The translations under genes were made by a program, and so were the position numbers. A stretch of DNA of 64,000 bases, taken from Leucoraja ocellata. Lineage: Eukaryota. This document shows positions 1-64,000 of the stretch, piece by piece. The stretch is from positions 620,001-684,000 of the forward strand of contig JAWMAR010000328.1 in NCBI GenBank assembly GCA_036785375.1, read 5' to 3'. Positions within the stretch are counted from its first letter, which is position 1. The number at the start of each line of letters is the position of its first letter. The notes below the pieces were generated by a model, which saw only the letters and a list, made by a program, of their open reading frames with translations, was not told the DNA's origin and ran no database searches.

Positions 1-229
1 CCCCGACTGCGGATGGTTTGACTGCCCCAACCGCGGGAGACCAAGAGGAAGGAGACTGAACTTTATTGCCTTCCATCACAGTGAGGAATGTGGAATCCAC
101 TGGGGTGGATGTTTATGTTAACTTTTATGTGGTTGTGTGTCTTGTTGCTTTTCATTTAGCATGGCTGCATGGTAACTCAAATATCACTGGGCCTTAATTG
201 GTACATGTGACAATAAACTTGAAATCTTG
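1..229 (+). mobile_element. 3' part of a GC-rich non-coding retroelement with Rex1-like tail
   Basis: Contains the gccttccatcacagtgaggaatg motif shared with copies at 3.8, 39.4, 51.9 and 55.3 kb; ends gtgacaataaacttg. Confidence 0.6.
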
Positions 230-429
230 CTTTGTTCCATGTGCAGGCAGAAGGGATTATTTAATTCTGCATCAATATCAGCACAGACGTTCTATGTTCT
301 AAGTTGAGGACATACTGTGCAGCTCGGGCTGGACAAGTATTTTGCTTCTTTTGCAAATAAGAAAAAAATGGAGAAAAAAAAGACAATCAGGCTGAGTTCC
401 ACTCTGCATTTCAATACATCTACATGTTT

Positions 430-530
430 TTGGCTCTGAAGAAGGGTCCCGACCCGAAACATCGCCTGCCCACCCATTCCCTTCACAATTGCTCTCTGAC
501 CCACTGAATTCCTCATGCAACTATGTGTTT
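430..530 (+). mobile_element. Penelope pLTR-derived fragment with minimal hammerhead core (436-463)
   Basis: ctgaaga-agggtcccgaccc-gaaac-atc. Confidence 0.65.
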
Positions 531-532
531 TA

Positions 533-645
533 TATAACCATATAACAAGTACAGCACGGAAACAGGCCATCTCAGCCCTACAAGTCCGTGCCGAACAACT
601 TTTTTCCTTTAGTCCCACCTGCCTGCCCTCATACCATAACCCTCC
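533..645 (-). mobile_element. CR1-type LINE 3' tail
   Basis: (taaccata)n tail plus acagcacggaaacaggccatctc, nearly identical to 27497-27620. Confidence 0.7.
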
Positions 646-935
646 AAGATTCCAGCATCTGCATATCCTGGTGTCTCTGGTTCTTTGTCTCTGCTCTTTA
701 TTCAATGCTTTCCCCCACTAACCCGGTTATAGCATGGATTACAACTTATCCCCATGGTTACCCTTTTACGCTGTTAGAGACATCCCCCTCCTCCGTCCTC
801 TCTGCAGCTTTACAAACTGCTTTTGTCTCCTTCCCAGTCCTGACAAAGGCTCTTCGACCAGAAACATTAGCTCAGCCTCTCATCCCACAGATGTAGCCTG
901 GCCTGCTGAGTATCCCCACCCGTTTCTATTCTTAT
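646..935 (+). mobile_element. Old Penelope terminal fragments with degenerate hammerhead motif
   Basis: ctgacaaaggctcttcgaccagaaacatt...gatgtagcctggcctgctgagtat; 750-790 is the reverse complement of the block near 4870 and 6020. Confidence 0.45.
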
Positions 936-2539
936 ATTAATTTGTGGAATCATCGCCAGTTGCATTATTGATTATCACCATTCACTTTAATGTCTTTCAA
1001 TGTTTGGCTTTGATCTAGATAATGCCAGCAAAATCTGTAATCAATTTGATTACTGAAGCATGAACCACATTCCTCACAAGGCACTAATGGGGAAAGAACA
1101 TTTGTCCCTTGTTATTCCAACCACCCGGAACAATTCTAAATCACCTCTACTGTTGCAAATAATTGAATCTTAAGTAAAGATAATACTTTTGCTTCCACTC
1201 TATCTGCCTTGATAAGCCTTTGAAGTAAAAGTTGGACATGGACCAGTCCCACCTGCCCGTGTTTGGTCCATATCCTTCCAAACCATACCCCCCAGAAGAT
1301 CATTCTGAGGTACAGCGGAGGAGCTGATTAAACTTCTTTCCTCACAACTGCTCGCCCTGATACCAGGAATGAGACTCACTGCCTTGCTCGGCAAAACCTC
1401 CACTCAACAGGACCTCTGGTGTTTCTCACTGACTAAAAATGGACAAAGAGCACAAATTAAACTGAGTGCTGCATAATTGGATTCGGATTTTCCACTGTTG
1501 TTCCTATTCTGCGTCAACATTTCGGTTCACTATGTTTTTCTGCTGCATTGTATTCGGAGTCTGTGTGCAATATTAGCTCAAATGAGATTCTGGGATCTGT
1601 TTCCACTTGATCCTGAGCAATTCCAGCATAGAGACAAATTGTGGTGGGTGAATGTAGTCTCCTACCTCACTCACAACTGGCACCAGGTCATCACCATGAA
1701 GCTTTCATTTTATTTCTCTCTGCATATGTTGTGTTTTTGCAGCACTTTCTGCCTTTGCACCACAGCCAGCTGGAGGTCTTGCTTTTATTTGAGATATGTA
1801 TTAGTTAGATATTGCACTATTGCTCAAGATGAGCATTATTGTTAGGTACCAGTTATACTCACCTCTGACATTGAATGGTGATGATATTTAATGGTGAGTA
1901 TTTCCCCCCAAAACAGGGTGCAGTAACTGTGATTCACAACCAAAATCAAAGCCCACTCATGGTGAAGTTTGGAATGCTGATATACTACAGAGCTTTTTCC
2001 AGCTACACAACAAGAATCGGCCAAATTCATGAATGAAGTGCAAGTTGCTGAATCATCTCATCTAATTGAATGGGTGAAGCTGATATTTTTCATTCTCTTA
2101 TTTGTTACAGAGACCAGAGGAGGAGTGACCTTTTTGTTCTTTGTGACGAGAAGTGTTGCAACAGCATTGCTAAAAGGGGAAGCAAACATACATCACACAG
2201 CCAGCTCGTGTTCCTTGAGGAATCAGTTTAACAAATGAGAATGGCAACAGTCCCCGTTTGAAGTGGCACCAAAAGCAACCTGCTGTACTGAAGGATTTGT
2301 GAACCTTGCGAAGGGTCACATTCTCAGTGATTAGCAAAAAACTAACGATGTGATTTGTAAGTTTGAGAAACATCTGTCGATTGCAAATGTTCCCGTCTAT
2401 TTCATATAACAAGTTGTCTTGATTGTCACAGAGTTTCTGAAGCATTTGACCTTTCCTTCTGTTTCATGGGGACACAACCCTGGTCTCCCAACTGGTGAAC
2501 CTTGGTTTGATGCACAACTTGCTACAATATTGACATAGA

Positions 2540-2870
2540 GGTGTACAGCATAGAAACAGGCCCTTTGGCCTATCAGGGCTCTGGGAGCCATCACTAATCA
2601 CATTTGTCTGCATTCATTTAATATCCTTCTGTGCCTTGCTCATTCAAGTACCTATCAAGATCCCTCTAAAATATTGTTACTCTTCTTGCCTCCACCACCT
2701 ACTTTGCCAATTCATTTTATATACCAACTACTCTCCGTGTGAAAGGTTAACCTCTCATATCCAATTTAAACCTCATTCATCTCACCTTAAACCTACGCCC
2801 TCCAGTTTAAAACACCTCTACCTTGAGAAATAGACTCTGGCGATCTATCCTATTCTGCCTCTCAAAATTC
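2540..2870 (-). mobile_element. Degraded CR1 3' fragment
   Basis: gcatagaaacaggccctttggcc ... ccaactactctccgtgtgaaaggtt (reverse of the FFTQRVV-coding motif). Confidence 0.55.
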
Positions 2871-3239
2871 TGTCCGTCAGCGGGTCATCTTGCCACTGTT
2901 GCCCTCTGTGAGATAGCACAACAAAACTGCAGACAGGAATTACCGTACATAGGAAAAGGTTATAGAACAAGGGGGCATTAGGGTAACATGAGTGAGTCAA
3001 ATTACTCCTTGGACAATTGTGCAGTCATAGTGGGGTTGACTGCCTCACCCTGAGCAGGGCAAATGGGATAAACTCCTTGCACCCCTAAACAGGGTCACCT
3101 AGATGGCCCTGAGTTGTAGACATTCACAACTGAATGAGATGCCTTTCTTCATCTCAATTCTAAATGTTCAACCCTTTATCCCAAATCTCTGGGCTTTTGT
3201 TCAAGTCTCACCAGCAAGAGAAATAGAGATGTATAATCT

Positions 3240-3462
3240 TAGAGTCATTGAACTCTACAGCATGGAAACAGGCCCTTCGGCCCACCTTGTCAAGTTGACA
3301 TACTAGCTTGCATTTGGCACATATGCCTCCGTCTCATCTGCATATCTTTCCAAATGCCTTTTAAAATTCATGATTCTGTCCACTCCTATAGCTTCCGCTG
3401 GCATCTCATTATAAATACGGACTAGCCTCAGAATAAAAAAGTTGCCCCTGAGGTCCCTCTTA
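3240..3462 (-). mobile_element. Degraded CR1 3' fragment
   Basis: catggaaacaggcccttcggccc ... aaaaaagttgcccctgaggtccctctt. Confidence 0.55.
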
Positions 3463-3736
3463 ATAATAATCATAAATTATTACACTGTCACTGGATGTTT
3501 TTTAGGGTTACAACCTCTGCTAGGTGACAGTGTGATTAATGATTTGTCAAGATCTAAACTAAATTTATAAATATATTGTTTATCTAATATAAATTCATAA
3601 AGAAAATAAAGTTTCAGGTATATTTTACTTTTAAGAAATATTACTCAAGTCATCGATCAATGCCACTTCTGCTTATTTTGTTTTCTGCATGTATGTTAAG
3701 TTTAAACTAGAACAGGCTGAGAAAGCACAGCAACAT

Positions 3737-4543
3737 TACAATACAATACAATACAATTTATTTGTCATTTGAACAATGAGGTTCAAACGAAATGTTGTTT
3801 CTACAGTCATACACACAAGAAAGAACCAAGACACAAACATCCATCACAGCGCATCTCCTCCTCGCTGTGATGGAAGGCAAAGACTTATCTCTCCCCTGCA
3901 CTTCCCATTCCCCTCCCGATGTCAGAGTCCAAGTCAAAGTCCCCGGCGGGCGATGGTAATTGTCCCGTGGCCATTTACGCCGCGCCGGGTGATGCAAGGC
4001 CACGCTCTGGATCTTGTTGTTGGAGCCTCCGGCGAGCGCTAGCAAAGTCCCGCAGCCATTCCAAGCCACGCGGGGCGATGATGTAAGGCCCCGCTCCAGG
4101 TACTCTTCAACCCCGCAACTCGGGCGGGTGAAGTCGCCATTGCGGATGCCCTGAAAAGCGGTCTCCCAGCAGGGTAAGCCTCCGAATCCCAGATGTCGGG
4201 TCGCAGCAGCGCGCCACCACTGCTCCTCCGAACTCGGCCAGCTCCATGATGGTGAGTAGGTCCGCAGCTCCGTGACTGGAGCCCCAGGTCGTTCCTGCTG
4301 GAGGCCGCTCCACGGTGCTAGGCCCCAACGACAATGGAGACCCGACAGAGAAAAGGTCGGGTTCTCCGTGCAGAGGATAGATTTTTAAAAGTTTCCCCCA
4401 CCCCCTGCCCCCCGCCCCCCACACACATACCCACACCCATACACAAAAAAAATAATAAAAACTACATTCAAACGAGACAAAAAATAATAAAAAGACAGAT
4501 GGACTGCAGAGGCCGCTGCGACGTGAGTCGCGCCGCCCACCGG
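3737..4543 (-). mobile_element. Apparently complete GC-rich non-autonomous retroelement (Rex1-like tail, (attgt)n)
   Basis: (tacaa)n at the left end, cgctgtgatggaaggc motif, CpG-rich body homologous to 54701-55405 and 51745-52053. Confidence 0.7.
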
Positions 4544-5080
4544 AATACTGTACAGTCTGTTTAAATCTGTACAGTATAGTTTAAATCTACTCCAAAACAT
4601 AGAAAATAAGGGATATCTGAGAGTGATTACCCAGCAAAAATAAAATCCATGAACCACAAGAGTGTACATTTATAACAATCATATGAGATTAGATTACAAT
4701 CTTAAAATCATCCTTTAATGTTGGATCAATTTTTTACTTACCAGCAAATGTCAGTGCAAACAACATTGGTCAACATGATAACATAAAATGTTGAAAAGGC
4801 CATATTTGTGGGAAGAGCAATATCATTAACGCCACAGACCAGAACTGGGAAGATTGCAGGGTGGTTGAGGGGGATGTCTAGAACAGGGGGGAATAGTGGG
4901 AAACCAGGGTGGCCATGGGCATAACCTGTAAACCAGTCAATGAGTGAGTGAGAGCAGTTGGAGACTGAGGACTCCAAAGAAAGGTAATAAAAGAACGTGG
5001 AAGTTGCAAAACGCAGAACAGGAAAACAGCCTGACAGGTTGTCCTCCATTGCCACAGGAAAAGCCAACAGGCTGGGCTAA

Positions 5081-5625
5081 AGAACCTGTCCCACGTGAGC
5101 CTGTCCCACTAATCCGCGAGTTCTGGCGAGTTTGCCCTCGTCTCATATTCGCAGCATGGTCGACACGAGGTCGTAGGAGGTCTTCGTAACTCTCCTTCAT
5201 GCTCGAGAGTGGTCTCCGCGTACTCGAGGCCTCAGCTAGGTTGCGACGTTTTTTTCAATATGTTAAAAAATAAATGCCCGCCATGGGCATTAAAAAAAGG
5301 TTGCCAGGGAAAAAAATCTATACTTTTTTTACTTGTAGGTTTAGTCGTAGTAGATCGTAGCAGGTCGGCATGTTAGTCGTAGGTAATCGAGGGTACTCGA
5401 AAGTAGTCGAAGATAGTCTTCATCATAGTCGAAGGGAGATCGAAGGAGATCAAAGAGGTCATCTTCACTCTCCACTATTCGGTGTCCAATTTTCCCGAAG
5501 TTAGTCGTAGCTAGTCGAAGCTGGTCTTCAACATAGTCGAAGGAGGTCGAAGGAGGTCTTCAACATGTCATTTTTTTGAACTCTTCTAAACTCGCCAATT
5601 AGGTTGTCCAAGTGGGACAGCCTCT
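5081..5625. mobile_element. PIF/Harbinger-type MITE with internal gtcgtag/gtcgaag repeats
   Basis: TAA at 5078-5080 and 5626-5628 (3-bp TSD); termini agaacctgtcccac ... gtgggacagcctct form an imperfect TIR. Confidence 0.7.
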
Positions 5626-5984
5626 TAATGTTGCAGAAGGCCGATTAAGACAAACAGAGAAGTCAAGATGCCTGACGTTATAGAATTCAATAAAACAGTG
5701 CTTCTTAAACTGATGAATGGTTCACCCAAGGGTGAATGACATTATTTTGGGATGAATGAGTTAATTTATGTTTTTTGCTCATGTGACAAAATAGATTATA
5801 TATAAAATTATACACAAGGGAAAATAAGACAAAAATTACCAAAAAAAACATAAGAAAATGTAGTCGAGGGTGAATGAAATTTTGTGATAAAGACTCGTGT
5901 GAATGACACTGAAATAGTTTAAGAAGCACTGCAATACAAGACCACATCTGTGGGAAGAGCAAGAGAGGGAACGACACAGGTCTG

Positions 5985-6490
5985 TGGGACCAACTGGGAA
6001 GATTGCAGGGAGGTTGGGCAAGGGGGATGTCTCTGTTAGGGTAAAACCAGGGTGACCACGTGTACTTGAGTACCATGTGTACCTGAAAACCAGGTGTCCA
6101 GAGGCTGCAAGGTGCTCAGGAAGATGGTGAGATGCTGTTCCTCGAGCTTGCATTGGGTCTTGCTATAACATAGCAGGAGCTTGTTGACGGAGTGGGAGTG
6201 GGCTGTTGACGGAGTGGGAGTGGGCTGAGGAATTAAAGAGGCAGGGAATGGGGAGGTCAGGGTTGTCCCTGCCGACCCAACCCAGGCGTTCCATAGACTG
6301 GCTACCCAAATGGTCACCCAAATCTGCATTAGATCTCTCCTGTGTGGAGGAGACACATTCAGAATCCTGCTCTGACAATAGATCTCCTTAAAGTTAACTC
6401 TGTTCCTCTTCCCAGCGACGTGGCCTGACCTGCTGAGTATTTCCAGCATTTTCCCTTTTTATTTTAGATTTCCAGCAGCTGCAGTTATTT
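5985..6490 (-). mobile_element. Penelope-like retroelement remnant (GIY-YIG endonuclease C-terminus plus terminal repeat)
   Basis: Minus-strand ORFs give DLPIPCLFNSSAHSH and LLLCYSKTQCKLEEQHLTIFLSTLQPL, resembling vertebrate Penelope PVARHFNS...RKLEEQHLIFRLGTLQP; frameshifted. Confidence 0.7.
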
Positions 6491-6989
6491 TCAATGACAT
6501 TTTATCAATATGCTTGGCATCATCAAAGCATAATGTCATTCACACCAACAGAAACATTATTAAATTAAACTTATTTTAAAATAATTTGTACTTCATTTGC
6601 ACATTCTCTGAACATAAATAATACTGGGAAAGGGCAAACAAAATGAACGGGGAACTGAGGAGAACATTCGTATCCCGATGGGTTTTCATGGTCTGGAGCT
6701 TATGACCTAGAAGGACAATAGAACTATATTCACCATTTATTTTCAAAAGGAGTTTGAGACGTAGTGGAAAATGAATCTATTTCCAGATGGTGAGAGGAAG
6801 TAAGATGACGTGAGGCAGCCTAGGAGTGTGCAGAGGCACCATGCTCCAAATGGGCTCCTTCTTCTTTCATTTTAGGATTCTTCAAAATTTCACTGTGAAG
6901 TGGCAGACATCAACGGAGAGCTTACTCCAGGTACAATGTCTCCTTCCTCTCACTCTACCACTGCTCATTTCACACCGACCCTTGTGTGA

Positions 6990-7175
6990 TCCAAAGATAG
7001 ACACAAATGCTGGAGTAACCAAATGGGACAGGCAGTACCTCTGGAGAGAAGGAATGGGTGACGTTTCGGGTCGAGACCCTTCTTCAGACTGAAGAAGATG
7101 ATGCCTGTCCCGCTGAGTTACCCCAGCATTTTGTGTCTATCTTCAATTTAAACAGCATCTGCAGTTCCTTTCCCA
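6990..7175. mobile_element. Palindromic Penelope-derived element with intact hammerhead core on the minus strand (7060-7087)
   Basis: Left arm gacacaaatgctggagtaac... mirrors right arm gttaccccagcattttgtgtc; minus strand reads ctgaaga-agggtctcgaccc-gaaac-gtc. Confidence 0.75.
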
Positions 7176-8144
7176 CCCTGTGTGGTTCACTTCAGTTGAA
7201 GTGTTGCTTTGGCTTTTCAGAACCATTTTGTTATTGTATTTGTAAAATGATTGTTATGCAGGTTGAGTCAATCAAGTATCTTACTTGAAGGAACTTGACT
7301 GAATATTAGTGTGGGCTGCTTACTCTTACTCTCGGGAGTATACTGGCTGGTAACAGAGGAAGTGGATGGCATAAGTGCAAGCTTCGAACCCATTAAAATG
7401 ACCATGGGTGATTGGGAATCCAATTCCTGCAAGTTACTGCCTCTGTTCCGAGAATCCCATGAGATACACTAGATATCAGTGCACAGCAAAAGAACAGGCC
7501 TTAATAAGCGATGGTACTTCATGCTTGTCCTCCTGTGCCACACAGACGTGATTGTAGATGTCTGGACATGGGTGTACAGGGAATATCTCTCTCAGTCTTT
7601 TACATATTTTGGCATTTGAAGTAAATCGGATGCTGGAGTAAAAATTTCAGGTTGTTAATTGCTGCCACTACAGTAAGTGGGGAATTTGCACTTGGGTTGC
7701 TACCTGTCAAGGTAAATTGTTTACTTCTCACAACTTGCTCGTTTATGACATATAAATCCAGGGAATCTGGAAGTTAAATAGTTCAACAGCTGCAGGATGT
7801 TTCTTTTCTTTAAGAAGACAATGTACAGTAATCCACAGGGACAGAATTGCAGTGAGTGTAGGTGCAAGCCTGTGTTCAGTCTCACATTAACTACATTTTA
7901 TGCAGTGCTTGCATAATTTTCTGTTCAAACGTTGTTTTTTTGGTATTTGGTTAAATAATGAAATGCTTGTTTTTAAAGATTATCTGTGAGAACAATAATG
8001 GAAATGTTTGTGCTTGAAGCATCAGTGCTTCAGTGCTGATGGTCTGATTACCTTAGTCTAGTGCACATGTAGAGCCTTGTTTGCGACCAGTGGCACTCTG
8101 TGCCTGCCCACCCGGTATGTGGAGAAGTTGCTTTAGACTAGACA

Positions 8145-8670
8145 TTAGAGATACAGCGTGGAAACAGGCCCTTCGGCCCACCGAGTCAACATGACCAGCA
8201 CTTACTCTAGCACACACTAGGGACAATTTACAATTTGTAGAAGCCATTAAACCTACAAACCTCTATGTCCTTGGAGTGCAGGATGAAACTGGAACACTCG
8301 GAGAAAACCCACGCGTGTCACAGGGAGAATGTACAATCTCTGTACAGACAGCACCCGTAGCCAGAATCAAACTCAGGTCTCTGGCGCTGTAATGCCCCTG
8401 TCCCACTTAGGAAACCTGAACGGAAACCTCTGGACCCCAACTTTGCGCCCCACCCAAGGTTTCCGTGCGATTCCCGGAGGTTGCAGGTGGTTGCCGGAGG
8501 TTGCAGGTAGTGGAAGCAGGCAGGGAGACTGACAAAAACCTCCGGGAGCCTCCAGGAACCGCACGGAAACCTTGGGTGGGGCGCAAAGTCTCCAGAGGTT
8601 TCCGTTCAGGTTTCCTAAGTGGGACAGGGGCATTAGGCAGCAACTCTACTGCTGCACCACTGTGCCGCCC
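8145..8670 (-). mobile_element. tRNA-derived V-SINE (HE1-like) interrupted by a MITE
   Basis: Minus strand starts gggcggcacagtggtgcagcagtagagttgctgcc; V-domain gtacattctccctgtgac..gcgtgggttttctcc; CR1-like tail ggcctgtttccacgctgtatctctaa. Confidence 0.8.
8393..8632. mobile_element. Palindromic PIF/Harbinger-type MITE inserted in the SINE
   Basis: tgcccctgtcccacttaggaaacctgaacggaaacctctgga ... tccagaggtttccgttcaggtttcctaagtgggacaggggca; flanked by TAA/TTA; removing it restores the SINE sequence ctggcgctgtaaggcagcaactc. Confidence 0.8.
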
Positions 8671-8699
8671 TGATTATACACTAAATTAAATGTGTTTTG

Positions 8700-8835
8700 T
8701 GCTGAGGTGCACAAGAACCTCTGTCTTACCTGGAATGGTTGCTGGGGCCCCTGGATGTTTGTGAGGTTGGAGGTAGAGGGACAGGTGTTAGATCTGCTGT
8801 GGTTGCACAGGGATGTAGCAGCAAACCATGGAGTT
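8700..8835 (-). mobile_element. Penelope ORF remnant
   Basis: Minus-strand translation PCNHSRSNTCPSTSNLTNIQGPQQPFQVRQRFLCTS, resembling the Cys-rich linker before the GIY-YIG domain. Confidence 0.6.
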
Positions 8836-9311
8836 GTAGAGGGAGTGGTCTCTATAAAAAGTGGAAAGGCGTGTGGATATCAAGATTTTCTGAAGGTTTG
8901 ACTGTGTCACATTTGATTGTGTGATACTTTGTTCAATATTTGATCATGCCCCATCAGCGCTTAGTTTGAATGTGTTCTCACATTAACTTTACATCAAATT
9001 CCTCCTCTGTCATATGTTATCTTTCCAAATAACAGAAAGGATCTGATGTGTTTTCCAAGATGTCAGTAGAAGCTACGCTTCAAAAAGAACATTGTTTCAT
9101 GTTAAGTAAAAGACACTATATCACCTCAAGTATTTTCTTTCTATCAAACAGAAAATGCACTATTCATCTTTTCCCTTGCATTTCATCTGTCCTTGATATT
9201 CCCAGTCAATGTAGCCAAAAGGCATTTTCTGTCCAAGCATCAGTTTGTGATGAACGTTTGCAATGTATTTGCTAAAGATTAATGGTTTTCACAACAGTTT
9301 CAGGACTTTAA

Positions 9312-9617
9312 CCCAGAACCAGGGGTCACAGTTTAAGAATAAGGTGTAGGCCATTTAGAACTGAGATGAGGAAAAAAAATTCACCCAGAACTGTGAATCT
9401 GTGGAATTCGCTGCCACAGAAGGCAATGGAGGCGAAATCGCTGGATGTTTTCAAGAGAGAGTTTCCGTGGGGCTAAAGGAATCAAGGGATATGGGGAGAA
9501 ACCAGGAACGGGGTACTGATCTTAGATGATCATCCATAATCATATTGAATGGTGGTGCTGGCTCGAAGGGCTGAATGGCCTACTCCTGCACCTATTTGTC
9601 TATGTTTCTATGTTTCT
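9312..9617 (+). mobile_element. CR1 LINE 3' end
   Basis: ccagaaccaggggtcacagtttaagaat...gtgaatctgtggaattc... with a (ctatgttt)n tail. Confidence 0.8.
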
Positions 9618-10189
9618 AAAGTCAATTGGAAGAATTTTACAGCTTGCTAAAGTATGTTCAAATGTTGTAGTTTTCCTTAAGCAGCTTGGTGTCTTCCTGC
9701 AGACTTTGGAATCCTATTTCTCTGCCACTGGGTGGCTACATTTTTGAAGCACCAGTATCCCAAATGTCATCCATCAGTACTCTAGTATCCTACCACCTCA
9801 TTACTACAAACACCTTCCACCCCACCACGTGCAGCTGCTAAAGGGGCAAGATTAAAACAATTCACACTCTTGGTGGCTTTATGCCAACAAGTAATTAATT
9901 GGTGATTATTTGACGTTTTACAGATGGAAGCAAGAGAATACTGTTATCGAGGTTGGTTTACTGAGTGACTGTCAATTATGTTTCAGCTTTGAGAATAGGT
10001 TGTTTGGATGCTTTCACTGTCAAAAATTTCACATTTGCAGAAAGTTGAGCCTCTCCCATTGTTGAGAGCATCTATAAAGGTAATGGGCCTGGAACAATAT
10101 AACCACATGTTCCTCTTGTGCCAAACTATGCTTAATCTCCTTATTTCCCCACAGTATTTGAATTCAGGGATAGGAATCAGGCAGCAGGA

Positions 10190-10580
10190 CCTTCCTTCTC
10201 TCCAGAGATGCTGCCTGCCCCGCTGTTAATCCAGCTTTTTATATCTATCTTCGGTGTAAACCAGCATCTGCAGTTCCTTCCTACACCTTTTTTACAAATG
10301 GCCTCAATTGACCAAATGAATAGAGAGAATTGTGAAGCAGAGATCACCCCTGCTATTTGTGTAGGAAGGAACTGCAGATGCTGGTTTACACCAAAGACAA
10401 ACACAAAATGCTGGAGTAACTCAGCGGGTCAGACAGCATCTCAGGAGAAAAGGAATAGGTGACGTTTTGGGTTGAGACCCTTTATCAATTTCATGAAGGG
10501 TCTCGACCCGAAACGTCACCAATTCCTTTTCTCCGGAGATGCTGTCTGACCCGCTGAGTTACTCCAACCTTTTGTGTCAT
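10190..10580. mobile_element. Penelope-derived arms, including a palindrome at 10360-10580
   Basis: tgctggagtaactcagcgggtcagacagcatc versus gatgctgtctgacccgctgagttactcca; centre gaagggtctcgacccgaaacgtcacc. Confidence 0.75.
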
Positions 10581-10884
10581 CCCTTCTATTTGTTGTGTTG
10601 GACACTGGGCAGCCATTCATGAAATACATTCATGAAATACATTCGGCACTAACTCAAATGCTAATAAAATCATTTACATTTATGCAGCCTCCAAACTGGC
10701 AGTAAGTGATGGCTGAATCAAGAAAGCTGGAAATATTCAGCAGGTCAGGCAGCATCTGTGGGGAGAGAAGTAGACTTTACAATTTATGGTGATGATCTTT
10801 CTTGCAAAACATTTCCATAATTATTTGCTTTTATTTGTAGATTCCCAGCATTTCCATCTTTTAATTACCAATTGTTTTGTTTAA

Positions 10885-11180
10885 TTTAGTTTAGTTTAGA
10901 GATACAGCATGAAACAGGCCCTATGGCCCATCAAGTCCATGCCAACCAATGGTCACCCCGTACACTGTTCTATCCAACACACTCGGGACAATTCACAGAA
11001 GGCAATAAACCTACAAACCTGCACGTCTTTGGAATGTGGGAGGAAACCTGAGCCCCTGGAGAAAACCCACGCGGTCACATGGTGAACGTACAATCTCTGT
11101 CGATAGCACCTGTAGTCAGGATCAAACCTGGGTCTCTGGTGCTGTAATGCAGCAACTCCACTGCTGTGGCACGGTGTCAT
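10885..11180 (-). mobile_element. V-SINE (HE1-like)
   Basis: (tttag)n tail, gagaaaacccacgcggtcac V-domain, gcagcaactccactgctgtggcac head. Confidence 0.8.
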
Positions 11181-11238
11181 CCTAATTGAATACTTCTGGT
11201 TTGGTCATTGTTGTTATCTCGGCTACTACAGCTTCCAT

Positions 11239-11930
11239 TTGATTGATTGATTGATAGAATTTATTGCCACACAACCAGGGTCGGTGGTATTTGGGTTGTG
11301 CGGGCGTCCAGATGGTAAGGGACAAAGTCAAAGTCAAGGTAAGTCCAGGATCGGCTCTTCCCCACCGGAGACCGCGGCTTCAGGCTGGTGTAGGCCGCAG
11401 GCCGGTGGTCGAAGCCCCCCTCCAGGGGTGATGGTAAGTCCATGCCGGACCCGCGGTAGAAGTTGGCCGCGGGCCGGCAGCGATGGCTTCTTCTTCCCCC
11501 GGGTCCCCCACGAGGGATCCCGGGCTGTAGACGCCGCGCCAGCTGGAGCTGTGCAGACCGCGGCTTCAGGCTGCCGGCTGCCCGGGGCCAGCGAAACGGA
11601 GCACTTCCCTCTAGCGAGCCCCAGCAAGGGCTCGCCCGCTCCACGCCGAGAGTCCACGCTGCGCCCGCCGTTGAAGCCTCGGGCGCGTCTCCGGGAAAGG
11701 CCGCGCCGATCCTTGATGTTAGGCCACGGGGGAGGCGACCTGGAAAAAGTCGCCTCTCCGTGGAGGAGGCGGCCAAAACGGTTTCCCATCTTAACCCCCC
11801 ACACCACCCCCCACACAAAACACACGGAGAAACATCAAAAACATACTTTAAAACATACTAAAAAAATGTAAAAAGTTGAAAAAAAAACTAACGCGCTGCT
11901 GACAGGCTGCTGCCACTGCAGCGCCTCCTA
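11239..11930 (-). mobile_element. GC-rich non-autonomous retroelement with (tcaa)n tail
   Basis: (ttga)n plus tttattgccacac tail, CpG-rich core, caaagtcaaagtc motif shared with 3.9 and 51.8 kb, A-rich/C-run head like the 3737-4543 element. Confidence 0.6.
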
Positions 11931-12499
11931 TCTATTTGTGCACAAGAATATCACACGAGCAGTTATAAATGCCCAATTCATTTAGTTTTAAGTGGCACTA
12001 GTTGATGAAAGAATGAAAGATCTCTCTGAGTCAACCACAAATAACGTTATATGACCAAACAAATGGGTGGGTCATGCGTAAACATCCATTCAATGATGCA
12101 TTTGGAATCTGTCTCTTCCTTTGCACTGGACTGAAGCTGAGCACAGGTAATGCATTCAAAGTCTGTAATGAAAACCACGAGTCAAAGAAGTGGGTCAGGA
12201 ACATTTTGTGTGCAGATGGACGTAGTGAAGAGCTTCACCAGCTGGGAGCCTAGTTAACAGAATCAGTCTCACAATCACCTCCCGATGTTCCAGTTATTAA
12301 AAACGATTATGAGAGCACTGTAAAGCTCAAGTATCAGACACATTTAGGTCTGAACCAGCTTGTCTGATTCACACTCCAAATTGAGGTTTCCTATCAAGAG
12401 ACTAATGTTCACAGCTTATAGTTGAACATTTTATTTTTGAAACAATTAAGTCGAATTGCATAGAGTAGCTGGACTCCTTTTGTCAGAGTCACAGAGAGC

Positions 12500-12640
12500 T
12501 GACAAGGGGCTATGGGGAGAAGGCAGGAGAAACAGGCTGCGGGGGAGAGTTAGATCAGCCATGAATGAATGGCTGTGTAGACCTGATGGGCCAAATGGCC
12601 TAATTCTGCTCCTATCACTTATGAACGTGAACTTATGAAG
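12500..12640 (+). mobile_element. CR1 3' UTR fragment
   Basis: aggggctatggggagaaggcagg...gatcagccatgaatgaatgg...ggccaaatggcctaattctgctcc. Confidence 0.65.
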
Positions 12641-13194
12641 CAACAGCATGGAATCAGGTCACCCGATCTGCACTGGCCATCATGCACTGATTGTTAAACT
12701 ATTCATTCCCCAAATCATTTGATACTTCTCACATTCCCATCAACACCCCCATCACCATTCTGATTCAACACAGAAGGGCCAATTTACAATGGAATATTCA
12801 CGTGGTTTTCAAAGTGTTCAGATGTTCAGAATCTTTGGTAAGAATTTGTTCATTTCAGTAATAGTGATGAGAGTAATAGTGATGAAGGATTGGAAGTAAC
12901 ATTTCCACAGCTCTGAGAATGGTTGTGTTTGGGTAGAGAGTTGGTGCCATCTTGGTATCATTTTCACATTGTTCTTGTCTGCTGTGGGTAAGGGGGTGCA
13001 TCTTGTCAGGTGGGTAATCAATCTTCCATGGACTTTAAACCGATGATGATCCCAAAGCCTGAACAATAACAACAAAGCCTGCCAGCTGGTACCAAGCCAG
13101 TGGTGCATACATTCACCACCATTGGAGAGGCTGCCTCCTGAACTGCCAGGATAATAAAGTTGATGTGGCAAATCCAAATGCAACATGATAACCT

Positions 13195-13402
13195 CAATAG
13201 ACACAATTAGCTGGAGTAACTCAGCGAGACCGACAGCTTCGCTGGAGACAAGGAATAGGTGATATTTCAGGTCGAGACCCTTCTTCTCAACCCGAAACGT
13301 CACCTATTCCTTTTCTCCAGAGATGCTGTCTGGCCCGCTGAGTTACTGAAGCTTTTGTGTCTATCTTTGGTTTAAACCCACATCTGCAGTTCCTTTCTAC
13401 AC
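13195..13402. mobile_element. Palindromic Penelope-derived element
   Basis: gctggagtaactcagcg...ggtcgagacccttcttc / cccgaaacgtcacctattcc...cgctgagttact; catgataacctcaat occurs on both flanks (13183 and 13402), a possible duplication. Confidence 0.7.
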
Positions 13403-14489
13403 ATGATAACCTCAATCATGTTTTACTGCTCTTTAATGTAAACATCACATAATATGTTTGTATTGACTCTGTTTTATTTCTTGAACTGGTTTTTTGTCTG
13501 AATTATTTCATGTGTCACCTTGAAAAAATTACCACTATCAGCCCAGCATTTCATTTTACTCTTTACAACAAGAATGGCCCAGAAACAGCATTTGATCTCT
13601 CTCACCTCACAGTAAGTGTCTCAATCTGTTCCGCAGTTCATTGCTGCTGACAAACAAGTACTCATCAAAGGCGATTGCAGAATAGACAAGCTGTTCAAGC
13701 ATTAAATAATCTCTAAAAAAAACTCAGCTAGGAACCCAATGGGGGAAATGGCTCCATGTATCATCAGAACTGCTGGCAAATGCCTCGACCAACGATGAGA
13801 GGAAACTGATGAAAGCAAAGCACAGAGCAAGGGAGGAAGTAGCTGACGACTTTAGAAATGTTGGATTATTCGGGGTTTTTATTAGCACTTTTACACAGGA
13901 CATTACATCCAACACAGGATTATTAACACTTTTTTGTTTTAACCAATAGGCTTTATGAAGATGCTTGTACCAACAGGGCAGTTTGAAAAACATTGAACAT
14001 AATAATTGCCCAAGAATGACATTAATCCAGTTAATCAACAATAGAATGTCACTCCCACCCTCTGGGTTTCTACTGGTGAAGAGAGAAGATGCTACCTCAC
14101 CTGGCATAAATAAGGATGATTTATTCCAATGGATATTCCACGTTGTGTTTCACTAGGGATTCAATGGAACAAATTGGAATAGAGTAAACTTTAAAGAGGT
14201 GTAAGAAGAGATGATAAAGCCAAGAGACTGATTGGGAGGAACTTTGGAGGAATTAAATGTAAATGTCGAAAAGTGTGGATAAGCACATCAGTAGCAGTGG
14301 AGATGAAGATTAGGTGAGAATTGCTGTACAATTGCCCTGCGTGTAGTTTGCTCTTCTTGCCTAACAAGCGATGTACTTGTCACATATGGTATAGTACTTT
14401 CACCACATTGGTTTCTGGCATGGTGAATTTGCCATATGATTGGAGAATAAGGAGTTTGGGGTATTTCCTCAAGAACTTTAAAAAATGAG

Positions 14490-14815
14490 CAGACGTCTTA
14501 TCAATTCATAAAATATTCTTAAAGGCTTGACAGGCTAGATGCTGAGAGAAAAGCTGAGAAGTCAAGGGCCATGTTATTGTTTTAGAATAAGCAGTGTGTG
14601 ATTTAGAACTGAGGGGACGATAAATCTCTTCACTCCGAGTGTACTGAACCTTTGGAATTCTCCATTCTGGATGGCTGAGCATGTTCAGACAATCCAAGCA
14701 GAGATTGTTAAGGGAATGCTAAAGGTATGAAGGAATCGTACTAGAAAATGGTGGTGATGTAGAAGTGATGTTGATGATGAATGTTGGAGCTTGAAGGCCG
14801 GGTTGCCCATCCTAC
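14490..14815 (+). mobile_element. Degraded CR1 3' fragment
   Basis: cataaaatattcttaaaggcttgacaggctagatgct...tcttcactccgagtgtactgaacctttggaattct. Confidence 0.6.
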
Positions 14816-15165
14816 ACCTTGTTTTTACTTTCCTATAGTCTTGTGTAGATATATGGGGATGAGTTCTTCACACACAGCAACTGTTTATGACCCAGAGCAT
14901 ACCTGGGTGCTGGGACTGGCCAATCAGTGAAATGAAAGTTAAATTATATTGGGACAAAGAAAAGAAAGTAGTCATCTGTTGGCAGTGGAGGAAATGTAAT
15001 TATCTGGCTTGCTCTAGGAGGGGGGGGGGGGGGGGGGTGCTAGCATGGAACCAATATGGGCTGAATGGCCATCAATGGTTTAATTATGACGTTAAAACAA
15101 ATAAGAGTGAGTTAGAGAGTGGGCAGCCTGAGGAAAGTGACTGAATTCTAACCTCCCACAACACC

Positions 15166-15292
15166 AGAAGGAACTGCAGATGCTGGTTTAACTAAAGGTA
15201 GACACAAAAAGCTGGAGTAACTCAGTGGGAGAGGCAGCAACTCTGGAGAGAAGGAATGGGTGACATTTCGGGTCGAGACCCTTCTTCGGACA
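15166..15292 (-). mobile_element. Penelope-derived arm with near-intact hammerhead core
   Basis: Minus strand gtccgaagaagggtctcgacccgaaatgtcacc (CUGA changed to CCGA). Confidence 0.65.
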
Positions 15293-15499
15293 TGTCTAGC
15301 CTTCCATTCCGCACCTTAAATATTCACTCCATCCACGATTTGAATACTGCAGGAACAGTGCGTCTCATCTATAAATTGCCACAGCTTGTTTGACAACATC
15401 TCCAAACATCTTCCAGGTGACAAAGAGCAGCAGGCATCTGAGAATGCCATCTGGTTTCAGAAATTAGTAAAGGGCATTAAAAACTGTTTTTTTTCCCCA

Positions 15500-15658
15500 A
15501 AATAAATTGGATAGGTATATGGACGGGAAAGGAATGGAGGGTTATGGTCTGAGTGCAGGTAGATGGGACTAGGGGAGAATAAGTCTTCGGCACGGACTAG
15601 AAGAGCCAAGTTGGCCTGTTTCCGTGCTGTAATTGTTATATGGTTTATATGGTTATAT
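15500..15658 (+). mobile_element. CR1 3' end
   Basis: aaataaattggataggtatatggac...ggcctgtttccgtgctgtaattgttatatggtt. Confidence 0.75.
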
Positions 15659-16334
15659 GACCACATCTCATTCAAAACCTGTGTCGTAAGCAAATGAGCT
15701 GCTGAATTTACCTCCAAAACAACAAATGGTTATACATGAAAAGCATTCATGAGGCTACAAAGTATTTTGAGACATTGTGATAATGTAAAATAGTCTAAAA
15801 ATGTAGATTCTATTTTTTAAGTGTCAGATTTAATGATTTAATGTCATCGCTGTTCGATTAAAAGCCACTATGATATTGCAGCCAGTTTTAATTGACTCTT
15901 TTTTCATTTCTCTATCAGATTTTCCTGGGAGCAAGTCATTTGATTAAACTAACTGGCTGCTGTCCGTGACCATAAACAGAGTGACTATCTATGGTTCAAG
16001 TTCACAGCACATTACTGAGAGTTGTAGCAAGGAATATTCCGTCTGGTTATTCAAGATAATGAATGTTTCGGGGGTTTAATTTGAAAATAAATTCACAAGG
16101 ACACTTTTAATTCATTCAAGATTTATAAAGGTGTGGTTGAGATATAATGCAGAATTTATCATTCAAATGGATAATAATATCTCAATTTTTTTTTAAGACA
16201 CTTGGATGGTTAAAAAATAGCACAAGATTTGTGGTTCATATCAAAGTGATGCACATGTCACTGACTCAAGGAAACCTGGCTACAAAGATGCAGTTGTAGG
16301 AAGGAATGGCAGATGCTGGTTTAAACTGAAGATA

Positions 16335-17141
16335 GCAGGGAGCAGGGAGGTTCTACTGCAGTTGTACAGGGTCTTGGTGAGACCACACCTGGAGTATGGC
16401 ATAAAGTTTTGGCCTCCTAATCTGAGGAAAGACATGAGAAACATAGAAACATAGAAATTAGGTGCAGGAGTAGGCCATTCGGCCCTTCGAGCCTGCACCG
16501 CCATTCAATATGATCATGGCTGATCATCCAACTCAGTATCCCGTACCTGCCTTCTCTCCATACCCCCTGATCCCCTTAGCCACAAGGACCACATCTAACT
16601 CCCTCTTAAATATAGCCAATGAACTGGCCTCAACTACCCTCTGTGGCAGAGAGTTCCAGAGATTCACCACTCTCTGTGTGAAAAAAGTTCTTCTCATCTC
16701 GGTTTTAAAGGATTTCCCCTTTATCCTTAAGCTGTGACCCCTGGTCCTGGACTTCCCCAACAAGAAACTTACAAAATTCTTAAGGGGTTGGACAGGCTAG
16801 ATGCAGGAAGATTGTTCCCGATGTTGGAGAAGTCCAGAACAAGGGGTCACAGTTTAAGGATAAGGGGGAAATCTTTTAGGACCAAGATGAGAAAAACATT
16901 TTTCACACAGAGAATGGTGAATCTCTGGAATTCTCTGCCACAGAAGGTAGTTGAGGCCAGTTCATTGACTATATTTAAGAGGGAGTTAGATGTGGCCCTT
17001 GTGGCTAAAGGGATCAGGGGGTATGGAGAGAAGGCAGGTACAGGATACTGAGTTGGATGATCAAACATGATCATATTGAATGGCGGTGCAGGCTCGAAGG
17101 GCCGAATGGCCTACTACTGCACCTATTTTCTATGTTTCTAT
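16335..17141. mobile_element. CR1 composite: + fragment (16335-16436), inverted 3' end (16437-16761), + 3' end (16762-17141)
   Basis: ORFs 16533..16763(-) and 16734..17051(+) both encode SRTRGHSLRI.GK.F.T.MR..FFTQR.VNLWNSLPQ; sits between two parts of a Penelope arm (16296-16335 and 17143-17260). Confidence 0.85.
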
Positions 17142-18069
17142 AAACACAAAATGCTGGAGTAACTCAGCAGGACAGGCAGCATCTCTGGAGAGAAGGAATG
17201 GGTGACGTTATGGGTCAAGACTCTTCAGGCCCTGTCTCAGCATCTGCAGTTCCTTGCTTCTATAGTTTACACCAGTTAGCTGTAAGGGGAAAGTTTTACC
17301 TTGAGGTTGACGTGTTGTTAATCCCCGATGGGATTGGGGTGTGTTCATTGTTTGCACCATGCTTGCAGTTCAGTTGAAGACTGTCTGCTACAATCAACAG
17401 TTGCGTTCACTTTATATCCAAGTGAGTGAGAATGACAGGGATATTCAGCTCTAGAGACCAGTTCACAAATGCTGCAAATCATTTCCACGATTTAAGAAAC
17501 TATTTGAATGCAAATGTGTGTGTGCGCATGATCCGAGTTAAGGTTCAGACTGGGCTTCAAATAGTCTGAGCAATTTTGTCTTTATATAGATTCCACAACT
17601 AACTGGAGATCTGTAGACTAAAGTGCTGAAATTTATTCGCTTTTTTTTCCAAAGTATGCCTAGCAATATTCTGTTCAACAGATCTTGCGGAACAAATATA
17701 GAAGGATAGTTAATTTTGTTACAAGTGGCTGATAATGCTGAACAAATCATCAGTTTTAATAGTAAATTCAGCCAGCACCAACATATTTGCACTGATTTAT
17801 GGTTGAGAGAGTTTGCAATAAAATCAATGTATAATTCATATTAATGTATGGCCAGCAGCAATGAGGTCTATTTTTGTCCAATTGAAAAGGCACCTTCTGC
17901 CCCAATAACCCTGAATACCTCATTCTGAGGATAATAATTGCCATCCTCACATTAACCAACAGAATTGCTTCAAGATGGAAAACCAGTCACCTGTGATGTT
18001 AAAATCTATTCTTGTATTACTGCAACATGTCATCTTTATTATCTCTGAGGTTTCAGCAGATTGGTATCA

Positions 18070-18245
18070 GCCATAGAGTCATGGAGTCATAGTGTCATTG
18101 TGTCATAGTCATAAAGTTGTAGACTCATAGAGTCATAGTGTCATCATGCCATCATGTCATAGAGTTGTAGAGTCATAGAGTCATACTCATAGTCATAGTG
18201 TCATAGACATCGAGTCATAGCCAAAGAGTCATAGTGTCATTAAAT
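18070..18245. repeat. Degenerate (agtcatag)n tandem repeat; expanded tail of the adjacent CR1
   Basis: Repeated gagtcata/gtgtcata units directly abutting the CR1 fragment at 18250. Confidence 0.75.
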
Positions 18246-18249
18246 CTTA

Positions 18250-18485
18250 GACCAAGACAACAAGGAAACAGCCCCTTCGGCCCAACTCCTCCATGCCGAC
18301 CAACTTGACTAACCAAACTAGTGACACTTGCCCCTTATTGGTCCATGCCTCTCCAAACCTTTCCTTGCCATGTACCTGTCCAAGTGTCTTTTAAATGTCA
18401 TAACTATACCTGCTCCACCACATACTTGTTCCATATACATATCACCCTCTGTATGAAAAAAAGTTGCCCTTCTGGTCCCCTTTAG
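18250..18485 (-). mobile_element. CR1 3' fragment
   Basis: ggaaacagccccttcggccc...caccctctgtatgaaaaaagttgccct. Confidence 0.7.
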
Positions 18486-19469
18486 ATCTATTGTTTAATC
18501 CATTGGTGTGAATATGTTTGTGCATCGCAGGGCAATCTCAACCAACCTAGACTTTGCTTATCACTGAATCTTTGCCAAGAAGATGTCACTGGTCAGTAAG
18601 ACGGAATCACACGGTATCATCATGTCCACTGCACTCCACCCTTGCAATCGTTCCATGGTTTGTCTGTGAATCAGACATGTAGGCTCTGCCCGCCCACCAC
18701 AAATATCATTAAATACACTGAGGAAATATGAAGCTGTTCGTATATAATATAAATGAACTTAATGCGCATTTCAAAGCAGTCAGATTTAAATACCTGCCAT
18801 GCTCCTGATAGCCATCCTTATTGCAGCTGAAAGCAAGAGACCAAATGACACTTTCTTCCTCCTAACCACGTGCAGCATCAGAAATTTCTGTATTAATTAG
18901 CAGGCACGGATGGATGAAAGCATCATCTTACAATTGAAAATCTTTTCAAACTCTTTACATTAACAGTTTAATTGAAATTTTAGGTCAGGCATCAACGAAC
19001 AATGACAAATTAGGCAAAACTGACATCTTTGAGATGGTGTCTTTGGAGTTTTGTTCTTACTATTGTATGGGGAGTTCCCTTTCCTTGTCTCCTCAATTCC
19101 TGATCTAATTCCTTCTCAGGAGACAGGCCAGATGGTTTCCTCACTGCTCGTTGCCAACGCTGCATTCAAACGGAGTGCCTGGAGGTAGGTGGGAGCTGGC
19201 GCGGGGATCCTAATCTACGGTAGAGGTGACCTGGCCTTCTCTTACTCCACACTCTCTGTGAGAGTCTCATTGTGTGGGGAGACGCGTGTCGCTACATTCC
19301 ACCGATGTTGCCATCTCATCATACCGCAGCGAAGCTTTTAGCAGCAATATGTATATCTACAGTGCTGTTTAGTTTAGTTTAATTTAGAGTCATAGTCAGA
19401 GTGTCATACAGTTCTGGTTCATGCATCATGGAATGGTCCCAGCCTAGAGATTGCTGGACACCTAGCTGG

Positions 19470-19796
19470 AACCAGGCCCTTCGACACAACTTGTCCACAT
19501 CAACCAACATATCTCATCTCCACTAGTCCCACTTGCTTGTGTTTGGCCCATATCCCTCTAAACCTGTCCTATCCATGTACCTGGCTAATTACTTCTTAAA
19601 AGTTACAATAGTGTCCACTTCAACTACCTCCTCCGGCAGCTCGTTCCATACACCCACCGTCCTTTGCGTGAGAAAGTTACCCCTTGGATTCCTATAAAGT
19701 CGTTCTCCCTTCACCTTAAACCTTTGCCCTCTGGTTCTCAATTCATTCACTCCAGGGAAGAGAATCTGTGCGTCCACCCGATCTATTCCTCTCATG
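19470..19796 (-). mobile_element. CR1 3' fragment
   Basis: ORF 19589..19795 MRGIDRVDAQILFP...RTRGQRFKVKG...NFLTQRTVGVWNELPEEVVE. Confidence 0.8.
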
Positions 19797-20072
19797 TTTA
19801 GTTTAGTTTAGGTGTGGAAACAGTCCCATCGGCCCATCAAGTATGTGCCAACCTACAATACATTAGTTCTATCCTATACACCAGGGGCAATTTACAGAAG
19901 ACCGACACTCCTGCACATTTTTGGAAATGTGGGAGGAAACCAGAGCAGCCAGAGAAAGCCTACAGTCACAGGGAGAACGTAGAAACTCTGCACAAACAGC
20001 ACCCGTAGTCAGGATCAAACCCAGGTCTCTGGTGCAGTAAGGCAGCAACTCTACCACTGCGCCATTGTGCCA
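19797..20072 (-). mobile_element. V-SINE (HE1-like)
   Basis: (tttag)n tail; gcacccgtagtcaggatcaaacccagg B-box region; ggcagcaactctaccactgcgcca head. Confidence 0.75.
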
Positions 20073-21039
20073 TCCATTCTTCTGCGAACAGATGACTGTT
20101 ATAAAATGGATTTTAAAGTTTTACGTGTAAATAGTACTATCAGGAAATTAAAGCTGCATTAATAAAATCAAATGAACTGATTCTGTTCACTTGGTTTCAA
20201 AGCAACGTAAGTGACACTGACAGGCAGTAATTGAATGTCATTACCATTCTTGTACATGTTAAATGCAGGGAATGGCAGTAGCCGGGAGAAACAATCTAGA
20301 GAGGAGGAAGTGAAAAGCTCATACATCAAGGCAGATTTGGTTCAGATGTAAGAATCTTCCCCCAGAGGAATTGTGGACCACATTCTGATCTCACGAGACA
20401 TTCCAGGAAATATCCCACTTAAAATAAATTACTACAAGATTTGCATTGAAATAAAATGATGGTGACTGGAAAGCACCTCCTAGTAGGGCAACCATTCGAT
20501 GCTTACGGCCAAAGTAGAGAGAGGCATAAATATGACTGGAGAAATGGATATTAAAATGTATCCCTAAATAATAAAACTGAATGACTACAATCATTAGAAT
20601 TTAATAACAAGGGGGAAAAAATGTGTTTACATGGCAGCAGTGTGATGTAAAACGTTAAATTAAATTTACCTTTGATTTTATTCACCTGTGAATAAGGTGT
20701 TCTATAATACTTAACATGTTGCACATTGGCCTCAAGAGAAAGAGCTGTAACTCTTCTTCCAAGTGGTCCCTTGAAGCTGAGGTTGATGGACTTCACTGCA
20801 GCTCTATGGGTGGAGGTGGGTGATGAGGCTAATGTCGGAGCTGCAGACTCTGCCCCAGGGTGGGGGCTTGGGGGGAGCAGGCAGGAGGTGGGCAGGTTGG
20901 CAGGTGGGTGAGTAGTTTAGGCATAATACTTCTGTCGTTCCTTTAACACTTCCTTTAATAAAGACATTCCATTATTTTCAGACAAGTCTTTTGTACATAA
21001 AATGTACAAATCATCTCCAATGTTCCCACATTACCACAA

Positions 21040-21232
21040 ACGGTTGTGGAGGCCAAGTCGATGGATATTTTTAAGGTGAAGATTGATAGATTCTTGATTA
21101 GTGTGGGTGTCAGGGGTTATGGGGAGAAGGCAGGACTATGTGGTTGAGAGGGAAAGATAGATCAGCCATGATTGAAGGGTGGGGTAGACTTGATGGGCTG
21201 AATGTCCTAATTCTGCTACTGCAACTTATGAA
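21040..21232 (+). mobile_element. CR1 3' fragment
   Basis: gtggaggccaagtcgatggatatttttaagg...ggggttatggggagaaggcagga. Confidence 0.7.
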
Positions 21233-21329
21233 GTTCGTCCCAGCTGCTTTTCTCTTTGTATGCACAGTAAACCACTAAGGCAGGACCAGGCTGGGTGTGT
21301 TCCCGCAATCACCTACATACTTAAGAAAT

Positions 21330-21900
21330 AAATGACGAGGGCAAAAATTGGGGCAAGAGACAGCTCTGGCAGATAAGATAAATGAGAATCCAAAGGTATT
21401 TTATAAGCACATTAAGGGAAAGAGCAATACTGGAGAGAGAACACCCCCACAGAAACAAACTGGTCATCTATGTGTGGAGCCACAGGACATGAGCAAGGTC
21501 TTCAATGAGTGTTTCTCCACTGTTTTAACTGTGGATAAAGACATAAAGATTGGGGAACTTGGGACAGGTAATGGAGATGTCTTGAGGATAGTCGGTATTC
21601 TGGTCGAGGAGGTGCTGGACTCCCTGGGACATATAAAGGTAGACACATTTCCTGGACATGATCAGAATATACCCAAAACCCTGTGGGAAGCAAGAGATGT
21701 AATACTAGCAGCCATAGCTGAGATAATTGAATCATTGTTAGACACAAATGAGGTGACGGATGACTGGACGTTGGCTAATGTAGTGCCTCCATTTAAAAAG
21801 GGATGCGAGGAAAAGCCTGAGAACTGGAGACGAATGAGCCTAAATTCTGTGGCAAGCAAGTTACTAGAAAATATTCTGAGGGGTAAGATATACAGTAAAC
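21330..21900 (+). mobile_element. CR1 ORF2 fragment (pre-RT to start of RT)
   Basis: ORF 21348..21911 INENPKVFYKHIK...DWTLANVVPPFKKG...PENWRRMSLNSVASKLLENIL. Confidence 0.85.
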
Positions 21901-21999
21901 CCTCATTATAATGGACCATAGGGAAGGGAGTGGTGCCCGTTGTTGCCGATTGTCCACTGCAACCGATTAAGGTATTATCATTGTATGTAGTTGAAATAA

Positions 22000-22270
22000 A
22001 GCACTGCAGATGAGGGTTAATACTCAAGGTGCTGGAGTAACTCAGCGGGTCAGGCAGCATCACTGGAGAACGTGGATTAGTGACAACGGGTTCCGCATAA
22101 GAGGAACTCAACAGGTCAGGCAGCAACTGTGGAGGGAAATGGATAGCCAATGTTTCCATGTGGGGATCTTCATCTTGTGCAGATGAATGGTAGGCCCAGA
22201 AACATCCACTGTCCATTTCCCTCCACAGATGCTGCTCGAGCTGCCGACTACCTCCAGCAGATTGTTGTTG
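22000..22270. mobile_element. Degraded Penelope-derived arms
   Basis: gctggagtaactcagcgggtcaggcagcatc; ccatttccctccacagatgctgc. Confidence 0.55.
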
Positions 22271-22336
22271 TATTTTCTCCACAGCCTGCTGCCCATTATC
22301 ATAAATTACCTCTTGGGTTCAAGTCTCAGCAAAGCT

Positions 22337-22645
22337 TTAGTTTAGTTTAGAGATACCACGCGGAAACAGACCCTTTGGCCCACTAAGTCCACGCTGACCA
22401 GCGATCTCCGCACATCAACACTCACCTACACACAGTAGGGACAATTTATAAATATAACAAGCAAATTAACCTACAAACCTGTACGTCTTTGGTGCGAGAG
22501 GAAACCGGAGCACCCAAAGAAAACCCACGCAGTCACAGGGAGAACATACAAACTCCGTACAGGCAAGCACCCGTAGTCAGGATCGAACTCTGGTCTCTGG
22601 CGCTGTAAAGCAGCAACTCTACCCCTATGCCACCATGCCGCCCAA
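22337..22645 (-). mobile_element. V-SINE (HE1-like), full length
   Basis: (tttag)n tail, V-domain aaaacccacgcagtcacagggagaac, head ending catgccgccc. Confidence 0.85.
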
Positions 22646-22678
22646 CCTACTCTGACCTACATTTTACAGCTTTACACT

Positions 22679-22880
22679 TGAATGAATGAATGAATAAGTT
22701 TATTGACCAAGTATGTACACATACAAGGAATTTGCCTTGGTGCTCTGCTCGCAAGTAACAACACGACATACAGTAACAATTAAGAATGACACATAAAATA
22801 TTATAGTTTTAACATGTCAATGAAATAAAATACCAGAGCAAAAGGAGGCTACAGACTTTTGGTTATAGAGTAGAGCACTT
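22679..22880 (-). mobile_element. Rex1/Babar 3' tail
   Basis: (tgaa)n plus tttattgaccaagtatgtacacatacaaggaattt. Confidence 0.55.
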
Positions 22881-24084
22881 TATTTGGATCCTCTCTATAA
22901 TTGCCCACTTGAAGTTATTAACCACATGGCACTTCAAAGAGTGGAACCGCCTTGTAAGTTTGGCCTTGTCCAACCTCTTTGTCCTTGCAATCCTCTCCGC
23001 AAGTACAAACTAACTTGTTTTCACGAATGGAATATCTTCGACCTCAAACCAGTTTCCGTTTCCCCAGATGCTAGCTGACCTGCTGAGTGTTCCAGAAAAC
23101 CCTGTTTTAATTTCAACGCTGCATACACTAATGTGCAAGAGATGACTCCCAGGGTGCAATTGGAGGGAGGGGTGGAGTCACCAAAAACAGCTGCCAGCAT
23201 TCCCAGAGGACATCACGCTAGGGAAAAAGAGGCCTATTTTTAGCGTAGAAAACAGGTGAGGTTGTTGAATTAAAACTTTACAGCCTGAAAGTTCCAAATT
23301 AATCATTAATAACAAGGTCAAAGTTCTATCCAATTGGATTGTGTATTGTGGGATATCATTGTTCAGTGAACACAAACCAACGGCAAATATGGGATCAGCC
23401 TCTTTCAGATATTATTTGCTATTTAATTCATCAACAATCTTCGACATCAAGATTAAAGACTCTGATTATACATCTAATCCACTATCTAATCTCATCAAAT
23501 TGTACATTTGGCATTTTTCATCCGTCCTCAGGTATAATTCTTCCCAGAAAATTGGAAATCGATTCAAAGCATCTTCACATGGCTTCTATCCAAACGATGT
23601 GAGCTTGCACTCAAATCCAGACTCAACACGAGATCAGATTCAGTAAATCATGGAAATATTGACACAATCGTGGAGTACAGGAGACCCCACACTTGGCTCT
23701 CACCTAAATTGCAGTCCTTTCTGCTGCCCCGGGTAGTCATAAAAGATCCCACTATATTATTCAGAGGAAATGTCTTCTTTTTACTGCCCTGCCCTGATTT
23801 CTATTCTTCTGTCAATATTCACCATAAAATATTTGTCTTGTTAATGTTTTCTCTTTACTTTTATTGTTTTTTTTCACATTCTGTCCCATGTAGTTAGGCA
23901 GCTTCTAAACATTGGAAAAAAGGACTGAGTTTCAATAAATAAGTGCACCATAGGCTGGTGTTCATTGGAACCCCACGGGACATGAAGATTTTTTCCCATG
24001 GTTCTTTCTTTACTTATTACCACCTGGAGCCTGGTGATTAAATTGTCTCAATCTATTACCTTCTCCTTTTCACATCTTACCTTT

Positions 24085-24215
24085 CCAAATCTCTGTGTCT
24101 CCCTCTCCCCTGACTCTCAGACTGAAGAAGGGGCTCGACCTGAAGCATCACCCATTCCTTCTATTCAGAGATGCTGCCTGTCCCGCTGAGTTATTCCAGC
24201 ATTTTGTGTATTTAT
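24085..24215 (+). mobile_element. Penelope terminal fragment with degenerate hammerhead
   Basis: ctgaagaaggggctcgacctgaagcatcacccattcc...gatgctgcctgtcccgctgagtt. Confidence 0.65.
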
Positions 24216-24361
24216 CCATTGTTTTTCAAATGTGTGCCTTTAATTTCTATAGGGGATGACCTTCAATGATAAAACCAGAGGAAGGGTAGTTACAGATAAA
24301 AGACGTGAGGATTGGTAAATTAATTGACCTCTGTAAATTGCTTGTAATGTGTAGGGAGTGA

Positions 24362-24695
24362 ATCAGATTCAGATTCAGATTCAGATTAATTGTCATTGTC
24401 AGTGTACAGTACAGAGACAACGAAATGCATTTAGCATCTCCCTGGAAGAGCGACATAGCAACGATTTGAATAAATAATAATAAGTGTCCGGGGGGGGTGG
24501 TGATTGGCAGTCACCGAGGTACGTTGTTGAGTAGAGTGACAGCCGCCGGAAAGAAGTTGTTCCTCGACCTGCTGGTTCGGCAACGGAGAGACCTGTAGCG
24601 CCTCCCGGATGGTAGGAGGGTAAACAGTCCATGGTTGGGGTGAGAGCAGTCCTTAGCGATGCTGAGCGCCCTCCGCAGACAGCGCTTGCTTTGGA
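24362..24695 (-). mobile_element. Rex1/Babar LINE 3' end
   Basis: (cagatt)n tail; ORF RCLRRALSIAKDCSHPNHGLFTLLPSGRRYRSLRCRTSRSRNNFFPAAVTLLN; nearly identical to 29960-30305. Confidence 0.85.
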
Positions 24696-24897
24696 ATGCA
24701 ACAGTGGGGTAACATAGAACTAGTAGCGTGATCAATGGTTAGTGAGTACTCGATGGGCCGAATAGACTGTTTCCATGCAGTATCTAAAAAATATATGGTT
24801 TAAAGAGGCTATGTTCACACAAAGCCATGTGGAGCCTGAGGAATCTGTTACAATGACATTGTCAACAGCTCAGCCATTTCAAAGGATCGCTTCATTA

Positions 24898-25460
24898 ATT
24901 GTAATCGTAATTAATTTATTAGCCAAGTATGTAAACATAGAAGGAATTTGATTTGCCAACAGCCATACAAAAAAGCAACAACATACATAACCATATAAAA
25001 ATTAAGCATAGACTTAAACAGCTACCACTGTGGCTTGTGAGAATCCCCAGGGCTCACAGCATAAGCGGAGACCCACAGCCATCAGTTCAATGTCCGGGTC
25101 ATACACACGCTCCTTCACTGTGATGTGACCAGAGTTGCACTGACTGCTGTCGCTCTCTCTGCAGTCCCTGTCCGCCCGAACAGGCAGAAAGCCGTCCACA
25201 CTCGCACAAGACTCCGGGATGTTCTCATGGAGCCATGTCCCCGCCAAACACCGAGATCACTCCACTCACGGCCCTCCCTCCGAGTCCCCACCAGTGCAGG
25301 CAGCACGTGACGTCCATCGTGTTTTTTCGGCGATCTCACATTCCCCATTGTGATGAAAGGAAAATAACTGATACCTTCTTTCCTCTTTTTCTCCCGTGGT
25401 CGGGGCAATCGAAACTTCCTCAGTCGGGGCGATCGAATCTCCCGCAGTTGGCTCCTGCTT
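24898..25460 (-). mobile_element. Internally deleted Rex1 element (start of endonuclease joined to 3' tail)
   Basis: Minus ORFs FPFITMGNVRS and TWLHENIPESCASVDGF..RADRDCRES...VKERVYDPDIELMAVGLR, followed directly by a Rex1-type tail (tttattagccaagtat on +). Confidence 0.7.
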
Positions 25461-25827
25461 TGGAGTGATCGAAGGATATGTTGTCAGATAAACTGTGAAG
25501 CTATGTCACGATGTACCTATATCCTGAGCATACCTGCCCTGCAAAGGAAAGGAAACTGAAAGGTGTTTATAGGAGAAGGTATACCCAGAATATGAAGATG
25601 CAAAGCTGCCATAGGAAATGCAAATAATAAACTCATGTAATAGTCATTTATGAATGGAGGGATATTCACGTTGAATGTAACAACATGCCATGTAATCAGT
25701 TCCTGAACATGTAAATTCATGCTGGGTGTATATTTGAAAATTGTTTCAATTCCTGCTATCACCATCCTTCAATTAAAACAAAATTAATTTAGAAATATTT
25801 GTATAAACAGCCATGACAAATATCAAA

Positions 25828-25914
25828 GGTACACAAAAAAGCTGGAGAAACTCAGCAGGTGCAGCAGCATCTATGGAAATAGGCAACGTTTCAGGCCGAA
25901 ACCCTTCTTCAGAC
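25828..25914 (-). mobile_element. Penelope-derived arm with intact hammerhead core (25885-25912)
   Basis: Minus strand ctgaaga-agggtttcggcct-gaaac-gtt. Confidence 0.65.
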
Positions 25915-26261
25915 ACAGGACAAATATCATCCAGGTTGTACTTTATATGGAGCCTATTGTTAGGGAAGTGAAAATAGGGAAAGGCAGCACGTTTATCCTT
26001 CTGCTGGACATAATTGAAGATAATTTAAAAATCATGAAGTAAATCAAGGTGTGTTGTCATAGAAACTGCTGTGTAGAAAATCTAGCAGCTGTGTTGTCAG
26101 AAGTTCGCAAGCAAACTGATAAAACAAATGTAATACAAAAGGTATGCTGAGGGGCTAGGCATTTATTTGAATAATAATTAATTCTTTAAGGAATAGTCCC
26201 TGCCCTGCACCTTTTTATTCAAAGATTCATAGAGTGGCTAAAGGGATCAGGGGTATGCTGG

Positions 26262-26476
26262 GTCCCAATTATGGTGCTCTGAAATGGGGGGGGGGGGGAC
26301 TATGTATAAACACAGCTGTAATTTCTACCAAAATGTATAAAAATGGCCATTAATAAAATCTGACAATGTGCACTTTAACCACAAGTGGTTTTCTCTATTA
26401 CAAATCTCAAATTGTGGAGTACAGAGGCAAATATTTAAATGATGGGTCTTTGTCCCAAACATTATGGAGGGCACTG
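26262..26476. mobile_element. Single terminal arm of a Tc1-like element
   Basis: Closely matches 49790-50011; ends cccaaacattatggagggcactg. Confidence 0.8.
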
Positions 26477-27496
26477 TGTCACACTTGGTCTTCTCATCCA
26501 AATCCGTGTCCCAAACACCGATCCCTACCCTCTTCATTACTATTTGTGGAATTTCAACTATTTGGCAATAGCCCTTTTAAAAGAGATAAAGGATTACAAT
26601 TTTGGTCAGTAAGTGAACATTTTGTGCATTCAGAGAAGTTTGAACCTTTTATTATCCCATGAGCTGGTGTTCTACAGCCCAATGTTGTGTGATGAGCATC
26701 CACTTTTGTCTGGCTGTTTCACACTACCAACAATTTAAGGCTATCATCCATGACAAAAGCTATTTCAAAGGTAAAGAAAAGTGAATGGATGATACCTGGG
26801 AGAGCAAGGCCACTATTTGCAACAATACCGCACTCTGCTTACTACAGGGTGACGTTATTGTGCAAGCCACAGACAACAGGTACTAATGAAACCCTTATGC
26901 TTACACCGTAGCCAAGTCCAGTCATCAGTCAGTACATGCACTTTTGCATCAAAGACTATATGGTAGGTTTGATAACTTTCTAGTTGCAGAATGTGTTTTA
27001 CTGTAGTTGTATTTGGCATCTGCCTTTTAACGGTAACTCGGTCATAACTGCGCAGACAGTTGTGTATTAGGACCAGTATTGTTGGGCGAGTCCATTAAAC
27101 TTACATTAAAGAAGGGAATGAGACCTATTTTATGTTCCCTGGGAATTGCTGGACATTGCCACTTAGCTCCATTCCACAAGGCTAGGATTTGAAGATTTAC
27201 ATGTCCTTCTCCACTCATGTGCAAAACCATCCCACAATTCAGCCTTCCCTCCCTTGCAGCTTATCTCTGCCGTGCAAGATGAGAGAAAAGGGAAAACTAA
27301 AATTGTGGGTAATTTAACTGGGGCTGAAGACTGGGGAGCTTCACAAGTGCTGAGCTTGTCAATATTGGCTTTTCACTCGGAAAAGGTGGCAACTATGAGC
27401 CCAAGCAGAGGCCTCATCAGTAAACAGGATGTCCAAAAGCAGACGATTTTGACACTCTGAACAGCTTCAGCAAACCTTTCACATTCAATAGTATAA

Positions 27497-28326
27497 TAAC
27501 CATATAACCATATAACAATTACAGCACGGAAACAGGCCATCTCGGCCCTACAAGTCCGTGCCGAACAAAATTTTTTTTCCCCTTAGTCCCATCTGCCTGC
27601 ACTCATACCATAACCCTCCATTCCCTTCTCATCCATATGGCTATCCAATTTATTTTTAAATGATACCAATGAACCTGCCTCCACCACTTCCACTGGAAGC
27701 TCATTCCACACCGCTACCACTCTCTGAGTAAAGAAGTTCCCCCTCATATTACCCCTAAACTTCTGTCCCTTAATTCTGAAGTCATGTCCTCTTGTTTGAA
27801 TCCTCCATATTCTCAAAGGGAAAAGCTTGCCACATCAACTCTGTCTATCCCTCTCATCATTTTAAAGACCTCTATCAAGTCCCCCCCTCAACCTTCTGCG
27901 CTCCAGAGAATAAAGACCTAACTTATTCAACCTATCTCTGTAACTTAGTTGTTGAAACCCAGGCAACATTCTAGTAAATCTCCTCTGTACTCTCTCTATT
28001 TTGTTGACATCCTTCCTATAATTGGGCGACCAAAATTGTACACCATACTCCAGATTTGGTCTCACCAATGCCTTGTACAATTTTAACATTACATCCCAGC
28101 TTCTATACTCAATGCTCTGATTTATAAAGGCTAGCATACCAAAAGCTTTCTTTACCACCCTATCTATATGAGATTCCACCTTCAAGGAACTATGCACGGT
28201 TATACCCAGATCCCTCTGTTCAACTGTATTCTTCAATTCCCTACCATTTACCATGTACGTCCTATTTTGATTTGTCCTGCCAAGGTGTAGCACCTCACAT
28301 TTATCAGCATTAAACTCCATCTCCAT
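27497..28326 (-). mobile_element. Young 5'-truncated CR1 LINE (RT C-terminus and 3' end)
   Basis: ORF 27862..28326 MEFNADKCEVLHLGR...LYKALVRPNLEYGVQFWSP..., then TRGHDFRIKG...FFTQRVVAVWNELP; (taaccata)n tail. Confidence 0.92.
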
Positions 28327-29599
28327 CTGTAATAATTTGTAAGTACGTGGCTATTCCATTTACCACTTCCAGATTTCAGGTCCAAATGGCAGATTACAAA
28401 ATAGTAAATGTCGCTTTTCCCTAACTTAAATTTGTTGGCCATTCTCTATATTTTGTGGAACACTACCAAAAGCAATGGACAGTTCTACGTCTGCATATTC
28501 CGTCGTGCAAATGCACATCACAGTTAATCAAATGGAAAAGTTGAGACCATCGCAAGCTCCCATTAAACTTGAACGTGAATAAAGCTTCAAGGTTCAAACA
28601 AATTAAATGAGTAGACCCTCGAACAGAAAGAGAACAGAATGAATGTACTTCCTCCAGGGAGTGCCTCCTTTGTTCTTCTTCTCTCACTGAATTTGTGCTG
28701 CATTTACACTGGAGCCACAGTGTTGGTATGAAACAAAACTGCTTTGTAACAACACCGCAGTTATCGTGTGAACGCACACTGAGATCGTACAAAGCTGTTT
28801 GGCAGGAAGACAACTCAGATCTCACTGGCAAGCTGCCTGCAGCGTGTAGTTTAGTGATAACTGCTGCTGTAAGTCATGAATCGTTGCCCGTGAGAGCATT
28901 AAAAGTAATTTACTCTAATTATTTTGTGTTGTAGCTAAAATGTTTTTTTTTTCATTGCTTTTTTTTCCCCCTCAGAACATTTATTCTTTACAAATTTTTG
29001 GAGATGTAAAGGAAAGCTCATCTGTCCTGGAAGATTTGCCAGAAAATTACATTGTTTGACAGCTAGAAACCAGGAAGGCTATTAAATAATATTTTTCTCT
29101 TCAGTGATTCAAGTCAGAAACATTGAAAAATATGTTGGAACCTATTTTAACACCGTTCTAACTATAAAGAAAAAAAGTTATCCATTATGATTTTAAACCC
29201 CTGTTGATTGACAGGGAAAGCATCAATATGGATAGAGTAGAGCAAGGCGCATATCTGTAATAGAATCCCAATTTCATTAAATAGATGAAAAGGTCAATGT
29301 GCATCCTATTAGACCGAATAATGTAATGTTATCAAGAGGACTTAGTACAACCACTGCACAATTACATGCTCATTGGTGTCAGCAGTACCTCAGCAGCTCG
29401 CACTTTTACATCGGAGTCTCAAGGTTATATGTTCACATTCCGTTCCAGATATGAGCACAAAGAACAAAGCTGACATTTGAGTGTGCTGCTGAAGGACTAT
29501 ACCTCTGTCAGAGACAGTGTCGTCCAGATTAGGTGCTAGAGACACGAGAACCATGGCTAGAAATTGGAGCAACGTGTGATGGAATTTCATCAAAGAAAT

Positions 29600-29830
29600 C
29601 ACCCGGGTTCTTTCTGTACTGCGTTTGTACATTCTCCCCCTGACCGCGTGGGTTTTCTCCAGGTGCTCCAGTTTCCTCCCACACTCCAAAGATGTACAAG
29701 TTTGTAGGTTAATTGGCTTCTGGGAATTGTAAATGTTCCTAGTGTGGAAGATAGTACTAATGTACGGGTTGATTGCTGGTTGGCACGGACTTGGTGGGCA
29801 GAAGGGCCTGTTTCCATGCTGCATCTCTAA
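29600..29830 (+). mobile_element. V-SINE (HE1-like), 5'-truncated
   Basis: gtttgtacattctccccctgaccgcgtgggttttctcc...gaagggcctgtttccatgctgcatctctaa. Confidence 0.8.
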
Positions 29831-29959
29831 CGTCTCTCTCTAAAGTCTAAAGACTGAGAGGGAAATGGGATGAGTTTATTGTCGGCAGCATAGACTTGAT
29901 GGACTGATGAGCAGCTTTCTGTGCAGTACATTGCTAGGATTCTATCATCACCCTGTACC

Positions 29960-30853
29960 TCAGATTCAGATTCAGATTCAATTTTAATTGTCATTGTCAG
30001 TGTACAGTACAGAGACAACGAAATGCATTTAGCATCTCCCTGGAAGAGCGACATAGCAAATGATTTGAATAAATAATAATAAGTGTCCGGGGGGGGGGGG
30101 GGGGGGGTGGGTGGTGATTGCCAGTCACCGAGGTATGTTGTTGAGTAGAGTGACAGCCGCCGGGAAGAAGCTGTTCCTGGACCTGCTGGTTCGGCAACGG
30201 AGAGACCTGTAGCGCCTCCCGGATGGTAGGAGGGTAAACAGTCCATGGTTGGGGTGAGAGCAGTCCTTGGCGATGCTGAGCGCCCTCCGCAGACAACGCT
30301 TGCTTTGGACAGACTCAATGGAGGGGAGCGAGGAACCGGTGATGCGTTGGGCAATTTTCACCACCCTCTGCAATGCCTTCCGGTCGGAGACAGAGCAGTT
30401 GCATTACCATACTGTGATGCAGTTGGTAAGGATGCTCTCGATGGTGCAGCGGTAGAAGTTCACCAGGATCTGAGGAGACAGATGGACCTTCTTCAGTCTC
30501 CTCAGGAAGAAGAGACGCTGGTGAGCCTTCTTGATCAGAGTAGAGGTATTGTGGGTCCAAGAGAGGTCATCGGAGATGTTGACTCCCAGGAACCTAAAGC
30601 TAGAAACACGTTCCACCTCCGTCCCGTTAATGTGGATGGGGGTGTGCGTGCTGCCTCTGGACTTCCTGAAGTCTACAATGAGCTCCTTGGTCTTCCTGGA
30701 GTTAAGGGCCAGGTTGTTGTCAGCGCACCATGCTGCTAAGTGCTGGACCTCCTCCCTGTAGGCCAACTCATCGTTGTTGCTGATGAGGCCAATCACCATT
30801 GTATTAACTGCATACTTGATGATGGTGTTAGTACCATGTACAGGTGTGCAGTC
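29960..30853 (-). mobile_element. Young 5'-truncated Rex1/Babar LINE
   Basis: ORFs VIGLISNNDELAYREEVQHLAAWCADNNLALNSRKTKELIVDFRK...FYRCTIESILTNCITVW and LFTLLPSGRRYRS; (cagatt)n tail. Confidence 0.92.
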
Positions 30854-32344
30854 ACCTCCTCCTTCCCCTCCAAAGAGTGCCTTGTCTTACTGCCTTTTGT
30901 CCTACAAATGTAGCAAAACATTTCATTTATACAGACTTTTACTTCATGGTATCGATGATAAACTATTAGATCGTTTGATTCTAGAATTTCTCCATCATCT
31001 TTAAGACTATTCCCTGAAGAGTGTAAATACGTTGAGTATTTGCTCTAAGGAAAATACACACACTTCCATATTAAGCATGAACTCCCAGCCATATATCCAA
31101 ACCTCAAACACACTTAGACAGGCCAGAAGTAAACAGTCTACTTTGTTAGATAAGATAAATTATTTCATTGCTTTGACCTATTCTCCCTGGAGAAACTGTT
31201 CTGTCCTTGGTAACAGTCTATGGTTCAAATTCTCCAACTCGTCGCTCTCAGTCAAGTCAAATCTCTTTCACAGCATTTTACCCTTGACGTACATATCTTG
31301 CACAACCTGCCCATTGCCATTTCCTCAATAGTTTCATAAAAGCTTAACACAAAACTGAATGTTATCAGTTATGCAGCTACATTTGGTGACTCCACCTCAA
31401 TACATCTATTAATTATTTCACACCATCCTAACCCTATCAGCCCAATCCTGCTCCTAGTCGTACTCAGTTTTTCTCTCCTGTGCAGAGCAGACTAGATTAT
31501 TCCTCGACATGCTGTGTCATTATATCTGAATTTTACAATTCATATATTGCACATGAACAAAATCACATTAAAATATTCTCAACAGATTTCTGAGTACAAA
31601 CACCACAAAAACCAACACCTTGCATAATTCATTGGATTTGAAAGGTAATTCATTTTGCCGCTGAATGTTAACATGTTGCGTTGGCTATTGTCGCCGGATG
31701 TGATTTACAAAGTGTGCTGCAACAAATTAGACATGCTTGCTGAACAAAATAATTTGTTCATGATCAATAAGTGGCAGATGTGTTAAAACAGATGCTGTAA
31801 ACAGCTGATGCTCAGACTAAATGTGAAACTGTAAAACACAAACAGCACAATGGTAATGAATTCTGAAACGATGAAATGCAAAATCAGTTCAGCAGCTTTT
31901 AAACTTGTTACAGTAATTCCTTTAGTCTGGTTAACCCTTCATGTTTATTCCATCACCACCATGAGTGAACAGAAATGAACAAATATCACATCACAAAACA
32001 AACTAGATATAGTTGCTTTATTTGAAAATGCATAAGTCATGTACCCTCAATTATCGGATTACAGCAGGTTTCTCAAAGTCTAGGGAGGAAGGGAATCAGG
32101 TACATTGTGGGTGATTACTGCCATCAAGAGGGCACTGCTAGAATTACAGTTAATTTATGTGTGGATTGCAAAAATTCATGATGATGCTTCTTCAAAAGCC
32201 CAAATACAAATTTTAAATTGAGATTATATGGTAAAAAATATATTTTTTAATTTTTTTCTCTTCATTTTCAGTTTTATTTCTCAAAATCAGTATAATTTCT
32301 TGTTTTAATGACAACCTTACAGGGAAGAGTGTTGCAGAATGGGT

Positions 32345-32625
32345 TGGCACAGTGGCATCCTCCACATTCCAGTCATCTGAGCTCAAGGCTGACCTTTGGT
32401 GCTGTCTGTGTGGAATTTACACACTCTCCCCCTATGGCCATATGGGTTTGCCCTGGATGTTCTGTTTTCCTCACAAGGTCCCAATGCTGTGTTGGATTGT
32501 AGGTTAATTAACTACTCTACTAAACTATCCCTGTTGCAATTGTGTTTAAGTGAAGGGTATGTGAGAATGAATATGTTACCAAGAGTGGAACTGATGGGAT
32601 TTTTCTGAGAGTTGGCATAGACAGA
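32345..32625 (+). mobile_element. Old V-SINE
   Basis: ggtgctgtctgtgtggaatttacacactctcccc...gggtttgccctggatg. Confidence 0.55.
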
Positions 32626-32797
32626 CCCTCTATATGTAAGAAATATGAGAAACAACTTAGGATGTTCTCAGAATATTAATATCTTAAGGATCTGATTCTA
32701 ATTTTCTTACAACTCCACACTCCTCAGCAGCTGAATCTTGTCCATCCCTCCACTTTCTTCATCTAACTTTAGCAGCCCTGAACACCATTTTATATAA

Positions 32798-33068
32798 TTG
32801 AGGGGAATAGGTTTAAGGTGCAGGGAAAAATACTTAATAGGAATCTGAGGGGTAACTTTTTCACACAAAGGGTGGTAGGTGCATGAAACAAGCTGCCAGA
32901 GGAGGTAGTTGAGGCAGAGACTATCGCAACATTTAAGCAATAGACAGGTTTGGAGCGATATCGGCCAAACACGGGCAGATGGGGCTGGTGTAGCTAGGAT
33001 ATGTCGGCTAATGTGGGCAAGTTGGGCCGAAGAGCCTTTTTCCATGCTGTATCACTCTATGACTCTAA
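32798..33068 (+). mobile_element. CR1 3' fragment
   Basis: ggtaactttttcacacaaagggtggtaggtgcatg...ctgtatcactctatgactcta. Confidence 0.75.
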
Positions 33069-33314
33069 GTGCATCCATTATTACAATTTTAGGCAAACTA
33101 ATAGGTTGCATGCTGTCACTTACTATGGGAGTCAATTGCTTCCGAAACCAACAGATAAAATTGCTGCTTGCTGCTATTTGTTGGGAGCAATCTTAAGGCC
33201 TTCAAAACCTAGATCCCAATAATTATCTCTTATTTTCAGACACAACTATAAAACAAAGAATCTCTGGAAACAAATTGTTTATTATCTCATCTTTCTCATC
33301 AGAATTCATAGATC

Positions 33315-33428
33315 AACATAGAAAATAGGTGCAAGAGTAGGCCATTTGGCCCTTCGAGCCTGCACCGCCATGCGATACGATCATGGCTGATCATCCAACT
33401 CAGTATCCCATCCCTGCCTTCTCTCCAT
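33315..33428 (-). mobile_element. CR1 3' UTR tip
   Basis: catagaaaataggtgcaagagtaggccatttggcccttcgagcc, matching 16450-16560. Confidence 0.75.
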
Positions 33429-34514
33429 CAATCTCATAATCAAGGTCCAGTTTTTTTCCAGTCACCTTTTTTAAACAATTTTTACTGAATTTCAATTAAA
33501 GCATTGGCTGAAATACAATATTTATTCCGAGATTTAAACAATGTTTCGTTTGGCAGATTTTAAAAGCTTCCTTCAAATATTGATCCAACGTAAAACAGCT
33601 TCCAACTGGGTTGAAATATATGATATGAGCAATTTTGTTTATGTAGCTGCTGTTCAAGACAATGCTTTAACTGAGTTGATGAAAGTATTTAGATGTTCTG
33701 CAATAAATTTATTTTCATTATCTTTTTCTAATGTATCTTGGTGATATCCAAATTCCTGATATTAAATGTTAAATCAAAATGCATTGACATCAATTCCTTT
33801 ACCTCAGTTTATGTCAAATGTGCCTCGTCCTTGCTCTGCCCCTGATTCAGTGAACCACCCCCTGTGAGGAAATGTCAGTGTAGTGATTCTTAATTTCTGC
33901 TGTATGATTTTCTTCATTATGTTCCTTGCCCCCACTCTAACCTTCTCCATTGCAAACCAAATATATTCCTTGATCACAAATCAGCTGCATTTCAGTGATA
34001 TTTAGCTGGCTGGCTTCCTTCCCTCCACTTTTCAGCATCTGTAATTCATTTCTGTGCCACCTTCTTTGCCTCACAGTTCCACCACTTCACCAACTCGGTC
34101 ATTACCGCGTCGATTTTTTTCACCTGCTCAAAATCCATAACCTTATTCTAATTTTGTTGCACTGGTCTGCTTCAGCCCTTTCTCTGCACTTCCAATTTGC
34201 ACACTGGTATATCTAATGATTGATTCATTTCAAGCCAATTATTATCAACGGGCTGACGACTGTCTCCCAGGCTCTCTCCACTGATGGTCACCATCTCTCC
34301 TCAGTGCAAGCATTGGGTTCGACCTCATCAGTGCACTAGGCTAGGCAGGGGCAAATGGAAAGCTGGCATTTGGGGCAGCTGCATCTTTCAGTTTATATAT
34401 TTAGATTAAAATTAAATATTACTCACATTGACATTCACAAATAGTTTTTAAAACTATTTTTTAAATTGCACCATGACCAAAGACAAAATATATTCTTCTT
34501 CATATTTTTAGATT

Positions 34515-34960
34515 CAGAGTCAACAACATGGAAACAGGCCCTTTGATCCAACTCTTCCATGCAAACCAAGAAGCCCCATCTAAGCTTGTCCCATTGGCCT
34601 GCATTTGGTCCATATCCCTCTAAACCTTTCCTATCTATATATCTGTCCAAGTGTCTTTTAAATGTTGTTATTGTCCCTGCAACAACTACCTCCTCTGCCA
34701 GCTCGTTCCATATATACACAACCCTCTGCCTTTCAGGTTCCTATTAAATCATTCCCCTCTTGCTTCAGACCAATGTCCTCTGGTTCTCGATTCCCGCTAC
34801 CACGGGTAAAAGTATCCATACATTCACCTTATCAATTCCCCTTATGATTTTACACACCTCTATAAAATCATGTGCTCCAAGCAATAAATCCTAGCTTGGC
34901 CAATCTCTCGCCTGGCAATATCCTCGCAAATTTCCTCTGCACTCTTTCCAGCTTTCCATT
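34515..34960 (-). mobile_element. CR1 3' fragment
   Basis: ORF IWNELAEEVVVAGTITTFKRHLDRYIDRKGLEGYG. Confidence 0.75.
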
Positions 34961-35669
34961 TTTGTTAGTTTTAACACTGAAGTATCAGAGCACAACTTCA
35001 CAAGATGGTGAAGCAAGTTGGAATATACATTCTGATGCTTGATCTTCATTTCATACACTTCCACAGAACACATTTGATTCAGACGACAGCCTTGCTCAGA
35101 TCTATTTCCTTTTGAAGTTAAATTCATTCTCTTTGTTTCCTGCCTTGTCTGTTTCACCGTTACAGGAGATTGTTGTCAAGGCATCAGTCTTCAGACTATC
35201 GTATCACATTAGTCAGTCTTTCCTTCTAATTCTTTCTCATGTTCCTTACCATTGGGATTGCCTTATGAGATGCTTCTCTCTCTTCTGTTAGCACTCACCT
35301 TGTGATCTTCAGCCACCCAGTTTTGACCTGTGGTAAATGTGGTCCGATCGGTTGGTTTAATCGATTGCTGAGGAAATCCAGGCCCAGGAATTTCCCATTC
35401 CTCAAACTTTCAAATGTTATTCTGATACTTTTCTTTGTAATATTGATTGAGAACAATAATTGCTGTTATAAGGTTGTCCCACATTAAAGACTGTTTCATG
35501 TGACCAACTGTAACAATGTTGACTGTGTAAGGACTTAGAGTCAGTTTCTGAGCACCGTTTCTGATCCATGCCAGGGCAACTGGACTCTGGAGCAACAGAT
35601 AATTTCCTCCCAAAGCAAGGGATTATCAGTGTGATGGTCACCCCCTCAAGCAAAAACTCAATCAAGTTA

Positions 35670-36030
35670 GTAAGATATAATTTGCTGCAGGCAAAGCCAC
35701 GCTGACTGTGCCTGATTTCCCGTTCTCTTCCAGTTGTGAGTAAATCCTGTAGCCAAGGATCTCTCCAATAGCTTCTCCATCACCAATGTGACCAGCAATT
35801 TATAATTGTGTGGATTATCTCTATTTCCCTTCATAAACAAAGACAAAACTTTGGGTATCCACTCCTCCGAGACCTCCTCTATGGCTAGAGAAGATACAAA
35901 GATCTTCATCAAGGCCCCTGCAATCTCCACTCTTGCCTTTCCCAGTAAGCTGGGACAGATCCCACCCACCATAATGGTCTTCAATTGATCCAACACGTTC
36001 TTCTTATCTCTACTCTCCTTCTTGAACTCT
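35670..36030 (-). mobile_element. Degraded CR1 RT fragment
   Basis: ORF 35667..36059 GICPSLLGKARVEIAGALMKIF...FMKGNRDNPHNYK. Confidence 0.7.
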
Positions 36031-36170
36031 ACTCCAAAAATATTTTGTTCTACTCCCATTCACCCACCTGCCTTGAACAACCTACCTGCCTTCCAATATT
36101 CTTCCTCAGCTCTGAAATTGTAGCAAGACAGAGACAATGATAACAACTGGGTCAGCAATTCACAATCTGG

Positions 36171-37958
36171 GAAAATAGATTCCCATGCAATTCCCACACT
36201 CCAATATCTCTAGTTTTCTAATCCTAGTCCTTACATTAAAAGCATCACCTTTATTCCACGTTATCTGAGCAGTCATCCCGCTCCACTCCTGCACTGAATC
36301 CAAGTTGTTCTTCGACTCCCGTACCCATCATTGGCAGTCACTCCCTCCTTCAAACTGTCCCCTGACTTTGGAACTCAAACAGAAACTACTGGTACTACAG
36401 CCTGATAACTTGACCCTTCCTTTTAAAGGCCTCACTTATTCCCATTCTTCTCGCTTGCTTGTTATCCTTCCAGTCCTTTTGTAAATTCCTCTGAGAGGTT
36501 CTTCTGCAAAAGACATTTTTAAAATCCATACTCTTTGAACTTGGAGAAATGGAAGTTGTAACAATGAGAACACGATTGCCATCCTATGGAGTGGAGAGAA
36601 TATAATTGAAGACAGAGTTAGTGGCATTATGGTGAGGGATCAGAGGGAATATTAAAGGGGGACCTTGTGGTTGCCTGAACAATGGTGCCAAGGTAGACAT
36701 CTCCGCGACAAACTCGGCAAATGATGTTTCCTGTGATGTAGGTCCATGCCCTCAGATTCCACCATCTCTTGAAAATACACTATTTGTGTGTCCTAATTAT
36801 CAATTTATTTATTTTTATATCCAAAAAAAAATGCTAGTTTAAGGAGCTCATTTAGTATTGCATTTTACTGAGTCGATTACTAGGTTTAGTTGTAACTGAG
36901 ATCCTGGCTTTTAGTTGCATATAAAACCTTTACGTTCTCAGAAGCTACAAAATTGCTTCATTTAAAAGCATTCAGCCCCCAATTCATTGCCTTGATTTTT
37001 GTTTTCAAACAGCAAGAGAATTGCAAAATTCCTGCAATGACTGACTGTTTTGGTGGATTGCCATACAGTTGCACATCATTAGATTGTCATCAAAATTACA
37101 ATACATGCAAACTTACTTCTTTCATTATTTTTCTAGGTACAGATATAGCTTGAATTAGCAATTTCATGCAAATAGATTGATGTACGGTGCATAAATAAGT
37201 ATTGAATTTTAACAAAGGAATATAAAGGAATATTAGGCTGCCAGCTGTTTTGCAACATTAAACTACTTTATTACTCTATATTACCATAAAAATACTATCT
37301 AAGTCTCCAGGTACCAAAGACACAAAGGTAATGTTGCTAAGTTTAGAGAACTTAGGGGGAAAAAAAGGCAGCATATTACAGGTTTCACAGCCAAAATACA
37401 TACGTCAAAGCTGGGTAAGGATGGGAATAAGTGGGGCCACGGTGGCTTGCAGCAACAGAGACCCGGGTTCGATCCCGACTACGGGTGCTGTCTGGATGGA
37501 GTTTGTATATTCTCCCCGTGGCTGCGTGGGTTTTCTCCGAGTTCTTCGGTTTCCTCCCACACTCCAAACACGTAAAGGTGTGTAGGTAAATGGGCTTGGT
37601 GTATATGTAAATTGTCCCTAGTGAGTGTAGGATAGTGTTAATGTGCGGGGATCACTGGTCGGTGCAGACTCAGTGGGCCAAAGGGCCTGTTTCCGCGCTG
37701 TATCTCTAAACTAAAAGAAGGGGAAACGGTATCGGGCTGAAGTAGTTTCTGTTTGAGTTCCAAAGTCAAGGGACATTTTGAAGGAGGGAGTGACTGCCAA
37801 TGATGGGTAAGTGAGTACAAGAACAATGGTGATTCAGTGCAGGAGTGGGGCAGGGTGACTACTCGGATAACATGGAATAAAGACAAGGCTTTTTATGTAT
37901 TAAAGAAACTAGAGATATTGGAGTTTGGCAGTGTGGGAATTGCATGGGAAACTATTTC
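36171..37958. repeat. Long diverged inverted repeat pair (36171-36408 / 37730-37958)
   Basis: cccatcattggcagtcactccctccttcaaa versus tttgaaggagggagtgactgccaatgatggg; ttcccatgcaattcccacac versus gtgtgggaattgcatgggaa. Confidence 0.8.
37435..37715 (+). mobile_element. V-SINE (HE1-like)
   Basis: gagacccgggttcgatcccgactacgggtgctgtc B-box; tail gctgtatctctaaactaaa. Confidence 0.85.
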
Positions 37959-38369
37959 AACTTACTGACTGCGACCTGTAGTTTGGCTTTTAAGCTATTT
38001 TTTTCCCCCAAGTAACTTCTATCTTCGTCCGACTGACAGTTCGTATGAGGATTTCAATGGCACATCAAGCATCCCTTAAGTGAGCCGTAATTTACAGGGC
38101 TATCCAGATGGGGTTGGTTTCAGGGCATTTAAAAAAATATATAAAAGTGGAAAATTAAATTCTTCCATTGTCATGACAAGCCCAATTTCTAATATTCAAT
38201 ATCCTCTAATTCACTTGGGTACCGTATATAAATAATACATTAACCAAGCAAGGCAAATGACATTTGAGCTCTTTTCAAAGTGTAGGGATTGTTTCTTATA
38301 TACAGGTCCACCTGTATTTTAAATCCCCCTCAAAAATGTGGAACCTAGGCCAGATGAGTCCGCCGATCT

Positions 38370-39260
38370 CAACCTAAAGAATTGTAAGGGTGAAAATACC
38401 CTAATGGGACTAATCTACAGGCCCCCAAACAGTAGTCTGAACATAGGGCGCAAGTTGAATCAGGAGTTCAAATTGGCATGTAGTAAAAGTAATGCTGTGG
38501 GTGTTATGGGAGATTTCAACATGCAGGTAGACTGGGAAAATCAGGTTGGCACTGGACCCCTAGAAAGGGACTTTGTAGAGTGCCTTTGTGATGGATTCTT
38601 TGAACAGCTTGTATTGGAGCCTACCAGGGAGAAGGCAATACTGGATTTAGTGTTATGTAATGAACCGGATTTGATAAAGGACCTCGAGGTTACTGAGCCA
38701 TTAGGAGGCAGTGACCATAACATGGTCAGGTTTAATTTACAATTGGAGAGGGAGAAGAGTAGGTCGGAGGCGTCAGTTTTGCAGTTGAATAAAGGGGACT
38801 ATGGGGCCATGAGGGAGGAGCTGGCCAAAGTTGACTGGAAGGATACACTAGTGGAGATGACAGTGGAACAAAAATGGCAGGCGTTTCTAGGAATAATACA
38901 GAAGAGGAAGAAAGATTCCAAGGGGAGAAAGGGGCGACCATGGCTGACAAGGGACGTCAGGGACAGTATAAAAATTAAAGCGAAGAAGTACAACATAGCA
39001 AAGATGAGAGGGAAGCAAGAGGATTGGGTAATGTTTAAAGAACAACAGAAGATAACCAAAAAGACAATACGGGGAGAAAAGATGAGGTATGAAGGTAAGC
39101 TAGGCAACAATATAAAGCAGGATAGTAAAAGCTTCTTTAGGTATGTGAAGAGTAAAACAAATTAGTTAAGACCAAAGTTGGACCCTTGAAGACCAAAAAA
39201 GATGAATTTATTATGGGGAACAAGGAAATGGCAGATGAGTTGAACAGGTGCTTTGGATCA
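38370..39260 (+). mobile_element. CR1 ORF2 fragment (AP endonuclease and linker)
   Basis: ORF 38338..39165 GLIYRPPNS...VMGDFN...EPTREKAILDLVLCNE...LGGSDHNMV...NIKQDSKSFFRYVKSK. Confidence 0.9.
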
Positions 39261-39998
39261 CACTTTATTTGCCACGTATGTTTTGCAACATATGAGGAAT
39301 TTCATTTGCCAGGTCAGTCATACAATTATAAGTAACAGATCACTAAACAACACATTTTAACATGAACATCCACCACAGTGACTCCTACATTCCTCACTGT
39401 GATGGAAGGCAAAATAAAGTTCAAGTCCTTCCCCGGTCGTGGGCCTCGAGCCCCCGTTGACGGGATGATCTTTACTCCCGTAGCCGGCGGCGTTCAGGCC
39501 CTCCATGTCGAGGCGATCCGCTCCTGCATCCGGGGGGGGGGGGGGGGGGGGATGTCAGCTCCCCCGCGCCGGGCGATTGAACCTCGCGTCGGGGCTGGCC
39601 GTACCTTCTGGGTCATTGGAGCTCCCGACTCGGACTCACCCGAGACTGCGAGCCCTTGATGGTGATTTCTGCGGTGGTCCTGATCCCAGACAAGGGTTCA
39701 GCTCCGATATTAAGTCCGCGCCCAGCGGTGGGGCCCACGACAGTCCGAGGAAGCTTCCAGTTCCATCGATGGAAGGCCGCAGAGCCTGGAGATGGTGATC
39801 CGAAAATTGATCACATCTCCGGGAAAGTAAGAACCTGAAAAAATGTTTCCCCCGATCCCCTCCCCCCTCCCCCCTCCCACGTAAAACAAACCGAAGAACA
39901 TTAAAACAAAAACTTTTAACAAACTAAAAAATACCAAAAAGAGTGAAAAGACGAACAGACTTTCGGCAGGGCAGCAATCTCCCCGGCGCCCCTGATGG
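39259..39998 (-). mobile_element. GC-rich non-autonomous retroelement with Rex1-like tail
   Basis: tttatttgccacg tail, cattcctcactgtgatggaaggc motif, CpG-rich core, C-run/A-rich head. Confidence 0.65.
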
Positions 39999-40096
39999 TC
40001 TGTGAGTCATAGATTTAAAGTAATATGGTAGAAAATTTCAGGGGGAGGAGAGAAAACGTTTTTTCCAGTCAAATTGTGGCTGGTAACTGGTACTTA

Positions 40097-40222
40097 CGAA
40101 GGGTCTCGACCCAAAACGTTACCCATTCCTTCTCTCCAGAGATGATGCCTGTCCCGCTGAGTTATTCAAGCATTTTGCATCTATCTTCGATTTAAACCAG
40201 CATCTGCAGTTCTTTCCTACAC
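40097..40222 (+). mobile_element. Penelope-derived arm
   Basis: gaagggtctcgacccaaaacgttacccattcc...ccagcatctgcagttct. Confidence 0.7.
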
Positions 40223-40316
40223 ATCTGGTACTTACTGCTGTTCCCACAGTATGGTCTCCTGGACTCCATAAATAATGTTTGATCAGTGACTACCTCAACT
40301 CTGCAATTATCTAGCA

Positions 40317-41965
40317 ACCCTGTGGCCATTAAATGCATTCTTAAAAAACTGGTTTCTATCCACATAGGGTGGATAAGTGATGATACTGAGGCAGCGACTG
40401 ACAGACGGGCAACATGAGGAGGAGAATGTCCAAGGTTCCTACATTTAAGGAAATTTTCCTTGCATTTATGAAGATATTACATGATTGCTTTGGTAGCATT
40501 TTATTAAGTATAAAGGCGGCTTGTGAATAAAGAACCAGTGCTTCTTTTTGGGTGGATTTGACTGTGTTGTTGAGTCATTCAATGATGCAGCCCAAAAACA
40601 GGCCTTATGCCCCAAGCTTACTTGAGGCACTCATTTACTAGAACAACATTTTTTGTTTTAGGTTAGTGTGAGAATGATATGGAGACTTAAAATGACAAAC
40701 AACTGGAAGCACAGAGACAACTGTGCAAAACTGTCTCCAATCTGTGTTTAGTTTCTCCAATGCAGAGGAAACCACATTCTGAGCATTGAATGCAAAACAT
40801 TAGATTGGGGGGGGGGGGGGGGAAGACACAATAGCATTGCTGCTTCACCTGCTATTAGTATCCAGGCACAATGGGAAGCTCCTGCATTTACATGGAAATG
40901 GGTGCGATTGGTGGATATGGAAGAGATCTGGGAATCGCCGAGGACCTTGGAGGGGAGTCGACTGCAAATCAGCAGGTTGAATCACATTAAACTCACAGAA
41001 ATTGCACAGGATAATGGGTTGGATAGAAAGTGAAGACTAAGGGAAGTCTATTCTTGCTCCAGCTATGGGAGGGGGTAATGAATGAATGATTATTTATTGT
41101 CACGTGTGTCTAGGTACAGTGCAATGCTTTGTTTTGCATCCAACCGAGGCAGTACACAAGTGTCGCCGGGTGTTAGAACTGACAAAGTTACAAAAGTACC
41201 AAATAGTCCTATCGACTGCCTGCCACCGCACCTGACAGCAGCGTGAAAGCTGAGGTGTGAGAAATAAATGAGATGCAGTAGCTGGAAAGCCACCTTGAAG
41301 GGTAAATGAAGACAGTGCAGGAATGCATCGAGTTTGGGAGAAAATGAAAAATAAACAAGGTCACTATGGAAGCTTATACATGAAGCACATACACAGAGTG
41401 GTTAATTTATATTTATTTTAGAGGATTATTTGTGGGTCATGTTGGGTAGAATGTTTCTTCTAATTTTCACAGGGGAGCCTTGAGCAAGTCTGGCTGCCAT
41501 CATTAACCAGTGAGATACAGCAAGAGTGAAGGTAGGAAGGAAAATCTATATGAAAAACCTAGCAGCAAATAGCAAAGCAGTGTGAAGGTCACGATATGCA
41601 TATTTCATTAAGGTCCTCGCTTAGAAAACGCAGAAGTAAGGACACAGCTTTATAAGATTCATGCTGAGGAATCCGATAATTGAGTGCCAGACTTGGTCAC
41701 TGTGGAAAATGTAATTTAAGAGGTGAACTAGTTCAATGCATTTTAGCTGCACTGAGTAATTGCTTAGATTAATAGGACCCTGTGGCCATTAGCTGCATTC
41801 TTAAGGAACTGGTTTCTATTCATGCACGGTGGATAAATGTGAGCTGATACGAAGGCAGCGACTGACAGACATGGGTGGGATGAGGAAGACTGCCCAAGGT
41901 TCCTACATTTAAGGACATTTTCCTTGCATTTATATTATATGGTTTGCCTTTCTAGCAATTTATAT
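40317..41965 (+). repeat. Dispersed direct repeat pair (40317-40505 / 41777-41965)
   Basis: Shared blocks accctgtggccatta, actggtttctat, aggcagcgactgacagac, ccaaggttcctacatttaagga, attttccttgcattt. Confidence 0.85.
40700..40850 (-). mobile_element. Penelope GIY-YIG remnant
   Basis: Minus strand tgttttgcattcaatgctcagaatgtggtttcctctgcattggagaaactaaacacagattggagacagttttgca reads CIQCSECGFLCIGETKHRLETV, resembling CxxC..LYIGETKRRL. Confidence 0.6.
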
Positions 41966-42414
41966 AAAACACCTTCACAAATCCATTTATAGCACAATGA
42001 TTAGAAGCCAAGCACACTCATTCACCTGTAATTAGATAATTGAGTCAGCATACATTTGTTCAGACAACTGGGAAGAGTCACCTTGCTGCAGCACCTAAAT
42101 GTGCATTATATTTACCCAGGTCTTTTGTCCACATTATTCAGACCTGACATTTTCTTGTGTTGCTTAGTCTAAATGAATAACATCTTCCTGTACTTGGACC
42201 AGCATGCCCCGGATCTTTTTAATATTCTGGGATGACCATCTCACCCCTTTTATTACTTTGCATAGGTCTATTTCAATAATATAAAGTGGACATGGTACTT
42301 CAGAGATGTTCCAACCAGAACACGGTACATTTTAAACCTGTCTTCCTGTGCCCAAAATTAAACTGCTCTATCTATGTAGATTATGCCCCCCCTGCTTTTG
42401 TTAATTGCTGTTTT

Positions 42415-42692
42415 AGGGATGCTGCATGGAAACGGGTACTTTGGCATACCGAGTCCGCTACGCGATTACCGATCACTTGTACATACTAGTTCTATCCTAC
42501 ACACTAGGGACAATTTACAGAAGTCAATTAACCTACAAAACTTTGGAATGTGGGAGAAAACTAGAGCTCCCGGAAAAAATCCATACGGTCACAGGGAGAA
42601 GATACAAACTCTGTACGGATAGCAGCTGTAGTCAGGACCCGGGTCTCTGGCACTATAAAGCAGCAACTGCTATGCCACTATGCCACCCGCCC
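42415..42692 (-). mobile_element. V-SINE (HE1-like), diverged
   Basis: tctatcctacacactagggacaattt...ggtctctggcactataaagcagcaact. Confidence 0.7.
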
Positions 42693-43059
42693 TGTTCTCT
42701 ATAGATTGGACACATTTTCAGCATATAGCCTAATGAATCTGAGTTTTTTTTCCAAATCCATTCTTGATGATTTCATTGCCTTTTATGGAGTAAGCGTCAA
42801 TTCCAAAGTGAAACTGTCTCAAAGTGTTCAATTTCAATAAAACAAATGCATCACAGCTGTTTAATACAATGGGGAGGAAAACTCTTCAGCGGCTTGTTTT
42901 GACAACATCTGTTATTTGCAATGAAGCAAATGAAGGAATGTTTCATCGATGGCACAATTACAAGGTGATCTCATTACTACTCACCTAGTGCCTAGAGCAT
43001 AACTGCAACTTCAATTTGTACAGGAAGGTTTGGCAGCAAAAACAACTTTAGTAAACTTT

Positions 43060-43074
43060 CCAACAGATGGCAGC
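43060..43074 (+). promoter_or_regulatory. CTCF-like motif just past the GRAMD4 3' end
   Basis: ccaacagatggcagc resembles the CCASYAGRKGGCRS consensus; motif match only. Confidence 0.3.
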
Positions 43075-43104
43075 TGAAAAGCATATATTATAAAACCATA
43101 AACA

Positions 43105-45485
43105 AGGAATTCTTACAGAACCATTTATTTCAAATAAAAATCTGCATGACTTTTTACAAGACTATTTCTCATTTTAGAATAAACATGATCCAAAGCTTGC
43201 AGATCTTATAGGCTTAAGTTACATTTGGATCCATTTATATTTTCTGCATTTACACAAAAGTTTTACATGATACCAAAAACAATTATGCACAACTTTCAAT
43301 ATGTAAACAGTCAACATATCTAATGTACATCAACAAGAATGGCAACTGCTGTTTTTTGTGATTGGGAGTATTAAGAAAATAAATCGCATTAGTTGAAAAC
43401 TACTAGTTGATGTTTCATTTTTTACAAAGTTGTTTATAATATTTTAAACTTAAGTTAGTTGCTAGTGAGTATCCTTCAAGGAATGCAAACTAGCAAATTC
43501 ACTTCTTACACAGAAGCTGAAAAATTAGCCCTCAATAAACATTCCCACATTAAGAGTACACAAAGGAAGCTTGGCAAATGTTCGTACCAGGAAACTCTAT
43601 ATCATAAACGAGCTACTATTTATATACCAGTGTTTGCAGCAATAATAATGTTCAATTAAAAGTTCCAATGAATTAAACCTTGAGCAAACCCAAGGTAAAG
43701 TGAAAAATATTACACATGGTCAGGTATTTTTATGAAGTCAATATAAATTATATGCGCACATGTAAAAATAAAATGGGCTGTAAAATCTTAAGTATTGATA
43801 ACTGGTAGCTCTGCAGTTTATTGAAGGTTATATCCATTAGGGGTTTGTTGCCCATCATATTTAAGTTACATTCCAATGATTTTGATGGTGAATTTGGAGC
43901 ATGTGAGCTATGGCCAGGGGCAGCTGCTGCATCCGATCACTCAAGTGACAGGAAGAACGTGCGCCACGTCAGAAAGGAATGGGATTTTGTTCCCCTGCAC
44001 GTTGGTGCATATGGGCATCTGTCATCAAATTCATTGCATTTTATGTAGAAGGTGTGTGAAAAAAAAAATCAAACTTTGATGCAGGTAACCCCTATCCTGA
44101 ACTGAAGCAAGAAATGAATGAGAAAATAAATCCTCAAAGCAGATGTACATTATCTTTGAATTCATAATTGGAGCTGGAATGTGGGTCCATATCTGCGACA
44201 ACTATCAACAATTTTCCAAACTATTCTCCATCTGGACATTGAACAAATTTGCACGTGGAGAGAGGGAATACCAGATGATATTAATGGACACACCTTCCAC
44301 GCAAGTCCCAAAGAGTGTGCATTGAAGATTGATTCAGCCATTTTTAAGAAAGAGGTCAAGCCAAAATATCAATAAATATAATTGCTATTTAAAAGGATGC
44401 TCGTTCACACACAGAAAATGGTCAAAAAAGGACACAAAATGTTGGAGTAACTTAGCGGGTCATGCAGCATCTCTGGAGAACAAGGATAGGTCACATTTTG
44501 GGTTGAGACCCTTTGCCAAGTCTGGAAAAACTATCAAGGGCGAACTTTCTGGAAGGAGCCAGCCGGCAGTAAGTGTCCGGATAAGTACATGGATGTAGCA
44601 TTCAATATCTACCAGTTGGAAGATTTGTTCAACACACATAGTTCATGTAGCTGTATGGCCACATCACAATAAAGCCTGAAGGAGCGGGTGTGAAAAAAAA
44701 ATCAAAGCACATAAAATGATCTGAATAGGTTGTTACAACAAAAGAATTATTAAAAAAAAAAAAAAAATAGAATTGATATCAGTAATTACATTTTTGCACC
44801 AGTGGAAACACTGGCTGAGATTTCATCTGCAGTGGTTTGTGACATAGCATGCAAATATTTAACTGGCCTACAGAAGCCTCTGAACAATTACTTAATAATT
44901 ATTATTTTAGGTCCATACTTGAGGTTCAGGGTGTAATTTAATCACTTAGGTATTTTTTTTATTCTAATAAAAAGACATTGAACAGATAACTTTGTTTCCC
45001 TCCTCAGAATTTCTGTCCAACATTTGCTGCATTTCTGCTCAACCTTAACTTCCTAATTCCTTTTGAAAATATTACTTCAAACAATACTAGTCATCTGAAA
45101 TGGACACTGAAAAGTATACAATCTTGGCATTCAGATTTTGCACGTTTTACTTCAAATTTTATCTTACATTGTTTTTTCTTTTCGTTAAAAAAACACTTAA
45201 TTATACACTACTTCGATGTAATCTAACATTTAGAATGTCTGTAAACAAATGCCAAAAGTGCTTACTGTGCCGCGATTACTATGATAGTAACAGCACTTCT
45301 GTGCAAAACTCTCACCAAAATGTAAAATAACTAAACAGCAAGTTAAAAAATGTTTAGATAGTAAACCATCTATTCCAATTGGGTACAAAATCCATCGCAA
45401 ATATCATCAAACAGATAATAAGAGGTCTAATTGCTCATTTCAACATTATTGTACACGTGAAGAATTCCTTATTGACACCATGTGG
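43105..45485 (-). other. GRAMD4: Probable GRAMD4 3'UTR (about 2.4 kb)
   Basis: AT-rich, repeat-poor sequence following the stop codon, with U-rich tracts on the mRNA strand (e.g. A-run near 44752-44767 on +); the 3' end is inferred from the poly(A) signal. Confidence 0.6.
43124..43129 (-). terminator. Candidate polyadenylation signal AATAAA for GRAMD4
   Basis: + strand tttatt; on the minus strand it is followed by U/GU-rich ttccttgtttatggttttat. Confidence 0.55.
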
Positions 45486-45587
45486 TTAGGTTTCATTACT
45501 GGATATGCTGGATGCTATTTTGGTATATTGACAGTTTATTGCTTCAAAGGCTTCATCTCTGTGTAACATAGCACCAAATACCAGCGG
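45486..45587 (-). CDS. GRAMD4: GRAMD4 last coding exon including stop codon
   Basis: tgcttttcttcag|CCG CTG GTA...ACC TAA; PLVFGAMLHRDEAFEAINCQYTKIASSISSNET* (compare recalled GRAMD4 PLVFGAMVHRDEAFE). Confidence 0.95.
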   Translation of the reverse strand, partial: PLVFGAMLHRDEAFEAINCQYTKIASSISSNET

Positions 45588-46112
45588 CTGAAGAAAAGCA
45601 AACAAATAAAAACATATCAAAGAAAAATCCATTACAAATGTAACAAGCACGCTAACCAAAAAGCTCTCTGTAACACCATTACATAGAATCACAGAAAATT
45701 TATGACACAGGGGGGTCGTTTGATCCATTTTGTCCATGAAAATGAAGGAATTACGCAATCTAATCCCATTTTCTATCACTGCTTCCGTAAACGCCGAGGG
45801 ATTTCTCTGCTCTTCAAGAGCACAAGCAAGTGCTGTTTAAATGTGATGAGTGTTTCTGCCCTCACCGCCCTTTGTGGCAGTGAATTGCAGAACCAGATCC
45901 CCATTTGTGTGAAAAGTTTGTTCTCATTATGTGAGCAACTACTTTAAACCTATGATCAATGGTATTTATCCTTGCAGCAGTGGGAAATAGGTCCTTACTA
46001 GTTACCCAGTCAAGGCCCCGCACATAATTTTAGATATCTCAGACAAGTCTCTTAACAAATGGAGCCTATCCATTTAGGTCTATCTAACCTATTTAGCTTA
46101 TCAGCCCATTTA

Positions 46113-46397
46113 GAGTGGCACAGTGGTAGAGTTGTTGCCTTACAGTGCCATAGATCCAGATTCGATCATGATTACAGGTTCTGGCTGTACAGAGTTTATA
46201 CGTTCTCCCTGTGGGTTTTCTCTGGCAGCCCAGGTTTCCTCCCACACTCCAAAGATGTATAGGTTTGTAGGATTATTGGCCTCTGTTAATTGTAAATTGT
46301 CCCTAGTGTGTAGGACTAATGCTAGTGCATAGGGTTGGCATGCCCGGTGGGACAATGGGCCTGTTTCTAAGCTGCATCTCGAAAGCCTAAAGTAAAG
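46113..46397 (+). mobile_element. V-SINE (HE1-like) in the last GRAMD4 intron, inside degraded CR1
   Basis: gtggcacagtggtagagttgttgccttacagtgcca...gtttcctcccacactccaaagatgta. Confidence 0.75.
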
Positions 46398-47177
46398 TCT
46401 AACCAATTACTAACACCTCTCAGTACTGGCAAATCCTCATAAATCCTTGCTGCACTCTCTCTAATGTAATCACACACTTCCTGCAGTGCAGTGACCAGGA
46501 ATATGCAATGTACTGCTATCTGATGAGTGTTGACGAAACATAACCTTTGCTAATAATGCCATCTTGACCATCTTATCAGCCTATCCTTTGAAGGATCGAT
46601 GAACATGCATTCTAAACTCCCTCCATTTTCCCACTGCAGTCAGTACCCTCCCATTTACTGCACATTTCCTTGGCTGGACACATCCCCCTCAAATGAAATA
46701 CCTCACATTTGCTGAACTAATGACCAGATCATCTACATCACTCTTCAATCTAAAGCTTTCCTCCACATACTTAACCTCATGGCCAACTTTTTGGGAGTAT
46801 ATGAATTATATAACTGCTGAGAAGCAAGTGCACTCTGCCAAACAAATGTCATACTGCAATTAAACTGCTAAAAATGATCGCAAACATATAAATGAAAAAT
46901 ACGTAAAGATATTAATCTGTGCAAGATTACCCCGAGTACTGCAATGCACAACATTATTCAGCTACATTGTTAATATTTGCTTTTTCCTTGCAAGACTAAT
47001 GACACTATGCAGAAGGATTGTGCTTTCAACAAATTACTGGTTGACAGCATCTCTAAAGAATTTAAACTTTATTGTTAGGGACTGAAGAATTCTCAGATGG
47101 AATGACTGTTTATTTATCATTGATAAGCAGAATTGTGAAATATCAAATTACAATATCAAAGTAGGGAAATTACTTAC

Positions 47178-47246
47178 TTTTTGTGTAAATGGAGTAGTTA
47201 TTGAAATTCCCATTCCTGATCCGGGTAAAACGGACAGGACTTTATA
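47178..47246 (-). CDS. GRAMD4: GRAMD4 penultimate coding exon
   Basis: tttttcccacag|TAT AAA...CAA AAA|gtaagt; 69 nt; YKVLSVLPGSGMGISITTPFTQK. Confidence 0.95.
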
Positions 47247-47402
47247 CTGTGGGAAAAACAGAACAATGGGAGAGGTTTAAAATAAAAGCAAATACATTTT
47301 TAGCGATGAGATTGCATTTTAAGTTATTCCCAGATCAATAAAAGTGGCCTGGATACTAAAAAAAAAAAAATTCAGAGTCACACATCCCACCTGCAGTGGA
47401 AC

Positions 47403-48107
47403 CAGGCACGGAAATCGCTATCAAAATATGGAGGGACACAATTTCTTGGCGGCTGCGCGCACATGGGCACTCACACACACACGCGCAAGGCTTCGGAGGC
47501 TCAATCCAGCGCTAAATGCAGCTCAACTCTGCCTGTCTCGCTGGGTTAACCTACAGCCCTGCCTGGACTGACGGGACACCATCGCTGCTTCTCCACGCTG
47601 ACTGTAAGCCTGGGCCATATTTCCCGCAAGTCCATGCAGGGCTGTAGGCTAACCTGGCGGAACAGGCAGAGTTGAGCTGGGTTTAGCGCTGCTTGTCTGC
47701 GCTGGCTGTGGGCCTGGGGGCATCGCGCCCGTCTGACTCCCGATGTCTCTGGCCACCCTCGGGCGTGGGGGGCACTCGGGTGGGGACGGGACAGCGCCGG
47801 GGAGCCGGGATCGATCCTGGCTGCGGATGAGGCGCACCTGTGCCGAGAACGTTTTGGCACGTCTCCCTCATACAATCATTGCACTGAATTATCATGTCCC
47901 GCCCCCATTGCCTGCTGTTTGATGTCTCTCTCGTCCAATCAGCACCCTCGATCAGCAGTCCCACCCCTACTGACTCGCGGAAAGCTGAGATTTCATCGAT
48001 TTTTAAAATACGGTTTACAAAAAATGGGGGGGGGGGAAGGACTGTCCCCCACCTCTCAAAATAGGGGGGGACGTGTCCCACCTGGCCCCCCTGGATTTCC
48101 TCCCCCG
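47403..48107. mobile_element. Non-autonomous hAT-like DNA transposon
   Basis: Perfect 8-bp TSD agtggaac (47395-47402 and 48108-48115); imperfect TIR caggcacggaaatc / gatttcctcccccg; internal inverted repeat. Confidence 0.75.
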
Positions 48108-48589
48108 AGTGGAACAGGATTTTATTTAGATTCCGCTGCAGTGGATTCTGGTCTCAGTTTCACCGCTGGATTTGTGAACTATTGATTTCTACGTGGAAGG
48201 TAAAACTGAGGGGGGAAAAAAAATAAAAAGGAGATGCTACTGATGGCAAATAGATGCTAATGAAATATTACCAGGGTATTGTTTAACATCTTTGATTAAG
48301 GATTTTTAGCCAATTTTTTAAAAGAGAATTCAAACAGAATTTGAACCTCAAGAGGTTCAAATGATAACAAATAAATTGTATTGTATTGTATTGTAATATA
48401 TTGCTTTTGCTCTTTGGGCCAGAACTTCCAAATGTGGGCCTGACACCCCCAGATGCTCCACACCCAAATAATGTGAGGTGATTTTGATTGCCAAGGAATC
48501 TAGACTCCAGTTCTGAATGGGGACAGGAATGCCCAGGCACACAGTAATTCGTAAATTGCTCCTGAAGGAGAGGATTTTTTGTTGTCATG

Positions 48590-50680
48590 ATAAACAGACA
48601 GGAAGAGGTTAAGGAATACGGTGAAACTGATGGGCTGAAGTGTATTTATTTCAATGCGAGGAGCATCATGGGTACAGCAGTTGAACTTAAAGAACCTGAA
48701 TCAGTGCTTGGGAATGTGATGTTGTGGCCAGATGTGTACAGAGATGGTTGCGAGAAGGACAGAACTGGTATCTCAACATTCCAGGGTTTCAAGGCAATAG
48801 AGAGAGAGGAGAAAAAAGTTGTTTAATAATTAAGAAGAATCACTCAGAGCGGACATACTGGAGGGTTCATCCACTGAGGCGATATGGGAAGAGAAGATGC
48901 AACCACTCTAATGGAATTATACTATCGGCCCCACCATAGCCAGAGGAAATAGAGGAACAGAAATGTAGAGATTGTGGAAAGATGCAAAAACAACCGGGTT
49001 GTCACAGTGGGGGACATTAATTTCCTCAATATTGATTCAGACTAATGTAGTGCGGCAGATTTTGTAAGGTGCACTTGGTATTAGACCACAAGCCTGTCCG
49101 GGTGACTGTTTCAGTGAAAGAGCATGTTGAGAACAGTGGTCACAAGTTTTAAGATTGTTTTGAATGCGGTTAATTCTGGACCTTAGGGAAGGCACAACAG
49201 TGCCCTCCATAATGTTTGGAACAAAGACCCATCATTTATTTATTTGCCTCTGCACTCCACAATTTGAGGTTTGTAATAGAAAGAAAATCACATGTGGTTA
49301 ATTTGCACATTGTCAGATTTTATTAAAAGGGCATTTTTATACATTTTGGTTTCACCGTGTAGAAATTACAGCTGTGTTTATACATAGTCCCCCCATTTCA
49401 TGACACCATAACGTTTGGGACACATGGCTTCACCAGCGTTTATTATTGGTCAGGTGTTTAATTGCCTTCTTAATGCAGGTATAAGAGAGCTCGCAGCCCC
49501 AATCCATCATTCCTATGCACTCTCTGGACATCAGCTAGAGGCAGTTTCTAGTCATAAATACTTAGGAGTTACTTTGTCTGAAAACATGAAATGGAACAAG
49601 CATGTGGAAAGGGCAACAGCCAAAGCCAGCAGTGTCATCGGCTACAATCTGCAAAACGCACCCAAAGAAGTTAAGATCCAAGCATATACAAGGGTATGTC
49701 CACATGTTGAATATTACTGCTCTGTGTGGGATCCTTTCACAAGCAGTCATTGCATGCAAAGGATATGCAACAAAATACTAAACATTGCTGTCCCAAACAT
49801 TATGGTGCCCTGAAATGGGGGGACTATGTATAAACACTGCTGTAATTTCTACATGGTGAAACCAAAATGTATAAAAATGGCCTTTATTAAAATCTGACAA
49901 TGTGCGCTTTAAACCACATGATTTTTTTTCTATTACAAATCTCAAATTGTGGAGTACAGAGGCAAATAAATAAATGATGGGTCTTTGTCCCAAACATTAT
50001 GGAGGGCACTGTGAATTGGAGCAAGGCAGGTAAATTATACAGGAGCTAAGAAGAGTGAATTGGGAACAGTTGTTATTGGGTAAGTCCTCATTTGCCAGTT
50101 GTTTAAAGGCCAGTTGACCAAAGTACAGAGATTGGCTTATTCCAATAAGGAGAAGGGATAAGGATGGCAAGGCAAGGGAATGTTGGATGACCAGAGGTGA
50201 TAAATTTGGCCAAAAAGAAAAAGGAAATGTATGTAAGGTTCAGGAAGATGAAATCAGAAATCGCCTTTGAGGAATATAGAGCGAGGAGGAAAGAATTCAA
50301 GCAGGCGATTGGAAGGTGTAAAAGTGCCATGAAATGTCATCGGCGAGTCAGATTAAAGAAAATCCCAAGGATTTTTATGCCTATATTGAAATCAGGGAGA
50401 AGGTATGATCACTCAAGGATAAAGGAGGGAAATTGTGCTTGGAGTCTGGAGATAAGGCAAGACACTGAACAAGTACTTTGCATTTGTATTCACCAAGAAG
50501 GACATGGAGGTCTGTGAGATCAGTGTGGAGAATAATAATATACAACGCAGCTTGAGATGAAGGTGGTGGGGTTTTGGGGGCTCCTGAACAGCATTAAGGT
50601 GGATAAATCACCAGGGCCTGATGGGATCTATCCCAGGTTATTAAGGGAGGTGAGAGGGAAGATTGTAGGACCCTTGATGA
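48590..50680 (+). mobile_element. Degraded CR1 ORF2 (endonuclease to RT start), interrupted by a Tc1-like element
   Basis: GLKCIYFNARSI (48587 ORF); ggggacattaatttcc; IKVDKSPGPDGIYPRLLRE (50557 ORF). Confidence 0.8.
49198..50011. mobile_element. Non-autonomous Tc1/mariner-like element with ~220-bp TIRs, carrying a LINE RT fragment
   Basis: cagtgccctccataatgtttgg...ccaaacattatggagggcactg; TA TSD is not intact; internal translation KYLGVTLSENMKWNKHV...VEYYCSVWDP. Confidence 0.8.
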
Positions 50681-51332
50681 AGCCCTGTTCCTGCGCTGTT
50701 CTGTTCTCTGTTCCATCTCTAAAACTACAAAAGTTAAATCAATAAAGTACTTAAAATAATCATGCTTCTTATAGATTGTGTAAAATTTGTAATATACCAA
50801 TAGCAAAAGAGCACACTGTCTTTTCACTTAGGGCGGTTGTGTAATTTTCAAACCCTGGAATTACATCCCTCAACTTCACATGGAGCCCTCAAGTCTAATC
50901 TTATTCTTCATTATGGTGTATCGTTGGTACAGAAGATCACATTATAGAAATACATTAAGGTCTTGGCAAGATGATCAATAAGTAATTTTCATGTGTAGAT
51001 TCAAGGCTGAACAAACTGAACTCCTCAATTAACATTGAACTCGGTTCATTTCAAGAAATATTATTATTCAAATCTTTAAGCAATTTTTCTATCACCATTG
51101 TTATCCAATAACAGAAAACTTGTAAATAAAAAAGTTGCTAAAATTATCATTCATATTTGTACTCAAGAAAAAATTACGGGATTTTAAACATTAATATAAA
51201 AGCTGCAATATAAAATATCTGGAAACATTACATGCAACGGTGAGTTATACATAAACATTCAAGTAGAAGTATACTCATATTTAACAAAAAGCTGAAACAA
51301 AATTCCATATTCAAAAATCTGATCAGACATAC

Positions 51333-51417
51333 CTTTTGAATTTCTGTAATTTCTTTTAGTTTTATTATCTTATTTTTCTTGGATGACCCAGACCTGGAGC
51401 TTTCAAAGCATAAATAA
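51333..51417 (-). CDS. GRAMD4: GRAMD4 coding exon (GRAM domain)
   Basis: ttttctccag|T TAT TTA TGC...CAA AAG|gtatgt; 85 nt; YLCFESSRSGSSKKNKIIKLKEITEIQK. Confidence 0.95.
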
Positions 51418-51744
51418 CTGGAGAAAAAGAAACAACCCATACAGTTTTAATAAGGAAACTAATATGATGAAGAAAATGACAAACTTCATTGGTGATTTTG
51501 CATAACCATGGCTTTCACACCTGGTTTATTCTGCATTCAACAACCAACACATCAAATATGTACTTGATGACAAATAAAACAGAAAAGTACATAGGAAGAA
51601 TCTGTCAATCACAAAAGTGAAACTTTAAGATATGATTTTACATTCATGTAGTTTATTTTTAAATTAAAATAAATGATTCAGAATCACAGAAGGTAACGAG
51701 ACAGTAGGCGAGTCAGACTATCAAATCATTCTGCGAGCGCACGC

Positions 51745-52053
51745 CGGGGGCTCTAACACCAAGACCCGGTGTGTGACCTTGCATCACCCGGCGTGGCTTT
51801 AATGGCCGCGGGACAATCGCCATCGCCAGCCGGGGGCTTTGACTTTGACTCTGACATGGGGGGGGGGGGGGGAGAGTGCAGTGGAGAGATAAGTTTATTT
51901 GGCCTTCCATCACAGCGATGTGATGGATGTTTATGTAAATTATGTTGTGTCTTGGGTCTATGTGTTTGTAATGTATGGCTGCAGAAACGGCATTTCGTTT
52001 GGACCTCAAGGGGTCCAATGACAATTAAATGTATCTTGTAACTTGTATCTTGT
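51745..52053 (+). mobile_element. 3' part of GC-rich non-autonomous retroelement (same family as 3737-4543)
   Basis: ccttgcatcacccggcgtggc...ggccttccatcacagcg...(tatcttg)n tail. Confidence 0.7.
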
Positions 52054-52105
52054 ATATGAAGAAAGATTCCAACTATGGATGTGTTTTCCCCTTCATGCCC
52101 ATGGA

Positions 52106-52540
52106 CTAGAGGGAAGCCTGGTCGCCCAACGCAAACCGTTCCCCTTTATCCAACACAACTCGTTCCCCCAACGCAGTATTCCAGCAATCACCCATAGCCA
52201 ACAACTGCGCAGGGGCTGCTCATTTCGCCTTATTCAGCCTCCCTCATTTTTAAACTTAAAAAAAATGCATTTGCACTTGCTAGCTAGCAGAACTCAGGGA
52301 ATAAGCGAAAGACAGTTGTTTCCCACCCCCCCCCCCCCCAACTTTTAGAGATCTTTGAAAGTTTTCATAAATAAATGCATGAAATTTTGAGATAATGCGA
52401 TTTTTGACTTCACGACATAAATCTCTATCGGAATATGTAAAAATGTCACCATTAGCGTGTCGTATTTTCGAGGAGATGTGAAACGCACACGAACTTCACA
52501 AATAAATACACATCCAATATAATTAAATAAGGATAGAAGA
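52106..52540 (-). mobile_element. Possible non-autonomous Helitron-like element
   Basis: Minus strand starts A|TCttctatcc and ends cttccctCTAG|T; no TSD; the expected 3' hairpin is weak. Confidence 0.4.
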
Positions 52541-52985
52541 TGCTATTTTTAGATTTCGTGCTGAACAATGGAATAATGCTTTGATTTCTTTTGTATATCC
52601 TTCATTCGCATTGACAAGCAGATTGTTGATAGGCAACAGAAAACGGTTCCAAAATCTTTTTTTCTTTTTTATTGGTTTTGGGTTTTCATAGCCTCACCAA
52701 AGCTTCTAAAATGTAAATAGCATCAACTTCCCGAAGGATTCCAGACGGGCCGTGCGGCCAGAAGTCTTTCCGACGGGCCGCGGCTGTGGACTGGGAGCAT
52801 GTGCGGAGGCTTTTATCGTGGCGTTGTGGTCTTTTCAAACCTACTTGTCTTATTGTAATAAAATATTAAATGTTTTGTAATTGTGGTCAAATATTAAATT
52901 GCATTAATATTGAACAGTTCCTCTTTTGTCATATTACCTCTTGCACAAAAAATAGTCTAGACAGAATATTTTTAATATCACCTAC

Positions 52986-53079
52986 TTTTCCGTTACATAG
53001 AGAAAACCATGCCGAATATAGTCAGTGGGTATCTTCTTGTCCCTGTTAATTAGACAGCAGCGCCACCCATTTTCACATA
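52986..53079 (-). CDS. GRAMD4: GRAMD4 coding exon (GRAM domain)
   Basis: cttttacag|TA TGT GAA...GAA AA|gtaggt; 94 nt; VCENGWRCCLINRDKKIPTDYIRHGFLYVTE(N). Confidence 0.95.
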
Positions 53080-53807
53080 CTGTAAAAGAGCATATTTTTA
53101 ATTATGAATTTCCAATTTGGTGACATGTTACATACAGTCTGCCAACAATAACATTTTCCAAATTTTTTTTATATTTGAATAACATTTTCCAAAGTCTTTC
53201 TTTGTATTTGAACGAAGAAATTCATGGACAAAACTCATGTCATACACGGTGAGCAAATGTTTACCTCTAATAAAAACAAGTATTCTCAAAAGCTTTTCCA
53301 GCTTCCCTCCACTACTACAATCACTGAAGTAGGATCCCAACTTAACCTTTCCATGTCCCCCAGAGATACTGCCTGACCTGTTGACTCCAGCACTTTGTGC
53401 TCTTCATAAGATTTCAGCATCTGCAGTTTCTTGCGCTTTTCTTAAAAACGAATGACTTTTCAAATTAGATGCATGGAAACATGGCAATGTTCATGCCTTT
53501 CTACCGCATGAATCTGTTCTGCCCTTCAAACAGGTCATGGTTGGTCTGTATTGTTACAATTGAATCCCCGCAATTTATAGCCAAGCAATAAATTGACCAA
53601 CTGACCTGGATTTAAAAGCCCACAACTTTTGTTCTACCCCTCAAGATATGCTATTGTAGTTATTGTTTCACACAATTAGGTATTCAAAATAAAATCTGCA
53701 TTCCAACCAAACATATATACATCACAATGCTTTACTTTTGACATACCCAGAAATGTATTTTAAATGAATCACTGCCTTCAATAGATGGCGAACGTTGTTG
53801 TACCTAC

Positions 53808-53952
53808 CGGGTAAAGGACGCTCATTCTCTGCCAAGCTGAAAATCTCACTGAAGCTGTTTTTTTTGCTGTGTGACCGTGCACCATCATCCTCCCGACTAT
53901 AAACAGACATGGCATTGGCAGTTACATTGGACCTTGACACAACCGTAGGAAT
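53808..53952 (-). CDS. GRAMD4: GRAMD4 coding exon (linker and start of GRAM domain)
   Basis: ttttcacag|ATT CCT...TTA CCC G|gtaggt; 145 nt; IPTVVSRSNVTANAMSVYSREDDGARSHSKKNSFSEIFSLAENERPLP (compare recalled GRAMD4 FHEIFNLTENERPL). Confidence 0.92.
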
Positions 53953-54700
53953 CTGTGAAAACATCACAATTAGCTGGTAGGTATGCGTACAAAACGTACA
54001 TAAAATCACATGCCTCTAATTGGCAAGTAAATTAGTAATGGACATCCTTCCATTGCAAAGATACCTACAAACTTTCAGAGAAGTAAAGAAACTGTTGGGA
54101 GAAATCTTGCAGGGTTGGCATTAGTGGTTATCATTGAGAACACTGGCTTTCAGCAGTTGAAACATCAGAGTGTCTTGGACTTCGATGCAGGCACTGCATG
54201 GAGGTCACCATTCTTGGGCAGATGCTTGCTATTTCTGACACTACACACCAACACAGAGATTCCTCACTATGGTACTGGCAAACTGTCTCTATGATCCAAT
54301 GGCTAGTCAAATCCAGAGTAAAAATCAGACTGCTGAAGAGCAGGCCAGGCAACATCTATGCAGGAAAATGGACAGATGTTGTTTCAGGTCAGGACCCTTC
54401 TTTGGACTGATGGGAAAGGAGATAGCTGATAGAAAGAGGCAAGTCAAATTCCAATAATTTCAATGGGATTCTTGGCCTGGACATTAGTAGACAAAGTAGA
54501 AAGTTAGACAGTTTTTCTTTTTAAAATGATTTTAACAAATTAGGCTTTCCATTGGCAGCTTTTCATCATTCTCAATTCAAAATGTCTTTAATTTTAATAC
54601 GTTTTACATCCCTTCAACTGCCAGGGATATTCAAATACACTTTATTCTGGAGTTAGGGCTGTGCACAGTGCTGCCTGAGGCCTGGTCACTGCCCAACTGT

Positions 54701-55405
54701 AAAATGGCGGCGCTTTGCGGCAGCGGCCCCTGCAGTCCGTCTATACTTTTTTTTTGTCTCGTTTAATGTGTTTTTATATTGTTTTAATATTTTATATTTT
54801 TTTTACTGTATATGTGGGGGGCGGTGGGGTGGGGGAAACTTTTAAATCTCTTCCCTGCACGGGAGACCCGACCTTTAATTGTCGTTGGGGCCTAGCACCG
54901 TGGAGCAGCCTCCAGCCGGAACAACCTGGGGGCTCCAGTCGCGGAGCCTGCGGACTTACCATCGCGGGGCTGGCTGGCCTCGGAGCGTGGGGAGCTGTGG
55001 TGGCGAACGGCTGCAACCGGACTTCGGTGCTTCGGAGGCTCCAGTTGCAGGCCTGTGGACGGTGACATTGGGAGCTCGCGGGTCCCTGGTGGGAGACCGC
55101 TTTTCGGAGCTCCCGTGGCGCCAGCTTCTCCCGTCCGAGTTGCGGGGCTGAAGGCGACCCGGGGGCAGGGCCTGACATCGCCCGGCGTGGACTTAACGGC
55201 CACGGACTTGCCATCGCCCGCCGGGGGCTTTAACATCGGGAGAGGATGGAGAGCAGGGGAGAGACAAGACTTTGCCTTCCATCACAGTGAGGAGGAGATT
55301 CACTATAATGGATGTCTGTGTGAATTGAGTTGTAAAATTGGATCTTTTTGTTGTATGGCTGCAGAAACCAAAATTCCTAATGGAAAAATAAAGTTCATTT
55401 GAACT
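54701..55405 (+). mobile_element. Apparently complete GC-rich non-autonomous retroelement
   Basis: Starts aaaatggcggcg (YY1-like); body ggggcctagcaccgtggagc.gcctccagc homologous to 4250-4330(-); gccttccatcacagtgagg; aataaagttc tail. Confidence 0.7.
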
Positions 55406-56704
55406 CCAAGATGCAGAGAACAAGTGACTGAGCCTCTTCCAGACTGGGACTGACATAATGACTTCATGCTTCAGAGTGGATCCGGCAACATCTGGCTCCT
55501 TACATTTACTTTACTGCACTTAATTGGTGGAAAGAAGACATTGCAAAATAACAAGATTCACAGTCACTTTAAATTAGATTATTTCTATTATTTTACTCCG
55601 TGCCTCTCAAAATCCCTTGAACCTTTTACCATCTGCTTCATCATGCTAGCAGGACATTAAAGTTTCAGGATATTATCATGTTTACTCTAAAGGCCAGAAA
55701 ATAATTGTTAGCATCGTATAACTAATTCTGTTTTCACTGCTTTTCCAAAACTGTTAAGATTATATTCTAACATTGCATTCACAAGATATGGACAAGGAAC
55801 TGAATTACTTCTTAGGCTTCATTAATCCAGGAAAATTCACTGGAGTGAATTACTAACAGATTAAATAAATTTCCCCCAAACAACATTAATTGCTCGGGAT
55901 AATTTCAGTATTTGTTACAGATTCTGCTATTATATAACATTTTACACACCGGAAAAAACAGCTTAAACAATTTGCACAATGAGAATTTGTACAATAAACT
56001 CTCTTGACTTGACTTAATGAGCTCTGCTTGATTGATTAATTCCAAGTCTAAATTTCAACCAGAACATTAAAACAAAAATATGGAATTCCACCTACCAGCA
56101 TACAATAACTGAAAGTTGTATTTATTGAAGATATAAAATAAATGGTTTGTTTGGGAGAGGAGTGGCGATCAGTGGGACAGAACAGTCACATCAATGCAAT
56201 ACCAAAAGCATCTAAGGAGATGTGCCACAGGAGGGCGCATTTCACACTTTTTCAGCACCAGAAAAATCAAAATATTTGCTGGTATCACTGAAAAGCAGAA
56301 ATGCATGTTTTGTTTTGGCCTCCGAGCCCAGAAAACAAAATTATATGCATTAAATGAAGAGTTAGATTCCCTCTCTAAAGGTAAACCTTTTTAAACCTTC
56401 TATTTCTCATCTGCATTTACAGAATTACCTCACTGCAGAATAAGACAATTTGAATACTATTTTCAATGTCCATTAGTCACTTTAACTGTGTTATGATATT
56501 CTTCTAATGACTCAGAAATGAAGCTCTTAGCTGAACAGACCAATAAGAGCCAATGTTCTGATTTGTGGCTTATTATCCAATTGTGAATTAATCACCGTTT
56601 TGTCCACTTAAAAGTTTTCACACATAATAAACACTATTCTTGTCTCAGATTCCATCCATCTTTCTGACCATCACCTCAGGATGAACCATACTTTCCATAA
56701 CATG

Positions 56705-56972
56705 GGCGTCACCTTCACTCCCAATTTGGACCGCCGTGAGGGAGGTGGGGTGGGGCGGGGCGGAGAACAATGGACAATGGGGGGGGGGGAGAGAACAAAG
56801 GTCAATGGGGACCCAGCGCTGGGAACTACGGTGGGGGGTGGGGAAAGAGAACAAAAGGGAGAGCTGGTGTGCTTTGTAACTTTGCCAGCGCTGTCGGTGG
56901 CTGCTATTTGTATACATTGTGCCTGCAAGCAAAGAATCTCACTGTGCCTAGTCACATGAGAAAACAAAGTAT
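56705..56972 (+). mobile_element. G-rich short retroelement with Rex1-like tail
   Basis: Tail caagcaaagaatctcactgtgcctagtcacatg; a related tail lies at 41080-41150(-). Confidence 0.45.
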
Positions 56973-57479
56973 CCCCACTCCCATTTTGAGTTTCAACTCT
57001 CTACAATCAACATTACAATCACTGGAGCATTGTTAATCTCTCCCTGTGGTTCTACTTTCCAAAGCCCACATCCATGCCTATCTGCTCTAGACACAAATAA
57101 TTGATTACTCACCAGAAAAGCTACACATCCATCACTCTTCGTAACCTGCAGCTCATCTAAAACTCTGTTGTTCAAACTCCATTGACCTACATTTGTCCCT
57201 AGTTCCCCAACACCTGCTATTTCTTAACCTGATGTTCAAGTGCCCTGATGGCCCCTTCGCTTTTCCTGCAAACTTCCCCAGTTCTGAAAACCTCAGAACT
57301 CTACATTCCTCGAGCTCTCTGCTTATTAACTTGCCAAAAGTCCATCACCCTCCAATTATCCTGAACTGTCGAGGATTGTGTCTCTTTCTTGCCAACTGTT
57401 TTACAGATGGATCAAGGTAAAAAAAAATATATATATCATATTTAGTTAATTTGCAAATGTCCTTATTTCTGCAAAGAGC

Positions 57480-59230
57480 CATGAAATCATGTTGCAGCTT
57501 AACAAAACCATGGTTAGACCGCTTTTTAAGTATTGTATACAGTTCTGGTCACCTAATTACAGGACGTATGTGCAGGCCTTGGAGAGGGTGCAGAAGAGGT
57601 TTACCAGGATGTTGCCTGCATTAGAGCATATTATCTATAAGGAGAGGTTGGACAAACATTTTCCATGTCCGTCAGAGGTTGAGGGGAGACGAGAGAAGTT
57701 CATGAAAGTATGAGAGGCATAGACAAAATAGATAGTCAGATTATATTTCCCAGGTGGAAATGTGAAAGACTAATCAGCTTAGCTTTAAGGTCAGAAGGGA
57801 TAAGCTTAAAAGAGATGTGCATGGCCATTTGTTTTCTAAAGGAGATTAGCAGATGCCTGGAATACAGTGCCAGGGGTGGTGGGGAAACAGACACGATAGT
57901 GGCATTAAAGAAGTTTTTCGATAGGCTGGGTATATACAGGTGCACAACCTTTTATCCGGTGTTCCAGAAACCGAAAAGCTCCGAAAACCGGCCATTTTTT
58001 CCAGATGTCGTCTGCGCACCAAAGCTCGCGTTTGGCGCCAAACCTGACCCAAAACGACCCACGGTCAACCCAGGTCTGTACTACTGTAGCGGCTGCCTCC
58101 TCCCTGGAGACCGGGAGACGCTTAAACATCTGTAAATCATTGCTTAAATGTTAGTCAGTTAGTTTGGAGGGCTTTTATGTGAAGGGGGGTGAAGGGGTAA
58201 ACTTTAATTCTTAGTCCCCTACCTGGTCGGAGAGGCGGGGAGCGGTCAATGCCTTACCGGGTCGCTGTGCAGTAAGCTCCGCAGCGCTGTGGCCGGTGGG
58301 GCCGCGGGCGGCGCAGGTTGTAGCTCCAACCCCGGCAACTCTACCCCTGGCTGCGAGGCGCTCCAAATCCAGCGCGGCCCGCGGCCGGACGCCCCAGCTC
58401 CGCGAATGTCGGGAGTCGGCGGCGTCGCAGCGCAATGCCTTACCGGGTCACCGTGCGGCAAGCTCCGGAGCGCTGTGGCCGCCGACACACAACATCGCGG
58501 AGCGTCGCTGGATTTGGAGCCGCGCAGCCAGGGGTAAAGTTGCCGGGGTCGGAGCTACAACCGGCGCCGCCCGCGGCCGGACGGGGCCCCCAGCTCCGCG
58601 GCTCCAAATCCAGCGACGCTCCGCGAATGTTGGAAGAAGGCGGCCACAGCGCTCCGGAGCTTGCCGCACGGCGACCCGGTAAGGCATTGCTCGCTCCCCG
58701 CTGGTATCCCAGCGCTGCGACGTCGCCGACTCCCGACATTCGCGGAGCTGGGACGTCCGGCCGCGGGCCGCGCTGGATTTGGAGCGCCTCGCAGCCAGGG
58801 GTAGAGTTGCCGGGGTCGGAGCTACAACCGGCGCCGCCCGCGGCCGGACGGAGCCCCCAGCTCCGCGAGGTTGGGAGTCGCCGACCAGGTAGGTAGGGGA
58901 CTAAGAATTAAAGTTTCCCCCTTCACCCCTACACCACCACCACCACATAAAATCCCTCCAAACTAACTGACTAACATTTATGCAATGATTCTCCCGGTCT
59001 CCGGGGAGGAGGCAGCTGCTCCAGACTTTTCAAACCGCCCGCGCTACCTACCTAATCTACGCTAAAAATCTTCCATTCTGAAATCCGAAAAAGTCCGAAA
59101 TCCGACAAGTGTCTGGTCCCAAGGCTTTCGGATAAAAGGTTGTGCACCTGTATTTCGGAAATGGAGGGCAGAAGGGATTGTTTAATTTGGCAACATGTTC
59201 AGCACAGGCATGAAGGGGCTGTCTATGTTT
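57480..59230 (+). mobile_element. Degraded CR1 3' region interrupted by a MITE
   Basis: ORF MLQLNKTMVRPLFKYCIQFWSPNYR...ERVQKRFTRMLP; CR1 tail resumes after 59152. Confidence 0.8.
57937..59150. mobile_element. Non-autonomous Tc1/mariner-superfamily (Tigger/pogo-like) element with palindromic GC-rich interior
   Basis: TA|caggtgcacaaccttttatccg ... cggataaaaggttgtgcacctg|TA: perfect 22-bp TIR with TA TSD. Confidence 0.9.
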
Positions 59231-60099
59231 GATGTTCTCAATTTGCATCTGGAGGTTCCCAACGTGTACTGTCATTGCCAGTTCTTCTGTCTGGCAGGAA
59301 AGGGAGGTGCAGAAGATCAATATTGCTAAGTATATCACTGCAAAAACTAGCAAGGGACTATAACAATATATATTGGATTAGGAAATTATAGAAAATTAGT
59401 TGCTTGCTTCAGATTCATATAAATGTAGTTTTTTCAAATTACCTATTAATAAAGCAGGTTATTTCCAAAGATTCTTATTAATCCTCTAGGCACATCGACA
59501 TTTCTATTTTTTTAATTATGTTTCTTATTTGGTTTTTGATCCAAATAAATCATTATGTTTAAAGGACTTTTTCAGCAATTGTATACCTATTTTTTTTTAA
59601 TATATAAAGCTCTGGAAGAAGATGTTGTATCTGAATGTCGAACAAAGAAGCGATATCTCCAGTGTACACATCAGCAGTGGCAACAATTTAGCATTTTTTA
59701 TTTGCCACCACAAAATATTGATATTGTAACAAAATTAAAGGAACATTATTTATTTTAAGCAATGCGTTATATCATTTAATTAATTTAAATGCCTTCACCG
59801 ACCAAATGGTAAATTCTTTAAAGAAATAAACTTAAAAACTAAAATCTCTTCAAAATAACAGAATTTACTTGCTACATTATACTAAGAATTTTGCTTAATA
59901 ATTTTCATAATCACATTTTTAGGAAAATGTTTATGGTTCGATCACTGTGAACAGAAAATTATTAAACAATTTAATAGCACTACAGAAAACAAGACAGTAA
60001 CATGACAACTAGATCACACTTCACTCAAAAAGTAATATCTATTTTATTACAAACAATTGCAAAAATACACATATTTAAAAAAATAGACTTAAACCCTAC

Positions 60100-60117
60100 C
60101 TTTTCAAACCCTGACAG
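60100..60117 (-). CDS. GRAMD4: Candidate 18-nt in-frame alternative microexon of GRAMD4 (LSGFEK)
   Basis: Minus strand ttttgttgtttcttttttctgctag|CTG TCA GGG TTT GAA AAG|gtaggg; phase 0/0 inside a phase-0 intron; no stop codon. Confidence 0.6.
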
Positions 60118-60643
60118 CTAGCAGAAAAAAGAAACAACAAAACATGTAACAGACAACAAATTATATTACACATAATCTAATTGGAGCTAAACTTAAATAA
60201 TTAGATTTTTTTAATTATATGTAACCCAGCTCTGACTCAATCTCTCTCTCACACATAACACACACACATACTAAATTGCAAACATGTTAAGTACACTGAT
60301 CAATGGCTGGAACAACAGATTATATCATTCAATTAAGGAAAATATAATTCGATTTTTATTGCATCGTACTTTATTGATTTTATCAACAGATAGCAAGTAC
60401 AGATTAGAAATTGCTTTGGTGTCATCAGTTCTGCAGAGATTGCAATGAGAGTTGAAAGAAAATTAATAATCAAATTCTACTTCTGCAGTGTTAACAACTA
60501 TATTATCAGTTCAAATCCCAAATATGATCACTCCAGTAACATTAAAAAAAATTCAAATATATTATCAACTGTATTTAGCCATTAACCAGGACTTTGGGTT
60601 AGTTTTTTTTAAAACATTAGATAATTTAATCAAAAGCACCTAC

Positions 60644-60798
60644 CCTTCTTGTGAGAATAGCGTTTGACCTTTCTTTTAGCTGAGGATCCGTAGGTAAATT
60701 CTTCCACACAATATAGGGAGTGTCATATTTTTCTCGAAGCCTTGGACATCGTTTGAAGATAAAGTCAATGAGAAAAAACTTGACTCCTCCATAAAGTC
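60644..60798 (-). CDS. GRAMD4: GRAMD4 coding exon
   Basis: ctccag|GA CTT TAT...AGA AGG|gtaggt; 155 nt; GLYGGVKFFLIDFIFKRCPRLREKYDTPYIVWKNLPTDPQLKERSNAILTRR (inside ORF 60626..60817); phase fits the previous exon. Confidence 0.95.
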
Positions 60799-62359
60799 CT
60801 GGAGCAGAATGAAGCAATCAATTTTTAATAGTTATATTCTTGTAAATCGGACACCCAACTATGTATTTTTGTAAAGCCAACGTGTACAGAAATCTATCCC
60901 ATCCCTTTCACAATAATTCATATTCACGGCTTCTACACAGATGGTTACCTTCAATATTTATTCAATCAAAATCACTGCACTCAGCTTGGGTTCACTAATG
61001 TCAAATTGCAATAATTCTCAATGCTTATCATGGTTCACTTGCTTATTTGCTGTATTTAGTCATACCATACAAATGAACATCTAGAGTGAAGTTCTATTAG
61101 TGTAGATTTTTTCAATAAAATTGAACTGTATGAATTACAATTTAAGAATCGGTATACCAAAGACAATCTGAATTCAGCAGTCTCCCACCAAGCTGCCACC
61201 CAGCTTCCTTCAGATGAATATAATAAATATACTTAAATGGAAAAAATAATCTAACAATCTATACATGGTTTTGACCCACTCTATTTTATTGATATCATCT
61301 CAGATCTCAGTTGCTCAGGCTCCCTTGCCAGGTAGAAGTCGTTCTTGAAAGAAAACACTGGTTCAATTAGTTGTGGACTTGAAATTGATCCACTAAACAG
61401 ATTAAACCATAGCCCCAGTATCTCAAATGCTGAATGTGTGAAAAAAAAATCTTTGCTGTCAATTCCTTCCAAGGAAACAGATTCATGATTAAAATGACAT
61501 TTAACAGCAATTTCAAAATAATCAGGAGCAGGCTATTAAGCCCGTTGAGCCTGCTTAGCCATTCAACAGGTACATGGCTGATCTTCTACCTCAAGACATT
61601 TTTTTACCCATATCCTGCGATTTCTTTAATTTCTAGAAATCTATCGATCTGAATGCCATCAATGATTGTGTTTCCATATCTCTCCAGGATACAGAATTCC
61701 AATTATTCAACACAATCATATTCAATCCATGCAACTATTATTACCGCCATTTCCATGTGTTCAAACCTTGCTCTCCAACCTTGCTCTGTGGGACATTGTT
61801 GAAAGCGTTCTTATTATTCATATGGATTTCACCCTCCTCTCCCAGAAAAAAATCACCAAAAAATTAATCAATCAAGATTTTGCTCGATCATATTATCTAA
61901 GTGTTTTGACATCACATATTTTATTATAGACTCTCAACATGTCCCAACACTAGGTTAACAGGTCAGTAGTCTCGTTTTCTCTCACTCTCCTTTCTTAATG
62001 AGCAGTCATGCATGCCATCCTCAATCTGAGGGAACTATACCAGGCCTCAGCGTTTGAAGTTTGGGTTTATGATCTTCCAAATTGAAAATAGTAACAACAG
62101 TAAACACATAATTGTGAATTAACAAAAGCAAATATGTGATCAACCAAATCTCTGAAATTTAAATAAGTGGTGGTTAGACTAACTTATAGTTCACTTAACT
62201 GAAGAAATAACAACCGAATGCACCTCAGTGTCTATTACTTGGCACAGCAAATATATATTTATACATATTCCCTGGCATACTCTGAATACTAACAATACTA
62301 CTGCCTTTCTGCACTGAGTTGAGGATAGGTGACAAAACATCCCCCATGATTGTTATGCC

Positions 62360-62425
62360 TGCATGGACGTGTTCTCAGTCCTTTACTCCCTATACACTCA
62401 TGACTGTGCGGCCAAATTCTGCTCT
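62360..62425 (+). mobile_element. Rex1 RT remnant
   Basis: gtgttctcagtcctttactccctatacactcatgactgtgcggccaaattc, resembling VLSPLLYSLYTHDCAAKF. Confidence 0.55.
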
Positions 62426-62759
62426 TGCTGGAGAGTTCAGGTTAGTCCAGGGTTCAATTAATTCACATGTTTAAGTTATAAAAGTAACAGATGAGCCAAG
62501 AGAAGGTCAGATACAGACGCAGTTATGGAGATGGAAGTGGGAAGTCCTTACAATCAACACCAATACTGCAATTTATGCCAAAGACAGAAAATACTGGTTT
62601 TAGTCTAAAATTTTTATTTGGAGAACATTTCTTCTTATCAAGAACTCTGTGCCTTGGGATCAAAGATAACTCGCTTTTGCTCCATTTTGGGGGATTGAGG
62701 TAATTAACGAGGCTAACACGAGAACAAAGACTCTTGGGGCAGGGGGCGGACAAAGGGTA

Positions 62760-63060
62760 GGAAGTTTGAGGTGGTGGTCATCTTTATGACACCTACACAG
62801 GGTCACTGCAACCTCCCAAAGCATGGCCTCAATTGTCTTAAACCCAGCACAAGGGCTTCTTTGCCACTTTGAATGGTCATGGGCCTGAGGTTGCCAGGAG
62901 TCTGTGGGGATATGACAATTCAACATCTCCTCGAATCCTTCGTCCACTTGGAAATTTTCTTCTACGACAGAATTCAGAACAATGACTGTATCAGCAGTCT
63001 GGTGTCGGACGTGTGAATAACATGACCAGCTAACTGAGAGTAAACAGGGTTCAGTGCACA
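62760..63060 (-). mobile_element. Degraded RTE-clade LINE 3' fragment
   Basis: ORF 62660..63061 contains CHIPTDSWQPQAHDHSKWQRS, resembling RTE CNIPTDSWESLAHDRSKWRR. Confidence 0.6.
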
Positions 63061-63164
63061 CAAAGCTGGTCAGAGACAGGATGCTAATGCCAGTTCACTT
63101 ATGAATATGGAACTCAAAAAATATCCTCCATCATAGTGCCAGAAGAAGTTGTGAACCAGCTTAA

Positions 63165-63630
63165 TAATATAATAATATATCTTTATTGTCATTGAAGAAG
63201 AACAACGAGATTAAGATTGCAACCTCTGTATCGATGCTATAACATAAACAAATAAGGTAAAAGTACAAATAGGTCCATGTACACTGAGGTTAAAAATTAC
63301 AGCAGCTGTCACTGTGTTGAGATAAGTTGATTATGGGGACAAAGACAGATTATGGGGGATGCTTAGCAGAATGATTCAGTGCAGTTGTAGATCTAGGGAA
63401 AAAGCTATTTCTCAGTCTGGAGGCGCGGGCGTAAAAGGCCTTATAACGTCTGCCAGATGCAAGAATTTCAAACAGACGATGGCAGTAGTGTGTGGAGTCC
63501 TTACAGATGCTGATGACTTTTCTGAGGCAGCGTGCGTTGCAGAACTGTGCTTTCTTGACCAGTGCAGTGGTGTTACTGGACCACGTGAGATCCTCTGAAA
63601 TGTGTGTGCCCAGAAACCTGAAGCTAGTTT
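63165..63630 (-). mobile_element. Internally deleted Rex1/Babar 3' fragment
   Basis: ORF SFRFLGTHISEDLTWSSNTTALVKKAQ...ASGRRYKAFYARASRLRNSFFP; tttattgtcatt tail. Confidence 0.8.
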
Positions 63631-63776
63631 CTGAAAACATTGAAAACCCTTTTTTGTAACTTTTCTCACAGGGGACACAAAGACATCAATCATAATCAAG
63701 GTGCCCAGCTCTTAAACAACACAACTGAAATTAAATAAAAGCTGTAGCAAATGAAAATCATATGACATTTATTTAC

Positions 63777-63886
63777 CTATAATGAGACCGAGAATTCTGT
63801 ATGGAAAGAAGCAAGATGCAACAAAGAGAAGCCACAAGCCCATGTACAACTTCTGTGTAATTTCTGGATGTACCCACATAAATAAG
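63777..63886 (-). CDS. GRAMD4: GRAMD4 coding exon (transmembrane region); gene continues beyond the window end
   Basis: Minus strand ttcttacag|C TTA TTT ATG TGG...ATT ATA G|gtaaat; 110 nt; translates (N)LFMWVHPEITQKLYMGLWLLFVASCFFPYRILGLII(G), matching my recollection of GRAMD4 NLFMWVQPEITQKLYVALW...CFFPYRLVGL. Confidence 0.93.
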
Positions 63887-64000
63887 CTGTAAGAATAAGA
63901 AAAGAGATTACAATAGGCAGCACAAACTCTTATCAAATTGTTCTGGTTAGTACAGAGAGCAATTGAAAAACTTACTTCTTAATTTTTTCTAGTACATCTG

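Follow-up and report, generated by a model that had tools for sequence, protein, structure and literature searches.

A short repeat resembling a minimal hammerhead ribozyme, in places joined head-to-head to a second copy of itself, is dispersed through a 64,000-nucleotide stretch of the genome of the skate Leucoraja ocellata (assembly GCA_036785375.1, contig JAWMAR010000328.1, positions 620,001 to 684,000; hereafter the window). A preliminary description of this DNA derived the repeat from Penelope-like elements (PLEs) and proposed that it either spreads as a non-coding, ribozyme-bearing unit or provides cleavage sites in host transcripts. The question raised by the locus is, in other words, whether these palindromes are elements in their own right, sites recruited by the host, or pieces of a larger element. 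The palindromes are real, Penelope-derived and of a known kind, new neither as a ribozyme nor as an element class. They are clipped, mostly decayed PLE end pieces with an RNA motif predicted to self-cut; they do not form a ribozyme unit of their own, and nothing points to a function for the host. Their value lies in the dense record that they hold of how PLEs insert.

A profile of the repeat arm, built from genomic relatives of window positions 10360-10580, recovers 24 arms in the window, among them all 13 positions previously listed for the repeat. In a random sample of 80 evenly spaced 10-kb stretches of the same assembly (800 kb) the same profile finds 408 arms, against 0 in the reversed-sequence control. 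Extrapolation from this sample gives about 1.7 million arms in the 3.44-Gb assembly, which seems to hold two haplotypes, since window loci have twins of 98-99% identity on another contig. Exact copies in the genome number 59,697 for a 44-base word of the young coding subfamily and 29,049 for a 34-base word taken from the main subfamily of the window, with controls at 0 in both cases. Arm positions are numbered from the C of the CAGU just before the core, so that C3 is position 5, stem II 13-24, GAAA 25-28 and C17 32, the predicted cut falling at 32|33; core nomenclature follows PMC4209133. The arms had been described as often joined head-to-head, and the three elements named for this are indeed so arranged, but just 8 of the 24 window arms (4 elements) are. 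The features of the window are the following.

6989..7174, both strands: head-to-head insertion of two pLTR arms, centre 7088
Minus arm of 6989..7174, minus strand: arm positions 1 to ~102, no tail
7058..7089, minus strand: complete minimal type-I hammerhead motif (C3 7087, stem II 7068-7079, GAAA 7064-7067, ACGU 7061-7064, C17 7060, predicted cut between 7060 and 7059); stem I of 2 bp, 7088-7089 pairing with 7058-7059
7089..7174, plus strand: second arm of 6989..7174, positions 5-13 joined to 54-~131, tailed end
6978..6988 (left) and 7175-7184 (right), plus strand: probable target-site duplication of 6989..7174, one-base indel, identified by eye
10360..10580, both strands: head-to-head insertion, tailed arm left, both cores decayed (8/11 core positions each)
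10348-10359 and 10581-10592: target duplication of 10360..10580, 12 bp, one mismatch
13199..13401, both strands: head-to-head insertion, tailed arm right and beginning after CUGANGA
13184-13198 and 13402-13416: target duplication of 13199..13401, 15 bp, exact
22101..22275, both strands: old head-to-head pair, each arm beginning inside stem II
25822..25914, minus strand: solo arm of the subfamily nearest the young coding element (88% over 93 nt), with the window's second complete motif
435..528, plus strand: solo arm that retains the core and stem II but not the ACGU palindrome
15166..15291, minus strand: solo tailed arm, core decayed
17140..17228, minus strand: solo arm without tail, core decayed
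24118..24214, plus strand: solo arm without tail, GAAA mutated
40093..40221, plus strand: solo tailed arm, core decayed
44396..44518, minus strand: solo arm, core decayed
840, 6391, 10192, 10722, 16295, 21995, 23038, 53327 and 54305: further decayed arms or pieces
6084..6203, minus strand: decayed C-terminal piece of a PLE GIY-YIG endonuclease, with the inverted arm 6391-6490 on its 5′ side
8676-8807 and 40738-40851: further ORF remnants

At 7060-7087 of the minus strand, singled out in the preliminary description as the best copy, CUGAAGA is followed by one extra A, stem II, GAAA, a palindromic ACGU and a GUC triplet, which is the anatomy of the minimal type-I hammerhead that had been invoked. 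The core elements, the extra base after A9, the G10.1-C11.1 pair and the palindromic stem III are present both here and in the young parent described below; helix I, in place of 4-5 bp, has 2 bp in both subfamilies (U-A or U-G, then G-C). The estimate of about 2 bp for stem I is confirmed, and the doubt about activity expressed with it was, in our judgement, right. That the repeat as such carries a hammerhead core holds for 7060-7087 but not for most copies: all 11 core positions and a 4-bp stem II are kept in 3 of the 24 window arms, the ACGU as well in just 2 of these (7060-7087 and 25885-25912), and the complete motif in 23 of the 408 sampled arms, or about 99,000 in the assembly by extrapolation. 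The covariance-model search that had been advised, carried out with Rfam, gave no match to a hammerhead family even at E≤10.

The minimal hammerheads described in the pLTRs of metazoan PLEs (PMC4209133) have the same core, the extra base between 9 and 10.1, the G10.1-C11.1 pair and a palindromic 15.2-16.2 without loop 3; they are likewise located in pLTRs, mostly as dispersed single copies, and opposite-strand pairs 100-700 bp apart are reported for them, like the palindromes here. The skate motifs differ in stem II (4-5 bp versus 7-8), in stem I (2 bp versus typically 4-5 bp, with 2 bp only in a D. virilis variant) and in copy number, about 99,000 extrapolated complete motifs comparing with 4,000-9,000 in coelacanth and Xenopus. 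Cartilaginous fish go without mention in the accessible text of PMC4209133, and a literature search found no paper on their Penelope hammerheads.

The proposed Penelope origin is borne out, as the arm is tied both to the ends of GIY-YIG ORFs and to a coding parent: the repeat is the ~135-nt 3′ end (pLTR) of a PLE encoding reverse transcriptase (RT) and a GIY-YIG endonuclease. Specifically, at the 28 other genomic loci found with the window's GIY-YIG C-terminus (6084-6203), a sense arm lies within 600 nt downstream of that terminus in 19 and an antisense arm in 1. In the random sample, a 398-aa frame with RT and GIY-YIG stops 115 nt short of an intact motif; it has at least 150 genomic matches at 99-100% identity, several of them in open frames of 1,233 codons; long homologues of the coding frame number 252, many with RVT_1 and GIY-YIG domains. 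From 20 coding loci a head-to-tail unit of 3,946 nt was defined, with the arm at its start, the motif at 5-32, the ORF from 169 to 3831 and then the UTR; truncated copies precede the units, as partial tandems with their pLTRs. The 1,221-aa ORF contains DKG, DVQSLY, GVAMG, RYIDD and GIY-YIG motifs, and a pair of cysteines within the GIY-YIG domain, as in the C-terminal GIY-YIG of endonuclease-encoding (EN+) PLEs. Against Pfam, this ORF gave a weak GIY-YIG match below the cut-off and the GIY-YIG piece of the window no match; a PDB sequence search with a piece of the ORF also returned none. The single ORF of EN+ PLEs, joining RT to a C-terminal GIY-YIG, is found in the sister subfamily, and the window's subfamily shows ORF ends.

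This young coding element belongs to a sister subfamily and shares 76-88% identity with the window arms; for the window's main subfamily itself, just copies with an ORF end and UTR were found, and no full-length intact parent. A CX2-5CxxC linker motif precedes GIY-YIG at residue 1088 of the 1,221-aa ORF. Such a linker is a feature of Neptune and Nematis, absent in Penelope and Poseidon (PMC8557442), and by this motif the element would be of Neptune/Nematis type. Poseidon, the first guess, was dropped on the same motif. At locus L142 (G000:C8:5609001-5619000) lies a very young PLE family. Its copies are 99-100% identical, it occurs in tandem arrays, and its 1,221-aa ORFs are uninterrupted and include a long N-terminal insert rich in proline and alanine; it is a good candidate for in vitro work.

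As to how such ends come to lie head-to-head, we hold with considerable confidence that the arms are hammerhead-bearing PLE ends and that the palindromes are likely the shortest of 5′-inverted insertions, each likely assembled anew at its target. In the random sample, 152 of the 408 arms are joined as 76 compact head-to-head pairs, which extrapolates to about 327,000 such palindromes in the assembly. Insertions end at one of two fixed points ~35 nt apart, at arm positions ~95-105 and ~134, and the tail of ~35 nt is carried by one arm in 58 of the 76 pairs, by none in 16 and by both in 2, where 12.6 would be expected of independent arms. The same plan, one end of each kind and a variable centre, is common to the kilobase insertions of the coding parent: 8 of 9 young inverted insertions of kilobase length have one outer end at ~99 and one at ~134 (the ninth is without clear assignment), with arbitrary internal junctions, and the same combination of outer ends is found in 12 of 13 young pairs. 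Of 46 testable pairs, 28 are flanked by target duplications of at least 9 bp, versus 4.6% of shuffled pairings; the duplications beside inverted pairs measure 9-20 bp. Moreover, the two arms of a pair agree at 736 of 926 subfamily-diagnostic sites (0.79, versus 0.53 in shuffled pairs, with a maximum of 0.59 in 500 shuffles). The origin of both arms from the same template rests on these diagnostic sites, since the copies are old and the own partner is the best-matching arm in just 9 of 64 pairs (mean identity 81% within and 74% between pairs).

EN+ PLEs are known to insert as an inverted 5′-truncated copy with a one-sided tail of 30-40 bp (PMC8557442, PMC3846280), and head-to-head junction palindromes have been described in their insertions (PMC3846280). 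The inverted truncated copy, the one-sided tail and the target duplication are all found here; partial tandems and head-to-head inversion are shared as well. Compared with these published elements, the truncation in the skate is often so extreme that just two pLTR tips remain, and the start of the ORF lies not inside the pLTR but downstream of the tail, at unit position 169. In Poseidon of Anolis carolinensis, there are two adjacent internal RT starts, both strands are cut and extended, and the hammerhead is dispensable for insertion in vitro (PMC11167929); there, too, RT starts ~100-135 nt downstream of the hammerhead define the tail, loci are tandem and the hammerhead lies in the pLTR. Poseidon differs from the skate element in having no zinc finger in the linker and an ORF that begins at stem II. 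In the skate, the PLE protein would nick both target strands, and each strand would prime reverse transcription at one of the two internal start sites, ~99 or ~134. Both cDNAs would then run towards the 5′ end of the RNA and be joined at short self-complementary words or by end joining. If transcription of the RNA begins at the initiator-like TCAGTC immediately preceding CUGA, run-off copies of ~100-135 nt would result from priming in the 5′ pLTR.

The 5′ ends of the arms bear on this last step. For young arms, 99 of the first 100 matches listed gave 98 arms, or 85 after removal of near-duplicates; 38 of their 5′ ends lie at positions -4 to +8, 15 follow at 9-40, the 115 nt upstream of the front edge contain 8, and the remaining 24 are still further up, a 42-fold excess of density at the front edge of the motif among the matches listed. 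Exact duplications of at least 9 bp accompany 15 of the 32 solo young arms that end there. In the window's subfamily, represented by 70 of the first 100 matches listed, 34 of 64 arms stop at the front edge without UTR. As a loose BLAST classification of UTRs also matched 48 of 169 random controls, adjacency clustering and young copies were used instead. The pile-up is likely a transcription start, as judged from sequence features such as an initiator-like YYANWYY centred on position 2; an excess of cap-derived G before the 5′ ends was not seen. A splice-acceptor reading of the front edge was rejected, as many ends keep AG and share no common upstream exon. No description of a front-edge pile-up or of twin priming in PLEs was found in the literature, where subscription papers, Repbase entries and supplements may hold one; the pile-up is not described in the accessible part of the Poseidon paper (PMC11167929).

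The same ends allow a possible but clearly less probable account of the solo arms, as a SINE-like, non-autonomous derivative that would keep an internal promoter together with the sites for protein binding and RT start, be transcribed from the front edge and be re-copied in trans, the palindromes still being made at insertion. It is compatible with the insertion model above, to which it would add a second template source. The front-edge concentration of young ends, the UTR-less arms of the window's subfamily and the initiator-like match fit this idea, and in a rotifer the pLTR alone sufficed in trans (PMC3846280); run-off from the 5′ pLTR of a full-length RNA, however, produces identical ends, the 3,946-nt unit contains YYANWYY 49 times, and the subfamilies inspected also have UTR- or ORF-bearing copies. 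More doubtful still is an extended version in which a PLE-driven SINE would be transcribed from the front edge, two RT subunits would start at the two tail sites on one RNA or on an ACGU-held RNA dimer, both arms would be built at once, and an occasional ribozyme cut would leave starts at the cut site. In that case the genome would record the PLE reaction in its 1.7 million arms, and these would contain the first in vivo trace of minimal-hammerhead cleavage. In three independent young arms the 5′ end falls exactly at position 33, the first base past the cut (3 of 7 ends in 16-40, p=0.002), which is a hint of occasional cutting by the motif of the parent. Such ends number 0 of 64 in the window's subfamily and none is evident in old copies; pooled over subfamilies they are 3 of 15 (p=0.02, or 0.27 allowing ±1 nt). 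Counting in one genome and an existing in vitro assay can put in vivo cleavage, the transcription start and the twin-start model to the test, since the family is still young, has intact ORFs, uses two fixed 3′ ends with one on each arm, and stops sharply at the hammerhead on its 5′ side.

That the whole palindrome is instead a self-propagating, retrozyme-like unit, processed by its hammerheads and re-inserted as one piece, is very improbable and already largely refuted. The idea draws on the abundance of compact palindromes, on the recurrence of some junctions and on the non-LTR retrozymes (PMC7229834; bioRxiv 10.64898/2026.07.22.740005), which are likewise non-coding, carry a type-I hammerhead and, in animals, derive from PLE pLTRs. 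Retrozymes, however, form head-to-tail arrays in which every unit has a hammerhead, and they have circRNA intermediates; the skate arms are mostly without an intact motif, and those of the window are solo or head-to-head. Abutting same-strand repeats in the sample start at position 25, without CUGANGA, and in 8 cases same-strand neighbours 65-286 nt apart both reach the core start.

The junctions, too, speak for assembly at the target. Distinct junction descriptors are found in 69 of the 76 pairs. In 8 pairs two near-identical descriptors recur at the front-edge palindrome, but about half of these front-edge recurrences belong to one passenger family, and the centres that recur fall on words that are self-complementary in the parent (positions 4, 22 and 29.5). 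The junction of 13195-13402 recurs at about 6 independent loci (10 loci looked at), in two subfamilies, three times with the tail right and three times with it left; the 6990-7175 junction is found again once in the opposite tail polarity and once in the passenger family. Recurrence with either polarity and in different subfamilies argues against a self-copying unit, and junctions that vary and switch polarity are what fresh assembly at each insertion predicts. Seen beside the common plan of the kilobase insertions, this is hard to reconcile with the idea that the palindrome spreads as its own ribozyme unit. Both arms reach the core start in 19 of the 76 palindromes and neither does in 31; in none of the 76 are both motifs intact. 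The suggestion that both strands originally carried a core fails for two of its three named examples. The plus arm of 6990-7175 jumps from arm position 13 to 54, skipping 40 nt at an AG microhomology, and is without stem II, GAAA and cut site (7089..7174); the plus arm of 13195-13402 starts at 16-17, after CUGANGA. As the same junctions occur at other loci, the missing cores need not be later decay. Folding predictions point the same way: for RNA read through the palindrome, a long hairpin is predicted (-76 to -156 kcal/mol) that would bury the motif, the predicted probability of stem II is at most 0.02 in all four contexts folded, the parent included, and the predicted dimer fold (-9.4 kcal/mol) lies 17 kcal/mol above the best competing fold (-26.5 kcal/mol).

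Copying of a palindrome as a unit does occur, as a passenger, one palindrome having been copied inside another repeat. This insertion lies in a dispersed repeat and was multiplied with it (L062:6888-7081, L118:7481-7680, L123:6662-6860, L077:5762-5896 and also L324); flanks included, its copies are 84-89% identical over 360-590 nt; their core is broken, and the differences between left and right are fixed.

The fate of the motif after insertion can be followed by the mismatch between the two arms of a pair, a measure of change since insertion. Outside CpG sites it amounts to 35/281 in the core and 508/3419 downstream (p=0.29), or 385/2705 downstream without the diagnostic sites (p=0.47 against the core); at CpG sites it is 144/359. 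The core thus decays at the rate of the arm, which is one half of the outcome that the preliminary description had named as speaking against its proposals. Against the overall consensus the core looks better kept (95/1280, 7.4%, versus 591/5248, 11.3%, downstream), but the set behind this was selected through alignments extending to the core. At positions 17, 21, 32 and 33 the common second alleles keep pairs or the NUH rule, which fits selection in source elements, although all of them are transitions. Such selection on the hammerhead is likely confined to those elements, with landed copies decaying without sign of selection. Minimal hammerhead motifs have been found inactive as monomers and weak as dimers (PMC4209133), and the lizard motif cut only with its protein, no RNA ends being seen at the site (PMC11167929). 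The least credible proposal of all is that intact copies are co-opted as cleavage sites in host transcripts: about 99,000 extrapolated motifs leave room for a few that matter, and three young arms do begin at position 33 (p=0.002), but against it stand the neutral decay of the cores, the 2-bp stem I, the hairpin predicted to bury the motif, a position-33 signal that is 0/64 in the second subfamily and 3/15 when pooled, the published behaviour of minimal and lizard motifs (PMC4209133, PMC11167929), and a 64-kb window in which no host exon or host gene was identified.

Some further arrangements of the repeat were observed. At L126:9296-9675, L085:8674-8905, L100:1745-1889 and L116:7562-7753, arm positions 25-91 are repeated head-to-tail in units of ~67 nt that begin at GAAAC, without CUGANGA; they may be read either as a minisatellite-like derivative or as a subfamily with a duplicated pLTR segment. 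Loci L252-L259, L261-L263 and L272-L273 comprise a ~3-kb cluster with 8 matching arms and related clusters elsewhere on the contig that have flanks in common with it, so that arms also spread inside a larger duplicated unit. In the window itself, the arm at 17140 adjoins a 320-nt inverted repeat (16443-17141, 93%) whose outer ends carry ATAGAAAC-type microsatellite tails, and which looks like a folded-back LINE 3′ end. At 8390-8635, 47507-47691, 49326-49885 and 58215-58907 lie unrelated elements whose termini are long inverted repeats and which are probably non-autonomous DNA transposons; fragments of other non-LTR retrotransposon ORFs (endonuclease and RT pieces) are found at 21336-21911, 27862-28350, 30404-30886 and 38323-39165.
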